Of a DNA stretch of 64,000 bases, positions 1-64,000 are shown in pieces. Location: NCBI GenBank assembly GCA_963826355.1, contig CAWGWX010000015.1, forward strand, positions 1,400 through 65,399, in the 5' to 3' direction. The stretch is from Nitrospirota bacterium (GTDB taxonomy: Bacteria; Nitrospirota; Thermodesulfovibrionia; Thermodesulfovibrionales; SM23-35). How positions within the stretch are numbered: the first letter of the stretch is position 1; every line of letters begins with the position of its first letter. Under the pieces are notes generated by a model. That model had not been told where the DNA came from and ran no database searches. It saw only the letters and a program-made list of their open reading frames with translations. Both the position numbers and the translations under genes were made by a program.

Positions 1-1512
1 CTCCGACTTTGCAGCCCATCCAGTTCCACCAGGTTCATTCACAACCCCTGAAAGTGCCCTTTTAATAAGTTCGAGGGTTTCAGGCCTCACCCTCCCCTTT
101 CCTGAAAGGACTGGTATGGCATCTTTCACCAGTGTAGGCCTGTAGATATTCCCACCATTAGCTATTGCACTTATCATAACCGCCATCTGTATCGGAGTGA
201 CAGCGACATATCCCTGACCTATTGCTGAATTGAAGGTTTCACCAATATACCATTTCTGTTTTTTCTCCTCTTCCTTCCACTTTGTATTTGGTAGTATTCC
301 CTTCCGCTCGTTAACAAGTTGGAAGCCAGTCTCTTTTCCTAACCCAAAGCTTGAAGCGTAGTCGTAAATTTTGTCTATACCGAGACGTTTACCAACCTCA
401 TAGAAATATACATCACAGGATTCTACTAAAGCCCTGTGCAAAGACATCACACCATGCCCTTCTTTGCGCCAGCAGCCGAAATGCCACCTGCCATAATTTA
501 TTCCTCCTCTACACTCAACCTTTGTCTCAGGTGTAATGACTCCTTCTTCAAGGCCCGCTATCGCCGTAATGATCTTGAATGTAGATCCAGGTGGATACTG
601 GCTTTGGAGTGCCCTGTTGAGCATGGGTTTCTTGGTGTCTTTCGTAAGGGCTAACCATTCTCTATAGCTTATTCCCTTTGCAAAAAGGTCAGGATCGAAG
701 GAGGGTCTGCTCACCAGTCCCAGGATTTCTCCGGTGTCAGGTTTGATAGCAACAAGGGCGCCTGCCCTTTCTCCAAATGCTTCTTCAGCTTCTTTTTGTA
801 GATTAATATTGAGGCTCAGCCTGATATCCTCTCCCTTTATCGGTGGGTTCTCCCTTAAGAGTCTTATCTCTCTTCCGAGGGAATCAACCTCTATAACCCT
901 CTCACCGGGGGTGCCTCTCAGGGATTTATCAAAAAGCATTTCAGCTCCCCATTGCCCTATGAATGCATCTGGTGGGACATCCCTGAATGCCGGGTCTTTA
1001 AATTGGGACGGATTCGGTTTTCCGAGATAACCTATGAGATGTGAACCAATACTACCATAGATATATTCCCTGCTGGCGTCGACCTCAATGATAAGACCTG
1101 GAAAGTCAGATCTTCGAGATTCAATATATGCAACCTCATTAAAAGTCAGTCCCTGCTTTAGTCTTATGGGGGTAAAAGGGCTCAGTTCTTCTTTGTTTAT
1201 TTTTGCGAGTATCTCTTCTACCTGCACATTCAGGACTTTTGAGAGTAAATCAGTCTTACTTTTATCGAATTCTCCATAGATTATGGATGCGCAATAATAA
1301 GAGGAGTTTTTTACGAGGGGAATGCCGTTTCTGTCAAAGAGTATGCCCCGCGGTGCCGGTGTCGCTATTATTCTGAGCCTGTTGACCTCAGAGAGTTCCC
1401 TATATTTACTGCCCTCCAATACTTGTAACTGCCATAGCCTCATGATGAGAAGGAGAAAGACTACAATCACAATATAGCTTATTCTTAAGATTCTTTCAGA
1501 TTCCCATTTCAC
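1..1512 (-). CDS. mrdA: penicillin-binding protein 2 (peptidoglycan D,D-transpeptidase); C-terminal end lies beyond the window edge
   Basis: Minus-strand frame is open from GTG at 1512 to position 1, so it is absent from the ORF track (no stop in window). N-terminus VKWESERILRISYIVIVVFLLLIMRLWQLQVLEGSKYRELSEVNRL; active-site YPPGSTFKIITA (SxxK) at ~571-588 in frame; ESCDVYFYE motif. Lies directly downstream of mreBCD. Confidence 0.85.
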   Translation of the reverse strand, partial: MKWESERILRISYIVIVVFLLLIMRLWQLQVLEGSKYRELSEVNRLRIIATPAPRGILFDRNGIPLVKNSSYYCASIIYGEFDKSKTDLLSKVLNVQVEEILAKINKEELSPFTPIRLKQGLTFNEVAYIESRRSDFPGLIIEVDASREYIYGSIGSHLIGYLGKPNPSQFKDPAFRDVPPDAFIGQWGAEMLFDKSLRGTPGERVIEVDSLGREIRLLRENPPIKGEDIRLSLNINLQKEAEEAFGERAGALVAIKPDTGEILGLVSRPSFDPDLFAKGISYREWLALTKDTKKPMLNRALQSQYPPGSTFKIITAIAGLEEGVITPETKVECRGGINYGRWHFGCWRKEGHGVMSLHRALVESCDVYFYEVGKRLGIDKIYDYASSFGLGKETGFQLVNERKGILPNTKWKEEEKKQKWYIGETFNSAIGQGYVAVTPIQMAVMISAIANGGNIYRPTLVKDAIPVLSGKGRVRPETLELIKRALSGVVNEPGGTGWAAKSE

Positions 1513-1539
1513 TTTTATCTTCTCGTTGTTAGAGTTCTG

Positions 1540-2001
1540 CTACACTGTTTTCTGTATATCCTTTGGCTTCAGAAATAACCCTAAAGGTGCATTGACGAGA
1601 GATTGTATAATGGTTATGATAACAGCTGCTTTCATGCTAGCTGGCATTCTATCAAAGAAGCTTCTCGAAGCAAAGACGAGAGCATTATCGACTAATGTCA
1701 GGACAGATATACCGATAGTACCCAAAAGGGGTGTCCATCTGAAGAAGCTACCAGAAATAAAAGAGGAAAAATAACCAACGATGCCTTTACTCAGGAGATT
1801 AGGGCCAAGGAATGCACCTGAAAGGCTATCCTCTACGAAACCAATAAGGGAGCCGAAAAACATACCCTCAAGTTCCCCTTTCCTCATGCCTGCATAGTAG
1901 ACTAAGACAGCTGTGAAGTTCGGAACCACATCAAATAGTGATATCCTTTCCTTCATGAAAAAGGTAAAAAGGGTTATAACTATCCAGAGGATGTAAGTCA
2001 T
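1540..2001 (-). CDS. mreD: rod shape-determining protein MreD
   Basis: 153-aa polytopic membrane ORF. Its start overlaps the mreC stop by 4 nt. It sits between mreC and mrdA as in canonical operons, so the call is mainly positional. Confidence 0.75.
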   Translation of the reverse strand: MTYILWIVITLFTFFMKERISLFDVVPNFTAVLVYYAGMRKGELEGMFFGSLIGFVEDSLSGAFLGPNLLSKGIVGYFSSFISGSFFRWTPLLGTIGISVLTLVDNALVFASRSFFDRMPASMKAAVIITIIQSLVNAPLGLFLKPKDIQKTV

Positions 2002-2777
2002 CTTTTTATAATTGCCACCTCCTCAACCTTTGAATTATCCTCAAAGGGGGTTACCTCTATGTTCTGGAAAAGCCCTGCCCCCTTTTTATCGACTTTTGAT
2101 ATGTAACCAACGGGTATCCCCTGTGGGAATAAAGAATCCAGTCCGGATGTTATTACTATATTACCTATTTTTACCTCTTCTTCAGGGGGTATATATTTTA
2201 ACTGGCACTTTCTGAGGCCCATGCCAGAGATTATCCCCTCTCTTCTGCTTTCCTGAAGCCTTACAGCAGCAGAGAAATTCAAATCTGTAAGAAGGAGTAA
2301 ATATGAGTAAGAATTAGAAACTCCTGAAATCTTTCCAATGAGACCCTTTGGAGTTATAGCCGTCATATCTTTTGTTACTCCGTCAGAGAGCCCTTTGTCA
2401 AGAACGAAGGTGTTAGACCACTGATCTGCACCTCTTGCGATAACGCGGGCAGCTGTAACATATCCGTGGTCTTTTTCCTTTAGCGAAAGGAGTTCCCTGA
2501 GCCTCCTATTTTCAAGCAGGGCTTCCTGATACTTCTGCTGCTCTTCACGCAATCTATTGAGCTCTGCTTTTAATCTTGTGTTTTCCTCTTCCCTGATGAG
2601 CATCTTTTTAAAAGGGGAGGTGACCGAGTCTTTTACAGAATTCACTATAGCATGAAAACCGTTCAGTGTATTATTAAGGAATCTTAAAGGCAAGAGGTGG
2701 TCCTTTTTACTCTGGTAAGTCATCAAGCCAAGGGATAGGATAATAAAGAGGAGAAGCAGGAGCCTCTTCTTAGGCAT
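1998..2777 (-). CDS. mreC: rod shape-determining protein MreC
   Basis: 259 aa. N-terminal membrane anchor (LLLLLFIILSLGLM), coiled coil (LKAELNRLREEQQKYQEALLENRRLRELL), beta-rich C-terminal domain. Immediately follows mreB. Confidence 0.9.
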   Translation of the reverse strand: MPKKRLLLLLFIILSLGLMTYQSKKDHLLPLRFLNNTLNGFHAIVNSVKDSVTSPFKKMLIREEENTRLKAELNRLREEQQKYQEALLENRRLRELLSLKEKDHGYVTAARVIARGADQWSNTFVLDKGLSDGVTKDMTAITPKGLIGKISGVSNSYSYLLLLTDLNFSAAVRLQESRREGIISGMGLRKCQLKYIPPEEEVKIGNIVITSGLDSLFPQGIPVGYISKVDKKGAGLFQNIEVTPFEDNSKVEEVAIIKR

Positions 2778-2779
2778 TA

Positions 2780-3913
2780 CTAATTGAAAGCTACTCTTCT
2801 AAGCAACTCTAAATCATCAAGCATACTGCCGACTCCCCGGACAACAGCTGTGAGGGGGTCATCTGCCACAATGACAGGAAGCCCTGTGTTTTCTCTTATC
2901 AGTGAATCGAGCCCCCTGAGAAGGGCACCCCCACCAGCAAGAACGATCCCTCTGTCCACGATGTCTGCTGCGAGCTCAGGAGGGGTATTTTCGAGGATAA
3001 TTTTTATTGTATCAAGGATGATATTCACAGGCTCTACAAGGGCTTCACGGATTTCTTCTTCGGTGATTGTTATGGTCTTCGGTATGCCTGAAATGAGATC
3101 CCTACCCTTTATATCCATTGTTAATTTGTTATTCCTTTCAGCAGCCTGATGTACATCTTTTCTTTCATGCAGACCTGGCGTAAACTCGATGACATCGCTA
3201 TTGACAGTAGGCTTGAACTGCCTGCTAAGGACGAGCTCATTATCTTTTATATAGGCAGAGCCTATTTCAATCTTTATCTGTTCTGCTGTTCTATCTCCTA
3301 TCATGAGATTGTATCTGCGTTTGATATAGGCGATAATACCCTCATCCATCTTATCGCCCCCTATCCTTACGGCTTTACTATAAACTACCCCGTCGAGGGA
3401 TATGACAGCGATGTCAGTTGTGCCACCTCCGATGTCGACAATCATGTTGCCAGATGGCTCTCCTACCGGAAGTCCTACCCCTACGGCAGCTGCCATAGGT
3501 TCTCCAACCAGGTAGACCTCCCTCGCCCCAGATGCCTGGGCAGCATCCTTTACAGCCCTCTGCTCGACCTGAGTTATGCCTGAAGGTACTCCAATGATTA
3601 CCCTTGGTGATACAAAACTCCTCCTGTTATGGACCTTTTTTATAAAGTACTTGAGCATCACCTCCGCTGCATCAAAATCAGCAATAACACCATCTTTCAA
3701 TGGTTTTATGGCTATGATGTCTGAAGGGGTTTTACCAAGCATCTTTTTAGCTTCAGCACCAACGGCTATGAGTTTCTTATTGTCCCTTCTTTGCACGACA
3801 ACAGAAGGTTCGTCACATACGATACCTTTGCCTTTGACAAATACAAGGGTGTTAGCTGTCCCGAGGTCAATGGCAAGGTCATTCGAGAACCATCCAAGTA
3901 TATTATGAAGCAT
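2780..3913 (-). CDS. mreB: rod shape-determining actin homologue MreB, with an atypical ~35-40 aa internal insertion
   Basis: 377 aa. Actin-fold motifs DLGTANTLV, DIGGGTTDIAV, LAGGGALLRGLD. Colinear with E. coli MreB except for extra residues ~226-264. Confidence 0.97.
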   Translation of the reverse strand: MLHNILGWFSNDLAIDLGTANTLVFVKGKGIVCDEPSVVVQRRDNKKLIAVGAEAKKMLGKTPSDIIAIKPLKDGVIADFDAAEVMLKYFIKKVHNRRSFVSPRVIIGVPSGITQVEQRAVKDAAQASGAREVYLVGEPMAAAVGVGLPVGEPSGNMIVDIGGGTTDIAVISLDGVVYSKAVRIGGDKMDEGIIAYIKRRYNLMIGDRTAEQIKIEIGSAYIKDNELVLSRQFKPTVNSDVIEFTPGLHERKDVHQAAERNNKLTMDIKGRDLISGIPKTITITEEEIREALVEPVNIILDTIKIILENTPPELAADIVDRGIVLAGGGALLRGLDSLIRENTGLPVIVADDPLTAVVRGVGSMLDDLELLRRVAFN

Positions 3914-3939
3914 TCAGCCTCCCTGTTAAGGTTTCTGTG

Positions 3940-4350
3940 TCAGTAGTTGCTGCTCACTACCTTTGTCTTTGCAATCTCATCGCCGAGACGCATTCCATCT
4001 TTGCTCCCAAGCAGGACGATAAACTCAAAAACAATAACGATTACTATAAATATCCACCCAAGCCAGGGTATCAGATAGAGAAGGTATCCGATGCCGAAAA
4101 TACTATTTCTGAGTATCGAATCTCTGAATGAACAGGGCTCATTTGTGTCTGCTGAGACAACCCTGAGCCCGATGAGTTTTTTCCCTATGCTTCTCCCATC
4201 AAAAAGGCCATCCCCTATCAAAAGATAGGCAAGCCCTGCAAAAAAGCCTGCTTTCGGAATTACCTCTCCTACCGCTGCGATGATAATAAAGTCAAGGGTT
4301 TTGGCAATTGCTCTGAGAAGCAATCCTGCCCGTTTAAATTCCCCTGACAT
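3940..4350 (-). CDS. RDD family membrane protein
   Basis: 136 aa with 3 hydrophobic segments. GDGLFDGRSIGKKLIGLRVV resembles the RDD-domain core. Confidence 0.55.
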   Translation of the reverse strand: MSGEFKRAGLLLRAIAKTLDFIIIAAVGEVIPKAGFFAGLAYLLIGDGLFDGRSIGKKLIGLRVVSADTNEPCSFRDSILRNSIFGIGYLLYLIPWLGWIFIVIVIVFEFIVLLGSKDGMRLGDEIAKTKVVSSNY

Positions 4351-4407
4351 CCAAAATACTAACAGAAGATTCCTAAATTTTCAAGGGCACCCTGGCTCCT
4401 GTTTACA

Positions 4408-4491
4408 CAGTTTCTTGAGTTTGCTCAGTTTTTTGTGTTATAACCCGAAGAACTCAGTGAACTCAAGAAACTCAATAAACTCAACAAACTG
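4408..4491. repeat. 9-bp periodic repeat block: 3 forward GTTT-type units facing 5 inverted AAACTC units (imperfect long hairpin)
   Basis: cagtttctt gagtttgct cagtttttt ... gaagaactc agtgaactc aagaaactc aataaactc aacaaactg. Same 9-mer family as the arrays at 53.35, 57.9 and 60.3 kb. Lies in the divergent intergenic region just before the rdgB ATG. Confidence 0.8.
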
Positions 4492-4494
4492 AAA

Positions 4495-5094
4495 ATGGAT
4501 GTAGTCCTTGCAACAAGAAATAAGAAGAAAATCGAAGAAATGAAGAGAATCATTGCAGATTTATCAATCTCGATACAGACACTTGATGACTTTATAGGAT
4601 GCCCTGAGGTGGAGGAAGAGGGGGTGACCTTTGAAGAGAACGCCGTAAAGAAGGCACAAACCGTTGCAAGATATACAGGAAAACCTTCAGTAGCAGATGA
4701 TTCGGGGCTTGAGGTATATGTGCTGAATGGGGACCCGGGTACATTATCTGCAAGGTATGCTGGTGAGGATGCGGACGACAGAAAGAATATCGAGAAATTA
4801 CTATTTGAAATGCGTTCGATTGCTGATGAGCAAAGGGGTGCGAGGTTCGTATGTTGCATAGCCTTGGCATTTCCTGAAGGGAGCGTAAAAACATTCTTTG
4901 GATATGTGGAAGGAATGATTGGGAGAGAGCCAAGGGGCTTTCAAGGCTTCGGCTATGATCCTGTATTTTATCCAGAAGGATATAACAGAACCTTCGCAGA
5001 AATGACTGCGGACGAGAAAGATGCCTTGAGCCATAGAGGAAAGGCGCTAAGGAAGCTCCAAAGATATCTTCACGAGGGGGTAATTTTTGAATAA
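4495..5094 (+). CDS. rdgB: non-canonical purine NTP pyrophosphatase (dITP/XTP pyrophosphatase, RdgB/HAM1 family)
   Basis: 199 aa. VLATRNKKKIEEM, SVADDSGLEV, GFGYDPVF, ALSHRGKAL are typical RdgB motifs. Confidence 0.9.
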   Translation: MDVVLATRNKKKIEEMKRIIADLSISIQTLDDFIGCPEVEEEGVTFEENAVKKAQTVARYTGKPSVADDSGLEVYVLNGDPGTLSARYAGEDADDRKNIEKLLFEMRSIADEQRGARFVCCIALAFPEGSVKTFFGYVEGMIGREPRGFQGFGYDPVFYPEGYNRTFAEMTADEKDALSHRGKALRKLQRYLHEGVIFE

Positions 5095-5172
5095 TTTTAT
5101 TTCTAAATTATAAATTTACAATTCTTAAGAGGTCTGATAAGTAAATTTTATCTATCTATCAAAAATATGAAT

Positions 5173-5202
5173 TTGACCTTAAGGTAGCGTAATGATTATA
5201 CT
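5173..5202 (+). promoter_or_regulatory. candidate sigma70-type promoter upstream of adk (TTGACC-18-TATACT)
   Basis: TTGACC at 5173-5178 and TATACT at 5197-5202, ~100 nt upstream of the adk start. Sequence pattern only. Confidence 0.35.
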
Positions 5203-5309
5203 TCCCTGTTTTTAACGCTAGGTTACTTCTTTAATCTTTGTAATTTTTGCACCTACTCTCATTTTGGGTGCTTTCCTGTTTTTTAATTTGAAGGTCAAAG
5301 GGGGGGAAC

Positions 5310-5957
5310 ATGAGACTTGTTTTTCTTGGTGCACCAGGCGCGGGGAAGGGAACTCAGGCAAAGAAACTCGTCGAGAAATACAGGATTCCACAGATTTCTA
5401 CAGGGGACATCTTAAGGGCTGCTGTAGCAGCGGGTACACCTCTCGGGAAAGAAGCCAAGTCCTATATGGATAAGGGCGAGCTTGTGCCTGATAGTGTTGT
5501 CATAGGACTTGTCAAGGAGAGAATTGCCAAAGATGACTGTAAAAAGGGATACATCCTTGATGGCTTTCCGAGGAATACTGCACAGGCAGAAGTCCTCGAT
5601 AGGGTACTTACTGAAATGAAGGCCCCTCTTGATGCTGCTGTAGATGTTGATGTCGATCGGGACATCCTCATGAAGAGATTAACAGGAAGGAGGACATGCA
5701 AGAAATGCCAGCAGATGTACAACATATATTTTTCTTCTCCTAAGAAAGAGGGTGTATGTGACAAATGCAGTGGTGAACTCTTTCAGAGAGATGATGATAA
5801 AGAAGAGACAATCAAGAGAAGGCTTGATGTATATGACGCCCAGACAGCACCCCTTATGGATTATTACAAGAAAAAGGGGATACTGAAATCAGTCATGGGT
5901 ACAGGCAGCATTGATGAGATATTCAGTAAGGTTTGCAGTGTCATAGAAGGCAAATAA
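5310..5957 (+). CDS. adk: adenylate kinase (zinc-lid type)
   Basis: 215 aa. P-loop GAPGAGKGTQA, GFPRN, and lid CKKC...CDKC. Shine-Dalgarno (SD) sequence GGGGG precedes the ATG. Confidence 0.97.
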   Translation: MRLVFLGAPGAGKGTQAKKLVEKYRIPQISTGDILRAAVAAGTPLGKEAKSYMDKGELVPDSVVIGLVKERIAKDDCKKGYILDGFPRNTAQAEVLDRVLTEMKAPLDAAVDVDVDRDILMKRLTGRRTCKKCQQMYNIYFSSPKKEGVCDKCSGELFQRDDDKEETIKRRLDVYDAQTAPLMDYYKKKGILKSVMGTGSIDEIFSKVCSVIEGK

Positions 5958-5994
5958 GCGGTTGCTTATAACAAAATTAAAAGGAGGATAAGAC

Positions 5995-7273
5995 ATGGAA
6001 ATGATTGGTCATGGTGGCAAAGAAATTATTGAACGCGTAATGTCAAAAGATGCCGCGATAAAAAGAGTAGCTGAACTCAAGGCTGCAAAAGTAAAAACGT
6101 TAGATGTCCGTTTGCAGATGGCGACAGAAATAATCGATATTGCGTACGGATTTTTTCAGCCCCTTGGAAGGGTTCATGACAAAGGCTGACGTTGAGTCTG
6201 TCTGTAACAATATGCTACTTGCAGATGGAAAAACTGTATGGAGCATCCCTATTATCTATGATATCTCGAGCGAGGATCTCGAAAAATCCGGTATCAAGCA
6301 GTATGATGAGGTCCTTCTCACCTACACCGGGAATCCTTTTGCCATTTTTGATATCACGGATATCTTCACCTTGGACAAAAAAGAAGTGGCAATGAAGGTT
6401 TACGGAACTACTGAAGAAAAACATCCTGGGGTCAAGAGAACATATCAATATCAGGATAAATTCCTTGGTGGAAAGATCACCCTCCTCAACCCTCCGAAGA
6501 TAAACGAGCCCTTTACAAGATTCTGGCTCACCCCGAAACAGATGAGGGAAAGATTTAAGGAAAAAGGATGGGAGATGATCATCAACCATCAGACAAGAAA
6601 TGTTCCGCATACCGGCCATGAATGGCTCATGAAAGGTGCATACTTAGGAGCTTATGGTTCTATGATGGTAGATAAACCTCGTGGAGGAATTCTGGTAAAT
6701 GCGATGATCGGCTCAAAAAGACCGGGCGACTATATTGATGAGGCAATAATCCTTTGCCAGGAGGCTCAGGGTAAACATGGATATTTCAGAGAAGATATAT
6801 TTTTAACCACATGCACCCTCTGGGATATGCGATATGCCGGGCCGAAAGAAGCAATATTCCATGCATGCCTCAGGACCAACCTCGGCTGCACCCACCACAT
6901 GTTCGGAAGAGACCATGCCGGTGTTGGTACCTATTATGATCCATATGATGCACATAGGATCTTCGATAGACTGCCCAAAGGGTCTCTCAATATCACACCT
7001 ATTTTCAATCTCGACTGGTGGTTCTGCCCTGTTTGTGATGAAGTTACTTATATGGGTCTTTGTGGCCATAAGGATAAAAAGGCATCATTCAGCGGCACAT
7101 TAATCAGAAGCATCATACAGGATGGTGTCAAACCGCCTCGCCGTATCTTCAGGCCTGAGGTTTTTGACATGATCATGGAATGTGCTGAAAAGTACGGCTT
7201 TGGCAATGCGTTTGTTACAGAGGATTACCTCAAGAGGAGGAATCCTGTATTTACTATTGAACCATTGAAATAA
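5995..7273 (+). CDS. sat: sulfate adenylyltransferase (ATP sulfurylase), reading frame broken by one extra T in a T6 run at 6151-6156
   Basis: ORFs 5995-6189 and 6140-7273 join to ...IAYGFF/SPLEGFMTKADVESV... if the T6 run is read as T5. QTRNVPHTGHE (HxxH) motif present. Strong SD AAGGAGG before 5995. Confidence 0.9.
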
Positions 7274-7308
7274 AGACTCGAAAATGAAAAGAAATAAGGA
7301 GGGAAAAT

Positions 7309-7614
7309 ATGGCAGAAGAGACTTATCCAATTAACTTATGGATCAACGAAGAACGGCTCGAAAAACTTCAGGCAGCCGGTCTTGCAGGTATGTGTAAAGA
7401 AGTATTGGCAGGGTTAAAGGTTCTTGCTGTTCCCAACACAGCAGGACAGAGAGACAAGATTCTGAAAATATTCCCTATGGCAAAATTTGATACTGCTACT
7501 ACAAAAAGTATTGAGTTACTCCCAAAGGCAGTAAAAGACAAGATATTTGACCTTGTTGTTAGCAAAAAAACATTAAATGTTATGGATGACTTCATTAAAA
7601 CTGTAGAGAAATAA
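7309..7614 (+). CDS. hypothetical protein (101 aa) embedded between sat and aprB
   Basis: ATG preceded by AAGGAGGG. Non-repetitive, soluble-looking sequence. No family recognised by eye. Confidence 0.5.
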   Translation: MAEETYPINLWINEERLEKLQAAGLAGMCKEVLAGLKVLAVPNTAGQRDKILKIFPMAKFDTATTKSIELLPKAVKDKIFDLVVSKKTLNVMDDFIKTVEK

Positions 7615-7701
7615 CACAACGAAAGGAGGTGGAATGACGTTTCAGGTTTCAGTTGATACTGCTCAACTCTCAACTCATTCAATAAAAGGAGGTGTAGTTA
7701 A

Positions 7702-8121
7702 ATGCCAAGTTTTGTAATTACTGAAAAATGCGATGGTTGTAAGGCTCAGGATAAGACTGCATGCCAGTATATCTGCCCCCATGATTTAATGGCACTTGAT
7801 AGGGATAAGATGAAGGCATACAATCAGGAGCCTGAGCAGTGCTGGGAGTGCTTTAACTGTGTAAAGATCTGCCCTCAGCAGGCAGTCGAGGTAAGGGGTT
7901 ACTCTGACTTTGTACCTCTTGGATCCAGCACTATTCCACTGAGAGGAACAGAGGACATCATGTGGACAATTAAGTTCAGGAGTGGATTACTCAAGAGGTT
8001 CAAATTCCCCATCAGGACCACTGTTGAAGGTTCTGTTGATCCCTATGCAGGCAAACCAGAGCCTGATTTTGCAACAATCAAGAAACCTGGTTTGTTTACA
8101 AAGCCTGCAAGGACTGAATAA
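7702..8121 (+). CDS. aprB: adenylylsulfate (APS) reductase, beta subunit
   Basis: 139 aa. MPSFVITEKCDGCK...CQYICPHDLM...CWECFNCVKICPQQA gives two [4Fe-4S] motifs typical of AprB. SD AAGGAGG. Confidence 0.95.
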   Translation: MPSFVITEKCDGCKAQDKTACQYICPHDLMALDRDKMKAYNQEPEQCWECFNCVKICPQQAVEVRGYSDFVPLGSSTIPLRGTEDIMWTIKFRSGLLKRFKFPIRTTVEGSVDPYAGKPEPDFATIKKPGLFTKPARTE

Positions 8122-8141
8122 ATTAAAGGAGGTGAATATAA

Positions 8142-10145
8142 ATGGAAAAAGAAACCTGTACATTTTCATATTGTGCAAAACCTGAAGTTACCGAGGTAGA
8201 TTGCGACCTTCTCATAATGGGCGGTGGTATGGCTGGTTGCGGTGCAGCCTTTGAGGCATGCCGCTGGGCAAACGCGAAAAAACTGAAGGTTGTCATGGTT
8301 GATAAGGCCGCAACCGACAGAAGCGGTGCCGTCGCAATGGGTCTCTCCGCTATTAATACTTATGTTGGTGAAAATAAAGTCACTGATTACGTGAAATACG
8401 TAAGGAACGACCTCATGGGCATCATCAGGGAAGACCTCGTATACGACCTCGGAAGACACGTTGACGATTCAGTCGAATGTTTCGAAGAGTGGGGACTCCC
8501 CATCTGGAAAAAAGGCGATGACGGTTTCTCAATGGACGGTCATCAGGCGAAAGCAGCCGGGAAAAAAGCTCTGAAGGACGGCGGCACACCGGTAAGAACC
8601 GGTAAATGGCAGATCATGATCAATGGTGAGTCCTACAAAGTCATTGTTGCTGAGGCTGCAAAGAAGGCCCTTGAGACGAACAGAGCTGCGACCGGTATGG
8701 CACAGAACCATTATGAAAGGGTATTCATCGTAAAGGCTGTAATGGATACAAACGGGAAAAACGTAGCAGCAGCCATCGGATTCAGCGTGAGAGAAAACAG
8801 GATTTATTCCTTCAAAGCAAAGGCAATGCTCTGTGCAACTGCTGGAGCAGTTAATTGCTACAGACCGAGGTCGGTCGGTGAAGGTTTGGGAAGAACCTGG
8901 TACCCGGTGTTTTGCTCTGGTTCAGGGTATGCCTTTGGCATGCAGGCTGGTGCAGAGCTGACCTTAATGGAGAACAGGTTCGTCCCTGCAAGGTTCAAAG
9001 ACGGTTATGGACCTGTCGGCGCATGGTTCCTCTTCTTCAAGGCAAAAGCAACTGACAGCTATGGTAACGACTATTGTGCTGACAAAGAGTATTTTGACGA
9101 TGCAGTTGCCAGATATGGAGACTATGCAAAGAATCTCGGCACTGCCATCAGAAACCACCTGATGATGAGGGCTATGAAAGATGGGAGAGGACCGATCCTT
9201 ATGCAGACCCCTGCAGCGCTGGAAATAATCTCCAAGACCATGAAAGAGAAGCTCGGTGAAAAAGAAGGTGCCAAGCAGATCAAGCACCTTGAAGCAGAGG
9301 CATGGGAGGACTTCCTCGACATGGCTATCGGACAGGCATCTCTCTGGGCAGCAAGGAATATTGAGCCTGATAAGGTTGCTTCCGAGATCATGCCTACAGA
9401 GCCGTATCTCCTTGGTTCACACGCAGGCTGCGCAGGGTTCTGGGTAAGCGGCCCTGGCGATCTTCCAGGCACACCGGAACATTATTCCTGGGGTTACAAC
9501 AGGATGTCTACCGTACCCGGTCTCTTCATGTCAGGTGACGTTGTCGGTGCATCAGGCCATAAGTTCTCATCAGGTTCCCATGCTGAAGGAAGAATGGCAG
9601 CCAAGGCTGCAATAGCATACGTCCTCGACCATGCAGACTACAAGCCATCACCAAAATTGTCCCTTGATGAGATTGCGGCTGAACTCTATCTGCCGTTCGA
9701 GGTCTATGAGAAATATAAAACCTACACAACAGATCCCGGGATCAACCCTAATTACATTGGTCCAAAAGCACTCCAGGCACGACTCATGAAGATTGCTGAC
9801 GAGTACTTCGGCGGTTGCAGTACCTGGTATATGACCTCAAAGACCATGCTCGATGAAGGTCTCAAGCTGCTTGATATGCTCAAAGAGGATTGCAACAAAA
9901 TGGCAGCAGCCAACCTCCATGAGCTCTTAAGGTGCTTTGAGAACTATCACAGGATTCTGTCTGTTGAGGCACATGCACGGCACATCCTCTTCAGAGAGGA
10001 GTCCAGGTACCCCGGCTACTACTACAGAGGTGATTTCAACAAGATCGATGACACTAACTGGAAGTGCTTCACAAATTCCAAGTACAATGCAGAAAAAAAC
10101 ACCTGGGAGTTTAAGAAAGTACCATACGTTCAGATGTACCCATAG
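8142..10145 (+). CDS. aprA: adenylylsulfate (APS) reductase, alpha subunit (flavoprotein)
   Basis: 667 aa. FAD-binding DLLIMGGGMAGCGAAFEA. Length and position after aprB fit. Confidence 0.96.
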   Translation: MEKETCTFSYCAKPEVTEVDCDLLIMGGGMAGCGAAFEACRWANAKKLKVVMVDKAATDRSGAVAMGLSAINTYVGENKVTDYVKYVRNDLMGIIREDLVYDLGRHVDDSVECFEEWGLPIWKKGDDGFSMDGHQAKAAGKKALKDGGTPVRTGKWQIMINGESYKVIVAEAAKKALETNRAATGMAQNHYERVFIVKAVMDTNGKNVAAAIGFSVRENRIYSFKAKAMLCATAGAVNCYRPRSVGEGLGRTWYPVFCSGSGYAFGMQAGAELTLMENRFVPARFKDGYGPVGAWFLFFKAKATDSYGNDYCADKEYFDDAVARYGDYAKNLGTAIRNHLMMRAMKDGRGPILMQTPAALEIISKTMKEKLGEKEGAKQIKHLEAEAWEDFLDMAIGQASLWAARNIEPDKVASEIMPTEPYLLGSHAGCAGFWVSGPGDLPGTPEHYSWGYNRMSTVPGLFMSGDVVGASGHKFSSGSHAEGRMAAKAAIAYVLDHADYKPSPKLSLDEIAAELYLPFEVYEKYKTYTTDPGINPNYIGPKALQARLMKIADEYFGGCSTWYMTSKTMLDEGLKLLDMLKEDCNKMAAANLHELLRCFENYHRILSVEAHARHILFREESRYPGYYYRGDFNKIDDTNWKCFTNSKYNAEKNTWEFKKVPYVQMYP

Positions 10146-10157
10146 TTGATATCGATT

Positions 10158-10188
10158 GGGGAGGGCTTTGCCCTCCCCTTTCTTTTTT
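10158..10188 (+). terminator. rho-independent terminator after aprA
   Basis: Stem ggggaggg / ccctcccc, loop ctttg, then tttctttttt. Confidence 0.8.
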
Positions 10189-10219
10189 AATTCTCAAGAA
10201 AGATTTTTATTGACAAGTG

Positions 10220-10228
10220 TGCTATAAT
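10220..10228 (+). promoter_or_regulatory. candidate extended -10 promoter (TGcTATAAT) for qmoABC
   Basis: tgctataat at 10220-10228, ~90 nt upstream of qmoA. No good -35. Pattern only. Confidence 0.35.
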
Positions 10229-10315
10229 TTCCCCGTTCAATTGGTAAGTTAAAAAAAGATGGTTATATTTTTATAACTATCTCTTTGTGACTTACTGCCT
10301 TTAAGGAGGGTTACT

Positions 10316-11575
10316 ATGGCAGCGAATAAAAAAGTTCTTGTTGTCGGGGGAGGTATGAGCGGACTCACTGCTGCGATCGAAACAGCAGAAGCAGGGATTG
10401 ACGCTTATATCGTTGAGAAGAACCCCTATCTTGGTGGAAGGGTGGCACAGATAAACAAATACTTCTGGAAACTCTGCCCCCCGAACTGTGGCCTCGAGAT
10501 ACAGTTCAAGAGAATTAAAAACAATCCCCGGATCACATTCCATACCCTTGCAGAGGTTGAGGACATCAAGGGGGAGGAAGGCAATTTTGATGTCACCGTT
10601 AAGTTGAACCCACGGTATGTGAATGACAAGTGTGTCGGCTGTGATGCCTGTGCGCAGGCATGTCCGTCTTACAGAGAGAATGAGTTTAATTTCGGTATGG
10701 ATAAGACAAAGGCTGCTTATCTCCCCTTTGAACAGGCATTCCCCTTCCAATATGTTATTGATAGTAAATACTGTTCTAAGGACTGCATGAAGGCATGTTT
10801 TGATGCATGCAAGTATAATGCGATTGACCTCGACATGAAACCTGAGAAGATAAATCTGAAGGTAGGTGCAGTAGTTTTGGCAACTGGTTGGAATCCCTAT
10901 GATATGAGCAAATTAGACATTCTGGGTTCCGGTAAGATAAAAAATGTCATCACCAATATGATGATGGAAAGGTTAGCATCACCGGGCGGCCCCACAAAGG
11001 GAAAGATTGTCAGGCCTTCAGATGGGAAAGAGATAAAGAACATTGCCTTTGTTCAGTGTGCAGGATCAAGGGATGAAAACCATCTGCCATATTGTTCCTC
11101 TATATGTTGCTTAGCCACATTAAAGCATGCCATGTATGTGAAGGAACAGTATCCTGAAGCAAAAATGCAAATATACTATATAGATATCAGAACCCCCGGA
11201 CTGTATGAACAGAGATTCTACTGGAAGATAAAGGATGATCCGAATGTAATCTTTACAAAGGGAAAGGTAGCAGGGATTACCGAAGAACCAGGTACAAATG
11301 ATGTCATTGTTGAAGTGGAAGATATCTATGGAGGAAGTAAAATCAAAGCCAAATTCGACATGGTTGTGCTCGCTACAGGGATGGAGTTATCAACGAAGGG
11401 GGCAAAAGTTGGGATTGATATTCCATATACACCTGATGGGCTTGTAGATGATGCCATTTTAAAGAAGGGGATATATGCAGTAGGAACAATGAAAAGCCCT
11501 GCTGATGTTGCAAGATCAGTTCAGGATGCGACCGGCGCTGCTATAAAAAGCATCCAGAGTGTGAATAGGAGGTAG
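10316..11575 (+). CDS. qmoA: quinone-interacting membrane-bound oxidoreductase complex subunit A (HdrA-like flavoprotein)
   Basis: 419 aa. VLVVGGGMSGLTAA FAD motif, CVGCDACAQACP Fe-S motif, HdrA-like CSSICC. Follows aprBA. Confidence 0.9.
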   Translation: MAANKKVLVVGGGMSGLTAAIETAEAGIDAYIVEKNPYLGGRVAQINKYFWKLCPPNCGLEIQFKRIKNNPRITFHTLAEVEDIKGEEGNFDVTVKLNPRYVNDKCVGCDACAQACPSYRENEFNFGMDKTKAAYLPFEQAFPFQYVIDSKYCSKDCMKACFDACKYNAIDLDMKPEKINLKVGAVVLATGWNPYDMSKLDILGSGKIKNVITNMMMERLASPGGPTKGKIVRPSDGKEIKNIAFVQCAGSRDENHLPYCSSICCLATLKHAMYVKEQYPEAKMQIYYIDIRTPGLYEQRFYWKIKDDPNVIFTKGKVAGITEEPGTNDVIVEVEDIYGGSKIKAKFDMVVLATGMELSTKGAKVGIDIPYTPDGLVDDAILKKGIYAVGTMKSPADVARSVQDATGAAIKSIQSVNRR

Positions 11576-11578
11576 GGA

Positions 11579-13807
11579 ATGGAAAAAAAGTTTGGTGTAT
11601 ATATCTGCAAGGGATGTGGGATTGGGGATTCTGTTGATATAGAAAAGCTTGCAAAAGCTGCAAAGACTGGGCCCATCAAAGAGGAGCAGATTAAAGCCCA
11701 CGATATTTTATGCAGCCCAGAAGGCCTTCAGTTAATAAAGAATGATATTAAGAAGGATGGAATTAATACCATAGTAATAGCAGCATGTTCTCCCCGGGTT
11801 AAATATGAGGAATTTGATTTTCCCGGCTGTATAACTGAGAGAGCCAATATAAGAGAATTTGTTGCATGGATGCAACCGCCGAAGACAGACGACACGCAGA
11901 GCTTAGCAGATGATTACGTCCTCATGAGTGTTATTAAAGCGCAGAAAGGTGATATGCCTGAACCTGCAATCCTCGAAAATCTCAGCAGCACCATATTAGT
12001 TATCGGTGGTGGTATAAGCGGTATGACAGCAGCTCTTGAATCTGCCAAAGCAGGATACCAGGTAGTACTTGTTGAAAAAGAACCCCAACTCGGAGGCTTT
12101 GCGAACAAATTATACAAGAAGGTTCCAACAAGGGATTTCAAGGAACCGATAATCGTTGATACGGATATCGATAAGGTCATAAAAGAAGTTGAAAGTCATC
12201 CGAACATCAAAGTATATAAATCGTCAAAGGTTGCAAAAACAGAAGGACAGCCAGGGTTATATGATGTGACAATATCAATAAATGGAAGTCCTGAGACGGT
12301 GAAGATCGGGGCGATTGTCATGGCTACAGGCTGGATACCTTATGATGCAACAAAGCTTGGCCATCTTGGATATGGAAAATACAAAGACGTTGTGACGAAT
12401 ATTGAATTTGAAGAGATAGCGAGAAAGGGAGTTATTGCAAGACCGTCTGATGGGAAAGATGTGACAAAGGTAGCCTTTATTCAGTGTGCTGGCCAGAGAG
12501 ATCCGAATCATCTTCCCTATTGCTCTTCTATGTGTTGTGCAACATCGCTGAAACAGGCAAGGTATGTACGACAGAATTCTGAAGCTTTGGCCATGATACT
12601 ATACAAAGACATCAGGACTCCGGGAAGGCTTGAAGCATTTTACAGGGAAGCCCAGAACGACCCGGGAGTGATGCTGACAAAGGGTGAAGTGACAGGTGTT
12701 TCAGATGCAGGGAATGGGAATCTCTATGTTCAAATGGAGAAAACCTTTTTAGGTGAAAAGATAAAGGTCGAGGCTGATCTTGTTGTCCTTGCAACGGGGA
12801 TGGTGCCTACCACACGGGGCCCGCAGGAGTATCTTGATGGATTAACTCTGGCTGCTGCTAAAGGGGATGATGCCAAGAAGGCATATGTAGAAACAACTCC
12901 TAAACCCGAGTTCATATTAAACCTTGATTATAGACAGGGTCCTGAACTTCCATCCCTTGAAGGGGCAGTCGGTTTCGCTGACTCAAACTTTATCTGTTTC
13001 CAGTATGAAACAAGAAGAACCGGTGTCTATGCTGCTGGCCCTGTAAGACAGCCAATGAATATGACAGAGGCTCAGGAGGATGCAGCAGGTGCTGCCTTTA
13101 AGGCGATACAATGTATTGATCATGTTGCAAAAGGTATGGCAGTTCATCCAAGGGCATGGGATCTAACATTCCCTGATCCGCAACTCATCAGGTGCACAGC
13201 CTGTAAAAGATGTACAGAAGAATGTCCCTTTGGTGCCATTGAAGAAGATGCTAAAGGTATTCCCACATATATGCTCAATAGGTGTAGACGGTGTGGTACC
13301 TGTATGGGTGCATGTCCTGAAAGGATAGTATCATTCAAAGACTATAGTGTTGACATTATAGGGTCAATGATCAAGTCTGTCGATGTCCCGGAGGAGGAGT
13401 TCAGGATCATATGCCTGGTCTGTGAAAACGATGCTTATCCTGCCCTGGACACAGCAGGGTTTAATCGGAAGACCATAGACCCGAGTGTTCGTTTTATCCC
13501 TATGAGATGCCTTGGTGGTATTAACCTCGTATGGATAGCTGATGCCTTCTCAAAGGGCATAGATGGTTTTCTCCTCCTTGGCTGTAAGTTCGGAGAGAAC
13601 TACCAGTGTCATTTCATAAAAGGAAGTGAACTTGCAAGTGTAAGGTTCGAAAAGATCGGGGAGACACTGAATAGATTACAGCTCGAGGCAGACAGGGTTA
13701 ACATGATGCAGGTGGCTATTTCCGAATATGACAAGCTTCCGGATATGATAAATGCCTTTGTTGAAAGGGTTAAGGAAATAGGGCATAATCCGTTCAAGGA
13801 ATTTTAA
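11579..13807 (+). CDS. qmoB: Qmo complex subunit B (HdrA-like with MvhD-like C-terminal domain)
   Basis: 742 aa. ILVIGGGISGMTAA, CSSMCC, CTACKRCTEECP and CRRCGTCMGACP ferredoxin motifs. Confidence 0.9.
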   Translation: MEKKFGVYICKGCGIGDSVDIEKLAKAAKTGPIKEEQIKAHDILCSPEGLQLIKNDIKKDGINTIVIAACSPRVKYEEFDFPGCITERANIREFVAWMQPPKTDDTQSLADDYVLMSVIKAQKGDMPEPAILENLSSTILVIGGGISGMTAALESAKAGYQVVLVEKEPQLGGFANKLYKKVPTRDFKEPIIVDTDIDKVIKEVESHPNIKVYKSSKVAKTEGQPGLYDVTISINGSPETVKIGAIVMATGWIPYDATKLGHLGYGKYKDVVTNIEFEEIARKGVIARPSDGKDVTKVAFIQCAGQRDPNHLPYCSSMCCATSLKQARYVRQNSEALAMILYKDIRTPGRLEAFYREAQNDPGVMLTKGEVTGVSDAGNGNLYVQMEKTFLGEKIKVEADLVVLATGMVPTTRGPQEYLDGLTLAAAKGDDAKKAYVETTPKPEFILNLDYRQGPELPSLEGAVGFADSNFICFQYETRRTGVYAAGPVRQPMNMTEAQEDAAGAAFKAIQCIDHVAKGMAVHPRAWDLTFPDPQLIRCTACKRCTEECPFGAIEEDAKGIPTYMLNRCRRCGTCMGACPERIVSFKDYSVDIIGSMIKSVDVPEEEFRIICLVCENDAYPALDTAGFNRKTIDPSVRFIPMRCLGGINLVWIADAFSKGIDGFLLLGCKFGENYQCHFIKGSELASVRFEKIGETLNRLQLEADRVNMMQVAISEYDKLPDMINAFVERVKEIGHNPFKEF

Positions 13808-13844
13808 CATAGAATTTGTCTACGACCTTTAAGGGAGGGTATAT

Positions 13845-15086
13845 ATGGAACAAGAGAAAGTCCCATCACCTGAAACAAAGGTAGAATCCGGCACAGCTCC
13901 AGCATCTGAAGTAAAGAAAGACGATACTCCTATAATTTCACCTGATCTGCAATTTGTCAATGAGATCCTTAAAGCTGGAGGAGAGTCATTAAAAAAGTGT
14001 TATCAGTGTGCAACTTGTTCTGTTGTGTGTAATTTAACCCAAAATGAAAAGCCATTCCCGAGAAAAGAAATGATACACGCACAATGGGGGTTGAAGGATA
14101 AGCTTTTTGGCAATCCGGATATCTGGCTCTGTCATCAGTGTAGTGACTGTACTGCTTATTGCCCTCGGGGGGCAAAGCCCGGAGAAGTCCTCAATGCAGT
14201 AAGAAAGTTATCTATCGAAAATTATTCAGTTCCCCGGTTTTTAGGAAAGGCTCTGGGAAGCCCTGGTGCTCTTGTTCCCCTCCTTGCAATACCTGCCGTT
14301 ATCTTTTTTCTTATTCTTGCATCTCTCGGTCATTTGAATTTTGCAAACATTCCACGGAATGAGCTTGGTCAAATTTCTTATGCAAAGTTTTTACCTTCTG
14401 AGTACATTGACAGTGTTTTTGTACCGATAGCTCTCTTCGCAGTTATTTCATTGGCCATAGGGGTTTTCAGATACTGGAAAGATATGGAGCGAGCAGCAGG
14501 CTCAGTTCCTAAAGGTAATATTTTAAGCACTGTTGTCGCAACCGTGCTGGAGATACTGAATCATACACGTTTTGAAAAATGTAATGTAACGAAAGATCGA
14601 AAGATAGCACACTTTTTAGTATTTTACAGCTTTATCGGTCTTGCCATTACGACAGCATGGGCAGTCGCCTATCTCTATGGACCCAAAATTATGCACTTAA
14701 TGGGAAAAGAACCATTTAGTTGGATGCTTGGTGAATCCCCCTACCCATTAACCGATCCTGTGAAATGGCTTGCTAATGCGAGTGCATTGAGTTTGCTCAT
14801 TGGTATTTCATTGGTTATCAGAAACAGATTGAAAAATAAGGAAAAGGTCGGTTACGGAGGGTATTATGACTGGCTTTTCATATACATTGTCTTTGCAATC
14901 ATGGCTACGGGGATACTTTCTGAGTTGGTTAGATTGGCTGACATCGCTGTTCTGGCTTATTCGATATATTTTGTACACCTCGCTGTTGTCTTTTTCCTTT
15001 TTGCATACGCACCATTTTCAAAGATGGCACATATGGTCTACAGAACAACAGCCATGGTCTTTGCAAAGCATGTAGAGAGAGATTGA
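13845..15086 (+). CDS. qmoC: Qmo complex subunit C (HdrC-like Fe-S domain fused to HdrE-like membrane cytochrome b domain)
   Basis: 413 aa. CYQCATCSVVC and CHQCSDCTAYCP, followed by about 6 TM helices. Confidence 0.88.
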   Translation: MEQEKVPSPETKVESGTAPASEVKKDDTPIISPDLQFVNEILKAGGESLKKCYQCATCSVVCNLTQNEKPFPRKEMIHAQWGLKDKLFGNPDIWLCHQCSDCTAYCPRGAKPGEVLNAVRKLSIENYSVPRFLGKALGSPGALVPLLAIPAVIFFLILASLGHLNFANIPRNELGQISYAKFLPSEYIDSVFVPIALFAVISLAIGVFRYWKDMERAAGSVPKGNILSTVVATVLEILNHTRFEKCNVTKDRKIAHFLVFYSFIGLAITTAWAVAYLYGPKIMHLMGKEPFSWMLGESPYPLTDPVKWLANASALSLLIGISLVIRNRLKNKEKVGYGGYYDWLFIYIVFAIMATGILSELVRLADIAVLAYSIYFVHLAVVFFLFAYAPFSKMAHMVYRTTAMVFAKHVERD

Positions 15087-15182
15087 AGTAATATCCAAGG
15101 CAGGCTAAAATGATTGCATACAACAAGAGGCCTAGCCGCAAATGTAAAAATAAAAAAGGGGGTGAAAGAGGGCAGTACCATT

Positions 15183-15216
15183 TATTCTTAATCTTCAGGT
15201 ATTCTTAATCTTCAGG
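15183..15216 (+). repeat. perfect 17-bp tandem duplication (tattcttaatcttcagg x2) just upstream of the hppA SD
   Basis: Read directly: 15183-15199 is identical to 15200-15216. Confidence 0.9.
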
Positions 15217-15242
15217 GATAAACAACTCAAAAGGAGGGGAAG

Positions 15243-17327
15243 ATGAGTGGAACCATTTTATTTGGTTTAATCTGCGGTGTAGTAGGTGTTTTATATGCGC
15301 TGATAACCGCAGCATGGGTATCCAAGCAGGATGCCGGGAGTGATCGTATGCAGCAGATCGCAAATGCTGTGAAAGAAGGCGCCGTCGCTTTTCTTGCTCG
15401 TGAATATAAGACAGTCGCTATGGTGGGTGTTGTAATTGCTGTATTATTGTTTTTCCTGGGCCCATGGACAGCAATTGGTTTTGTAATCGGGGCAGTTGGT
15501 TCTGCACTTGCCGGATATATAGGCATGATGGTTTCTGTAAGGGCTAATGTCCGCACCTGTCAGGCTGCATACAAGGGGCTTAAGGCTGCACTCGGCCTTG
15601 CATTCAAGGGCGGTTCGGTCACAGGCGTTATGGTCGTTGGTCTCGGTATTATCGGCTTAGCCGGTTATTACTTTATCGCAAAATCATATGCAGGTGAAAA
15701 TGCATTCCATGCACTTATAGGGCTTGGTTTTGGATGCTCTCTCATGAGTGTTTTTGCACGTATTGCAGGTGGTATCTACACAAAGGCTGCTGACGTTGGC
15801 GCAGACCTCGTTGGTAAGGTTGAGGCAGGAATACCGGAAGATGACCCAAGAAATCCCGCCGTTATCGCAGACAACGTTGGCGACAACGTCGGCGACTGTG
15901 CAGGAATGGCAGCCGACCTTTATGAGACATACACGGTTACGCTCGTTGCAGCAATGCTCCTTGCAAAGACGGTTTTCGGAGCTGACAGCGCATGGGTGGA
16001 ATTCCCGATGCTCCTCGGCGGAATATCGATCATTGCTTCCATTATTGGGACATTTGCAGTAAGGCTCGGTAAAAGCCAGTATATCATGGGCGCCCTCTAT
16101 AAGGGGCTTGCCGTTGCAGGCGGTCTTGCGGCAATAACATTTTATTTCGTGACAGGCAAGTTCCTGAAAGACGCATCAGTACAGGCTTCACTGATTGGTC
16201 ATCCGTCATTTACACAGATGAACGTTTTTCTCATGGCAGTTATCGGCCTCGCATTGACAGGCCTGATCGTGGTTATAACTGAGTACTTCACTGCTGGGAA
16301 GTATCCCCCGGTGAAACACATTGCAAAGGCCAGCCTGACCGGTCACGGCACAAACGTGATCGCCGGCCTCGCGGTCAGCATGAAGTCAACCGCAGCGCCT
16401 GTTATCGTTATCGTTTCCTCAATTCTGGGCGCTTATGCATTAGGCGGCGGATTTAATGGCGATGCAGCGGGCGGTCTTTTTGCTATCGCCCTGTCAGCGG
16501 TTTCGATGCTTTCCATGACAGGTATCGTTGTTGCGATTGACTCGTATGGTCCTATTACGGATAACGCTGGAGGTTGCGCTGAGATGGCAGGACTGCCTAA
16601 GGAGATTCGTGAGATAACAGACCCGCTCGATGCAGTTGGAAACACAACAAAGGCAGTTACAAAGGGTTATGCAATCGGATCAGCAGGTCTCTGTGCTTTG
16701 GTTCTGTTTGCAGAGTATTCGAGATCCTTTGGAATGGACCTAAAATTTGACCTTTCAAACCCGATGGTTCTGGCAGGTCTGTTTATTGGTGGATTACTTC
16801 CATACTATTACGGTTCACTCCTGATGGAAGCGGTTGGAAAGGCAGCCGGCAGCATTGTTGAGGAAGTCAGAAGACAGTTCAGGGAGATAAAAGGAATTAT
16901 GGAAGGCACAGGGAAGCCAGAGTACGGCAAGTGTGTTGATATCGTTACAAAGTCAGCAATAAGACAGATGATGCTTCCTGCCCTTATCCCTGTTGTCGTA
17001 CCGATAGCGGTCGGATTAACTTTAGGCAGGGAGGCACTGGGTGGAGTCCTTATCGGAAGCATCATAACAGGACTATTCCAGGCGATAGCAATGACAAGCG
17101 GCGGCGGCGCATGGGACAACGCCAAGAAATCCTTTGAAGATGGCGTTACCGACGACAAAGGCGTCGTGCACAAGAAGGGGAGCGATGGACATAAAGCCTC
17201 TGTCACAGGCGACACAGTCGGCGACCCATATAAGGACACAGCAGGCCCAGCAATTAACCCGATGATTAAGGTTATTAACATCGTTGCATTGCTGATCGTT
17301 CCTATTCTAATAAAGTACGGAAGATAA
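15243..17327 (+). CDS. hppA: membrane-bound proton-translocating pyrophosphatase (K+-independent type)
   Basis: 694 aa with ~16 [39 protein letters not shown] (Lys rather than Ala) marks the K+-independent class. Confidence 0.97.
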
Positions 17328-17344
17328 TATAAATTATCTTAAAA

Positions 17345-17379
17345 AGGCCGACAGAGACTTCTGTCGGCCTTTTTATTTT
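17345..17379 (+). terminator. rho-independent terminator after hppA
   Basis: Perfect 10-bp stem aggccgacag / ctgtcggcct, loop agactt, then a T-tract. Confidence 0.9.
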
Positions 17380-17407
17380 AAGACTTACAAAAAAGGATTG
17401 AATTAAG

Positions 17408-18205
17408 ATGCCATTACCAAGTATGAAAGATGTAGAACCAACAAAATTTTCCCTGAATTCCAGATTTAAGTTCAGATGCCACAAAGGGATTAAGTGTTTC
17501 ACGAAGTGTTGCAGTAATATCAATATTCTGCTCACGCCGTATGATATTGTGAGGATGAAAAAAAGACTTAGTATGTCCTCTGAAGAATTCCTCGAGAAAT
17601 ATACTTTTATGGAAATTGATGATAAGTCTACACACCCTCTCGTAAGGCTGAAAATGCTGGATGATAACGAAAAGAAATGTCCCTTTGTTACACCGGAAGG
17701 TTGCACGATCTATCCAGATCGCCCTGCAAATTGCCGTTATTACCCTATTGGTCAGGGTACAATGAGGAAAGGGACAGATGAAGGGCCAGTCAATGAGGAG
17801 TTTTATTTCTTTATTAGAGAACCACATTGTCTCGGATATCAGGAAGATACCGAGTGGACAATACAGTCATGGAGAGATGACCAGGGGGTAAGCCTCTATG
17901 ATGAAATGAACAGAGAGTGGAAGGAGGTTCAATTAAGGAGAAGTCCTTTTGCTAAAGAACTTGATAGTAATAAACAAGCCCAGATCTATACAGCAAGCTA
18001 TGATATGGACAGATTCAGGAGATTTGTATTCGAGAGCAGGTTTCTTGAAGTCTTTGATATTGATAAGGAAGAGATAGAGAAGATAAAAACTGACGAGATT
18101 GCATTGATGAAGTTAGGGTTTAAATATATAAAATATCTTTTAATGCTTGAAGAAACCTTGAAGGTGAGGAAGAAGCATCTAAGGACTGAAAAGAATGATA
18201 AATAA
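17408..18205 (+). CDS. YkgJ-family (UPF0153-like) cysteine-cluster protein
   Basis: 265 aa. CHKGIKCFTKCC ... CPF...GCTIYPDRPANCRYYP pattern. Confidence 0.6.
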   Translation: MPLPSMKDVEPTKFSLNSRFKFRCHKGIKCFTKCCSNINILLTPYDIVRMKKRLSMSSEEFLEKYTFMEIDDKSTHPLVRLKMLDDNEKKCPFVTPEGCTIYPDRPANCRYYPIGQGTMRKGTDEGPVNEEFYFFIREPHCLGYQEDTEWTIQSWRDDQGVSLYDEMNREWKEVQLRRSPFAKELDSNKQAQIYTASYDMDRFRRFVFESRFLEVFDIDKEEIEKIKTDEIALMKLGFKYIKYLLMLEETLKVRKKHLRTEKNDK

Positions 18206-18429
18206 ATTTGGAAGGCAGGTAACTTGCCTCGAAAACTTTACAAAGCGATAATTTATTTTAAAATGTCTTATTTCACTATTGATGATTACTGTTATGTTTC
18301 AACCGTCTTTAAATGTGGTTAGCCAAGACTTCAAGGTATCGCTGGTAAAGTTTTTTCGTCAAATCTACCTGCCTTAATCAACAAATTTATAAAACTGATT
18401 AGAGGTTTATTTCGGTAAGGAGGTTTTTC

Positions 18430-19723
18430 ATGTCAGACATAAAAAAGATATATCGGACTATTATGGCTGATCATTTCCCTGGTGAGATGATAATCAAATT
18501 CGGGGATCAGACCTTGGTATACAGGAAAAGGACATGGAAGATACCTGATGCTAAGACAGGGGAAGTAATCGAAAAAGGGCTTCGTTACGGTGAGAATCCT
18601 GGCCAAGAGGCTGCACTGTACGAATTGATAAATGGAAATTTGACCCTTGGAGGGTGCCAGTTTGTACAGCCAGGGAACGGCCTCGTTAGCAGTATTACAG
18701 AAGTGGATATGATTCAGGCAGGCAAACATCCTGGGAAGACTAATCTCACAGATCTCGATAATGGCCTGAATATTATCAAATATTTGATGGATCGTCCTGC
18801 TGCGGTAATTTTAAAACATAATAATCCTTGTGGAGCCGCATACGGTGAGACGCTGGCTGAGGCCTATGACAAGGCGAACATGGCAGACCGCATAGCTGCT
18901 TTTGGAGGCTGCCTTGTTGTGAATAGGGCAATGGATAAAAGTTCAGCAGAAATGGTTAGTAACAACTACCTCGAGGTTGTAGCTGCACCTGAGTTTGAAG
19001 ATGGAACAATAGATATCCTTATCGAGAAGAAAGAACCTGAGGATTATCAGGATTAGCAGGATTAAAGAGTTAGAGAAATACAGGACCCTTCGCTTTGTTG
19101 ACTTCAAATCGTTAATTGACGGCGGCATCATAGTCCAGCAATCTCCATTAAATAAAATAAAAACAAAGGAAGACTTCTTACCCGCAAAGACAACATATCA
19201 GGGGAAGGAATATGTCATTAAAAGGATGCCGACAGAAAGAGAATATAACGATATGCTTTTTGGTTGGAATGTGGAACAGGGTATTACATCAAACTCTGTA
19301 ATCTATGTGAAAGATGGGGTAACAGTTGGGATCGGCACCGGTGAGCAGGACAGGGTAGGTGTGGCTGAAATTGCAATCTTCAAGGCATATACCAAATATG
19401 CTGATGCCTTATGCTTTAAGAGACATGGGGTTCCTTATAAGACCTTTGAGCTTGATGTGAAAAATGGGAAAGGGGATAGGAATGCCCTTCTTGAGATAGA
19501 AGAAGAGACAAGAAAGAATAAGGGAGGACTGATAGATTCTGTAATGGTCTCTGATGCCTTTTTCCCTTTCAGGGATGGTGTTGATGTCGGTATTAAAGAA
19601 GGTATCTCAGCAATAGTTCAGCCAGGCGGTTCAGATAGGGATTACGAATCCATAATCGCCTGCAATGAAGCAAATCCAAAGGTGACCATGGTCTTTACAG
19701 GCCAGAGGGCGTTCAAACACTAA
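18430..19723 (+). CDS. purH: AICAR transformylase (PurH, transformylase-only form without the MGS/IMP-cyclohydrolase domain), frame broken by one extra A at 19030-19032
   Basis: ORFs 18430-19056 and 19226-19723. The second frame is open back to KNLRIIRISRIKELEKY. RYGENPGQEAALY and LKHNNPCGAA motifs. Reading gagaagaaag as gagaagaag restores ...DILIEKKNLRII... Confidence 0.85.
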
Positions 19724-19792
19724 GAGATTTCGCTCTTTTCTATAGGAGGCTCACTCCCAACATTTTTTAGGGAATGGCTTGTTAATCTCCGG

Positions 19793-19903
19793 TTATTTTT
19801 TCTTGTGCGTTGAGCAGTATTTCGATTTTCCGGTCACGGGATTCTTACATTTTCCCCCTTTGGTTGTTTTAGCATCACATGTCGCCTTTTTCGTCGTAGC
19901 CAT
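19793..19903 (-). CDS. small lysine-rich CCCH protein (36 aa), below the ORF-track length cutoff
   Basis: ATG at 19903 with AGGAGG 4 nt upstream. MATTKKATCDAKTTKGGKCKNPVTGKSKYCSTHKKK, stop at 19793-19795. Convergent with purH. Confidence 0.45.
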   Translation of the reverse strand: MATTKKATCDAKTTKGGKCKNPVTGKSKYCSTHKKK

Positions 19904-20039
19904 ATTGCCTCCTTACTTTATTTTAAGTATTAAAATTATTGACCATAGTATAGCATAAAACTTTTCACAGTTATTTTCATCTCTCTAAAAGTATAATGAA
20001 TATTAAGAGATTAAGATAAGAATAATTTTTCATGTTTTC

Positions 20040-20711
20040 TTGGCTGAAGAAATGGCACATCCGAAAAAAAGAAGGATAGGTTATCTAAAACCTTCGAGAC
20101 TCTCTTTCCCAGATGATGAGAAAGTATATGATTGGCTTTCCCCCCTCCTGGATGCCTACTACATAGTAGATAAGGGAATTGCTGAGGCGATTAAAAAAGA
20201 GACAAAAAAGCATAGAAGGTTAGCATGTAGCAAGGGGTGTTCAAGTTGTTGCAAAACCCATCAGACCATTCCTGTTTATCCGCTTGAACTTATGGGAATA
20301 TCATGGTATGCCACAGAAAAGATATCAGGGCCAGAACGAGAGGCACTTAAGAATCAGTTGAGATCTTATAAAGAAGATAATCCATGCCCATTTTTATTGA
20401 ATGGGGTCTGCTTGGTGCATCCTATGCGGCCTATTGCATGCAGGCAATTTATTGTTTTTGGTGAGCCCTGTGCCGAGAACGAAGACCCCTATTACACAAG
20501 ACTGAAAGACGTGCTTCCACCCGTTAAGAAGTATGTAGACCAGGCCTTTTTCATTATGCTTCCTTTTTATGGAGTGAAAGATGAATTGGAGCGAAAGAAA
20601 GTTATACAGAGCGGGGCTGTGCACAAGCTCGTCAAGCTCATACAGACCTGCAACTGGAAGAGTCTGGCTGATAGGATGGATGAGTTTGACAGAAAGAGTC
20701 CCCAACTTTGA
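20040..20711 (+). CDS. YkgJ-family cysteine-cluster protein (second paralogue); the true start may be the ATG at 20052
   Basis: 223 aa. CSKGCSSCC ... CPFLLNGVCLVHPMRPIACRQF. Confidence 0.6.
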   Translation: MAEEMAHPKKRRIGYLKPSRLSFPDDEKVYDWLSPLLDAYYIVDKGIAEAIKKETKKHRRLACSKGCSSCCKTHQTIPVYPLELMGISWYATEKISGPEREALKNQLRSYKEDNPCPFLLNGVCLVHPMRPIACRQFIVFGEPCAENEDPYYTRLKDVLPPVKKYVDQAFFIMLPFYGVKDELERKKVIQSGAVHKLVKLIQTCNWKSLADRMDEFDRKSPQL

Positions 20712-20713
20712 AT

Positions 20714-21313
20714 TTATGACCTGTAGATAGATAAAAAAATATCTTCTTTGGTATGCATTAATGTTAAAGACCGGGAAATCTCAGTAATAGCAAATTGCAA
20801 TATCTCTTCAGGCTTTACATAAAATAGTTCCACGCTCCTCTGCTGGGTGTAGTACGTAAGGAGGTTTATATGAAGAGCCTCTCTGCATAGCATGAAAAGT
20901 TTTTCCAATACGAGTTTCATGGACTCCTCAATCCCTGCAATCCGAAGGTTGAATACACCACAGACAAAAATGATATCAAAATCCCGATTAAACTCACCTT
21001 CTTCGATATCCATGGGGATGAACTCTGCCTCAGGATATTTCCTTCTGGCAAGTTCAATCAGGTTCCCGTTTATATCAATCCCACAATACTTGACAGATAT
21101 ACCTTTTTCTCTCATATATCCATACAAATCTCCCTTTCCACACCCAAAGTCAAGGACTTTTTTGCCAGAAAAATCACCTGCTATCTCTATAAGGGTTTCA
21201 TATCTGCGGAGCTGGCCCTCAGGTGTCCATCTGACAGCCTGCGGTGCATCACCGAAGTCTTTCAGATGCCTGTTGTAGAAATCTAAAAGTTCCTTTTTAC
21301 CGAGGGGATCCAT
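20714..21313 (-). CDS. class I SAM-dependent methyltransferase
   Basis: 199 aa. Motif I VLDFGCGKGDL, then DIIFVCGVF. Confidence 0.75.
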   Translation of the reverse strand: MDPLGKKELLDFYNRHLKDFGDAPQAVRWTPEGQLRRYETLIEIAGDFSGKKVLDFGCGKGDLYGYMREKGISVKYCGIDINGNLIELARRKYPEAEFIPMDIEEGEFNRDFDIIFVCGVFNLRIAGIEESMKLVLEKLFMLCREALHINLLTYYTQQRSVELFYVKPEEILQFAITEISRSLTLMHTKEDIFLSIYRS

Positions 21314-21451
21314 GGTAACCTTGGTAACTGGAAATCTATCCTGTCTGTTTCAGTACAAATATTATACATGGATAAGACTCTATATGATGTGGTAAATTTA
21401 CATTACTGCAAAAAATAAAGTTTGAGAGGTATTTAATTATAAGGAGAAAAT

Positions 21452-21712
21452 GTGGAAGAGCAGAAAAAGAAGGTCAGACTTTATTCGCTTACTACATGCC
21501 CTACGTGTAAAAGGGTAAAAAAGTTTCTTGACGGACACAATATAAAATATGAACTCATAGACGTTGACTTACTTGACAGTGGTGAGCAGTGGGTTACGTC
21601 AAAGGAAGTGAAGAAATATAATCCGGCAGTGACTTATCCTACACTGGTGATAGAAGAAGTTATAGTGGAGTTTGATGAAGAAGCAATAAAAGATACCCTG
21701 GGTATTAAATGA
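21452..21712 (+). CDS. glutaredoxin-like / thioredoxin-fold protein (CPTC active site)
   Basis: 86 aa. GTG start 5 nt after AAGGAG. LYSLTTCPTCKRVKKFLD...TYPTLVI. 4-nt overlap with the next gene. Confidence 0.7.
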   Translation: MEEQKKKVRLYSLTTCPTCKRVKKFLDGHNIKYELIDVDLLDSGEQWVTSKEVKKYNPAVTYPTLVIEEVIVEFDEEAIKDTLGIK

Positions 21713-22032
21713 CCCCGGAACGACTTTATGAAATACTCAATAAATATGCGGAATCGCAGGGCATCCAGCTCAACAAAGACAGAGCATATGTCCATGAGAT
21801 ACTGGAAGGACTTCTCACAAATGAATCACGGTATGATTATCGCTCATGCCCTTGCCGACTTGCAACGGGAGTAAAGGGAAAAGATGCAGACATTATATGT
21901 CCGTGTGTTTACAGAGCCCCAGATATTAAGGAATTCGGGAGCTGTTACTGCGGTCTATATGTTTCGAAAGAATGGAATGAGGGAAGGATTAAGCAAGTAA
22001 GAGTACCTGAGAGGAGATCAAAAGGTCATTAA
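21709..22032 (+). CDS. ferredoxin:thioredoxin reductase catalytic-subunit-like protein
   Basis: 107 aa. Pattern CPC-x14-CPC-x12-CYC (CPCRLATG...IICPCVYR...GSCYCGLYV) matches the FTR catalytic-chain Cys pattern, with Tyr in place of the usual His of CHC. Confidence 0.75.
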   Translation: MTPERLYEILNKYAESQGIQLNKDRAYVHEILEGLLTNESRYDYRSCPCRLATGVKGKDADIICPCVYRAPDIKEFGSCYCGLYVSKEWNEGRIKQVRVPERRSKGH

Positions 22033-22046
22033 GGAGGCCAAGACAT

Positions 22047-22421
22047 ATGGGGCTTTATGACATCCCATCATTAGCTGTTCTCAAGCGATCTAAACATGTT
22101 CTGAAAAATATCATCTGGGACATTGAGCCGAAACAACTCATGGAACCAAGATGCAGGATAACGGAAGAAGGCAAGCAAGAAATTAAGACGATAACAGGGT
22201 ATCTGTTTTATATAGATAAAATGACTTCAAAGAAACCTACTCTTTTTCTCATGTGCCATACCTCTACGGGCTATGCTGAAACAGTTGCAAAGATTGATGA
22301 AATTCCCGATGAACTCATAGCCGAAGCCATCGAAGAAAAGAAGGACAAAGAATACTTCGGGGTGTGTCCCAGTAATAAAAAGATTGAAAACTGGCTTAAA
22401 AAGGAGTTAGGGGTACAGTAA
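22047..22421 (+). CDS. hypothetical protein (124 aa)
   Basis: ATG preceded by AAGGAGG. No family recognised. Confidence 0.55.
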   Translation: MGLYDIPSLAVLKRSKHVLKNIIWDIEPKQLMEPRCRITEEGKQEIKTITGYLFYIDKMTSKKPTLFLMCHTSTGYAETVAKIDEIPDELIAEAIEEKKDKEYFGVCPSNKKIENWLKKELGVQ

Positions 22422-22579
22422 AAGATCTGCCCGAAAGACTTCTCCCCTCCGCTATAATACAGACAATATTTGTCACAGTTCTTCATTAAATCACCCTTAG
22501 ATTCATTATTCTCTTTAATAATCAAAATGTTGTAAAAGACCAAAATTGGCATAGAATATGCTGTTTTTATGATTAGGAG

Positions 22580-22825
22580 GTGATTATTGTGGAACAAGCT
22601 GACTTTGATACGATTAGTGAGATAGTAGCGAGATACGGGTACATTGAATGGACACTGATTGGTTTTACTCCAACGAGGGAATATAACATTTTTTCTTATT
22701 TCACTGATCCTTCGATTATGCCGATTTTTAAATATGTTCTTCTTTCGATTCTGAAGGGACTGAATGAGTATCTCGAAAAAAATCAGAGTCTTTATGAAAG
22801 AGTTGTTCATAAGGGCACGTGTTGA
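22580..22825 (+). CDS. hypothetical protein (~78-81 aa); likely start is the GTG at 22589
   Basis: AGGAGG at 22575-22580, 8 nt before GTG 22589. No family recognised. Confidence 0.45.
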   Translation: MIIVEQADFDTISEIVARYGYIEWTLIGFTPTREYNIFSYFTDPSIMPIFKYVLLSILKGLNEYLEKNQSLYERVVHKGTC

Positions 22826-22907
22826 TTCCATTTTTTGTCTGGTTAAATATCGCTAAGTTGTTAATCTCTCGAACTCAATTCTCTTAGCTTTCATCTTACA
22901 GATGGCA

Positions 22908-22940
22908 GTGAGCACAAGCCATTTGCTCACAGGCTTTTTT
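22908..22940 (+). terminator. candidate intrinsic terminator
   Basis: gtgagca / tgctcac stem (alternative aagcc / ggctt) followed by tttttt. Confidence 0.4.
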
Positions 22941-22941
22941 C

Positions 22942-23523
22942 ATGAAGTATAAAAAAATGGCTTTGCATCTTCCTAATTGGCCTTCGCCTCTGAGAAGTTG
23001 TCACCATAACACAGACGGGTTTCTCTATGATATTCTATTTATAGATACCATCGAAAAGAGTACCCTAAGACCATTTATAAACAGGAAATACATGAAAGAT
23101 ATAAGTCAATCGTATCAAGCATTATTGATTAAAGAACTGGATTCTCTCGAAGGAGAAAGGAAAAAGCAATATGAGCAGTTGTTTAGTGAGCTTGCAACCA
23201 AGGGAATGGTTCGTGCAGATATCCATATTGAGCAGGCTTTAGAACTGGAAATGAAGTTTATGCGGCGTTTTATTGAGCATGAAATATCACAATTGCAAAG
23301 ATTGATGAATTCTCCTGAGGCTGATATGAATACATTAGAAAAAGCATATCTTTATGGCATAAACTTACTCTTTGGTAAATCGTTGCAGAGAATGCTCGGC
23401 ATTATAAACAATGTTCGTAGTTCAATAACAGATGATTACGCTCAAGAAGCCCTGGAAAAAGTAAGATCGGAAGCATTACAGGCATTAGAAGTTGCAAAAG
23501 CTGAAAAGGTCAAAGGGATATGA
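22942..23523 (+). CDS. hypothetical helical protein; start uncertain (ATG 22942 abuts a terminator-like hairpin; ATG 23092 has an AGGAA upstream)
   Basis: 193-aa ORF. The C-terminal 140 aa are coiled-coil-like. The stop overlaps the GNAT start (ATGA). Confidence 0.45.
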   Translation: MKYKKMALHLPNWPSPLRSCHHNTDGFLYDILFIDTIEKSTLRPFINRKYMKDISQSYQALLIKELDSLEGERKKQYEQLFSELATKGMVRADIHIEQALELEMKFMRRFIEHEISQLQRLMNSPEADMNTLEKAYLYGINLLFGKSLQRMLGIINNVRSSITDDYAQEALEKVRSEALQALEVAKAEKVKGI

Positions 23524-24023
23524 TGAACTATTCAATAAGACGTGTATTAGATGAAGATCAAAATGAGGTTATGAATATCTTTAACTATTACATTGAGAAC
23601 AGTTATGCCACATTCTTTAACAAAAGGATACCAGTTGATTTTTTTGACAAGTTAAAAGATATTGCCTATGGTAATTCGTTTTATGTAATAGAGCATAAGG
23701 AGAAAGGCGTCATAGGGTTCGGGCTTTTAAAAAAGTACCATAATTCAGATGTCTTTAGAGGTGTTGCAGAACTTGGGTATTTTATAAAACCTGAATTTAC
23801 CAATAAGGGATTAGGTACATTAATTCTGGATGCCCTGATAACCGATGCCAGGAAAATGCATATTAAGACTTTACTTGCGAGTATTTCTTCACTGAATGAA
23901 GAGAGTTTAAATTTTCATAAAAAGCATGGGTTTTTTGAGTGTGGCAGATTTAAACGTATTGGACAGAAACTTGGGAAGACGTTCGATGTAATTTGGATGC
24001 AGAAATTTCTTGAAGAGAAATAA
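23520..24023 (+). CDS. GNAT family N-acetyltransferase (phosphinothricin/YncA-like)
   Basis: 167 aa. IRRVLDEDQNEVMNIFNYYIENSYATF N-terminus and KGLGTLIL acetyl-CoA motif. Confidence 0.8.
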   Translation: MMNYSIRRVLDEDQNEVMNIFNYYIENSYATFFNKRIPVDFFDKLKDIAYGNSFYVIEHKEKGVIGFGLLKKYHNSDVFRGVAELGYFIKPEFTNKGLGTLILDALITDARKMHIKTLLASISSLNEESLNFHKKHGFFECGRFKRIGQKLGKTFDVIWMQKFLEEK

Positions 24024-24069
24024 TTGACTGAACACGGTCTTTCTGGAATCTTCCTCAAGGTTCACTTAG

Positions 24070-24155
24070 GTCATTCCCACGAAAGTGGGAATCCAGATTT
24101 CTTTTTTAAAATAATAAACTACAAAAAACTGAATTCCTGCTTCCTCAGGAATGAC
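24070..24155. repeat. two REP-like hairpin elements (attcccac-gaaa-gtgggaat; attcctg-cttcct-caggaat)
   Basis: Read directly. Same family as elements at 24.6, 25.4, 50.47 and 60.81 kb. Confidence 0.8.
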
Positions 24156-24233
24156 AAAATTAACATAATTCTTGATACCTTGTAGTCCTGCGGAGGGTTA
24201 TTCATTTTTTCTAAGCCTTCTTTTTATACTCTC

Positions 24234-24536
24234 GTGATTGCTATCACAGATTTATGCTCCTCAGAAGATAATGATAGTGTCATGAAGAAACGGGTGCAAT
24301 CGAACAATGGACGGAACAACGTGCCATGCAGGGATAACGTAAGAGTCACGATGATGTATGACTTAGAATTATTTGATACCATGCTCAATCAGTTAGATGA
24401 GTTGAAGCAGTGGTGTGAAAGCTTAGAGAACAGGTTATGGTGGATAGAGGAGGCAATAAGGCTATCCAAGAGTGGTATGCGTGTTAAAGTTCCTCGTTGG
24501 TATGAATCGTGGTTAACTGGAAAGATTGATACATGA
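24234..24536 (+). CDS. hypothetical protein (start uncertain), flanked on both sides by REP hairpins
   Basis: 100-aa ORF with a GTG start. Internal ATG at MKKRVQSNN. No SD and no recognisable family. Confidence 0.3.
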   Translation: MIAITDLCSSEDNDSVMKKRVQSNNGRNNVPCRDNVRVTMMYDLELFDTMLNQLDELKQWCESLENRLWWIEEAIRLSKSGMRVKVPRWYESWLTGKIDT

Positions 24537-24603
24537 GAGGCAGTGAGAAAAGTGCCCGCTTTCTTATGATAATGGCTCATCTTTGTGAATCCATCCTCTC
24601 TTT

Positions 24604-24664
24604 GTCATTCCGCACTTGATGCAGAATCCAGGATTCTCTGAATTCCTGCTTTCGCAGGAATGAC
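24604..24664. repeat. two adjacent REP-like hairpins (gtcattccgcacttgatgcagaatcc; ctgaattcctgctttcgcaggaatgacc)
   Basis: Read directly. Confidence 0.8.
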
Positions 24665-24781
24665 CATATAAGTCATAAACAGTATGTTCAATATTTGATA
24701 ACCTGCGGTCTTGAAATATGTTTATTTATTCAGTTTATGTGCTTTCTTTTCTTCTGTTTTAGATGATATTATGGATTGAGA

Positions 24782-24910
24782 ATGGGTTCCAAGAATAAAG
24801 TAAAAAAGATTTTGAAAAAGGGCATTTTGGTATCAGGTGCGATTGCACGCTCTTTAATCGGAATAGGCGCAACGGTATTACTCTTCTTTGCACTGAAAAG
24901 AAAAAGGTAA
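24782..24910 (+). CDS. possible small membrane protein (42 aa)
   Basis: MGSKNKVKKILKKGILVSGAIARSLIGIGATVLLFFALKRKR: one TM helix with basic flanks. Weak SD. Below the ORF-track cutoff. Confidence 0.25.
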   Translation: MGSKNKVKKILKKGILVSGAIARSLIGIGATVLLFFALKRKR

Positions 24911-24950
24911 AATAGTGGGCTTTACGCCAGAGAAATGTTAGACACTACAA

Positions 24951-25271
24951 TCAAACTGCCTGCTTATGAAGTTCATTGTAAGGCTTAATCTTATTCAAAA
25001 TCTCTTGCTTTTTCTTTTTCACCAGATAAAGGTCATACTGATTCTGGAGATTAAGCCATAGTTCTTCTGACGTGCCAAAATATCTCGATAGTCTTACAGC
25101 CATTTCAGGGCTGATATTTCTTTTTTCATTGACTATCTCATTAATGGTTCTAAAGGTAGTATTAAACTCTTTTGCCAATTGGGATTGAGATATTCCAAGT
25201 GGCTGCAAAAATTCCTTTTCCAAGATTTCTCCTGGGTGTGTAGGTTTTCTTTTAAGGCTAAACATAAACAT
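24951..25271 (-). CDS. higA: HigA-family antitoxin (XRE-type HTH)
   Basis: 106 aa. HPGEILEKEFLQPLGISQSQLAKEFNTTFRTINEIVNEKRNISPEMAVRLSRYFGTS is a typical HigA HTH. Confidence 0.85.
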   Translation of the reverse strand: MFMFSLKRKPTHPGEILEKEFLQPLGISQSQLAKEFNTTFRTINEIVNEKRNISPEMAVRLSRYFGTSEELWLNLQNQYDLYLVKKKKQEILNKIKPYNELHKQAV

Positions 25272-25276
25272 CTCCT

Positions 25277-25375
25277 TTAGTGATAGTCTGTTATTTCTAC
25301 ATCGTAAGCATCAGAATCAATAAATCTGAATACTATTCTATACGAGTCTTGAATATAAAAAATCTGATTGATGAT
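25277..25375 (-). pseudogene. higB: C-terminal remnant (32 codons) of a HigB/RelE-type toxin
   Basis: The minus frame reads IINQIFYIQDSYRIVFRFIDSDAYDVEITDYH*, ending 5 nt before the higA ATG. An in-frame TGA at 25376-25378 and REP hairpins replace the N-terminal ~60 codons. Confidence 0.65.
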
Positions 25376-25385
25376 TCAGGAACTG

Positions 25386-25540
25386 GATTCCTGCTTTCCA
25401 GGCTGCTGCAGAACCAGTATTTTGTCATCCCGAACTTGTTTCGGGATCTCATAACCTATGTTTATTAGATGCTGAAACAAGTTCAGCAAGACATTTGTAC
25501 CGGTTATGACAATTCTGCAACAGCCTGTTTCGCAGGAATG
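25386..25540. repeat. cluster of REP-like hairpins (ggattcctgctttccagg; atcccgaa-cttgt-ttcgggat; gctgaa-acaag-ttcagc; cctgtttcgcaggaatg)
   Basis: Read directly. Confidence 0.75.
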
Positions 25541-25640
25541 CCAAGGGAAAAATGAATTACAATATAACCCTTAACGTTTTGCTATTTAACATCTATTACT
25601 AAATGTTGACGGGATTGGTTTTAGTTTATTAAAATAAGGC

Positions 25641-26168
25641 ATGAAATACATCCTTAAAATTTTCATTCTCTCAGCCTTTATCCTCTTCATGGTCAACAGT
25701 GCTTTTGCTATTTCAGCACACTTACGGACTGAGGAGGCAAAAGAGAGCGACGTAAAAGGGGTATTCACAGTAATTCTTTATGGAGCCAGAGATATCAATG
25801 ACATCGAAACAGTAGCCATTCTTGATTTTGAAGGAGATCAGTATACTTTGGAGCCTTATGTACCTTCCTTCGACTATAAGGTGAAAAAGGGTCTCTCAGA
25901 AAAAGCGGCACTCGATGAGGCACATAAGTTTATCAGCTATCATAATGCCTTTTATCGTTCCCAGTTGAGTAAAATTGTTGATGACAAAGGTAATACCATT
26001 GGATATGAATTGAGACCTCTCTATATGCCTTTTGTCTTTGGCAGAAGCGATGTGCTTGAAGTAGATTATTGGCTCAAGGATGGAAAAGTGAAGGTCACCA
26101 TAAAACTCCACCCCTCAGTCGAAAGGGCTTTACCCGAAAGAACCATCGTTTCTTTTCTAAAACCCTGA
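25641..26168 (+). CDS. hypothetical secreted protein (Sec signal peptide)
   Basis: 175 aa. N-terminus MKYILKIFILSAFILFMVNSAFA/IS. No family recognised. Confidence 0.55.
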   Translation: MKYILKIFILSAFILFMVNSAFAISAHLRTEEAKESDVKGVFTVILYGARDINDIETVAILDFEGDQYTLEPYVPSFDYKVKKGLSEKAALDEAHKFISYHNAFYRSQLSKIVDDKGNTIGYELRPLYMPFVFGRSDVLEVDYWLKDGKVKVTIKLHPSVERALPERTIVSFLKP

Positions 26169-27584
26169 TATTGCAGCCTTGGCAAGCTTTACGAGGAAAG
26201 ATGGGAATATACCTATTACGAGCACAGCTACTGTTGTAACTCCAAGGGCGACTCCCAGTGTCCCGGATTGAGAGGTGCTTACTTCAACTTCAGGTTCCCT
26301 CATATACATATACATAACGATTCTCAAATAGAAATAAGCAGATATCGCGCTGAAGGTAACTGCAACGATGACAAGCCATGTGTAGCCGGCATTGATTGCA
26401 GCCATGAACACGTATAACTTACCGATAAAGCCGGCTGTGGGCGGGAGACCGGTAAGGGAAAACATAAATATCAGCATAAGGGCTGCCAAAAATGGATGTG
26501 TTTTGGCAAGACCTACATAGTCTGTAATATTGTCACCTTTGAAACCTTCAGTCCTGAGCATGATTACTACTGCAAAAGCCCCCATATTCATGAAGGCGTA
26601 TATCATCAGGTAGTTCATCATACTGGAAAGGCCTTCATTGTTTGCTACAATGATACCGATAAGGGCATATCCCGCATGAGCGATAGATGAATACGCAAGC
26701 ATCCTCTTAATGTTCGTCTGGGCTAAAGCAACGATGTTACCAACAGCCATAGAAAGGATTGAAAGAGGAATGAATACCATTGCCCATTCGATCTTCAGGG
26801 ACGCAAAGGCGATCATGAAGACTCTTCCGAGAACTGCAAAACCGGCTGCTTTGGGACCAACGGACATAAAGGCCGTAATAGACGTTGGTGCTCCCTCATA
26901 CGCATCGGGTGCCCACATGTGGAATGGTGCTGCAGCAATCTTAAACCCAAAGGCAACAGCAAAGAGTACCATAGAGAGGGAGAGTGCAGGATTACCGATA
27001 AGACCCTTTTCGCTGACAAAGAGCGCAATTGCTTTAATATCAGTTGTACCTGTGAGACCATAGATCATTGAAATTCCGTAAAGCAGGAAAGCCGATGAAA
27101 AGGCACCAAGGAGGAAGTACTTCAATGCTGCCTCGTTTGATTTAATATCATGTCGTATAAATCCTGCGAGGACATATGTACTGAGGGCCATGAGTTCGAG
27201 GCCAAGATAAAGTACGATAAGGTCGCCAGCCGAGGCCATAATCATCATGCCGAGAGTTGCAAGGAGGATGAGATTGTAATATTCTCCGTAATTTACCCTC
27301 TCGACAGCAATATATTTAATGGATATGAGAACAGAGAGGACGACGTTTATTAAAAAGATGGCCTTAAAGAAGGAACTATAACCATCGGAGATAAACATAC
27401 CTCCGAAGGTTACACCGGATGAACCAATCAAGGTATATGCCACGACAGCCACACCTATAATGCTCAAGGTTGCAATGACCTCTTTCTTTTTTACAAAGAG
27501 GTCTACCAGGATGAGTATGAGAGCAAGGGCAGTCATATAAAGCTCAGGAATGACAGGATTGAGATCCGGGAATGTGAAATTCAT
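26157..27584 (-). CDS. nuoN: NADH-quinone oxidoreductase subunit N
   Basis: 475 aa, ~14 TM, antiporter-like. Last gene of the nuo operon. 4-nt overlap with nuoM. Confidence 0.9.
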   Translation of the reverse strand: MNFTFPDLNPVIPELYMTALALILILVDLFVKKKEVIATLSIIGVAVVAYTLIGSSGVTFGGMFISDGYSSFFKAIFLINVVLSVLISIKYIAVERVNYGEYYNLILLATLGMMIMASAGDLIVLYLGLELMALSTYVLAGFIRHDIKSNEAALKYFLLGAFSSAFLLYGISMIYGLTGTTDIKAIALFVSEKGLIGNPALSLSMVLFAVAFGFKIAAAPFHMWAPDAYEGAPTSITAFMSVGPKAAGFAVLGRVFMIAFASLKIEWAMVFIPLSILSMAVGNIVALAQTNIKRMLAYSSIAHAGYALIGIIVANNEGLSSMMNYLMIYAFMNMGAFAVVIMLRTEGFKGDNITDYVGLAKTHPFLAALMLIFMFSLTGLPPTAGFIGKLYVFMAAINAGYTWLVIVAVTFSAISAYFYLRIVMYMYMREPEVEVSTSQSGTLGVALGVTTVAVLVIGIFPSFLVKLAKAAISGF

Positions 27585-29119
27585 CTGATTACCTCCATGA
27601 GGATTCTTGCTATCTGTGTCTCTTGACCACCCGCTACATTAACCCTCTCTAAGAGATGCTGGACTGTTGGGTGCATGAAATCAAGGAATGGGATTGGATA
27701 GGTACCTATCCAGAAAACAAGGACAACAAGAGGTGCAAGAGCTACTAGTTCCCTCAAATCCATGTCAGGCAGTCCAACAACCTTTTCATTGATCTTCATA
27801 AAGAAAACCCTCTGGTAAAGCCAGAGCATATAACCTGCTCCGATGATTACCCCTGATGCTGCAAGCACTCCAGCTAATTTATTTGCTGTGAACCCACCAA
27901 GGAGTGTGAGGAATTCCCCTATGAATCCGTTCGTGCCCGGGAGTCCTACTGCAGCGAGGGTGAAGACCATGAAAAAGGCTGCATATATAGGCATTGGGGT
28001 TGCGAGTCCACCATAATCTGCAATCTTCCGCGTGTGTGTTCTGTCATAGACTATTCCAACGCACATAAAGAGTGCACCCGTTACAACTCCGTGATTGATC
28101 ATCTGTATGATTCCACCCTCTATTCCCTGGCTGTTGAGGGCGAAGATTCCCAGGGTAATAAAACCCATATGGCTCACGGAACTATATGCAATAAGCCTTT
28201 TTAAATCTTTCTGGACGAGGCACACTAATCCAGCATATATGATGGCTATAACAGAGAGGGTCAACATAACAGGAACCAAGGCCTTTGTAGCCTCAGGGAA
28301 AAGGGGGATAGAGAATCTCAGGAAGCCATATGCTCCCATCTTGATAAGAATAGCCGCAAGGATTACACTGCCTGCTGTTGGTGCCTCAGTATGTGCATCT
28401 GGAAGCCATGTATGTACAGGAAACATGGGGACCTTCACTGCAAAGGCAGCAAAGAAGGCCCAGAAAAGCCAAAATTGTATATTGTAGGGGTATGTTTTTG
28501 TCGTCAATTCGAGGATGTCGAATGTCCTGCCTGCATGGAAATAGAGGAAGATTATTCCGACTAACATCAACACACTGCCAACCAGCGTATACAGGATGAA
28601 CTTTATCGTTGCATAAAGCCTGTTCGGACCTCCCCAGACCCCAATAATGAGGTACATGGGTATGAGCATCGCCTCCCAGAAGATATAGAAGAGGAATAAA
28701 TCAAGGGAAGAAAATACACCTGCGATAGCTCCACAAGTCAGGAGGATGGATATATAGAACTCTTTTACCTTTATCTTTATAGAGTTCCATGATATAAGGA
28801 TGCAGAGAATCGATGAAACGGTGGTAAGGAGTACAAGGAGAAGACTTATACCATCGACGCCCAGGTAATATTTGATATTCCAGGCAGATATCCAATCATG
28901 CCTTTCGACAAACTGCATCTTATAGGTAGTCTTATCAAAATTTATAAAGAGAGGGAGGGAAAGGATGAACGTCAGAAGGGCACATATCAGGGCTGCCCAT
29001 TTTATAAGCGACTCCTGTGATCTGGGGATAAGGGTGAGGAGCAGGGCACCCAGAACAGGAAGGAATATAATCGTGCTGAGAATCGGATAACCAAGACTAT
29101 TCATTATCACCTGTTCCAT
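27581..29119 (-). CDS. nuoM: NADH-quinone oxidoreductase subunit M
   Basis: 512 aa, antiporter-like. WLPDAHTEAPTAGSVILA motif. Confidence 0.92.
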   Translation of the reverse strand: MEQVIMNSLGYPILSTIIFLPVLGALLLTLIPRSQESLIKWAALICALLTFILSLPLFINFDKTTYKMQFVERHDWISAWNIKYYLGVDGISLLLVLLTTVSSILCILISWNSIKIKVKEFYISILLTCGAIAGVFSSLDLFLFYIFWEAMLIPMYLIIGVWGGPNRLYATIKFILYTLVGSVLMLVGIIFLYFHAGRTFDILELTTKTYPYNIQFWLFWAFFAAFAVKVPMFPVHTWLPDAHTEAPTAGSVILAAILIKMGAYGFLRFSIPLFPEATKALVPVMLTLSVIAIIYAGLVCLVQKDLKRLIAYSSVSHMGFITLGIFALNSQGIEGGIIQMINHGVVTGALFMCVGIVYDRTHTRKIADYGGLATPMPIYAAFFMVFTLAAVGLPGTNGFIGEFLTLLGGFTANKLAGVLAASGVIIGAGYMLWLYQRVFFMKINEKVVGLPDMDLRELVALAPLVVLVFWIGTYPIPFLDFMHPTVQHLLERVNVAGGQETQIARILMEVIR

Positions 29120-29123
29120 AGTA

Positions 29124-31037
29124 TCACCATAGTATAAAAATGATTAAAATAAGTACCCCGGCAGCCATTATGATTGCATAATGCTGGGCAAGACCTGTCT
29201 GTGCTTTCCTCAATATTCCGGCGAATCTTCCGATTGTCCTCGGGACACCATTTACAATACCTTCTATGATCTTTGCGTCCGTGAAACCCTCAATAAAGCG
29301 CTTAGCAATCCAGAGAGTGGGTCGGATGAGGATAAAGCTGTATAACTCATCAACATAGTATTTATTGAAGAGTATCCTGTAAATGAAGCGGAAGTTGTGT
29401 GCGAGTCTAACAGGTATACCCGTTTTCATGAGATAAAAGATTCCAGCAATAGCGAGGCCGGTAAGTGCTATAGACGTCGAAAGACCCATTATCCCAAATT
29501 CCTGTGCATGGGTTCCGTGGAACTCGGGATGCCCGACTACGGGTTTCAGAAACTCAGCAAATTGGGCACCTCCTCCGAGTATTTCGGGGATACCAACCCA
29601 TCCTACACCGATTGCACCGGCAGCCAATATTATAAGAGGTATGGTCATAACTGCTGGTGACTCGTGGAGGTGATGTTCCTCGTGATGGGTTCCACGGAAT
29701 TTTCCATGGAATGTAAGGAAGATCATTCTGAATGAATAAAAAGGCGTAAAGAAGGCAACAGCAGTAACAACAATCCATACAAACTTTCCTATAGGGCTTC
29801 CAGAGGCAAAGGCAGACCAGATGATCTCGTCCTTGCTAAAGAATCCTGCAAGACCCGGGACACCTCCAGCGCTTAATGCTGCTATGAACATGGTAATGTA
29901 GGTAATCGGCATATATTTTTTGAGGCTACCCATCCTCTGGATGTCATTATGGTGAACAGCATGGATGACACTTCCTGCAGCGAGGAACAGTAATGCCTTG
30001 AAGAATGCATGGGTATAAAGGTGAAAGACTCCTGCAGCGTAGGCACCCACCCCGCATGCGAGGAACATCATTCCGAGGTGGCTTAATGTAGAGTAAGCGA
30101 TGATCCTTTTTATATCATTCTGGACAACGGCGATAGTAGCTGCAAACAAGGATGTAACCGCTCCGACAATGGCTACCACGTTCATTGCTATGGGCGATAA
30201 ATTAAATATGGTATTACACCTTGCTACCAAGAATACACCTGCCGTGACCATTGTTGCAGCATGGATGAGGGCACTGACAGGTGTCGGACCTTCCATTGCA
30301 TCGGGTAGCCATACATGGAGGGGTATCTGGGCTGATTTACCGATGGAGCCGCAAAAGAGGAGTAATGCTATCAAAGTTATTAAATCAACCTCATATCCGA
30401 GGAAGTTTACGGTCTGGCCTACAACGGTTTTTACCTGAGCAAATACAGGGACATAGTGGAGAGTCCCAAAGGTGAGGAATATCATGAATACACCGAGGGC
30501 AAACCCGAAGTCGCCAAATCTATTTACAATAAATGCCTTCTTCCCTGCATCAGCTGCTGCCTTCTTTTCGTACCAGAAACCTATCAGAAAATAGGAGCAG
30601 AGACCAACACCCTCCCACCCAAGGTAGAGCTGGACAAAGTTATTCGCTGTGACGAGCATGAGCATAAAGAACGTAAAAAGGCTTAGATAGGCAAAAAACC
30701 TGTAATAACCTTTATCTCCGTGCATATAGCCAATAGAGTAAATATGGATGAGAGAACCAACAAACGTAACGACAATGATCATTACCGCTGTAAGCTGGTC
30801 GATAAGGAAACCGACAGAGACCTTGAACGTACCAGAAATTATCCAGGTGTAGAGGTCTTCGTTTATTATCTTGCCATGAATGACGTCCCATGCGGTTATT
30901 GCCGATGCAACAAAGGAACCAATAATTGCGAGGCATGAAAACCAGTATGCCTTATCTCTTATGAGACTCCTGCCAAAAAGGATGTTTATGACAAATGCTG
31001 CCAGAGGTAAAAAGGGTATCAATAAATAGGTTTTCAT
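29124..31037 (-). CDS. nuoL: NADH-quinone oxidoreductase subunit L
   Basis: 637 aa. WLPDAMEGPTPVSALIHAATMV, with a long C-terminal extension (lateral helix region). Confidence 0.93.
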   Translation of the reverse strand: MKTYLLIPFLPLAAFVINILFGRSLIRDKAYWFSCLAIIGSFVASAITAWDVIHGKIINEDLYTWIISGTFKVSVGFLIDQLTAVMIIVVTFVGSLIHIYSIGYMHGDKGYYRFFAYLSLFTFFMLMLVTANNFVQLYLGWEGVGLCSYFLIGFWYEKKAAADAGKKAFIVNRFGDFGFALGVFMIFLTFGTLHYVPVFAQVKTVVGQTVNFLGYEVDLITLIALLLFCGSIGKSAQIPLHVWLPDAMEGPTPVSALIHAATMVTAGVFLVARCNTIFNLSPIAMNVVAIVGAVTSLFAATIAVVQNDIKRIIAYSTLSHLGMMFLACGVGAYAAGVFHLYTHAFFKALLFLAAGSVIHAVHHNDIQRMGSLKKYMPITYITMFIAALSAGGVPGLAGFFSKDEIIWSAFASGSPIGKFVWIVVTAVAFFTPFYSFRMIFLTFHGKFRGTHHEEHHLHESPAVMTIPLIILAAGAIGVGWVGIPEILGGGAQFAEFLKPVVGHPEFHGTHAQEFGIMGLSTSIALTGLAIAGIFYLMKTGIPVRLAHNFRFIYRILFNKYYVDELYSFILIRPTLWIAKRFIEGFTDAKIIEGIVNGVPRTIGRFAGILRKAQTGLAQHYAIIMAAGVLILIIFILW

Positions 31038-31095
31038 ATTTTCAACCTTTTAAACTTCCAACTTAGAACTTTACGCTTTGCACTCTGCACTTTCA

Positions 31096-31398
31096 TCATC
31101 CCTTCATCTCTTGAATCTCATCCACATGGGCTGTAGCCTTGTTTCTGAAGAAGGCGATGATTATTGCAAGTCCTATCGCAGCTTCTGAAGCTGCAACAGC
31201 GATAACAAAGAAAGCGAGGATCTGTCCCCGCAGATCCTGCAGGTAGTGGCTCAGGGATATGAGATTGATATTGACAGCATTGAGCATCAGCTCTATGGAC
31301 ATGAAGATGATAATAATGTTTCTCCTCGAGAGGAACCCAAAAACGCCGATGGTAAAAACCACCGTACTGAGTACCATGTACCAGCTTAACGGAACCAT
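31096..31398 (-). CDS. nuoK: NADH-quinone oxidoreductase subunit K
   Basis: 100 aa, 3 TM. SIELMLNAVNINL...AASEAAIGLAI. Confidence 0.93.
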   Translation of the reverse strand: MVPLSWYMVLSTVVFTIGVFGFLSRRNIIIIFMSIELMLNAVNINLISLSHYLQDLRGQILAFFVIAVAASEAAIGLAIIIAFFRNKATAHVDEIQEMKG

Positions 31399-31401
31399 AA
31401 A

Positions 31402-31914
31402 CTAACCTTTAAGCCTCCTCTTTGCAAGGACTATAGCACCAATTATTGCAACAAGAAGTATCAGTGAAGCTATTTCAAAAGGAAAGAGAAAGTCTGTATA
31501 TAATAATTTCCCCAGGGCCTTTACATGAGACTCCTTTTTTATAAAGTCAATGGTATACATGCCTGGTGGAGCAAGGACAAAAGACCTGATTGACATTAGA
31601 ATGACTGCCAGGAGCCCAATTGCAAAGGTCAATCCTGTTGGCCAGGCACCGATAAATCTATTTATCCTGAGTTCTTCCCTGATGTTCAACAACAGCACAG
31701 CAAAAAGGAACAACACAAGTATTCCACCTGCATAAACAATCACCTGTATGACTGCTATAAACTCAGCATTCAAAAAAAGATACAGACTTGCTATGTGGAA
31801 GAAGAGTAAAAGCATCCAGAGCACACTGTGGATAGGGTTTTTCCTCGTTATAACGAGTATCGAAAGTAAGACAATGGCAAAGGCAAAATAAGCAAAGATT
31901 ATTTCGTGAATCAT
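31402..31914 (-). CDS. nuoJ: NADH-quinone oxidoreductase subunit J
   Basis: 170 aa, 5 TM. Position between nuoI and nuoK. VYAGGILVLFLF. Confidence 0.88.
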   Translation of the reverse strand: MIHEIIFAYFAFAIVLLSILVITRKNPIHSVLWMLLLFFHIASLYLFLNAEFIAVIQVIVYAGGILVLFLFAVLLLNIREELRINRFIGAWPTGLTFAIGLLAVILMSIRSFVLAPPGMYTIDFIKKESHVKALGKLLYTDFLFPFEIASLILLVAIIGAIVLAKRRLKG

Positions 31915-32441
31915 GAGCGTTTCCCTCTGAATACTGCCTGACCTGAAGGAGTCTCAAAATCATCAGACAGGGGTCGCCAGAATTTCCTGAAATACTCTTC
32001 TCCCTTTTTCCCACCCATATATTTATCCCAATTTTGAAGCAGTCTATCCTTTGTCCGATAGAGGTTTTCTTTCTTATAATCAGAATATTCATAATTCTCT
32101 GTGAGGACGACCGCTCCATACGGGCATACCTCCATGCAAAACCCGCAGAAAATACATCTCAATACATCTATCTCATATCTTGCAACCTGTCCTTTTTCTC
32201 TGAAGACAGAAATACACTGTGAAGGGCAGATTGTAGCACAAAGTCCGCAGCCAACACATTTCGCCTTACCCTCTGGATTTTTTGCTAAGGCATGCTCGCC
32301 TCTGAAACCCGGTGCTATTTTTCGCCTTTCCTTGGGATACTGTATAGTAACGGCATGTGAGAACATTCGTCTTAAGGTAAGAGCCATACCTTTGAGTATT
32401 TCTATGAAGAATATCTTCTCTACAAGTTTCTTAGCAGTCAC
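31911..32441 (-). CDS. nuoI: NADH-quinone oxidoreductase subunit I (2x[4Fe-4S]) with a ~35-aa C-terminal extension
   Basis: 176 aa. CVGCGLCATICP and CIFCGFCMEVCP. Confidence 0.93.
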   Translation of the reverse strand: MTAKKLVEKIFFIEILKGMALTLRRMFSHAVTIQYPKERRKIAPGFRGEHALAKNPEGKAKCVGCGLCATICPSQCISVFREKGQVARYEIDVLRCIFCGFCMEVCPYGAVVLTENYEYSDYKKENLYRTKDRLLQNWDKYMGGKKGEEYFRKFWRPLSDDFETPSGQAVFRGKRS

Positions 32442-32452
32442 TCTTCACTCCC

Positions 32453-33508
32453 TTAATGTGATACGAGAATTTTAACCAGACCTGTCACCAATATGTTTGC
32501 CAATGCCACCGGTATAAGCACCTTCCAGCCGATAGCCATAAGCTGGTCATATCGGTATCTTGGCACCGTTGCTCTTATCCAGTAATAAAAGAAAATAAAG
32601 GCGTAGACTTTTAAAAGAAACCATACAATTCCTGGCACATGTTGTAGAAATGGTAACGCCTTTGCGACATACCATGGGATTGTCCAGCCGCCGAGAAAGC
32701 ATACTGCTGCGAGAGAAGCCATAATAAACATTGCTATGTACTCACCAAGGAAGAAAAGCGCAAACCTGAAGCCACTGTATTCCACAAAATACCCTGCAAC
32801 AAGCTCGCTCTCAGCCTCAGGGAGGTCAAAGGGTGTCCTGTTTGTTTCAGCTATTGCAGCGATAGTGAACACGACGAAAGCCACTATCTGAGGTATTGCA
32901 TACATTCCGTACCGAGACGCTTCCTGTGCCATTACGATATCAGATAGATTCAGAGATCCTGCCTTGATTATCACACCGACAAGACTCAGACCCATTGCTA
33001 TTTCATAACTGATGACCTGTGCCGATGACCTCAGGCCGCCAATGAATGCATATTTAGAGTTCGATGCCCACCCTGATATGAATATGCCATAGACACCAAG
33101 ACCTGCTATGGCAAAGATGAATAAAAGCCCTACATTGATGTTTGCGATTACAAAATGAGACGAGAAAGGAATAACCGCCAGGTTTATCATGGATGCAGCC
33201 ATAAAGATGACAGGGGCGAGGTAAAACAACGTCTTATCTGCATCTGCCGGAATCACGTCTTCCTTGAAGAACAATTTTATACCATCAGCAATTGGCTGTA
33301 ATAATCCATGTGGTCCCACCCTCATCGGACCAAGTCTCACCTGCATATGTCCAATAACCTTGCGCTCGAAATAGGTAGCATATGCTACATGGAGAAGCCC
33401 AATCCCGAGAACCACAGCAATCTTTATTATGATGATTGCAACATTAATTCCAAATTTCGTTAATGTATCAAGTGTTGTGGGCGATATGATATTAGTAATA
33501 GTGTCCAT
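32453..33508 (-). CDS. nuoH: NADH-quinone oxidoreductase subunit H
   Basis: 351 aa. RKVIGHMQVRLGPMRVGPHGLLQPIADGIKL, ETNRTPFDLPEAESELVAGY. Confidence 0.95.
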   Translation of the reverse strand: MDTITNIISPTTLDTLTKFGINVAIIIIKIAVVLGIGLLHVAYATYFERKVIGHMQVRLGPMRVGPHGLLQPIADGIKLFFKEDVIPADADKTLFYLAPVIFMAASMINLAVIPFSSHFVIANINVGLLFIFAIAGLGVYGIFISGWASNSKYAFIGGLRSSAQVISYEIAMGLSLVGVIIKAGSLNLSDIVMAQEASRYGMYAIPQIVAFVVFTIAAIAETNRTPFDLPEAESELVAGYFVEYSGFRFALFFLGEYIAMFIMASLAAVCFLGGWTIPWYVAKALPFLQHVPGIVWFLLKVYAFIFFYYWIRATVPRYRYDQLMAIGWKVLIPVALANILVTGLVKILVSH

Positions 33509-33510
33509 AT

Positions 33511-34989
33511 TTACCTGTCACACTCACCGAGTACGATATCGATCGTTCCTATGTTAGCTATTACATCTGCAACCAGATGCCCAACGCACAGCCTTGGCAA
33601 AACACCGGCGTGCACAAAAGAAGGTGCCCTTACCCTCATCCGGTAAGGCTTTCCTGATCCATCGCTCACAAAATAAAAACCGAGTTCCCCTTTCGGAACT
33701 TCTGTGGCAACGTAGATTTCTCCCTCTGGGGCCCTCGGTCCTCTTCTAACAAACTCAAAATGTTTAACAAGGTGTTCTTGGGCTTTTGTGAACTCTTCTG
33801 GTAACGGAGCTTCAGCCAATTCAGCCAGTTTTTCATCGCTCAGGCCTTTCCCACCTGGTACTATTGTCAATGCTTTAAACTTGCAGGTCGCAAAACAGGT
33901 AGCGCAACCCAAACACAATTCCTGCTTAATTGTATGAGGTTTTTTCTTTTCCCCGAAGATTGCTTTTGCAGGACATGCCCTCATACACATGCCACACCCT
34001 TTACAGGCTTTTTCCTTAATATAAAATGCATGTGCTTGAGTGGGATGGGTGATAGGAAACATTTTATCCTTCGGTTGGAGGGTAAATTTAGGGGCATCTG
34101 CCATAACAGGACCTGGAGGCAGCATTTCGATACACTGCCTGATGATCTTGTTTGACTGCCTCATTTCCAGCATTCTGCAGCGGTATCTGTCGTAGGTATC
34201 ACCCTCTGTTCCGATGGGTACTTCAAAATCAACCTTATCATAGGCATCATAGGGGAAATGTTTTCGTACATCATAAGGAACGCCTGAGCCCCTTAATGTC
34301 GGCCCTGTGAGTCCCCAGTTTATTGCTTCTTCTGCTGAGATTACCCCAATGCCTATAGTCCTCTTAAGCCATATCCTGTTCTGGTCAATAAGGGTCTCAT
34401 ATTCCAGAATCCGTGAAGGGAATTCTTCAGTGAACTTATAAAGGCTGTCAAGAAATTCTTGTGAAACATCGTTTCTTACGCCACCTATTCTTGGATAGGT
34501 GACAGTAAGTCTCGCACCACAGATCATCTCAAACAGTTCAAGGATCCACTCCCTCTCCCTGAAACAATAGAGGAAAACCGTCATTGCACCGATATCAAGG
34601 GCGTGGGTTGCCAGCCAGAGGAGATGGTTAGATATCCTTGACATCTCCCCGACAATAGTTCTTATGAATTTGGCCCTCTCTGGAGCCTCTATTTCGAACA
34701 GTTTTTCAACGGCAACGACATAGCCAATATTATTTGACATTGCAGAGACATAATCCATTCTGTCTGTAAGAGGTAATGCCTGGAAGTAACTCAGGCTTTC
34801 ACCAAGCTTTTCGATACCTCTGTGCAGATAACCTATATAAGGTGTTACGTTAACAATGATTTCACCATCTATATCAAGGACGAGTCTCAGGACACCGTGG
34901 GTGGCCGGGTGCTGCGGCCCCATATTGACATTGAGTTCCCTTGTTTCGAATATCTTCTCTACCTGCTCCATCCTATCCTTCCCACTCAA
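33511..34989 (-). CDS. nuoD: NADH-quinone oxidoreductase subunit D carrying an internal ~90-aa 2x[4Fe-4S] ferredoxin-like insertion
   Basis: 492 aa against ~400 for canonical Nuo[17 protein letters not shown]-terminus and [13 protein letters not shown]...RVRAPSF C-terminus. Insert at residues ~311-401 has [12 protein letters not shown] and [11 protein letters not shown]. Confidence 0.93.
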
Positions 34990-35563
34990 ACTCCCTTAAT
35001 TCCTTTGATCTGGTTAGCACCTCAGTAAAGCCATGCCAGTCTTTCTCAGGCTCAGGACCTTTGAGAGGATAGTCTTTTCTCAAAGGGTGTCCTTCCCAAT
35101 CCTCTGGCAGGAGAATCCTTCTGAGATCAGGATGACCCTTGAATTCTATTCCGAACATGTCAAAACATTCTCTTTCGTGCCAATTAGCACCTGCCCAAAT
35201 AGATGTAACCGTGTGGATATGGGAGTCATTCTCTGGAACTTGAGCCCTCACTCTTATCCTGTGAAGGTATTTTATGGAATAAAGGTTATATACAACTTCG
35301 AATCGCGGTTCCTTTTTACCATGGTAATCAACGCCACAAAGATCCTGGAGGTGTTCAAAAAGTAAAACGGGTTCATCATGGAGGTACCTGCAGATATCTC
35401 CAATCCTGCCTCTCTTAACGATGACAGAAACCTGATCCCTGAAATTTGTGACGTCTACAACTTCGTTAGGGAACTTTTCCTTTATTTTTTCTGCTATCTC
35501 GGTTGGTTCCAGCCCCTTGAAGGGTAAGGAGATTCTTGTCAGTACTACCGCCATGGACTCCAC
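34973..35563 (-). CDS. nuoC: NADH-quinone oxidoreductase subunit C
   Basis: 196 aa. [26 protein letters not shown]. Confidence 0.93.
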
Positions 35564-36066
35564 CTCGCCCGTTCATGGCGTATCTTCTCCTGAAGCTTCA
35601 TCATTCCCTCTAATAATGTTTCAGGTCTCGGAGGACAACCAGGAACATACACATCAACAGGGAGAAAGGTATCACAGCCCTGAACTGTATTGTATGTTCT
35701 GAAGATTCCGCCAGTGCATGCACAGCTTCCCATGGCTACTACATACCTCGGTTCAGGAATCTGGTCATAAACCCTTCTGACAACAGGGGCCATCTTTTTT
35801 GTGACAGTACCGGCAATAATCATGCAATCTGCCTGTCTTGGCGAGCCCCTGAATATGATTCCGAACCTGTCAAAGTCATAATGGGCTGCGCCTGCAGCCA
35901 TCATCTCGATTGCACAGCATGCGAGGCCGAATGTTGTTGGCCATATTGACGATAATCTCCCCCAGTTAATGATTTTGTCAAAGGTGGTGATAATGATATT
36001 TGGAGGTAATATCTTTGTGCCTTCTTCTACCTGAATAAGGCCAACTGTTGATGTATCAATCAACAT
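35545..36066 (-). CDS. nuoB: NADH-quinone oxidoreductase subunit B (cluster N2)
   Basis: 173 aa. [26 protein letters not shown]. Confidence 0.95.
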
Positions 36067-36088
36067 CTCCTACCCCCCTGCTTTTATT

Positions 36089-36460
36089 TTAATCCCACTG
36101 GAAGGCCTCTTTCTTCCAGGCGTAAATATAACCTACGAAAAGGATTACGATGAAGATAACCATTTCTATAAATGCGTACAGCCCGATTTTATCGAATACT
36201 ACAGCCCATGGATAGATAAATATCGCCTCAACATCGAACACCACAAAAAGCATGGCAATAACGTAAAACCTGATGGAAAATCTATAGCGAGGTTCTCCTT
36301 TCGGGGTGATGCCTGATTCATAAGGCATGAGCTTTTCATGATAGGGCTTTTTTGGTCTGAAAATCATACCGAGTAGTAAGGCACCAAGACCAAAAGCTGC
36401 CGCGATCAAAATAAAAATAAGAACTGGTAAATATTCTGATGGTAAATAGGTTCCAGGCAT
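36089..36460 (-). CDS. nuoA: NADH-quinone oxidoreductase subunit A
   Basis: 123 aa, 3 TM. PYESGI...FYVIAMLFVVFDVE. Confidence 0.92.
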   Translation of the reverse strand: MPGTYLPSEYLPVLIFILIAAAFGLGALLLGMIFRPKKPYHEKLMPYESGITPKGEPRYRFSIRFYVIAMLFVVFDVEAIFIYPWAVVFDKIGLYAFIEMVIFIVILFVGYIYAWKKEAFQWD

Positions 36461-36471
36461 AAGCGTTCATT

Positions 36472-36501
36472 TTTATACTTAAAAGCATCAGCCATTGTCA
36501 A
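36472..36501 (-). promoter_or_regulatory. candidate sigma70 promoter of the nuo operon (TTGACA-18-TATAAA), only 11 nt from the nuoA ATG
   Basis: Minus strand: TTGACA is 36501-36496 and TATAAA is 36477-36472. No SD before the ATG at 36460. Confidence 0.45.
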
Positions 36502-36561
36502 GTTAAAAATTTACATTGTTTAAAAGGAAAGATGAAATTCTGGAAATCCACAGAAACAAAG

Positions 36562-36570
36562 TGCTATAAT
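36562..36570 (+). promoter_or_regulatory. candidate extended -10 promoter (TGcTATAAT) overlapping the first ATG of the pntAA ORF
   Basis: tgctataat at 36562-36570. The next in-frame ATG at 36581 would give a leader of ~4 nt. Confidence 0.35.
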
Positions 36571-37687
36571 GTTTGCCATTATGTCCTTGAGCGTTTCCAT
36601 TTTAAGAGAAGTAACACCAGATGAAAAAAGGGTAGCTTTGGTACCCGAGTCTGTTAAAAAGCTTACAGACAAGGGTTTCAAGGTGCATATTGAAAGAGGA
36701 GCAGGTGAGAATGCACGCTATCCTGATTCATCGTATAGAGAATCTGGTGCCGAAGTCTTAGAGAGCGCCAGAGAAGTTTTATCCCTCGCTCAAATCATTC
36801 TCAAGGTTCAACCTCCAACACCTGAAGAAATAGATGCAATCTCCCCTGGCAGTTTTGTGATCGGGCTTCTGCAGCACTATAAATATCCAGAGAGAGTAAA
36901 GAAGATGGCTGGAAAAAATATCAATGCCTTTGCAATAGAACTTATTCCACGGATTAGCAGGGCACAATCGATTGATGCCCTTTCCTCTCAAGCTGCCGTT
37001 GCCGGATACAAGGCAGCAATTATCGCTGCAAACCTGTCGAGCAGATTTTTCCCTATGCTTACAACCGCAGCAGGAACAATTAGACCGTCTAAGGTTCTGG
37101 TTATAGGGGCTGGGGTTGCTGGTCTTCAGGCTATAGCAACTGCCAGAAGGCTTGGCGCAGTCGTAGAAGCCTATGATGTGAGAAAGGCAGCAAAAGAAGA
37201 AATTGAAAGCCTCGGTGCAAGATTTCTTGAATCTCCCGTTGTTGCTGAAGGAGCAGGAGGATACGCAAGAGAACTTACGCAAGAGGAAAAAGATACGCAA
37301 CACAAATTCATGGCTGACAATATTGGGAGGGCTGATGTTGTGATAACGACAGCCCAGGTGCCAGGCAGAAAGGCACCGGTCATTATTACCAGAGATATGG
37401 TCGATAAGATGAAACCTTCCTCTGTTATCGTTGATATTGCTGCGGAGAATGGCGGAAACTGCGAACTTACCAAACCGGGTGAGACTTTGGAGTATAAAGG
37501 TGTTCTTATATATGGACCTTTAAACCTCCCAAGCACTTTAGCTACCCATGCGAGCGAGATGTATTCAAAAAATCTCGTCAATTTTTTGAACCTCCTCACG
37601 AAAGACGGGAAAACCCTCGATGTGGATTTCAACGATGAAATACTCCAGAAATCCTGCATAACGTATAAAGGCGAGACAAAGATATAG
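36569..37687 (+). CDS. pntAA: NAD(P) transhydrogenase subunit alpha, part 1 (true start may be the ATG at 36581)
   Basis: 372 aa. E.RVALVPESVKKL, VLVIGAGVAGLQAIATARRLGA Rossmann motif. Confidence 0.92.
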   Translation: MFAIMSLSVSILREVTPDEKRVALVPESVKKLTDKGFKVHIERGAGENARYPDSSYRESGAEVLESAREVLSLAQIILKVQPPTPEEIDAISPGSFVIGLLQHYKYPERVKKMAGKNINAFAIELIPRISRAQSIDALSSQAAVAGYKAAIIAANLSSRFFPMLTTAAGTIRPSKVLVIGAGVAGLQAIATARRLGAVVEAYDVRKAAKEEIESLGARFLESPVVAEGAGGYARELTQEEKDTQHKFMADNIGRADVVITTAQVPGRKAPVIITRDMVDKMKPSSVIVDIAAENGGNCELTKPGETLEYKGVLIYGPLNLPSTLATHASEMYSKNLVNFLNLLTKDGKTLDVDFNDEILQKSCITYKGETKI

Positions 37688-37699
37688 GAGGCTTTTGAA

Positions 37700-37981
37700 A
37701 TGAGCGAAATATGGATTGCCCTCTACATTTTTATCCTTTCCGGGTTTACAGGTTTTGAGGTTATCTCAAGAGTACCCGTTATCCTTCATACTCCCCTCAT
37801 GTCAGGAACAAACTTTATTCACGGGATCGTTTTAGTCGGAGCCATGGTTGTCATGGGAAGGGCTGAAACTACGACGGAGATGATCATCGGTGCTCTCGGT
37901 GTTTGGCTTGGTGTCCTGAATGTTGTAGGTGGGTTTGCGGTGACGGACAGGATGCTGGAGATGTTTAAGAAGGGGAAATGA
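37700..37981 (+). CDS. pntAB: NAD(P) transhydrogenase subunit alpha, part 2 (membrane)
   Basis: 93 aa, 3 TM. HTPLMSGTNFIHGIVLVGA. Confidence 0.9.
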   Translation: MSEIWIALYIFILSGFTGFEVISRVPVILHTPLMSGTNFIHGIVLVGAMVVMGRAETTTEMIIGALGVWLGVLNVVGGFAVTDRMLEMFKKGK

Positions 37982-37985
37982 GATT

Positions 37986-39356
37986 ATGGGGAACCTCGTT
38001 AAAGCCACTTATCTTGTAAGCACTATATTTTTCATTCTCGGTTTGAAGATGCTCTCATCCCCGGCAACGGCCCGTCGTGGTAACCTCTTGGCCGGCCTCG
38101 GGATGATTTTGGCAATAACCGTCACATTTTTTATACCAAACATGAAACACCAATTGCTCATGATCCTGATCATCTTAGTGGGTACTGTTATTGGGTGGGT
38201 TTCAGCCAAAAAAGTTCCCCTTACAGATATGCCTCAAATGGTAGCTCTCTTCAACGGTATGGGAGGGGGTGCTGCTGCTGTCATTTCCTATCTCGAGCTT
38301 TCCAGAGGCGAAGTCACTTCCGGGCTAAAACTTTTGGCTATCAGCGGAGGTTTGATAGGGAGTTTCTCCTTTAGCGGGAGTATCGGAGCCTTTATGAAAC
38401 TTCAGGGTCTTATGAAAGACAGACCCGTGACGTATCCATTACAAAAGCCCTTTCATGCTGTCTTATTTTTGCTATCCCTTGTCCTGGGTTATTTTGTTCT
38501 CATACAATCAACATCATCTCTCCAAGGCATACTAAACGTCTTAAATCTCTTCTTTGTATTGCCTCTTTCACTGGGTCTCCTTTTGACTCTCCCTATTGGC
38601 GGCGCTGATATGCCTGTTATCATAGCGCTTTTTAACGCATTAACCGGTCTTGCTGTAGGGTTTGACGGTTTCGCCATCGGTAATCAAGCTATGATGGTGA
38701 GCGGAACCATCGTGGGTGCCTCAGGTAGCCTCCTTACTTACCTCATGGCAAAGGCGATGAATAGGTCTATTCGCAATGTACTTTTCGGGGCCTTTGGGAA
38801 AGTCCGTGAGCACGGAGTCGCGAAGGAAATGAAGCCAAGGGAAATTGAAGATGCAGCGATAATGATTGGATTTGCAAGGAAGGTTATTGTGGTTCCAGGG
38901 TATGGATTGGCTGTGGCACAGGCACAGCACAAATTAAGGGAGTTTATGGGTATATTGGAAGATAAAGGTGTGGAGATAAAGTTTGCTATACATCCGGTAG
39001 CTGGAAGGATGCCTGGCCATATGAATGTCCTCCTTGCAGAAGCCAATATTCCCTATGATAAACTCCATGACCTTGAAGAAATCAACTCTGAATTCCCAAC
39101 AGCGGACGTTGCTTTAATTGTTGGTGCAAATGATGTAGTGAACCCATCTGCTGAAACGGATTCCTCGAGCCCCATATACGGGATGCCTATCCTGAAGGCG
39201 TACCAGTCAAAAAATGTTCTGGTAATAAAGAGGGGGAAGGGTAAAGGTTTTGCCGGAATTGAAAACGACCTCTTTTTTATGGATCAGACCTATATGCTTT
39301 TTGGAGATGCCCAGGATGTGCTTGGCAAATTGGTCCAAGCGTTAAAGAAGATTTAA
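37986..39356 (+). CDS. pntB: NAD(P) transhydrogenase subunit beta
   Basis: 456 aa. N-terminal TM domain plus NADP(H) domain (VPGYGLAVAQAQH, HPVAGRMPGHMNVLLAEA). Confidence 0.93.
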   Translation: MGNLVKATYLVSTIFFILGLKMLSSPATARRGNLLAGLGMILAITVTFFIPNMKHQLLMILIILVGTVIGWVSAKKVPLTDMPQMVALFNGMGGGAAAVISYLELSRGEVTSGLKLLAISGGLIGSFSFSGSIGAFMKLQGLMKDRPVTYPLQKPFHAVLFLLSLVLGYFVLIQSTSSLQGILNVLNLFFVLPLSLGLLLTLPIGGADMPVIIALFNALTGLAVGFDGFAIGNQAMMVSGTIVGASGSLLTYLMAKAMNRSIRNVLFGAFGKVREHGVAKEMKPREIEDAAIMIGFARKVIVVPGYGLAVAQAQHKLREFMGILEDKGVEIKFAIHPVAGRMPGHMNVLLAEANIPYDKLHDLEEINSEFPTADVALIVGANDVVNPSAETDSSSPIYGMPILKAYQSKNVLVIKRGKGKGFAGIENDLFFMDQTYMLFGDAQDVLGKLVQALKKI

Positions 39357-39369
39357 CTTTTTTCCGTCC

Positions 39370-40017
39370 TTAGTGGCCGTGCTCGCCTTGTGCTTCTTCT
39401 TCCTCTTCTTCATAACCACTGAACATTGCTATTATGTGGGCAAAGGTCGTATGTCCAAGTGTCGCAAGATAAAAATGGACAATGATAAAGGCGCTGAAGA
39501 AAATCCAGAGAAGTACGTGTACGATGTCTACTATTTGTATTCCGCCTACGAGATTAACGAACGGTGAAAAGAGCTTGGGATCCCAGAGGAGAAGCCCGGT
39601 GATAAGCTGTAAGGGGATAAGAAGTGCCATGATCATGAGGTAGGATACCTGTTGCATGGGGTTGAACTTGTGGTCTGGTGTAGAATGATGGGGATTATGG
39701 TCTCCGACCATGATCCCAAAACCGTAAAATTTGGCCTGCTGTATGCTCTTCTTTAAAAACTCTATCGGGTGATTGAGAGGTGGAATATATATCTTTATCT
39801 TTAAAGTGAGGAGGTAGTAAAGAAACCATATGAAATAATTTGCTATGAGAATAAACCCTGTCCAACTGTGGATTTTAACAGCCGTTTCAAAGGAGAAAAG
39901 ATGAAGGACATTGCCGAATCTGACCTGAGCTCCTGTAACAATAAGGACGATGAATGCAAGTGCATTAATCCAGTGCCAGATCCGTATAGGTAGCGGATGA
40001 AGGTATATCTTTTTCAT
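39370..40017 (-). CDS. membrane di-haem cytochrome b (PhsC / Ni-Fe-hydrogenase b-type cytochrome family), acidic/His-rich C-terminal tail
   Basis: 215 aa. HPLPIRIWHWINALAFIVLIVTG, 4 TM with conserved His. Overlaps the upstream multihaem gene by 4 nt. Confidence 0.75.
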   Translation of the reverse strand: MKKIYLHPLPIRIWHWINALAFIVLIVTGAQVRFGNVLHLFSFETAVKIHSWTGFILIANYFIWFLYYLLTLKIKIYIPPLNHPIEFLKKSIQQAKFYGFGIMVGDHNPHHSTPDHKFNPMQQVSYLMIMALLIPLQLITGLLLWDPKLFSPFVNLVGGIQIVDIVHVLLWIFFSAFIIVHFYLATLGHTTFAHIIAMFSGYEEEEEEAQGEHGH

Positions 40018-42068
40018 TTCTTCTTACCTCCCTTTCCCATTCTTCGTAGTGACCTAAGGGGTGAAGTTATTATTCTTAAACTGATATGGCCTATGGGAAC
40101 TGCTATCCCGCCAATTAATGCAATGATAAAGAGAATATCAAAAAGCTTTTGGTTTGTGCTACCGAGAACATAGAATTTACGTAATGGCAGGATTGTATAA
40201 ACAGATTTTAATGTTTTCCCGAGCACTTCTTGTTTTGCATTGAGAACTATTGGCCTTCCATCAGCCTTCCGAATGACAATGAAGACATTTTTAAAGAATG
40301 GAGAATCTGGGTTATGACAGACTCCACAGTCTTTCACAGCCTTTGTTTTATCAGCAATTTGATGTGCTTCCGTTGCGTTGCTGACGTCCATCTTTCCTAT
40401 AAAGTATGTTATTACACCTTTTGTGAATAAGTATTGGAAAAGGTTCCATGCCTCAGCGGAGTCTATGCTGCCATCATTGTTGATATCTATCTTTGATTTT
40501 AATCCCGTGGTGTCTGTCTCAAGGAGTTTCAGTAACTCTTCCTCTGGGTAAGGCTTGCCTGTTTTTCTGTCGTAAAGATTGAGATAAATTCCGCGTCCAG
40601 CATCTGGAGCGTGGCAGGCAGCACATGCAACAGTATTAAAATGGAGTTCTGAAAAAGATTGTAGTGTTATCGGAGGATTATAGAGCCACTTTTTATGGGT
40701 ATCCAGGGCATTCTTGTGGCATGCAAGACATGCATCTTTTATTCCTGCTGTCATTTTAGTACTCTGAACATCGTGCGCATGGTGACATGATGAGCAAACA
40801 GGGGCATCTTTTTTCCCTTGCATCCTTGCCCTGTTATGGACGCTCGCTTCATATGAGTTCTTCATATCCGAGTGGCATTTATTGCAAGATGCTAACCCTA
40901 GGTCCTTTCCTGCTTTTGTCACCGAATGGAAGCCATGACAGTCTGTACACGCAGGTGCTGTTAGGTTACCACTCTTGAGCAAAGAGAGATGGATGCTACC
41001 TCCATACTTGGTATTTGCATCAGAGTGACACCTCCCGCACATATCTGAAGTAGTGATGGAATAATCGCGCCTGCCCTTAAAAACCCTTACCGGATGTTTA
41101 CTTTTTGAAAATTCCGCATGGCACTCAGTGCACCGGAGTTTTCCGTGTACAGAGCTTCTCAGAGATAGGTCGTCTACAAAAACAGAAACAGACTCGCCAC
41201 TCTTAAAGGACATGCTCAGTTTACCCTTATGACAAGAAAGACAGTATTGGGTTTCTGGTGCAGCGGCTTTTTGGGCTACTATCCCTTTTATAGAATGGGA
41301 ACCATGACATTCAACACATGCAGCTTTTGCCAACAGAGAACTATGCACAGGACTTTTTCTTAGTTGTTCATCTGAGTGGCACATTGAACATGACTTTGTT
41401 GCAAGAGCAGAATATTCCTTTTTGTTCTTGAAAGTTCTTACCGGATGTTTCGTCGTCGAAAAAACTGTATGACAGGAACTGCATAAAAGACTCCCATGTA
41501 CAGAGCTTTTATAAGCCGATTCATTTATAGAAAGGGATAAGGCCTCACCACTACTCAAGGCCATGCTAAGGGCATGTCTATGACATGTGAGACAGTATTG
41601 GATTTCAGTGATGCCCTTTTTCCACTCTGCCATCTTTTTTATATTATGCGAACCATGACACTCGACACATACGGCCTTTGTAATTACAGAACTATGTATG
41701 GGGATTTTTTTTAGCTGGTCATCAGGATGGCACATTGAGCATACCTGGGAGGCATTTACAGAGTATTCTTTTTTGCTTTTAATCTGCTTTTTTTTCTGTA
41801 CATGGGCTGCCAAATAACCTGTATGGCAGCCGTTACAGCCAATGCTGCTATGGACAGAGTTAGCGAATTCATCTTTATCTATGTAGAGAGGCAAAACCTC
41901 TTTATTCTCCAAAATCTTGTACATTTCTCTATGTGAGTGGCAGGTTAGGCACACCTTTGCTTCATCCGAAAGAACATCTTTTGCAGTACTGGCATATAAA
42001 GGGAAGATCATGAAGACAAAAAACAGAACTATTGCTATATTTTTTCTGTCACCCATTATAACCCCCAT
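40014..42068 (-). CDS. multihaem c-type cytochrome (17 CxxCH motifs), signal peptide, C-terminal TM anchor
   Basis: 684 aa. I count 17 CxxCH motifs. Three tandem ~95-aa four-haem modules. EF-hand loop DINNDGSIDSAE at nt 40452-40487. C-terminal helix LFDILFIIALIGGIAVPIGHISL. Confidence 0.9.
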   Translation of the reverse strand: MGVIMGDRKNIAIVLFFVFMIFPLYASTAKDVLSDEAKVCLTCHSHREMYKILENKEVLPLYIDKDEFANSVHSSIGCNGCHTGYLAAHVQKKKQIKSKKEYSVNASQVCSMCHPDDQLKKIPIHSSVITKAVCVECHGSHNIKKMAEWKKGITEIQYCLTCHRHALSMALSSGEALSLSINESAYKSSVHGSLLCSSCHTVFSTTKHPVRTFKNKKEYSALATKSCSMCHSDEQLRKSPVHSSLLAKAACVECHGSHSIKGIVAQKAAAPETQYCLSCHKGKLSMSFKSGESVSVFVDDLSLRSSVHGKLRCTECHAEFSKSKHPVRVFKGRRDYSITTSDMCGRCHSDANTKYGGSIHLSLLKSGNLTAPACTDCHGFHSVTKAGKDLGLASCNKCHSDMKNSYEASVHNRARMQGKKDAPVCSSCHHAHDVQSTKMTAGIKDACLACHKNALDTHKKWLYNPPITLQSFSELHFNTVACAACHAPDAGRGIYLNLYDRKTGKPYPEEELLKLLETDTTGLKSKIDINNDGSIDSAEAWNLFQYLFTKGVITYFIGKMDVSNATEAHQIADKTKAVKDCGVCHNPDSPFFKNVFIVIRKADGRPIVLNAKQEVLGKTLKSVYTILPLRKFYVLGSTNQKLFDILFIIALIGGIAVPIGHISLRIITSPLRSLRRMGKGGKKK

Positions 42069-42161
42069 AAAGTTTTATGGATTTATAGATCTCGGAGTCT
42101 AAATAATCGGGATGACTTTAGCATATCTAAGGGCAAAATGCAAGTATGAAGTTTGCCATTT

Positions 42162-42190
42162 TTGACACTGATATTCCCCTTACGTATAAT
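42162..42190 (+). promoter_or_regulatory. consensus sigma70 promoter (TTGACA-17-TATAAT) upstream of the rhomboid gene
   Basis: TTGACA at 42162-42167, exact 17-nt spacer, TATAAT at 42185-42190. About 100-nt leader, then GGGAGG SD. Confidence 0.6.
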
Positions 42191-42294
42191 CTGGTATGGT
42201 CCTCATGAGCCTGTGTTCGCATGCTTTAACAGCAGCTATGATGGAAAGATAGGGAGAGCAGAAATCCACTTAGAAAAACGGGAGGTAGTGACAA

Positions 42295-42966
42295 TTGATT
42301 CCCTATAAAGACGATAATCCCACGAGCACAACACCCTTTGTTACGGTGGGTATTATCGCACTCAACATACTCGTATTTTTATATGAGATCGTGTCTCCAT
42401 CAGGCATGGAAAAGTTTGTCTATACTTATGGTGCAATCCCCAATTATATCCTGACCTTTGAGAAGGTCCAACCGATCCATCCAGCGCTGACAATCTTTTC
42501 TGCCATGTTCATGCACGGAGGAGTTTTTCATATTGCAGGTAACATGCTTTATCTATGGATATTCGGTAACAACATAGAAGATAAAGTGGGTCATATACGG
42601 TTTATTTTCTTTTATATTTTCTGTGGAATTATTTCTGCCTATGCAAACGCACTAACAGATCCTCAATCCCATATCCCCATGATTGGAGCAAGCGGTGCAA
42701 TATCAGGTGTGCTTGGGGCCTATCTGCTTCTTTTCCCCAGAGCAATGGTGCATACCCTCGTATTTTTAGGTTTCTTTGTAACCGTTATTAAAATTCCTGC
42801 CCTGGTAGTTATAGGATTCTGGGCCATCATACAGCTTATCAATGGCTTAATAAGTACAGGGCTTGCCAGAGAAGGTGGAATCGCATGGTTTGCCCATATA
42901 GGAGGATTTCTTACTGGTCTCCTTACAATAAAACTCTGGCAACCAAAGAGGACCAAGAGATGGTAG
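42295..42966 (+). CDS. rhomboid family intramembrane serine protease
   Basis: 223 aa. HGGVFHIAGNM, catalytic GASGAISGVLGAY, HIGGFLTG. Confidence 0.9.
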   Translation: MIPYKDDNPTSTTPFVTVGIIALNILVFLYEIVSPSGMEKFVYTYGAIPNYILTFEKVQPIHPALTIFSAMFMHGGVFHIAGNMLYLWIFGNNIEDKVGHIRFIFFYIFCGIISAYANALTDPQSHIPMIGASGAISGVLGAYLLLFPRAMVHTLVFLGFFVTVIKIPALVVIGFWAIIQLINGLISTGLAREGGIAWFAHIGGFLTGLLTIKLWQPKRTKRW

Positions 42967-43475
42967 TGATATGCCCGAGCTGCAAGATAAGACTCAAGAT
43001 TGATAAAGAAAAACATGTGGCTAAAGGTTCGGTGTTTAAATGCCCTCAGTGTTATAAAATCCTTGTTTTTAAAAAACCCGTAGCCATACCAGAGGAGGAA
43101 ATCAATCAGGGGAAGATTCTCGTTGCACACTCAGATCCTGCTGTCATGCATGAAATAACATCTCTTTTAGCTCAAAACGGTTATCAGACAGTAACGTCCT
43201 CTGATGGAATAGCTGCAATAGTAAGGATAATCAAAGAGTTCCCTTTCCTTACCATTATTGAAGAAGACCTTCCAAAGATCAACGGCTTTGAGGTATGCAG
43301 GAGGGTGAAGTCAAAGACAAAGATGAAAGAGGTGGAGTTTTTATTTGTTGTTTCCAATGGTGAGAGATATAGAGAATTCCTACCTTTATCTTGTAATAAC
43401 CAATACGTCGAAAACAACCGCATATCAGAACTCCTCATAGAGAAAATTAACGAAATAAAAGACACACGGAACTAA
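42960..43475 (+). CDS. MJ0042-type zinc-ribbon domain fused to a CheY-like receiver-like domain
   Basis: ATG at 42960 overlaps the rhomboid stop (ATGGTAG). CPSCKIRLKID...FKCPQCYKIL, then KILVAHSD...IIEEDLPKINGFE. The track ORF starts earlier at an alternative codon. Confidence 0.55.
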   Translation: MVVICPSCKIRLKIDKEKHVAKGSVFKCPQCYKILVFKKPVAIPEEEINQGKILVAHSDPAVMHEITSLLAQNGYQTVTSSDGIAAIVRIIKEFPFLTIIEEDLPKINGFEVCRRVKSKTKMKEVEFLFVVSNGERYREFLPLSCNNQYVENNRISELLIEKINEIKDTRN

Positions 43476-43517
43476 GAATAAGGAATAAAAATCTTCATTA
43501 CTTTTAATGAATTGTAA

Positions 43518-43910
43518 CTCCCTGTGCTCTTGCCACAGGGTTACCTTATAGTTCCCTCCCCCTTGATGGGGGAGGGGTAGGGAGAGGGTGCTGGTAAATT
43601 CTTTCTTCCACCCTCCCCTTAATCCCTGCCCGACGGATGGCAGGCGGGCCCTCCCATCCCGGAGCGGGTCTCCGCGAAGGGTCGCTCCGACAAGGGAGGG
43701 GATGGTCTTTTTTTTAACTTTTACACTCTGCGGTCTCTGCCGCAGGGTTCTTCACTCAATATTTATTCATAAATTTTTTTTGCACATGAAAATGAGTAAT
43801 CCCCCCACTCCCCCCTTTTCCGCACTCAGGCGGATTCGCCGAGGCGAAAGAAAAGGGGGGTAAAGGGGGATTTGAAAAGGTATTTTCGGAGCAAATACTA
43901 TATCCTCCGT
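43518..43910. repeat. ~390-bp intergenic block of nested GC-run hairpin / MITE-like repeats
   Basis: ctgtgctcttgccacagggtt; ccctccccc-ttgat-gggggaggg; ctgcggtctctgccgcagggttcttcac...aatcccccc..gggggatttga. The last element recurs at 50517-50632. Confidence 0.8.
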
Positions 43911-44031
43911 TATCGATAATCAGTTTATGAATAAAGTAGACTAAATATGAAAAATAATTTAAAAATAGAAGATATTTGCAGAAAAAAGCAATTATCAAGT
44001 TTTTTTGGGGGATATTAATCTTTTAAAATCC

Positions 44032-44061
44032 TTGCCTTCTCTCTGCCTTGGCAAGTATAGT
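44032..44061 (+). promoter_or_regulatory. sigma70-type promoter of groESL (TTGCCT-18-TATAGT)
   Basis: -35 at 44032-44037 and -10 at 44056-44061, immediately followed by CIRCE. Confidence 0.55.
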
Positions 44062-44062
44062 A

Positions 44063-44089
44063 TTAGCACTCTCTCGTATTGAGTGCTAA
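44063..44089 (+). promoter_or_regulatory. CIRCE operator (HrcA binding site)
   Basis: Perfect TTAGCACTC-N9-GAGTGCTAA. Confidence 0.95.
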
Positions 44090-44134
44090 TAAAACGCACA
44101 ATCTTAAAAAATACTAAAGAAAGGAGCGATGGGT

Positions 44135-44425
44135 ATGAAATTTAAACCGCTTAGAGACAGAGTATTTGTTCAGTATTCCTCAGAAGAGGAAAAGACAGTA
44201 GGAGGGCTCTTTATTCCTGATACGGCGAAGGAGAAACCTCAGAAAGGCACGATAGTAGCAGTTGGTCCTGGCAAGGTAACGGATGATGGTAAACGCCAGC
44301 CTATGGAAGTTAAGGTTGGAGATACCATACTTTTTGAAAAGTATTCAGGCTCGAAGATCAGTATTGACGAAGAGGAATACCTCATTATCAGAGAAGAAGA
44401 TATCTTAGGAATCATTGAAGGCTAA
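44135..44425 (+). CDS. groES: co-chaperonin GroES
   Basis: [12 protein letters not shown]... The ATG at 44135 lies 8 nt after AGGAG. The track ORF starts 6 nt earlier. Confidence 0.96.
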
Positions 44426-44454
44426 CAATCTTATGTACACAAGGAGGATTACAA

Positions 44455-46092
44455 ATGGCGTCTAAACAGCTTATTTTTGATGAAGCAGCAAGAAACTCGA
44501 TACTCAGAGGGGTGGCTTTACTGACAGAAGCAGTAAAGGCTACACTTGGCCCGAAAGGAAGGAATGTCATACTCGACAAGAAATTCGGTGCGCCTACAAT
44601 AACAAAAGACGGGGTTACGGTTGCAAAAGAGATAGAGCTCAAAGATCCGTTTGAAAATATGGGAGCCCAGCTCGTGAGAGAGGTTGCATCAAAGACATCT
44701 GATGTAGCCGGGGATGGGACCACAACAGCTACTGTCCTTGCGCATGCTATCTACCGGGAAGGAATTAAAAATGTTGCTGCAGGCGCAAACCCGATGGACC
44801 TTAAGCGGGGTATCGAGAAGACTGTAGAAGTAGTTATCGAAGAGCTTAAAAAAATGAGCAAACCTGTTCAGGAAAAGAAGGAGATTGCTCAGGTAGGTAC
44901 AATCTCAGCAAACAACGACCCATCCATTGGGGAGCTCATAGCAGAGGCGATGGACAAAGTGGGCAAAGACGGAGTTATCACCGTTGAAGAAGCAAAGAGT
45001 ATGGCAACGACTCTCGATGTTGTTGAGGGTATGCAGTTTGACAGGGGCTATATATCTCCGTATTTCGTAACTGACCCTGAGAGGATGGAATGTACCCTTG
45101 ATGATGTGTATATTCTGATCAATGAGAAGAAGATCTCGAGTATGAAAGATCTTCTCCCGATTCTCGAGCAGATTGCGAAGATGGGAAGACCCCTCTTGAT
45201 CATTGCAGAAGAAGTCGAGGGTGAAGCCCTCGCTACTCTTGTGGTGAATAAACTCCGTGGAACACTTCAGGTAAGTGCAGTAAAGGCACCGGGTTTTGGT
45301 GAAAGACGCAAGGCGATGCTCGAGGACATTGCAGTCCTCACAGGCGGCACAATGATATCAGAAGACCTCGGCATAAAGCTTGAGAATGTAAAGATTTCTG
45401 ACCTCGGAAGGGCGAAGAAAATTAATGTAGATAAAGAAAATACAACTATTGTTGAAGGTGCCGGAGAGCCGTCGAAGATTCAGGGAAGGGTTAAACAGCT
45501 AAAGACACAGATAGAAGAGACAACCTCAGATTATGACAGGGAAAAGCTTCAGGAAAGGCTTGCAAAACTTGTTGGTGGTGTTGCCGTCATCAATGTTGGT
45601 GCCGCCACAGAAACAGAGATGAAAGAAAAGAAGGCACGCGTTGAAGATGCGCTGAATGCAACAAGAGCGGCAGTTGAAGAAGGTATCGTACCCGGGGGAG
45701 GTGTTGCATTTATGAGATGTCTTCCTGCGCTCAAGGGGCTAAAACTCGAAGGAGACCAGCAGGTTGGTGTTGAAATTATAAGAAAAGCACTTGAAGAACC
45801 GATCAAACAGATAGTCAATAATACAGGTCTTGAAGGTTCTGTGGTAGTTGAAAAGGTAAAGCACTCCAAGGAGATCAATTATGGCTTTGATGCTGATAAA
45901 GAGGAATACGTGGACATGATGAAGGCAGGCATTATTGATCCCACAAAGGTCACGAGATATGCCCTCCAGAATGCTGCTTCTGTTGCGGCCTTGATGCTGA
46001 CGACCTCTGTTATGATCACTGATATTCCAGAAGACGAAAAGGCTCCGAAGATGCCCGGCGGTATGGGCGGTATGGGTGGAGAGATGTATTAA
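44455..46092 (+). CDS. groEL: chaperonin GroEL
   Basis: 545 aa. [12 protein letters not shown] and a C-terminal [11 protein letters not shown] tail. Confidence 0.99.
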
Positions 46093-46115
46093 AAGATTAG
46101 GATATAAAAGAAATG

Positions 46116-46142
46116 AAGGGCGTACTTAGTACGCCCTTTTTA
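46116..46142 (+). terminator. rho-independent terminator after groEL
   Basis: gggcgtac / gtacgccc stem, loop tta, then a T-tract. Confidence 0.85.
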
Positions 46143-46383
46143 TTGCAGGATGGAAGCATCTCCTTTTGCGTGATAAATTGACCATTGATTTCTAAAAGGT
46201 AAATAATAAAAAGGCACCGTAAGGATACAGTATTTTCGCTCATTCTCGGTCGATTATCGACCTCCGAGGATTTTGCCTCTTTATATTTAAATATTCTCAT
46301 TGGACTATCAGCAAAATAAGCCGCTCAAATACTATATCCTTACCATCACAGAAACGGAGATGCTTATTTGCAGGATATCGCTT

Positions 46384-46412
46384 TTGACAGATCTTATCCA
46401 TGAAGTTATAAT
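46384..46412 (+). promoter_or_regulatory. consensus sigma70 promoter (TTGACA-17-TATAAT) ending 6 nt before the PBP1A ATG (leaderless configuration)
   Basis: TTGACA at 46384-46389, TATAAT at 46407-46412, ATG at 46419. No SD in between. Confidence 0.55.
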
Positions 46413-46418
46413 GCAAAA

Positions 46419-48728
46419 ATGAGATTGAAATTTCTTATCGTCTTTGTAGTCATTTCGATTATCCTCGGAGCCTCTGTCGGAGGTTATTTTGCAATCGGAA
46501 GAGGAATTCCCTCTATTGAAGAACTGAAGCAATACAGGCCTACAGCAGGAACGAAGATATATGCTGCTGATGATGTCCTCCTCGGGGAGCTGAAGGTAGA
46601 AAAGGGCATATTTGTTCCGATCAATAAGATTCCGGAGCAGATGGTAAATGCTGTAATAGCTGTTGAAGACTCGAGATTCTGGAGACATAGAGGTATTGAT
46701 TACATTGCAATAATGAGAGCGCTTCTGAAAGACATCATCTCTGTAGGCTTTAAAGAGGGTGCGAGCACGATAACACAGCAGCTTGCAAAGGTAATGTTCC
46801 TTACGCCTGAGAAGACCCTTAAGAGAAAGCTCAGAGAGGCAGCACTTGCGATAAAGATTGAAAAAAACCTTGATAAGAAAGAGATACTCGAACTCTATTT
46901 GAATAAAATCTATTTTGGCCATGGTGCATATGGTGTTGAGATGGCTTCAAGGATTTATTTTGGAAAATCGGTAAGGGATATAACCCTTTCCGAGGCTGCA
47001 CTGATAGCGGGTCTCATAAGGGCACCTTTACTGTATTCCCCTTACAACGATCTTACAAAGGCTAAAGAGCGTCAACAGATTGTTCTTACAAGGATGGAGG
47101 ATGAAGGATATATTAAAAAGTCCGAGAAAGAGAACGCACTAAAACAGCCCATCTTTCTTTCGAGCGCGCGGGCTGGAATAGAAGCAAATAACTATTTCAC
47201 CGAGTATATAAGAAAATATCTTGAAGATAAATATGGCGAAGATCTCGTATATAGAGGAGGATTAAAGGTATATACGACACTCGAAAGGGATGCTCAATTA
47301 TCAGCAGCAAAGGCGCTCCAGCAGGGCCTCAGGGAACTCGACAAGAGAAGAGGATGGCGAGGGCCCTTAGAACATAGGAAAGACATCGACATCAAAAAAG
47401 AACTGAAAAGTAAGGAACTCATAACTACGGTAGTTGCCAATATAGGAGATATCTCCTCTGGGCTTGTTCTTAAGGTTACTGAAAAGGAAGCCCTGATAAA
47501 GACAAGGGGTATTGTTGGGAAACTCTCGATTGAAGATGCGAGGTGGGCATCTAAGGGTATTGATCCAAGGGGGGGCACGAGGAGCAAAATTTTGAAAGAT
47601 TTTAAGTTGACGCAGATACTGAGACCTGGAGATATTGTTAAGGTGAGCATTAAAACAATCAAGGACCATAATATCCAGCTTTCTCTTGAGCAGGAGCCTG
47701 AGGTAGAAGGAGCTGTTGTTGCCGTTGAGCCGAATACTGGATACATCAAGGTAATTATTGGTGGGTATGATTTTATCAAGAGTGAGTTTAACAGGGCGTT
47801 ATATGCAAAGCGACAGCCAGGTTCTGCTTTCAAGCCTATTATATACGCCTCTGCAATAGACGATGGCTTTACCCCGGCAAGCATTATTGTTGATGAACCT
47901 GTGACCTACCCGGGTGGACCAGAAGGTGAATGGAAACCGGAAAACTATGACCATAAATTTTATGGGCCAACACGTCTGAGAGAGGCATTAACATACTCAA
48001 GAAATGTTGTCACCATAAAGTTGGTTGAGGCTATGGGAGTAAATAGGGTTATAGATTTTGCAAGAACGTTAGGTTTTCAGGGTGAGATGCCGAGGAATCT
48101 GACTATCTCACTGGGGTCTTTGAGTGTTACTCCCTTGGAACTTGCCTTGTGTTTCAATGTCTTTGCAAGCGGTGGGATGAAGGTTAAACCCATCGCAGTT
48201 AAATATATTACAGATTCAAAGGGGAGGGTCCTCGAAAGCAATGAACCAGAGGCGGAGGAGGTTATAAGTCCCCAGACTGCCTTCCTGATAACCTCGATGA
48301 TGGAGGATGTTGTAAAATATGGGACAGGGTGGAGGGCTAAAGCACTTGGAAGGCCTGTCGCTGGAAAGACGGGAACAACAAACGACTACAGAGACGCATG
48401 GTTTATAGGCTATACAACGGATTTGGTTGCTGCTGTCTGGGTCGGTTTTGATGATATGAGACCTCTCGGCCCTCTGGAGACAGGAGCTCGAGCAGCATCT
48501 CCCATCTGGGTTTCTTTTATGAAGAGTGCAGTAAAAGGTGAACCGCAAGAATTCTCCCTACCTGATGAGGGGATAGTAAGTTATTCTATTGACCCTGCAA
48601 CAGGGCTTTTGTCAAGGGATGACGGTATAAAAGAATATTTTAAAAAGGGTACGGAGCCAAAACAATTTGCGCCGGCTACCTCTGTTTGGAAGATAAGGGA
48701 AGATCAAATAAACCCTAATTTTGATTAG
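46419..48728 (+). CDS. mrcA: class A penicillin-binding protein 1A (glycosyltransferase + transpeptidase)
   Basis: 769 aa. GT51 motifs AVEDSRFWRHRGID, GASTITQQLAK, RKLREA. Transpeptidase motifs SAFKP, SRN, KTGTTND. Confidence 0.95.
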   Translation: MRLKFLIVFVVISIILGASVGGYFAIGRGIPSIEELKQYRPTAGTKIYAADDVLLGELKVEKGIFVPINKIPEQMVNAVIAVEDSRFWRHRGIDYIAIMRALLKDIISVGFKEGASTITQQLAKVMFLTPEKTLKRKLREAALAIKIEKNLDKKEILELYLNKIYFGHGAYGVEMASRIYFGKSVRDITLSEAALIAGLIRAPLLYSPYNDLTKAKERQQIVLTRMEDEGYIKKSEKENALKQPIFLSSARAGIEANNYFTEYIRKYLEDKYGEDLVYRGGLKVYTTLERDAQLSAAKALQQGLRELDKRRGWRGPLEHRKDIDIKKELKSKELITTVVANIGDISSGLVLKVTEKEALIKTRGIVGKLSIEDARWASKGIDPRGGTRSKILKDFKLTQILRPGDIVKVSIKTIKDHNIQLSLEQEPEVEGAVVAVEPNTGYIKVIIGGYDFIKSEFNRALYAKRQPGSAFKPIIYASAIDDGFTPASIIVDEPVTYPGGPEGEWKPENYDHKFYGPTRLREALTYSRNVVTIKLVEAMGVNRVIDFARTLGFQGEMPRNLTISLGSLSVTPLELALCFNVFASGGMKVKPIAVKYITDSKGRVLESNEPEAEEVISPQTAFLITSMMEDVVKYGTGWRAKALGRPVAGKTGTTNDYRDAWFIGYTTDLVAAVWVGFDDMRPLGPLETGARAASPIWVSFMKSAVKGEPQEFSLPDEGIVSYSIDPATGLLSRDDGIKEYFKKGTEPKQFAPATSVWKIREDQINPNFD

Positions 48729-48737
48729 GAGGTTTCC

Positions 48738-49022
48738 ATGAGAATCTCTGCTTTAGTTTTAATCACTCTCATTCTTATGTGCTCAATAGTTTTTGCAGAA
48801 GTCAGTAATTATAAAGATGCACTGTCCCTTTATCAGAAAGGAAATTATAAGGCTGCCGCTCAAAATCTGAAGGAACGTGTTGAGAATAACCCTGACCCTT
48901 ATGCCTACTACCTCCTCGGCTATGCCAACTATAAGATGAAGAAACATTCTGAGGCAATGAAGTACTTCAGAGAAACCTACATCCTTGATCCCACTTTTAC
49001 GCCTCCGCCGCTTAAAAAGTAG
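48738..49022 (+). CDS. small secreted TPR-like protein
   Basis: 94 aa. Signal peptide, then YQKGNYKAAAQNL...YYLLGYANYKMKKHSEAMKYF. Confidence 0.5.
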   Translation: MRISALVLITLILMCSIVFAEVSNYKDALSLYQKGNYKAAAQNLKERVENNPDPYAYYLLGYANYKMKKHSEAMKYFRETYILDPTFTPPPLKK

Positions 49023-49030
49023 AATTGTTG

Positions 49031-50423
49031 ATGATCAATCCTGCAATCTTCAGAGAGTATGACATCCGTGGCATATGGGAGAAAGACCTTACAGAGGAGG
49101 TTATCGAAAGGATAGGAAAGGCTCTTTGCGGTTTATCTGAGGAATGCTCTCAAAAAAGGGAAAATAACAGTCAGCATTGGGAGAGATATAAGGCTCAGTT
49201 CTTCTATTATCATGAAGTCCCTCTCACGAGGACTTCTCAGCAGCGGCATTGATATTATAGATATTGGCGTATGCCCAACCCCTGTACAGTATTTCTCTCT
49301 CTTTTACCTCCCTGTTGATGGAGGAGTAATGATTACAGGGAGCCACAACCCCCCGAATTTAACGGTATGAAAATCAGTGTGGGTAAAGAGACATTATATG
49401 GGGAAAAGATACAGGACGTAAGAAGGATATCTGAAAGAGGTGATTTTGTCAAGGGTATAGGAAAGGCAGAGGTTTATGAGATAATGCCTGTCTATATGAA
49501 ACACCTTAAGAATAGTTTCCCTCCACTTCAATGGGATAAAGGTAGTTGTTGATGCGGGTAACGGTACAGCCGGCCTTGTTGCGCCACAACTTATGAGGGA
49601 TCTCGGCTGTGAAGTAATAGAACTCTATTGCGACCCTGATGGGAATTTCCCGAACCACCATCCAGACCCTATTGTCATGGAGAATTTAAAGGACCTCATT
49701 GCAAAGGTTGTGTCCTCAGGTGCAGACATTGGCATGGGGTATGACGGAGATGCTGATAGGATAGGAGTTATCAGTGATAAGGGCGAGGTGATTTGGGGAG
49801 ACAAGCTGATGATTATATTTGCAAGGGACATTATCGAGAAGCAAAAGGCAGAGGGGATTCACGAGAAGCCAATTTTTATTGGCGATGTTAAATGTTCTCA
49901 AATCATGTATGAAGAAATAGCAAGGCTCGGAGGAAATCCTATCATGTGGAAGACCGGCCACTCACTCATAAAGCATAAGGTAAAGGAGACAGGTGCTCTC
50001 CTCGGTGGAGAGTTGAGCGGACACTTATTCTTTGCTGACAGGTATTTTGGATATGACGATGCTATATACGCAAGTCTGAGACTTCTCGAGATAATCTCTA
50101 AATCTGGCAGACCTTATTCGATAGAGCGACTGCTCAGTGATGTCCCCAAAACCGTCTCGACCCCTGAGATAAGAGTCGAATGTCCTGATGATATAAAGTT
50201 CGAAGTAGTCAAAAGGGTCAAAGAGGCATTCAGAGATTACCCCTTTAATGACATTGACGGTATAAGGATTCATTTTGATAGGGGATGGGGGCTTCTCAGG
50301 GCCTCAAACACCCAGCCAGCACTTGTGCTGAGGTTCGAGGCAAAAGATGAAGATTCTCTCAGAGAGATAAAGGAGCTTGTCGAGGGAAAACTCAATCATG
50401 TAATGGCAGAATTTAACCCGTAA
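49031..50423 (+). CDS. phosphomannomutase/phosphoglucomutase, reading frame broken three times (~49120, ~49355, ~49520-49545)
   Basis: Pieces in three frames join to ...FREYDIRG...IGK/LFAVYLRNALKKGKITVSIGRD...TGSHNPP/EFNGMKI.../IKVVVDAGNGTAG...GYDGDADR...GELSGH. The active-site TGSHNPPEFNG is only restored by adding 1 nt after the C6 run. Confidence 0.85.
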
Positions 50424-50632
50424 CCCCCTCTTTCCCCCTTAAGTTAAGGGGGATGAAAGGGGGTTACCCGACAAGTCGGGAATGACACTGAAAACAAATA
50501 TTCAATTTCAAACGCCCTGCGGTCTCTGCCGCAGGGTTCTTCACGAAAATAAGTAATCCCCCCATCCCCCCTTTAGCAAAGGGGGGTGAGGGGGGATTTG
50601 ATAATTCATTTTCAGGACAAATACTGTATCTG
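50424..50632. repeat. GC-run hairpin / MITE-like repeat block
   Basis: ccccctctttccccctt-aagtt-aagggggatgaaaggggg; cccgacaagtcgggaatgaca; ctgcggtctctgccgcagggttcttcac..aatccccccatcccccc..ggggggtgaggggggatttga (shared with 43727-43905). Confidence 0.8.
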
Positions 50633-50676
50633 CCAATAATTTTGTGAAAAATCTGGTTAGCATAGTTCGGGTTTTA

Positions 50677-51111
50677 TTATCTTTTTTTCTGAATGGTCTT
50701 AGATAAAAAAACAACACAGCTCTCACATGCCTTTGAAGACCCTTTCCGGCATATAGTCTTGTTCAGTTCCCAGCATGGCTTTACCCTTTCTACATGGGCT
50801 GAGCACTTGTCCCTTTCCTTCTCTGGACAGCCTGTTAGTTCCCAGCATGGTGCATAATCAAGGAGCTTTTTAATCCCTTCAATACTGATCTTTTTGTTAT
50901 GGATAAGGTCTCTCAGACATTGGAGCCATTTTAGGTCATTCTCGGAGTAATATCTGTTTCGATTCCTTCTGGCAGGCTTGATCAGGCCATGTTTTTCATA
51001 AAGCCGGATTGTCTGATCTGTAGTCCCTATGAGCTCTGCAACAACCCCTATAGGATAAAGGGGCATACCCTTCTTTTCTTCTTCGGTAAATTCCGAAATT
51101 ACTTTTTTCAT
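50677..51111 (-). CDS. MerR-family transcriptional regulator with a Cys-rich C-terminal domain (duplicated PCWEL motif)
   Basis: 144 aa. HTH YPIGVVAELIGTTDQTIRLYEKHGLI. C-terminus APCWELTGCP...KCS...KPCWELNKTIC...ACESC (7 Cys). Confidence 0.8.
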   Translation of the reverse strand: MKKVISEFTEEEKKGMPLYPIGVVAELIGTTDQTIRLYEKHGLIKPARRNRNRYYSENDLKWLQCLRDLIHNKKISIEGIKKLLDYAPCWELTGCPEKERDKCSAHVERVKPCWELNKTICRKGSSKACESCVVFLSKTIQKKR

Positions 51112-51261
51112 GTTCTTTTTAGTATTTTACTATAGATAAGATGTTTTTTTAAAAGATATTGGATCCTTAGATTGATCTCCCCCTCCAATTCAGTGAACAA
51201 TGCGGCTAACCAGGGGAGTCACTCCCCCCTTTGATTATATATTTTTTTATGATATAAACTC

Positions 51262-51290
51262 TTGACTTTTCAGGGGGGCCTATGTATGAT
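51262..51290 (+). promoter_or_regulatory. sigma70-type promoter of atpBE (TTGACT-17-TATGAT)
   Basis: -35 at 51262-51267 coincides with the TTG start used by the ORF track. -10 at 51285-51290. SD GAGGAGG precedes the ATG at 51331. Confidence 0.5.
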
Positions 51291-51330
51291 AACTCTGATT
51301 TTTTCTGATTTTCCCCGCGAGGAGGTAACT

Positions 51331-52020
51331 ATGACTTTAGAAGAGAAACTTTTAATGGATGTTATTATTAATCCTGAGGAAATACCCCACAATGTTAGCT
51401 ATGCCATTCTTGCATCAATAATTTTAATAGTTTCGGCTCTTGTCGTAAGAAGATCTATGCGTTTGGTGCCTGTAGGTTTCCAGAATTTCATGGAGACAAT
51501 AGCCGATATATTCCTCAAATTATCCGAGGATAATATAGGCCACCACTGGGGTAAACACTTCTTCCCTCTCCTCTGCACACTCTTTATGTTCATCCTTGTC
51601 TGTAATATCATGGGTCTTATCCCTGGATTTGCCTCCCCTACAAGTAACATCAATACAAATGCAGCAATGGCAATTCCTGTTTTTCTTGCAACCCATTATT
51701 ATGGTATCAGGGCTCATGGTATTAAATACATTTACCATTTTGTCGGTCCTATCCGTTCCATCGTAGCACTGCCGCTTATGATACTCATGTTTATCATAGA
51801 ATTCATTGGTCATCTTGTAAGGCCGGTCACCCTTTCTGTCAGGCTTTTTGGAAACATGCTTGCAAAACATATAATTCTTGCTGTACTTGCTTTTCTGGCT
51901 CCAGTGATTGTCCCAACACTCATATTAGCGCTAGGCACACTCGTTAGTTTCATACAGGCATTTGTCTTTACCCTTTTAGCTACCCTTTATTTAGCCGGTG
52001 CCGTTGAAGAGGCACATTAA
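51331..52020 (+). CDS. atpB: F-type ATP synthase subunit a
   Basis: 229 aa from ATG 51331. Essential-Arg region VRPVTLSVRLFGNMLAKH. Confidence 0.93.
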   Translation: MTLEEKLLMDVIINPEEIPHNVSYAILASIILIVSALVVRRSMRLVPVGFQNFMETIADIFLKLSEDNIGHHWGKHFFPLLCTLFMFILVCNIMGLIPGFASPTSNINTNAAMAIPVFLATHYYGIRAHGIKYIYHFVGPIRSIVALPLMILMFIIEFIGHLVRPVTLSVRLFGNMLAKHIILAVLAFLAPVIVPTLILALGTLVSFIQAFVFTLLATLYLAGAVEEAH

Positions 52021-52395
<375 letters not shown>

Positions 52396-52435
52396 GCAGT
52401 TCATCTCCTGATAAAGGGAGATTGCGTTTTTATAA

Positions 52436-52467
52436 AAGGGGCAGTCAATCTGCCCCTTTTATATTTT
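52436..52467 (+). terminator. rho-independent terminator after atpE
   Basis: aaggggcag / ctgcccctt stem, loop tcaat, then a T-rich tail. Confidence 0.85.
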
Positions 52468-52532
52468 CGAAATATTTCCACCTCTGTATGACATCAGGGC
52501 TTTCAAGCAGCACCTCGTGAAGAAATCAAAAG

Positions 52533-52961
52533 TCACATATCTCCTATCCACCTTACCCATTTCAGGTCTTTTTTGACTGCATTGAATAGTTCTTTATCTG
52601 CGGTGATCAAAGGTACACCTTCCTCACCAGCTATAGCTATGTAGCTGGCATCATAGGTTGATCGATTATAAACCTCGCAGTAATGCAAAACACTGGGGAA
52701 AAGATGGGAAATATTTTTTAGCTCAAATTCTAAATCTATAAACCCTTCTATAGCTGTGAGAATCGTTTCCTCTTTGATTCTCCCTATTTTTTGGGCGATT
52801 ATTAATCCATTAATTACTTCATATTCCAATAACGAAGGAGCAAGAAGCTCTAATTCATTTGACATATATTTATCTAATAAACTTACAGCTTTTTGACTGT
52901 GTTTTTCATCAGAGAGATACCATTTTAAAACTACACTTGCATCTATGACTGCTCGTTTCAT
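52533..52961 (-). CDS. vapC: PIN-domain toxin (VapC-like)
   Basis: 142 aa. VIDASVVLKW N-terminus and DASYIAIA. 4-nt overlap with the upstream antitoxin. Confidence 0.8.
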   Translation of the reverse strand: MKRAVIDASVVLKWYLSDEKHSQKAVSLLDKYMSNELELLAPSLLEYEVINGLIIAQKIGRIKEETILTAIEGFIDLEFELKNISHLFPSVLHYCEVYNRSTYDASYIAIAGEEGVPLITADKELFNAVKKDLKWVRWIGDM

Positions 52962-53224
52962 GGCCTTTTTCCCAACTGTTTTCTGGATTCTTTAAAAACC
53001 TCATCTGCGCTGATACCTGCTTTTAAGAAAGTTCCCCTGGTCTCCATAATTTTCCTATAGCCCTCTAATCGTTTGGAGTAATAATATTCCTTATAAGGAA
53101 CAATCACCGCTACAGGCTTCCCTCTCTTTGTCACAACGATCTCCCCTTTATTTTTAAGAGCATTCTGTATCAAGCGACTGAAACCCTTCTTCCCTTCAGC
53201 AATACTAACAGTTGTTGCTTTCAT
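52958..53224 (-). CDS. Phd/YefM-family antitoxin
   Basis: 88 aa. VSIAEGKKGFSRLIQ...GEIVVTKRGKPVAVIVPYKEY. Confidence 0.8.
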   Translation of the reverse strand: MKATTVSIAEGKKGFSRLIQNALKNKGEIVVTKRGKPVAVIVPYKEYYYSKRLEGYRKIMETRGTFLKAGISADEVFKESRKQLGKRP

Positions 53225-53258
53225 ATGTTCTCCTTAATTGACCATTGATTATGACTAA

Positions 53259-53288
53259 ATTATATAGACTTAAATGATATCCTGTCAA
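53259..53288 (-). promoter_or_regulatory. sigma70 promoter of the phd-vapC pair (TTGACA-18-TATAAT) with a downstream operator-like sequence
   Basis: Minus strand: TTGACA is 53288-53283 and TATAAT is 53264-53259. aatcaatggtcaatt lies between the -10 and the SD. Confidence 0.55.
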
Positions 53289-53346
53289 GATGACCAATTC
53301 GCTCACTCCCCCTTTCTATCAACTAAACGCTTCATCAAAGTTTTAA

Positions 53347-53409
53347 CAGTTTATGGGGTTTCTTGAGTTTCTTGGGTTTTTTGAGTTTTTAGTGTTTACT
53401 TAGTTTTGG
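53347..53409. repeat. 9-bp tandem array (~7 units, GTTT-core family)
   Basis: cagtttatg gggtttctt gagtttctt gggtttttt gagttttta gtgtttact tagttttgg. Confidence 0.85.
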
Positions 53410-53412
53410 ACA

Positions 53413-53858
53413 AAGGAGCCATATTATTTTAAGAGAAAAAAACTAAGAGACTACTTGGGAATAATTTTTTGAAGATAAAGCTTGGCCTCTTTGAGAAATT
53501 CTTCTTTTACCAATCTTTATGCCTTCTGTTAAAACATTTCTCATAAATGGTGTGGAAATAGATTTCAATCGATTAAACTCCGAAACAGTAAATATTTTTA
53601 AGGATATTAATCTACCGGTTGAAAGTAAAATATCAATACAGCATCATAGAGCTTACTGATAATCTTCCTGTCCTTTTTTTCAAGAACTATTAAAATGTCA
53701 TAGTCAGAATCAGGACGCCAGTCATCTCTGCATCTGGATCCAAATTGATACATTTCTATGATTTTTTTATTCAAGGGAGAAATCATATCCAAAAAAGTTA
53801 TTACTATCTCATCCTTCATTGCGATATTTCAATATACATGGTTTGAATAGTATAATTA
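53413..53858 (-). pseudogene. decayed duplicate of the MNT-HEPN cassette at 59414-60196 (HEPN internally deleted, MNT frameshifted)
   Basis: Near-identical to 59414-59505 plus 59849-60196. About 340 bp of the HEPN gene are missing. A 1-nt deletion (atcaatacagc versus atcaatcacagc) truncates MNT to the 70-aa ORF 53607-53819. Confidence 0.85.
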
Positions 53859-54131
53859 TTATTTAAGGATGGATTTCTTCATGTTCTCTTCGCTGTCCTC
53901 GTCTATTTCTCTATCTATCTCTTTCTGATGCTCATAATAATAAGAGATGGCATCATGGATCTGAGAAAGTGTCAGGTGCGGAAATTCTCGAGAGAGTTCC
54001 TCTGGTGAAAAACCGAGTTTATAATAGGCTATGATATTGGATACCCTTGTTCTTGTCCCGGTGATAATCGGTCTGCCACCACCTACATCTTCTCTGGAAG
54101 TTATATATGGATGAATAACCTTTACAGACAT
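53859..54131 (-). CDS. DUF433-domain protein (antitoxin-like), with no cognate partner adjacent
   Basis: 90 aa. GGRPIITGTRTRVSNIIAYYKLGFSPEELSREFPHLTLSQIHDAISYY. Confidence 0.75.
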   Translation of the reverse strand: MSVKVIHPYITSREDVGGGRPIITGTRTRVSNIIAYYKLGFSPEELSREFPHLTLSQIHDAISYYYEHQKEIDREIDEDSEENMKKSILK

Positions 54132-54169
54132 ATCAACCCCCTAAATATTGGCATATAAAAATATACCCT

Positions 54170-54305
54170 TTCATCGCAGAGTTAATCAAGCCTTCATTGT
54201 CGCCCATGTAATATGTAACCATATCGAGGGGCAGGTCTTAAAGAGTTCAGGCATCTCTACCACTTGGAGCTCGCCTGTACGATAGTTTTGAATGATTTGT
54301 TTCAT
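54170..54305 (-). pseudogene. possible N-terminal fragment of a bi-domain (ADH-GroES-like/Gfo-Idh-MocA type) oxidoreductase common in polysaccharide loci
   Basis: The minus frame from ATG 54305 reads MKQIIQNYRTGELQVVEMPE..., then degenerates across frames with stops. Confidence 0.3.
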
Positions 54306-54453
54306 AATTCTAAAAGGTTATGGGTTCCGCAGTTCACCTTGTGCTCTGTTGATTCCCTCAAGGTAGATATTAATATGCTTATTATTCCATCCCTCAGCAA
54401 TGTTTGCAGGAGCAGAGTTAGAAGACCGCCTTAATTGTGACCCAAGTTCATTT

Positions 54454-54523
54454 CACAAGGTTATATCCTTCCTGCCACTTTTTCTTTGATCAAGACGAGG
54501 TATTCATGAAAAGCTGTTTCGAT
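54454..54523. repeat. ~70-bp direct repeat, copy A (about 91% identical to 55715-55787, the 3' end of the ydcF-like gene)
   Basis: cacaaggttatatccttcctgccactttttctttgatcaagacgaggtattcatgaaaagctgtttcgat. It would encode ...IETAFHEYLVLIKEKVAGRI*. Confidence 0.85.
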
Positions 54524-54613
54524 TTTTTAAACACTATTCGCTCTTGGGTGGAATTTCATGATATTTCTTAACTAAGTGAGTGGCAAATTAAAAGAACTGT
54601 ACTGTTAACTCGC

Positions 54614-55033
54614 TTAATCCTTCAAAAACTCAAATATATGTCTTACGTACCTTTTGAAGTCTTCCTTATCTTTACGCACTCTATCTAAAAGGATATCAAG
54701 ATCTATCTTTTCATATCTATGCACCAGACGATTTCGGAGTCCAACAACAGGAGCTATTGTATTAGCGAAATCTTCCGGTAAAATTTTATTTTCACCAAGA
54801 ACCAGAAAGCTACTCTGAAAATCATCAGGAATGCGCAGGTGAGCATAACGGACAATGTGGTTATTGATATCTATCATTTCATCCACAATAAGCTGGAGTA
54901 TCCTTTCCAAAGCTCTCAGTTTCAAAAAATCTTTTTGGATTTCTTTATCGGGGTAAACCAAAACACCTTCTAATTCCTTAAAATATGCCTGGATATATGA
55001 TAATTTCGTCTCTACAAACAGTTTGTCAATCAT
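54614..55033 (-). CDS. hepT: HepT-type HEPN toxin (DUF86)
   Basis: 139 aa. R-x4-H motif in GLRNRLVHRYEKID. 4-nt overlap with the upstream MNT gene. Confidence 0.85.
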   Translation of the reverse strand: MIDKLFVETKLSYIQAYFKELEGVLVYPDKEIQKDFLKLRALERILQLIVDEMIDINNHIVRYAHLRIPDDFQSSFLVLGENKILPEDFANTIAPVVGLRNRLVHRYEKIDLDILLDRVRKDKEDFKRYVRHIFEFLKD

Positions 55034-55407
55034 CTGACAAATTCCTGTAACCTCTCATGGCGAATCTGAAAAAGAACTTCTGACTCTTTGAATTCGTAAA
55101 CGCTGACCAGCTCTAACTGGTACAAAAGCATCGGGTTCTTTTGATATAGAACTTTATAGTCTTTGAATATTTCTCTTTTTAATATGGGTGGAGCTGTTTT
55201 AATATCCACAAGGTCGATCTTATCCGTATGAAGTATGTTGCAGAGCTCGTATGTAATATTAATTTTTTCTGTTTCAGAGAGAACCTGTTTACTGTAAACA
55301 GCTATATCCATATCACTTTCAGGATGCAGACCACCTTGTACATGAGAGCCAAACAACAGGATTAGCTCTAATTTATACTTCTCTGCTAAATTTATAAACT
55401 TATTCAC
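55030..55407 (-). CDS. mntA: MntA-type nucleotidyltransferase antitoxin
   Basis: 125 aa. LFGSHVQGGLHPESDMDIAV. Confidence 0.85.
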   Translation of the reverse strand: MNKFINLAEKYKLELILLFGSHVQGGLHPESDMDIAVYSKQVLSETEKINITYELCNILHTDKIDLVDIKTAPPILKREIFKDYKVLYQKNPMLLYQLELVSVYEFKESEVLFQIRHERLQEFVR

Positions 55408-55714
55408 CTTCTTAGTTCTTTGGTCTAAAATTATATCACAATTTCAAAATCCATTTAAAAAGTAGCCTATCCCTTTTTACTTTCATACTTCAGCTGCTCC
55501 ACAAGGCAATATACAACCAGCCTGCCTTTAAGCTTGTTATTCTACTATGGGAAAAAGAGCCTGATGAATTAATGGAGCTAAATTAATAGAAATGTCTCGT
55601 TAACTACGATTCTTTCAAACGGACTTATAAGAGGAAAAGGCTGGATAAATTTCAAAAATAAAGTAGCTCATATTATCTTAACCTTTAACCTATTACCTAC
55701 CACCTATTACCTCT

Positions 55715-55787
55715 CACAAGGTTATATCCTTCCCGCCAGTTTTTCTTTGATCAAGGCGAAGTATTCATAAAAAGCTGCTTCGATCAT
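55715..55787. repeat. ~70-bp direct repeat, copy B (within the 3' end of the ydcF-like gene)
   Basis: cacaaggttatatccttcccgccagtttttctttgatcaaggcgaagtattcataaaaagctgcttcgat. Confidence 0.85.
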
Positions 55788-56500
55788 CTTAATATTATCC
55801 GAGCTTGGGAAAAATCCTTGTGGCGAGCATTTTATAGGATTCTTTAACTAAATGATCTGTCGGAGCAGGTATAGGCTCCATCCCCAATTTCTTAAACAAT
55901 GCCATAGACCGCGGCATGTGGGAAGCTGAAGTCACCAGAATAAATTTTTCTTCTCCTATCATATCTTTAATAATTTTCGCTTCCTCATATGTATTCTTAG
56001 AACTGGCCTCCAGTATGATGTCTTCTTTTTTTACCCCAAGTAACAGCGCCATTTTCTGCATTAGTTCCGCATTTGTTGTCGGTTCATACTTGCTACTACC
56101 TCCAGAAAGAATCAGCTTTGAACCTGGAATTTGTCTATACAAACGTATCCCTTCAATCAACCTGACTAAAAATGATGGTTGAAACTGGCTCGTAACAGGT
56201 ATAGTCGGATCACAAACCTGACCTCCGCCCAGGACTACTATATACTTTGCGCCTAACTTATTAATGTCTCGCTGATCTAACACGTCAATGGCTGGATAAT
56301 GTCTTTCGAGGGGACGGAGTATTGCTGAGGCAAACGGATAAGTACTAAAGGCCAGCAAAAACAAAAGACCAATTGTAACCAGGCATTTCCCTGCTTTCTG
56401 CCTTTTTGTGAACAACAGAAGAATAAGACCAAGCAGAAATAGTTCGATTGAGATTTCTAAAGGGAATAAAAGATTGGACTAATAATTTGATTATTTCCAT
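55722..56500 (-). CDS. DUF218 (YdcF/ElyC-like) envelope protein, reading frame broken twice (~56460 and the A5/T5 run at 55810-55814)
   Basis: The central ORF 55795-56415 has YIVVLGGG and LVTSASHMPRS. The N-terminus MEIIKLLVQSF.. (ATG 56500) and C-terminus FPSSDNIKMIEAAFYEYFALIKEKLAGRI* lie in other frames. Confidence 0.7.
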
Positions 56501-56502
56501 AA

Positions 56503-56622
56503 CTATAATATCTCCAACAAAATATTTACTATTCTTTCTGCTGCCTTCCCGTCACCATAAGGATTAACTGCTTTTACTTTGAGATATGAAATGTCAATAA
56601 TCAAGTTGGAAATGGTGTTGGT
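56503..56622 (-). pseudogene. C-terminal remnant (~39 codons) of a UDP-N-acetylglucosamine 2-epimerase (WecB-like)
   Basis: The frame after the lhgO stop reads TNTISNLIIDISYLKVKAVNPYGDGKAAERIVNILLEIL*. NPYGDGKA.ERI is the characteristic WecB C-terminus. No upstream body is present. Confidence 0.55.
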
Positions 56623-57823
56623 TCAATTTAAACGAGACTGTATTTCTTTAACAATATATTGTGAAAAAGGTATAGAACAAGTAAATGCAGGAGACACTGC
56701 ATTTAGTATATGCATAGACTTATTGTCACCTTCAATAACAAAGTCCATTTCCAATTTATTTTCTTTAATATCCAATAGTTGTGCGCGTATTCCAGGCTTC
56801 CCCCATCTTTTATAGTGCTCTGTTTTCACCCTAGTAACCAATGCAGAGGCAAGAGATACCAAACGTGCACGTGAGTACTTCTTAATTTCTTCAAATGCCA
56901 GTCTTTTAAAATCAAAATTTGAGTGGAAGAAAAGGCCCAGTTTCTCTTATCAGAATCTCTACCATCTCGGTAAATTTAAAATTATCGAAAGCATGATAGT
57001 GTTCCCTCCAGAATGCAGGTATAGCAGTTGGGCCTATCTTGATACTCCCGTCTACTGTTATAGTGAAATGGACTCCCAGAAACGGATTTTTTAAATCCGG
57101 AACCGGGTAGATATTTGTTCGAATTTCACCTGGTGGTTCATCTGAATATAAATAGAGACCCTTAAAAGGAAGAATCCTATACCTCTCTGAAAAACCAAAT
57201 TCTAAGGCAATCTTATCCGCATAAAGACCTGCAGCATTAACTAAGTATCCTGCCTGATAAATATCCTCTGAAGTTAAAATGCATTCTGATTTCTTCTTTA
57301 TGAAACAAACACCGGAATGTACTTCCACACCTTCATTTAAAGCATCAGACTTCATAGCCTGCATAACTTTATAAGGATCCACTGTAGATGTTGTAGGTGA
57401 AAAAATGGCTCGCTCACATGTTTTTACTCGTGGTTCTATTCTCCTGGCTTCCTTCTCTGTAATATCTTCCAATTCGACACTGTTTTTTTTACCCCTTTCA
57501 AGCAGTTCATCAAGAAATATATGATCCTTTAAATTTTTTGCTACTACTATTTTTCCGCATTTATTTATTAAAATCTTTTTAGACATACAATATTCTGTCA
57601 ACATCTTGTTCCCAAGTCGCGTAAATTTAGCTTTTAAACTGTCGGGTGAATAATAAAAGCCTGCATGCAGGACTCCGCTATTACGGCCGCTTGCATGCAA
57701 GCCACATTCATTTTCTTTCTCTATAAGGATGATTTTCGAATCGGGAAATATTTTTTTCAATTCTCTTGCTATATTGATTCCTATTATTCCACCACCAACA
57801 ACGAGAAAGTCCGAAGTTATCAA
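56623..57823 (-). CDS. lhgO: L-2-hydroxyglutarate oxidase-like FAD-dependent oxidoreductase, frame broken by one extra T (A4 run at 56914-56917 on the + strand)
   Basis: ORFs 56912-57823 and 56623-56862 are colinear with E. coli LhgO as I recall it (VVGGGIIG, GRNSGVLHAGFYY, PFLGVHFT, GIRAQ, NAVSPAFT). Joined reading: ...PLKFDFKRLAFEEIKKY... Confidence 0.8.
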
Positions 57824-57903
57824 TCTATCACGCTCTCTCTTTTAAATTCGAAGTTACAATCGCCAATTTCGTCTCTGCTATCCATTTCCTTTAAAATGTT
57901 GAC

Positions 57904-58022
57904 GGGGTTTCTTGGGTTTCTTGAGTTTCTTGAGTTTCTTTAGTTTCTTTAGTTCACTATCGAGTTTGGATACTTTTTCAGCTTGGTTGTAGATTTGAGC
58001 TAATGCAAATTCGCAAACAAGA
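57904..58022. repeat. 9-bp tandem array (6 units) plus conserved ~70-bp module A
   Basis: ggggtttct tgggtttct tgagtttct tgagtttct ttagtttct ttagttcac, then tatcgagtttggatactttttcagcttggttgtagatttgagctaatgcaaattcgcaaaca. Paralogue at 60305-60427. Confidence 0.85.
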
Positions 58023-58041
58023 CACAATTCAGAACCTGATC

Positions 58042-59343
58042 CTATTTATCAGTTAAAAGCCACTTCCATAAAGGAATTATGTAAATTTTGTTTTTATCAA
58101 ACATCTCTTCTCCTTCATCATCTTCGGTTAGAATCGTTAAATTCTTTGCTTTTAATTCTTCATGTGCAGCAAGTAATCCTTCTATTTCTCTTTGCTTTGT
58201 TCTTTTATCCGACAGACTGGTACAAATCTGGATCGCTTTTTCTATCTTCAATCCCCTTTTTATCAAGAAATCAACTTCCTGCCTTTTCCTTGACTTCCAG
58301 TAAAATATCTGATTGCCTCTCCTCATCAATTCAACGAAAACCATGTTTTCATAGAGACGGCCTAAATCCTGTGAAAATTTAAAAGCAACTGATCTGCTGA
58401 GAGCAGGGTCAATGGAATAAACCTTTGAAGGATTGTAAATCTGTCTTTTTATAGAATAATCAAAGAGAGTCAACCGAAAGAATATGTAAACGTCTTCAAG
58501 AATCTCTAAATAATTTTTTACAGTATTAAGACTCTTTACCTGTATCATTTCTTTCAGATTTTTATAACTCTGAATTGTGCCGGTATTGGAGGCTAAAAAT
58601 AAGGCCAATTCGCGTATCTCTCTCACATTTCTAATCCTGTACCGGGCAACAATGTCTCTATACAGGATGTCTTTGAAATATTGTTCAAGAAGTGTCACAT
58701 CCCTGTTTTTTAAAACCTCTGGGAATCCACCCAACTCTCTGTATTCTCTGAACAAATTCTTTATCTTTACTTTCCCTTCACGGATATACAGGTCTTTTTC
58801 ATCAAAGGAGTAATTTCTTAGGCTTAAAAATTCATTGAATGAGAAAGGATATGTATGAACCTGTCTGTTTCTCCCTGTCAAGGCTGAAGCTATTTCTGGA
58901 CTCAGAAGGGTAGCATTTGATCCGGTAACAAATATTTTTACATCCTCAAATTCATACATTCTGTTAACCCATCGTTCCCACCCTTTGATATTCTGAATCT
59001 CGTCGAGGAAAAAATATTTTTTCCCACGGGGTTGATAAATTTCGATAAAGGTTTCATAGAGGGGTTCAAAATCACGATGAGTGAATTCAATAAATCGCTC
59101 GTCTTCAAAATTCAGAAACAAAATATTATCTTGAGAGACATGATATATCTGCTGGAAATCATCAGAGATCAACTTCATCAGGGAGGACTTCCCTGATCGC
59201 CTCACTCCACTTATGATAACGATTTCCCTCTGTTTTACATATGATTCAATATGTTTCTGAATTCCGCGTCTTACGAGTTGAGCTGGTTTGAGAAATCGCT
59301 CTTTATGTTCGACTATAAGTTGCTTAAGCTTGTTTTTCTCCAT
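58042..59343 (-). CDS. AAA-family ATPase with DUF4143-type C-terminal domain (COG1373-like)
   Basis: 433 aa. Walker A GVRRSGKSS, Walker B YFFLDEIQ, and a C-terminal EVDFLI nuclease-fold-like motif. Confidence 0.8.
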   Translation of the reverse strand: MEKNKLKQLIVEHKERFLKPAQLVRRGIQKHIESYVKQREIVIISGVRRSGKSSLMKLISDDFQQIYHVSQDNILFLNFEDERFIEFTHRDFEPLYETFIEIYQPRGKKYFFLDEIQNIKGWERWVNRMYEFEDVKIFVTGSNATLLSPEIASALTGRNRQVHTYPFSFNEFLSLRNYSFDEKDLYIREGKVKIKNLFREYRELGGFPEVLKNRDVTLLEQYFKDILYRDIVARYRIRNVREIRELALFLASNTGTIQSYKNLKEMIQVKSLNTVKNYLEILEDVYIFFRLTLFDYSIKRQIYNPSKVYSIDPALSRSVAFKFSQDLGRLYENMVFVELMRRGNQIFYWKSRKRQEVDFLIKRGLKIEKAIQICTSLSDKRTKQREIEGLLAAHEELKAKNLTILTEDDEGEEMFDKNKIYIIPLWKWLLTDK

Positions 59344-59360
59344 AAATATATTCCATTGCT

Positions 59361-59389
59361 ATTGTAATATATTATGCTAAATATTTCAA
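59361..59389 (-). promoter_or_regulatory. sigma70-type promoter inside repeat module B (TTGAAA-17-TACAAT), driving the ATPase gene
   Basis: Minus strand: TTGAAA is 59389-59384 and TACAAT is 59366-59361, with ATG at 59343. An identical module at 60428-60483 faces the MNT-HEPN pair. Confidence 0.5.
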
Positions 59390-59452
59390 TAGCATTGCAT
59401 AAATTTCAAAAATAAAGGAGCAATATTATTTTAAGAGAAAAAAACTAAGAGA

Positions 59453-59854
59453 CTACTTGGGAATAATTTTTTGAAGATAAAGCTTGGCCTCTTTGAGAAA
59501 TTCTTTTGCCTCTATAATTGCTGTTTCAGCGGTCTCACTATCCAAATAGGAAAAAACTTCATAATCTCCGCTCTCACGGTCATCCTTCAGGTTTGCAATA
59601 TGTTTCCCCATCTTTTTGCTGAGTTTCCCAGTTTTTACAAAAAGAAGTCCGAAAAGCGTAACAACACCTTTATGACTTTCTGCCTGCTGACCTTCGGTCA
59701 AAAGAAGTGCCTGGGCTGCATGGTAGACAGCATAATAAGCTCTTGAAACTGCATCTTCATAATCACCTGATTTAAGTAGCTTCTCAGCAACTTTCAATTT
59801 TTTTTCAGCTTTCTGTATATACCCATCTAAAAGTGCTTTAGTAGCTTTTAGCAA
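59453..59854 (-). CDS. HEPN-domain protein (toxin partner of the MNT)
   Basis: 133 aa. SRAYYAVYHAAQALLLTEGQQAESHKGVVTLF...DDRESGDY. Confidence 0.85.
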   Translation of the reverse strand: MLKATKALLDGYIQKAEKKLKVAEKLLKSGDYEDAVSRAYYAVYHAAQALLLTEGQQAESHKGVVTLFGLLFVKTGKLSKKMGKHIANLKDDRESGDYEVFSYLDSETAETAIIEAKEFLKEAKLYLQKIIPK

Positions 59855-60161
59855 TCTTTATCCCTTCTGTTAAAACATTTCTCATAAATGGTGTGGGAAT
59901 TGATTTCAATCGATTAAACTCCGAAACAGTAAATATTTTTAAGGATATTAACCTACCGGTTGAAAGTAAAATATCAATCACAGCATCATAAAGCTTACTG
60001 ATAATCTTCCTGTCCTTTTTTTCAAGAACTATTAAAATGTCATAGTCAGAATCAGGACGCCAGTCATCTCTGCATCTGGACCCAAATTGATACATTTCTA
60101 TGATTTTTTTATTCAAGGGAGAAATCATATCCAAAAAAGTTATTACTATCTCATCCTTCAT
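59838..60161 (-). CDS. minimal nucleotidyltransferase (MNT) antitoxin
   Basis: 107 aa. MYQFGSRCRDDWRPDSDYDILIV. Overlaps the HEPN start. Confidence 0.85.
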   Translation of the reverse strand: MKDEIVITFLDMISPLNKKIIEMYQFGSRCRDDWRPDSDYDILIVLEKKDRKIISKLYDAVIDILLSTGRLISLKIFTVSEFNRLKSIPTPFMRNVLTEGIKIAKSY

Positions 60162-60304
60162 TGCGACATTTCAATATACATGGTTTGAATAGTATAGCCA
60201 TTAATTACAAACAATTATAGCACATAGACCTCAATCCAATTATTTTTACGAAGTGAGTTTTCTTACTTTAGACTGGTTAAACTCCAGACCCAAGGGTCTC
60301 TTTA

Positions 60305-60483
60305 GGGGTTTCTTGGGTTTCTTTAGTTTCTTTAGTTTCTTTAGTTTCTTGGGTTTCTTTAGTTCACTATCGAGGTTGGATTACTTTTCCAGCTGGTTGT
60401 AGATTTGAGCAAATACAAATTCAGAAACATATATTTCATTGCTATTGTAATATATTATGCTAAATATTTCAATAGCATTGCAT
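60305..60483. repeat. 9-bp tandem array (7 units) + module A + module B, contiguous
   Basis: ggggtttct tgggtttct ttagtttct ttagtttct ttagtttct tgggtttct ttagttcac. Module A is 60361-60427 and module B is 60428-60483 (matches 59349-59400). Confidence 0.85.
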
Positions 60484-60489
60484 TCGACT

Positions 60490-60822
60490 TTATAATTTGT
60501 ACACTGATAATACAGCCGCCTTCTCTGCAGAGATTGCCACGGTCGAAACGACCTCGCAATGACAGACACAATCGATACTTGCAATGGTTATCGCTGGATT
60601 TGGGTTTTTAATTTCTTTCAATTGCGCAACTGTATATGTCTTTGTGCATTTTTTATAAAACGCTTTTGTTGCATCTGGATAGCGGCCTTCAAAATGAAAC
60701 TCCATGAACTCACGCAATTTACTAATAAGACCATAAGTAAAACCACATCCTTGAATGATTTCTGTCATTGTCCCGAAAGCATTAGGGATCAGCAATCCTT
60801 CTTTCAGAAAGATTCCCGACAA
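60490..60822 (-). pseudogene. probable HEPN-domain fragment bounded by REP hairpins
   Basis: LREFMEFHFEGRYPDATKAFY resembles the HEPN C-terminal RYPD motif. The TTG start lies inside the hairpin gattcccgacaagcgggaatgaca, and the C-terminus reads through gtcattgcgaggtcgtttcgaccgtggcaatc. Confidence 0.35.
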
Positions 60823-60929
60823 GCGGGAATGACATACAACGTGACCTTACTTATGAACTTATTAGTAACTATTTGATGGAAATATGAAGTTGGGATTGAC
60901 TGAGGGTAGGGATAAGGATGGGGAGACTT

Positions 60930-62636
60930 TTAGACTTCTACTTGTTCTGAGTATGGTTTGAGAAGCGCATTTAATGTATCTTTTACATCAGAGTTGTCTC
61001 TTAAAAGCTCTGGATTGCTCAAGAACTCTAATATATTTTGATTAACACTTCTCTTTGCAATCGCCCTGTTGATTTTTGGATGGTATGTCTTTTCTATGAC
61101 CTCATCGCTATTAAATAGTACCTCATGTAATTTTTCCCCGGGTCTCAGCCCAATAAAGGCGATTTCTATATCATCCCCGGGTCTGTGGCCATAAAGACCT
61201 ATCATCCTTTTTGCTAAGTCCAGAATCTTTACAGGTTTTCCCATATCAAGGACAAAAACTTCTTTACCGTTACCCATAGCTGTTGCCTGAAGAACAAGGC
61301 TCACTGCCTCAGAAATTGTCATAAAGTAGCGGGTTATCTCAGGATGAGTTACTGTAACAGGGCCACCCTTCTTAATCTGTTCCCTGAAGAGCGGGACAAT
61401 GCTACCGCTACTTTCTAAGACATTGCCAAATCTTACAATAATGTATTTGGTTTTCTCATAAGTATCTTCTGATAAATATCGGATTATCTCTTCAGCTATC
61501 TTTTTTGTCATACCCATAACATTTACTGGATTTACAGCCTTATCCGTTGAGATAAGGGCAAATCGTTCTACACTAAACTCCCTTGCTTTTTCTGCAACTA
61601 TTCTTGTGCCTATCACATTTGCCCTGAATGCCTCATAGGGATTATTCTCCATCAGGGGGACATGTTTGTATGCTGCTGCATGGAGCACAATCTCTGGATG
61701 AAATCTATTCATCACCTCATCAATCCTTCTTTCATCAAGAACATCACCTATTGTAGAAAAGAGCTTGGTGGAGTTTGAGCTTTTGAGAAGTTGAGAAGTC
61801 AATAATGAGCGAAGTTCCATATCAACCTTATAAAGGCTCTCTTCATGTCTTTCAAACAGGATTAGGCATGCAGGGTTAAAAAAGGCCATCTGTCTTGAAA
61901 GTTCTGATCCTATAGAACCTCCAGCCCCTGTTATCATCACCCGTTTATTTTCAAAGAAACCCTTTAACTCCCGGCATTCATCACATATAGGTGCTCTAAA
62001 TAAAATATCCTCAGGCTCTACAGTTTTTATCTTGCTCCAATCTTCCTTTCCGCTAAGGATGTCCCAGAGGTTCGGAACTATTTTTATTGGTAAGCTAAAC
62101 TGCCTGAGATCCTTCACAATGTTTTCAAGTTTTACACTGGACACTGAAGGGATGGCTATAAGGAATTCCTCAGGCTCTTCTCTTTCTACTATCTTTTTAA
62201 GATCTTTCCTTGTGCCAAGGACCGGGATATTTCTTATCCTGAGACCTTTTTTCCTCGTATCATCGTCTACCAGTCCTATAATCCGATAAGGATAAGAATG
62301 TCTCTGCTCCACGTCTCTGATTAACATCTCTGCTGAATCACCTGCCCCAATAATGACAATCCGTTTTTTGTCGTTCTGCACGACATCTATTTCTTCATGG
62401 AGACGCCTGAATAGTCTTATACCACCCAGGAAGAAGATATTTAAGAGCCAGTCAATCCCGTAGATCGACCTTGGATAAGAAGTCTCTCCAAAGATATACT
62501 TCACACCAAGGAAAAATAATAATGAGCCGAGACTTACTGCAGCGGTAATATTGAGTAGGTCCCTGACACTTGCATACCTCCACAGCCCCCTATCAAGTGA
62601 AAAGCTAAAAAGAAATATAATCCTGAGAGAGGACAA
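60930..62636 (-). CDS. polysaccharide biosynthesis protein, CapD/PglF/WbpM-type NDP-sugar 4,6-dehydratase; the N-terminal TM segment lies in another frame upstream (frameshift ~62625-62633)
   Basis: 568 aa. RVMITGAGGSIGSEL, HAAAYKHVP, STDKAVNP, FGNVLESSGS. GLWRYASV is at the ORF start. The missing N-terminus (YLAFFIRFDGNIPS...) forms the tail of ORF 62605-63396. Confidence 0.88.
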   Translation of the reverse strand: MSSLRIIFLFSFSLDRGLWRYASVRDLLNITAAVSLGSLLFFLGVKYIFGETSYPRSIYGIDWLLNIFFLGGIRLFRRLHEEIDVVQNDKKRIVIIGAGDSAEMLIRDVEQRHSYPYRIIGLVDDDTRKKGLRIRNIPVLGTRKDLKKIVEREEPEEFLIAIPSVSSVKLENIVKDLRQFSLPIKIVPNLWDILSGKEDWSKIKTVEPEDILFRAPICDECRELKGFFENKRVMITGAGGSIGSELSRQMAFFNPACLILFERHEESLYKVDMELRSLLTSQLLKSSNSTKLFSTIGDVLDERRIDEVMNRFHPEIVLHAAAYKHVPLMENNPYEAFRANVIGTRIVAEKAREFSVERFALISTDKAVNPVNVMGMTKKIAEEIIRYLSEDTYEKTKYIIVRFGNVLESSGSIVPLFREQIKKGGPVTVTHPEITRYFMTISEAVSLVLQATAMGNGKEVFVLDMGKPVKILDLAKRMIGLYGHRPGDDIEIAFIGLRPGEKLHEVLFNSDEVIEKTYHPKINRAIAKRSVNQNILEFLSNPELLRDNSDVKDTLNALLKPYSEQVEV

Positions 62637-63396
62637 GCATGGGAAGATAACTTAAGAATAAATCATACTCGAAAGAAGGTATATTTCCATCGAATCTAAT
62701 GAAAAAGGCAAGGTAATTGGAGATTGTAAAGATACATAGTTGTATTCCTACGACTATCGGTCTTCTGTAAGGTATTAGGGTATTAATTATTTTGAGAGTA
62801 ATGTTCTGTGGATATAGCAGTTTGGGAATAGTAAGGAGCATTAGTTTCAGATCATAGATAAGAGATGCCCTTCTAACGTATTCCTTAGCAAGCTTGATTT
62901 TTTCTGGTAAAAGCACATGGATGTAATATTCTTCAGGTTCTTTTTTATCTTTTAAAAGTGATTCTTCATCTTTATAAGTTAATGAAGCGATATCCGTAAT
63001 GCCCGGCCTTATCTTCAGAATCTCCCTATAGTCATTTCTGTATTTGCTCACATATTTTCTTACCTCCGGCCTTGGCCCAACGAGGCTTATATCCCCCTTA
63101 AAGGCATTCCAAAGTTGGGGAAGCTTGTCCATCTTTGTCTTTCGTAAGAACCTTCCGACCCTTGTAACTCGTGGCTCCTCACCAGCAGTAATAGAAAGCC
63201 CCTCCTTAGAACCATTGTGGACCGTTGTTCTGAATTTGTATAGATTAAGAGGCTTAAAGTTCTTGCCTATCCTTTTCTGGGCGAAAAAGACAGGACCGTG
63301 GTTGTCAAGTTTTATAATTATCGCTATCACTACGAATAAAGGTAGGTGCAAAAGCAGACCAATGAGTGAGAAAATTATGTCAAATAAACGTTTCAT
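62605..63396 (-). CDS. phosphoglycosyl (bacterial sugar) transferase, PglC/WbaP-catalytic-domain type; the ORF reads on in frame into the CapD N-terminal region
   Basis: KRLFDIIFSL, GPVFFAQKRIG, YKFRTT, DKLPQLWNAFKGDISLVGPRP. About the first 200 aa are the transferase. The last ~60 aa are CapD-like. Confidence 0.8.
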   Translation of the reverse strand: MKRLFDIIFSLIGLLLHLPLFVVIAIIIKLDNHGPVFFAQKRIGKNFKPLNLYKFRTTVHNGSKEGLSITAGEEPRVTRVGRFLRKTKMDKLPQLWNAFKGDISLVGPRPEVRKYVSKYRNDYREILKIRPGITDIASLTYKDEESLLKDKKEPEEYYIHVLLPEKIKLAKEYVRRASLIYDLKLMLLTIPKLLYPQNITLKIINTLIPYRRPIVVGIQLCIFTISNYLAFFIRFDGNIPSFEYDLFLSYLPMLVLSQDYISF

Positions 63397-63432
63397 TTTC
63401 TTCTCATCTCAGATAAATCCTCCGTTTACTTT

Positions 63433-64000
63433 TTACTTATAAGCAACAGCAAACAAGACTTTGAACTGGGAATTGGGAGTGTTGTGTGAAATAGGTACTG
63501 GCGGAGTATAATCAGCTATTCCATCAGTAATTTCAGGTGGTAAAGGCTTTAGTTTTCCAAAAAATAGCCTTTTCAGTTTTTCCTTCCCCTCCATAGTCTT
63601 AGGTATAAAATGCAATGTAACCGCAACCTGCTTAATCGCAGATATTATTTTATCCTTAAAACTATCAGACGCAGGACAGTCCGCAAACATCTTTACCTCA
63701 AAGCCCTTTTCTTTCAGCAATAAAAACAATTCTGGTGCAGAAAAATATTTATAGCTATAGGGACTTGGATTGAAGCCAGACCAATCTTTGTTAGCAGTAC
63801 ATATAATAAGAAAGCCCTCGTCCCTAAGTACCCTGCGAGCTTCCTTAAGAAATTTTTCTGGATGCTCAAGGTAGTATATAGCTTCATAGAGAATTAAAAC
63901 ATCAAAACTTTTATCCTCAAAAGGCAGATTGTGAGCATCTAATTGCCGTATTTGAACATTATTTCTTTCTTCGTAAGTTTTAAAAGCAAATTTCAAATTA
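63433..64000 (-). CDS. class I SAM-dependent methyltransferase (type 11-like); N-terminus beyond the window edge
   Basis: FDVLILYEAIYYLEHPEKFLKEARRVLRDEGFLII. The frame is open to the right edge. Confidence 0.7.
   Translation of the reverse strand, partial: NLKFAFKTYEERNNVQIRQLDAHNLPFEDKSFDVLILYEAIYYLEHPEKFLKEARRVLRDEGFLIICTANKDWSGFNPSPYSYKYFSAPELFLLLKEKGFEVKMFADCPASDSFKDKIISAIKQVAVTLHFIPKTMEGKEKLKRLFFGKLKPLPPEITDGIADYTPPVPISHNTPNSQFKVLFAVAYK

What the first reader, a model, noticed from the sequence alone, without database searches (positions are those of the whole stretch)
33787..34059. NuoD carries an internal ~90-aa insertion with two complete [4Fe-4S] ferredoxin motifs
The NuoD ORF is 492 aa, against about 400-410 aa for canonical NuoD/Nqo4. 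It is colinear with NuoD at both ends ([15 protein letters not shown] ... [13 protein letters not shown] ... RVRAPSF). Residues ~311-401 interrupt the conserved stretch between [14 protein letters not shown] and [10 protein letters not shown].

The insert reads ...[20 protein letters not shown]...[16 protein letters not shown]..., that is CxxCxxCxxxCP plus CxxCxxCxxxC. This is the classic dicluster ferredoxin signature. I checked the codons on the minus strand and the ORF is uninterrupted.

The operon lacks nuoE/F/G, so there is no NADH-oxidising module. A ferredoxin-like domain built into the Q-module could therefore be an alternative electron entry or relay point. I do not know of a described complex I with this architecture.
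Basis: partly seen in the sequence, partly recalled or inferred. Interest (0 to 1): 0.8.

Follow-up and report, generated by a model that had tools for sequence, protein, structure and literature searches.

The report
Complex I NuoD with built-in ferredoxin domain
In a clade of uncultured sulfate-reducing Nitrospirota, the complex I-like enzyme has lost its NADH-oxidising module, and its NuoD subunit has captured a two-cluster ferredoxin-binding domain from a bifurcating hydrogenase-type enzyme, placed where ferredoxin docks in photosynthetic complex I, which points to ferredoxin as the donor of such 11-subunit enzymes.

Summary
NuoD (window 33511-34989, minus strand) carries a 92-residue insert, aa 310-401, with two complete Cys motifs.

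**Not an artefact.** The insert occurs in about 70 protein clusters and 22 GTDB species. All are uncultured Thermodesulfovibrionia. All eight cysteines are invariant, and dN/dS is about 0.08.

**Origin.** The insert is 60-73% identical to the C-terminal B3/B4 ferredoxin-binding domain of a HydB/NuoF-like (Bfu-type) protein of the same order. It keeps that domain's Lys-rich ferredoxin-docking loop.

**Position.** By sequence register it lies 11-17 residues before the equivalents of NdhH K315 and K321, which contact ferredoxin in cyanobacterial NDH-1L.

**Co-variation.** The only changes elsewhere that fully track the insert are:
- NuoD 403-419;
- the tip of the NuoI hairpin, which is 5 residues shorter and basic instead of acidic. 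This hairpin is the other wall of the NDH-1 ferredoxin pocket.

**Relation to nuoEFG.** The insert never co-occurs with nuoEFG (0 of 21 operons). One mosaic operon keeps a nuoE remnant.

**Best reading (inferred, not shown).** A built-in two-cluster relay and ferredoxin dock feeds N6a, making a ferredoxin:menaquinone oxidoreductase.

I found no description of this in the literature. I rate it a new variant of a known kind.

The parts
33511..34989 (-). nuoD (NuoD/Nqo4/49-kDa homologue). It is 492 aa from the TTG start at 34989. Public gene calls start at the ATG at 34971, giving 486 aa.
   Evidence: - ORF.
- TIGR01962: 548.8 bits against a cut-off of 459.
- PDB 49-kDa chains: E about 1e-128.
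- Quinone-site residues H31, Y80 and D132 are present.
- The exact 486-aa form is in public databases.
33787..34062 (-). The 92-aa insert, NuoD aa 310-401. It has three parts:
- an N-linker, [12 protein letters not shown];
- a 2x[4Fe-4S] ferredoxin-like core, aa 322-378;
- an acidic C-linker, aa 379-401.
   Evidence: - Boundaries.
- Pfam Fer4 families at aa 322-373.
- Similarity to a HydB-like C-terminus: 60% identity over 72 aa, E 5e-27.
- dN/dS about 0.08.
- AF2 pLDDT 75-87 over the insert.
33970..34005 (-). First cluster motif, [12 protein letters not shown] (C329, C332, C335, C339, P340).
   Evidence: Translation checked. The cysteines are invariant in 70 homologues and in 23 locus sequences.
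33883..33915 (-). Second cluster motif, [11 protein letters not shown] (C359, C362, C365, C369), followed by an invariant KFK.
   Evidence: Translation checked. The cysteines are invariant.
33934..33954 (-). Lys-rich loop GEKKKPH (K348-K350) between the two motifs.
   Evidence: - It aligns without gaps to A. woodii HydB 543-596. K348-350 therefore equal HydB K570-572, the loop proposed to dock ferredoxin (PMC10021017).
- K348 and K349 are invariant.
33733..33783 (-). Segment just after the insert that co-varies with it: NuoD aa 403-419, [17 protein letters not shown].
   Evidence: - All fully insert-discriminating NuoD columns outside the insert lie here: 403, 404, 409, 412, 415 and 419. Positions 415 and 419 become K/R.
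- R419 aligns with NdhH K321 and position 413 with NdhH K315, the ferredoxin contacts in NDH-1L.
31911..32441 (-). nuoI. It carries the N6a and N6b motifs.
   Evidence: Pfam Fer4 dicluster. PDB TYKY/NuoI chains at E 1e-37.
32157..32222 (-). NuoI hairpin between the two Cys motifs, aa 74-95. The tip is REKGQ, window 32187-32201. The hairpin is shortened by 5 residues in all insert-bearing operons.
   Evidence: - Length: 22 aa in 19 of 19 insert-bearing operons. It is 26-27 aa in 48 of 48 insert-less operons, including 12 other 11-subunit operons.
- NuoI positions 81 and 85 are the only discriminating columns outside NuoD.
- The NdhI ferredoxin contacts K86, K89 and K91 lie at the tip of the same hairpin.
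35545..36066 (-). nuoB. It carries the N2 cluster.
   Evidence: Pfam Oxidored_q6. C50, C51, C115 and C144 are present.
34973..35563 (-). nuoC.
   Evidence: Pfam Complex1_30kDa.
26157..33508 (-). nuoH, J, K, L, M and N, the membrane arm, with nuoI lying between nuoH and nuoJ. nuoH starts directly after nuoD with no nuoEFG between them. nuoA lies upstream at 36089-36460.
   Evidence: ORFs. Proton_antipo_M for the nuoN ORF. Synteny with 80 related loci.

Best explanation
[quoted passage not shown] Its NuoD has captured the C-terminal two-[4Fe-4S] ferredoxin-binding domain of a Bfu-type NuoF/HydB protein.

**Where the domain sits.** It is inserted in the NuoD surface loop at the apex of the Q-module, next to the NuoI hairpin and cluster N6a. 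Soluble ferredoxin docks at this spot in photosynthetic NDH-1. The N-module binds to this region of the Q-module in 14-subunit complex I.

**Proposed mechanism.**
1. Reduced ferredoxin, or a similar acidic low-potential carrier, docks on the strongly basic Fer4 core through the GEKKKPH loop.
2. Electrons pass through the two inserted clusters to N6a, then N6b, then N2, and then to menaquinone.
3. This drives proton translocation.
4. In this organism the menaquinol would feed QmoABC-AprAB. The reaction could also run in reverse.

**What is shown.**
- The insert, its conservation and the purifying selection on it.
- Its homology to the Bfu B3/B4 domain.
- Its sequence-register position relative to the ferredoxin contacts of NdhH.
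- Its exclusive co-variation with NuoD 403-419 and the NuoI hairpin tip.
- Its mutual exclusion with nuoEFG.
- Intact N2, N6a, N6b and quinone-site ligands.

**What is inferred.**
- That the clusters assemble.
- That the proximal inserted cluster lies within electron-transfer distance of N6a.
- That ferredoxin is the partner.
- The direction of electron flow and its coupling to proton pumping.
For: 1. **Real and selected.**
   - Pfam Fer4 families are above cut-off at aa 322-373.
   - All 8 Cys, plus K348 and K349, are invariant in 70 proteins and 23 loci.
   - dN/dS is about 0.08.
2. **Origin.**
   - The best non-NuoD match is the C-terminus of a 620-aa protein with 2Fe-2S_thioredx, Complex1_51K, NADH_4Fe-4S and Fer4 domains, from related Thermodesulfovibrionales. 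Identity is 60% over 72 aa at E 5e-27, and up to 73% for other inserts.
3. **Role of that domain elsewhere.**
   - In HydB it holds clusters B3 and B4 and is the proposed ferredoxin site, through the loop K570-572 (PMC10021017).
   - In NfnABC, ferredoxin was seen by cryo-EM at the NfnB Fd-like domain, within 13 A of B3 and B4 (PMC12018979).
   - HydB K570-572 align with NuoD K348-350.
4. **Position.**
   - In the NDH-1L-ferredoxin structures, ferredoxin contacts NdhH K315 and K321 and NdhI K86, K89 and K91. Its cluster is 9.6 A from N6a (PMC7021789, PMC6992706).
   - By sequence register, the insert lies at NdhH E303/W304, and K315 and K321 equal NuoD 413 and 419.
5. **Co-variation.**
   - The NuoI hairpin is 22 aa in 19 of 19 insert-bearing operons and 26-27 aa in 48 of 48 others. 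Its tip changes from acidic to basic.
   - Fully discriminating columns occur only in NuoD 310 and 403-419 and in NuoI 81 and 85. None occur in NuoA, B, C, H, J or K.
6. **Exclusivity with nuoEFG.**
   - 0 of 21 insert-bearing operons have nuoEFG, against 35 of 47 insert-less ones.
   - L011 is a recombinant whose nuoD-nuoH spacer keeps 21 codons of nuoE.
7. **Charge.** The Fer4 core carries about +7.8 at pH 7, which suits an acidic ferredoxin.
8. **Context.** sat-aprBA-qmoABC and an H+-PPase in the window indicate a menaquinone-based sulfate-reducing metabolism.
Against: - **No 3-D evidence.** The only model is an AF2 monomer of modest quality, mean pLDDT 65.7. No coordinates or multimer model were available, so the insert-to-N6a distance is unknown.
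- **Position rests on register.** Placement relies on sequence register with NdhH, in a stretch with little sequence identity between NuoD and NdhH.
- **Flexible linkers.** The 12-aa and 23-aa linkers could let the domain sit elsewhere or move.
- **Insert is not required in general.** Three close relatives (L022, L025, L026) and nine other 11-subunit operons work without it.
- **Limited independence.** The insert-bearing operons are mostly one clade, plus one recombinant.
- **No experimental data.** There are no expression or biochemical data, and all carriers are uncultured.
Confidence: 0.6

Rival explanations
1. **Adaptor for a dedicated partner enzyme.** The inserted di-cluster domain wires the Q-module to a specific soluble oxidoreductase rather than to free ferredoxin. 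Candidates are a Bfu-type NuoE/HydB/NuoG-like complex, Hdr/Flox-like enzymes or a hydrogenase. The domain would act as a replaceable N-module socket.
For: - In Bfu enzymes the same domain also receives electrons from a protein-bound cluster, C1 of HydC/NfnC (PMC10021017, PMC12018979).
- Two insert-bearing loci, L004 and L016, have NuoE-like, HydB-like and NuoG-like genes divergent from nuoA.
- The 11-subunit Q-module has been called a docking platform for various donors (PMC3144371).
Against: - The neighbouring Bfu-like genes are present in only 2 of 22 insert-bearing loci. In the window and in L001, L006, L018 and L019 the neighbour is pntAB.
- The Lys-rich loop linked to ferredoxin docking is invariant.
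- No conserved extra gene accompanies the insert within 10 kb.
Confidence: 0.17
2. **Tethered carrier.** The Fer4 domain is a swinging arm on flexible linkers. It shuttles electrons between a donor and N6a instead of being rigidly docked.
For: - The insert has a 12-aa N-linker and a 23-aa acidic C-linker around a basic core.
- The homologous HydB and NfnB domains are highly mobile in cryo-EM and molecular dynamics (PMC10021017, PMC12018979).
- The linkers evolve faster, with dN/dS about 0.12.
Against: - Tight co-variation with the NuoI hairpin tip and NuoD 403-419 suggests a defined packing interface.
- The N-linker motif M-x-P-I-T-H-P is strongly conserved.
Confidence: 0.1
3. **Off-pathway role.** The clusters are structural or regulatory. 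They could be N7-like scaffolds that fill the surface vacated by NuoG, or a redox sensor. They would not carry catalytic electrons.
For: - There is a precedent: N7 in NuoG is off-pathway (PMC8357420).
- The insert occurs only where nuoEFG is gone, so it could simply cap an exposed surface.
- Other 11-subunit operons function without it.
Against: - A cap would not need eight invariant Cys, a conserved ferredoxin-docking Lys loop and a strongly basic surface.
- Twelve other 11-subunit operons leave the same surface uncapped and keep the long acidic NuoI hairpin.
Confidence: 0.1
4. **Artefact.** The insert results from chimeric assembly, a frameshift fusion or a pseudogene.
For: Other ORFs in the window look split or truncated: purH and a phosphoglucomutase.
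Against: - The ORF is intact.
- The identical architecture occurs in about 70 clusters from independent JGI, ENA, NCBI and Logan assemblies, and in 22 species representatives.
- The insert is under purifying selection.
Confidence: 0.01

Closest known systems
Photosynthetic NDH-1 (cyanobacterial and chloroplast ferredoxin:plastoquinone oxidoreductase)
   Same: - It has eleven Nuo-type core subunits without NuoEFG.
- Electrons enter at N6a.
- The ferredoxin pocket is formed by the NdhI hairpin and the C-terminal fragment of NdhH. These are the same two elements that are remodelled here (PMC6992706, PMC7021789).
   Different: - NDH-1 adds no clusters. It uses extra small subunits (NdhS, V, O, M, N) to shape the site.
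- Here a 2x[4Fe-4S] domain is inserted into NuoD and the NuoI hairpin is shortened rather than long and Lys-rich.
- The NdhH NCBIfam model is below its cut-off, 376 against 583.
- The quinone is presumably menaquinone.
C-terminal Fd-like domain (clusters B3/B4) of the Bfu-family beta subunits HydB, NfnB and HoxF
   Same: - It is the closest sequence relative of the insert: 60-73% identity to a Thermodesulfovibrionales HydB-like protein.
- It has the same two Cys motifs and the same GE(K/R)xKP(H/Y) loop.
- It is the established or proposed ferredoxin site (PMC10021017, PMC12018979).
   Different: - There it is the C-terminal end of an FMN flavoprotein in a soluble bifurcating enzyme, and it donates to ferredoxin.
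- Here it is an internal insert in a [NiFe]-hydrogenase-like quinone-site subunit of a membrane proton pump.
Other 11-subunit complex I-like enzymes (Desulfitobacterium, Chlorobi, Desulfovibrio and others)
   Same: They share the nuoABCDHIJKLMN operon and lack the N-module. Ferredoxin is suspected as donor but this remains unresolved (PMC11238625, PMC3144371).
   Different: - They have an ordinary NuoD of about 400 aa.
- The twelve other 11-subunit operons compared here keep the long acidic NuoI hairpin and have no insert.
Canonical 14-subunit complex I: NuoG clusters N4 and N5 feeding N6a
   Same: Two [4Fe-4S] clusters upstream of N6a would restore a longer wire at the same face of the Q-module. 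The nearest 14-subunit relatives are 76-92% identical in NuoD.
   Different: - The insert is not derived from NuoG or NuoI. Identity to NuoI is only 28-34%.
- There is no FMN or NADH site.
- The insert and nuoEFG are mutually exclusive.
Other N-module replacements: FpoF in the archaeal Fpo complex, and the proposed ferredoxin-dependent Fpo-like complex of Methanothrix (both from my own knowledge)
   Same: They follow the same logic: the Q- and P-modules are kept and the electron-input device is swapped.
   Different: - Those use separate subunits or none at all.
- The FpoD model is below its cut-off here, 358 against 600.
- I know of no case with the input domain inserted inside NuoD.

Membership tests
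NuoD / Nqo4 / 49-kDa subunit of complex I | Score above the curated family threshold over the full length. | tested here: met
   TIGR01962 548.8 bits (cut-off 459.35). NF004739 536.9 bits (cut-off 360). Both. PDB 49-kDa chains at E about 1e-128. Foldseek TM 0.55-0.70 to 49-kDa chains.
NuoD / Nqo4 / 49-kDa subunit of complex I | Quinone-site residues (T. thermophilus H38, Y87, D139) present, and the [NiFe] Cys ligands absent. | tested here: met
   H31, Y80 and D132 are present and invariant in the family. There is no N-terminal CxxC. The C-terminus is GECDR rather than DPCxxC.
11-subunit complex I-like operon (Nuo11) | nuoABCD directly followed by nuoHIJKLMN, with no nuoEFG. | tested here: met
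   No NuoE, NuoF or NuoG homologue in the 64 kb. Whether nuoEFG lie elsewhere in the genome could not be tested.
Bacterial-type 2x[4Fe-4S] ferredoxin domain | Two CxxCxxCxxxC(P) motifs, and Pfam dicluster models above their gathering scores. | tested here: met
   Fer4 37.0 (cut-off 21.1), Fer4_6 36.7 (25), Fer4_21 36.7 (35), Fer4_7 31.5 (27). All. The 8 Cys are invariant.
Bacterial-type 2x[4Fe-4S] ferredoxin domain | Actually binds two [4Fe-4S] clusters. | not testable with these tools
   This needs EPR or iron analysis, or a structure.
Bfu-family beta subunit (HydB/NfnB) C-terminal Fd-binding domain | Sequence homology to the B3/B4 domain, including the Lys-rich loop. | tested here: met
   - 60% identity over 72 aa, E 5e-27, to the L071 HydB-like protein.
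- 7p5h_B residues 570-626 at E 9e-13 and 9n5u_B residues 542-597.
- K348-350 equal A. woodii HydB K570-572.
Bfu-family beta subunit (HydB/NfnB) C-terminal Fd-binding domain | Attached to an FMN/NADH-binding NuoF-like core. | tested here: not met
   The host protein is NuoD and has no Complex1_51K domain. Only the domain, not the protein, belongs to this family.
Photosynthetic NDH-1 (NdhH) | NdhH equivalog score, and the oxygenic-photosynthesis-specific subunits. | tested here: not met
   NF005649 scores 375.9 bits, below its cut-off of 583. No extra small subunit genes lie in the operon. A genome-wide search was not possible.
F420H2 dehydrogenase (FpoD) | FpoD model score. | tested here: not met
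   NF040602 scores 358.4 bits, below its cut-off of 600.
Ferredoxin:quinone oxidoreductase (functional class) | Ferredoxin-dependent quinone reduction coupled to proton translocation. | not testable with these tools
   This is inferred only, from position, origin and co-variation.

The most novel reading that the evidence does not exclude
This is a previously unrecognised, self-contained solution to electron input in complex I. A ferredoxin-binding di-cluster domain was taken from a neighbouring bifurcating enzyme and spliced into NuoD at the ferredoxin pocket. NuoI co-adapted, and the change spread by homologous recombination. In each operon where it landed, it replaced the NADH module. If so, these bacteria run a five-cluster ferredoxin:menaquinone proton pump, possibly reversible for pmf-driven ferredoxin reduction. 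The case would also be direct natural evidence that ferredoxin is the partner of N-module-less complex I enzymes outside phototrophs.
Probability: 0.5. Interest if true: 0.8.

Novelty: new variant of a known kind. Interest (0 to 1): 0.66.

Why it matters
**An open question.** The electron donor of the widespread 11-subunit complex I-like enzymes of anaerobes is still unresolved (PMC11238625, PMC3144371). Here evolution placed a bona fide ferredoxin-docking domain at the site where ferredoxin binds in NDH-1. It remodelled the neighbouring NuoI hairpin, and it did so only where the NADH module is absent. That is the strongest sequence-level pointer so far to ferredoxin-type input at N6a in non-photosynthetic members.

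**A testable construct.** NuoBCDI with and without the insert could be tested by EPR, binding assays and cryo-EM.

**Domain capture.** This is a clean, datable example of domain capture inside a conserved respiratory core subunit.

**Secondary loss of the N-module.** The nuoE remnant in L011 is direct evidence for this loss. It qualifies the view that 11-subunit operons are simply ancestral.

**Annotation.** Public databases currently label these proteins only as NuoD.

Tried and rejected
- **AF2 monomer model of NuoD.** The alignment had 76 sequences. Mean pLDDT was 65.7 and the core was patchy because the alignment is shallow. The tool returns no coordinates or PAE, so cluster distances could not be measured.
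- **Foldseek against the PDB.** It only re-found 49-kDa subunits and gave nothing on the placement of the insert.
- **Representative-library search with the insert (aa 298-406).**
  - Only one representative passed E<1e-30, and it is the same family.
  - No other NuoD-like protein appeared in the top 150. P0139 (491 aa) looked promising by length but is not NuoD.
  - Caveat: clustering at 50% identity may hide insert-bearing NuoDs under insert-less representatives. Independent insertions with a divergent Fer4 would also be missed.
- **Origin from NuoI or NuoG.** Rejected. Identity to NuoI is 28-34% and no better match was seen in the nuoEFG regions of the loci, against 50-73% to HydB-like C-termini.
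- **A ferredoxin gene between nuoD and nuoH in relatives with 0.5-0.7 kb gaps.** Rejected. The gaps encode a cNMP-binding-like protein.
- **A simple 'nuoEFG lost once, insert gained once' history.** Not sustained.
  - Monophyly of the insert-bearing NuoDs has only 7% bootstrap support.
  - L024, a 14-subunit insert-less operon, groups with L011.
  - L011 is a recombinant.
- **Junction DNA.** No repeats or other hallmarks of the insertion mechanism were found.
- **Literature.** Four searches and two papers read for it gave no prior description. PMC13647500 was irrelevant.
- **dN/dS.** dS is saturated at about 1.6-1.8, so the ratios are rough.
Full report
**1. The observation**

The ORF at 33511-34989 on the minus strand is uninterrupted. 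It encodes 492 aa from a TTG start. Public gene calls start at the ATG at 34971 and give 486 aa. That exact protein is in NCBI, JGI and ENA, annotated only as NuoD.

Domain and structure searches agree on a NuoD with an internal insert:
- Pfam finds Complex1_49kDa in two stretches. Between them, at aa 322-373, it finds Fer4, Fer4_6, Fer4_21 and Fer4_7, all above their gathering scores.
- NCBIfam NuoD TIGR01962 scores 548.8 bits against a cut-off of 459.
- PDB 49-kDa/Nqo4 chains align to aa 4-309 and 391-492 and skip the middle. The middle alone matches the C-terminal di-cluster domains of HydB, HoxF and NfnB.

Relatives that are 87-90% identical in the core but lack the insert fix its limits. 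It spans aa 310-401, window 33787-34062, a net gain of 90-92 aa. It replaces the short loop PPKD-YIL-KD-MEHLIHQF.

The rest of the electron chain looks intact:
- The quinone-site residues H31, Y80 and D132 are present.
- The N2 cysteines of NuoB are present.
- Both NuoI motifs are present.

nuoD abuts nuoH, and no nuoE, nuoF or nuoG exists in the 64 kb.

**2. Not chance and not an artefact**
- About 70 clusters at 90% identity have the same architecture. They are 486-495 aa long and 80-94% identical to the query. They come from independent JGI, ENA, NCBI and Logan assemblies.
- Twenty-two GTDB species representatives carry it. All are uncultured MAGs labelled Thermodesulfovibrionia, Thermodesulfovibrionales or 'Nitrospirae'.
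- All eight cysteines are invariant. So are K348, K349, H352 and the KFK after the last Cys.
- The insert evolves faster than the core, with mean identity to the query of 75% against 89%. It is still under strong purifying selection. dN/dS is about 0.08, against 0.03-0.05 for the core. dS is saturated, so these values are rough.

**3. Where the insert came from**

A tblastn of the insert against the fetched loci gave NuoI only 28-34% identity. It gave 50-60% identity to a gene 7-9 kb upstream of nuoD in several insert-less relatives. That gene encodes a 620-aa protein with 2Fe-2S_thioredx, Complex1_51K, NADH_4Fe-4S and a C-terminal Fer4 dicluster. This is a Bfu-type HydB/NuoF-like beta subunit.

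- The window's insert matches the last 72 residues of that protein at 60% identity, E 5e-27, including part of the tail.
- Other inserts reach 73% identity.
- Among 1.84 billion representatives, the next-best hits after the family itself are polyferredoxins and HydB C-terminal fragments.

The insert is therefore a captured Bfu B3/B4 domain from within the same order.

**4. What that domain does elsewhere**
[quoted passage not shown] Simulations dock ferredoxin on a Lys-rich loop, K570-572 in A. woodii (PMC10021017).
- In NfnABC, ferredoxin was seen by cryo-EM at the NfnB Fd-like domain, with its cluster within 13 A of B3 and B4 (PMC12018979).
- The insert aligns without gaps to A. woodii HydB 543-596. 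HydB K570-572 therefore equal NuoD K348-350, in the loop GEKKKPH.
- The Fer4 core is strongly basic, about +7.8 at pH 7. The C-linker is acidic.

**5. Where the insert sits on complex I**

No coordinates were available to me, so I used published contacts and sequence register.

- The contacts are NdhI K86, K89 and K91 and NdhH K315 and K321.
- The ferredoxin cluster lies 9.6 A from N6a (PMC7021789, PMC6992706).

I recovered the T. elongatus NdhH and NdhI sequences, with numbering, from PDB alignments. The named residues are indeed lysines. With NdhH P323, G325, Y328 and E332 equal to NuoD P421, G423, Y426 and E430, the register gives:
- the insert at NdhH E303/W304;
- NdhH K315 equal to NuoD 413;
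- NdhH K321 equal to NuoD R419.

The insert therefore enters the chain 11-17 residues before the ferredoxin-contact residues.

**6. Co-variation: the strongest new evidence**

Across 67 operons, the NuoI hairpin between the two Cys motifs shows a clean split:
- It is 22 residues long in all 19 insert-bearing operons.
- It is 26-27 residues long in all 48 insert-less operons, including 12 other 11-subunit operons.
- Its tip changes from TSEGEDHxK to REKGQ or RAKGK.

This is the same hairpin tip that carries K86, K89 and K91 in NdhI.

I then searched for alignment columns whose residue sets do not overlap between insert-bearing and insert-less operons:
- In NuoD, outside the insert, only 403, 404, 409, 412, 415 and 419, plus 310 at the insert's N-junction. 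Positions 415 and 419 become K/R.
- In NuoI, only 81 and 85.
- In NuoA, B, C, H, J and K, none.

The two elements that form the ferredoxin pocket in NDH-1 are thus the only ones that co-evolved with the insert.

**7. Evolutionary history**

More distant relatives, 76-80% identical, have nuoE, nuoF and nuoG between nuoD and nuoH.

The insert-bearing NuoDs form a clade with L022, L024, L025 and L026 at 100% bootstrap. L022, L025 and L026 are basal, 11-subunit and insert-less.

L024 is insert-less and has 14 subunits, with nuoE and nuoF following nuoD. It groups with insert-bearing L011. L011 turns out to be a mosaic:
- The 5' part of its nuoD is 86-92% identical at nucleotide level to L024.
- Its insert is closest to L003 (88%), and the 3' part of its nuoD to L004 (89%).
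- Its 159-bp nuoD-nuoH spacer keeps the first 21 codons of nuoE.

So the insert cassette moves by homologous recombination, and nuoEFG was lost at least twice.

The insert is never found with nuoEFG. The count is 0 of 21 insert-bearing operons, against 35 of 47 insert-less ones. Fisher's test gives p = 2e-9, but the operons are not phylogenetically independent.

**8. Mechanism**

The best-supported reading is a ferredoxin:menaquinone oxidoreductase. The inserted domain would be both the ferredoxin dock and a two-cluster extension of the wire into N6a. It would occupy the face that the N-module uses in 14-subunit enzymes.

The window also encodes adk, sat, aprBA, qmoABC and an H+-PPase. The menaquinol would therefore plausibly feed sulfate reduction. 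Reverse operation, with pmf-driven ferredoxin reduction, is not excluded.

Three rivals cannot be excluded without a structure or biochemistry:
- an adaptor for a dedicated partner enzyme;
- a tethered swinging carrier;
- an off-pathway, N7-like cap.

An artefact is excluded.

**9. Comparison with what is known**

Functionally this resembles NDH-1, with the same entry site. Its input domain is a Bfu B3/B4 domain. It is not a member of the NdhH or FpoD families, because both models score below their cut-offs. The host protein is not a Bfu beta subunit.

Four literature searches, and two genomics papers read for it, gave no description of a NuoD with an internal ferredoxin domain. The donor of 11-subunit complex I-like enzymes is stated to be an open question (PMC11238625).

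**10. Verdict**

I rate it a new variant of a known kind, with interest 0.66. The main limits are that there is no 3-D model of the assembly, no biochemistry, a narrow uncultured clade, and a survey that could miss independent insertions elsewhere.

Noticed in passing
window 5310-17327 (+): The genes adk, sat, aprB, aprA, qmoA, qmoB, qmoC and a membrane H+-pyrophosphatase lie in a row. This is the APS pathway of dissimilatory sulfate reduction, or its reverse. It identifies the organism as a sulfur-cycling Thermodesulfovibrionia member.
   Followed up: partly
window 36569-39356 (+): pntAA, pntAB and pntB (the proton-translocating NAD(P) transhydrogenase, by similarity as I read the translations; not scanned against family models) are divergently transcribed from nuoA. 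The arrangement is kept in L001, L006, L018 and L019. A functional link to the NADH-module-less complex is possible but was not examined.
   Followed up: no
window 39370-42068 (-): A 684-aa multihaem cytochrome c with c7, c3, NrfB and MtrC-like domains is followed by a cytochrome b561-like membrane protein. The pair is conserved next to the nuo/pnt region in L007, L018 and L019.
   Followed up: no
L011 6257-6414 (nuoD-nuoH spacer): The spacer holds a remnant of the first 21 codons of nuoE (MFSETAIKKLEEIKTRYPDGK) in an insert-bearing 11-subunit operon. The nuoD of this operon is a recombinant of an L024-like 5' part and an L003/L004-like insert and 3' part. This is direct evidence of secondary loss of the N-module genes.
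   Followed up: yes
L033, L036, L037, L040, L042 (between nuoD and nuoH): Another clade of 11-subunit operons carries an ORF of about 150 aa between nuoD and nuoH. It looks like a cyclic-nucleotide-binding protein by its sequence motifs; it was not scanned against family models. This is a different, unexplained embellishment of N-module-less complex I.
   Followed up: no
L004 3319-8398 and L016 2150-8416 (-): In two insert-bearing genomes, NuoE-like, HydB-like and NuoG-like genes lie divergently upstream of nuoA. In many 14-subunit relatives a hydB-like gene lies 7-9 kb upstream of nuoD. The likely donor gene type of the insert is therefore a genomic neighbour of the nuo operon.
   Followed up: partly
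window 18430-19723 (+) and 49593-50423 (+): purH (AICARFT/IMPCHase) is split into two ORFs. A phosphoglucomutase ORF starts within domain II. These are possible frameshifts or assembly errors elsewhere in the window.
   Followed up: no
NuoD aa 310-316 (window 34042-34062, -): The N-linker of the insert has a near-invariant motif, M-x-[PMS]-[ILV]-T-[HQ]-P, of unknown role. It may be part of the packing interface.
   Followed up: no
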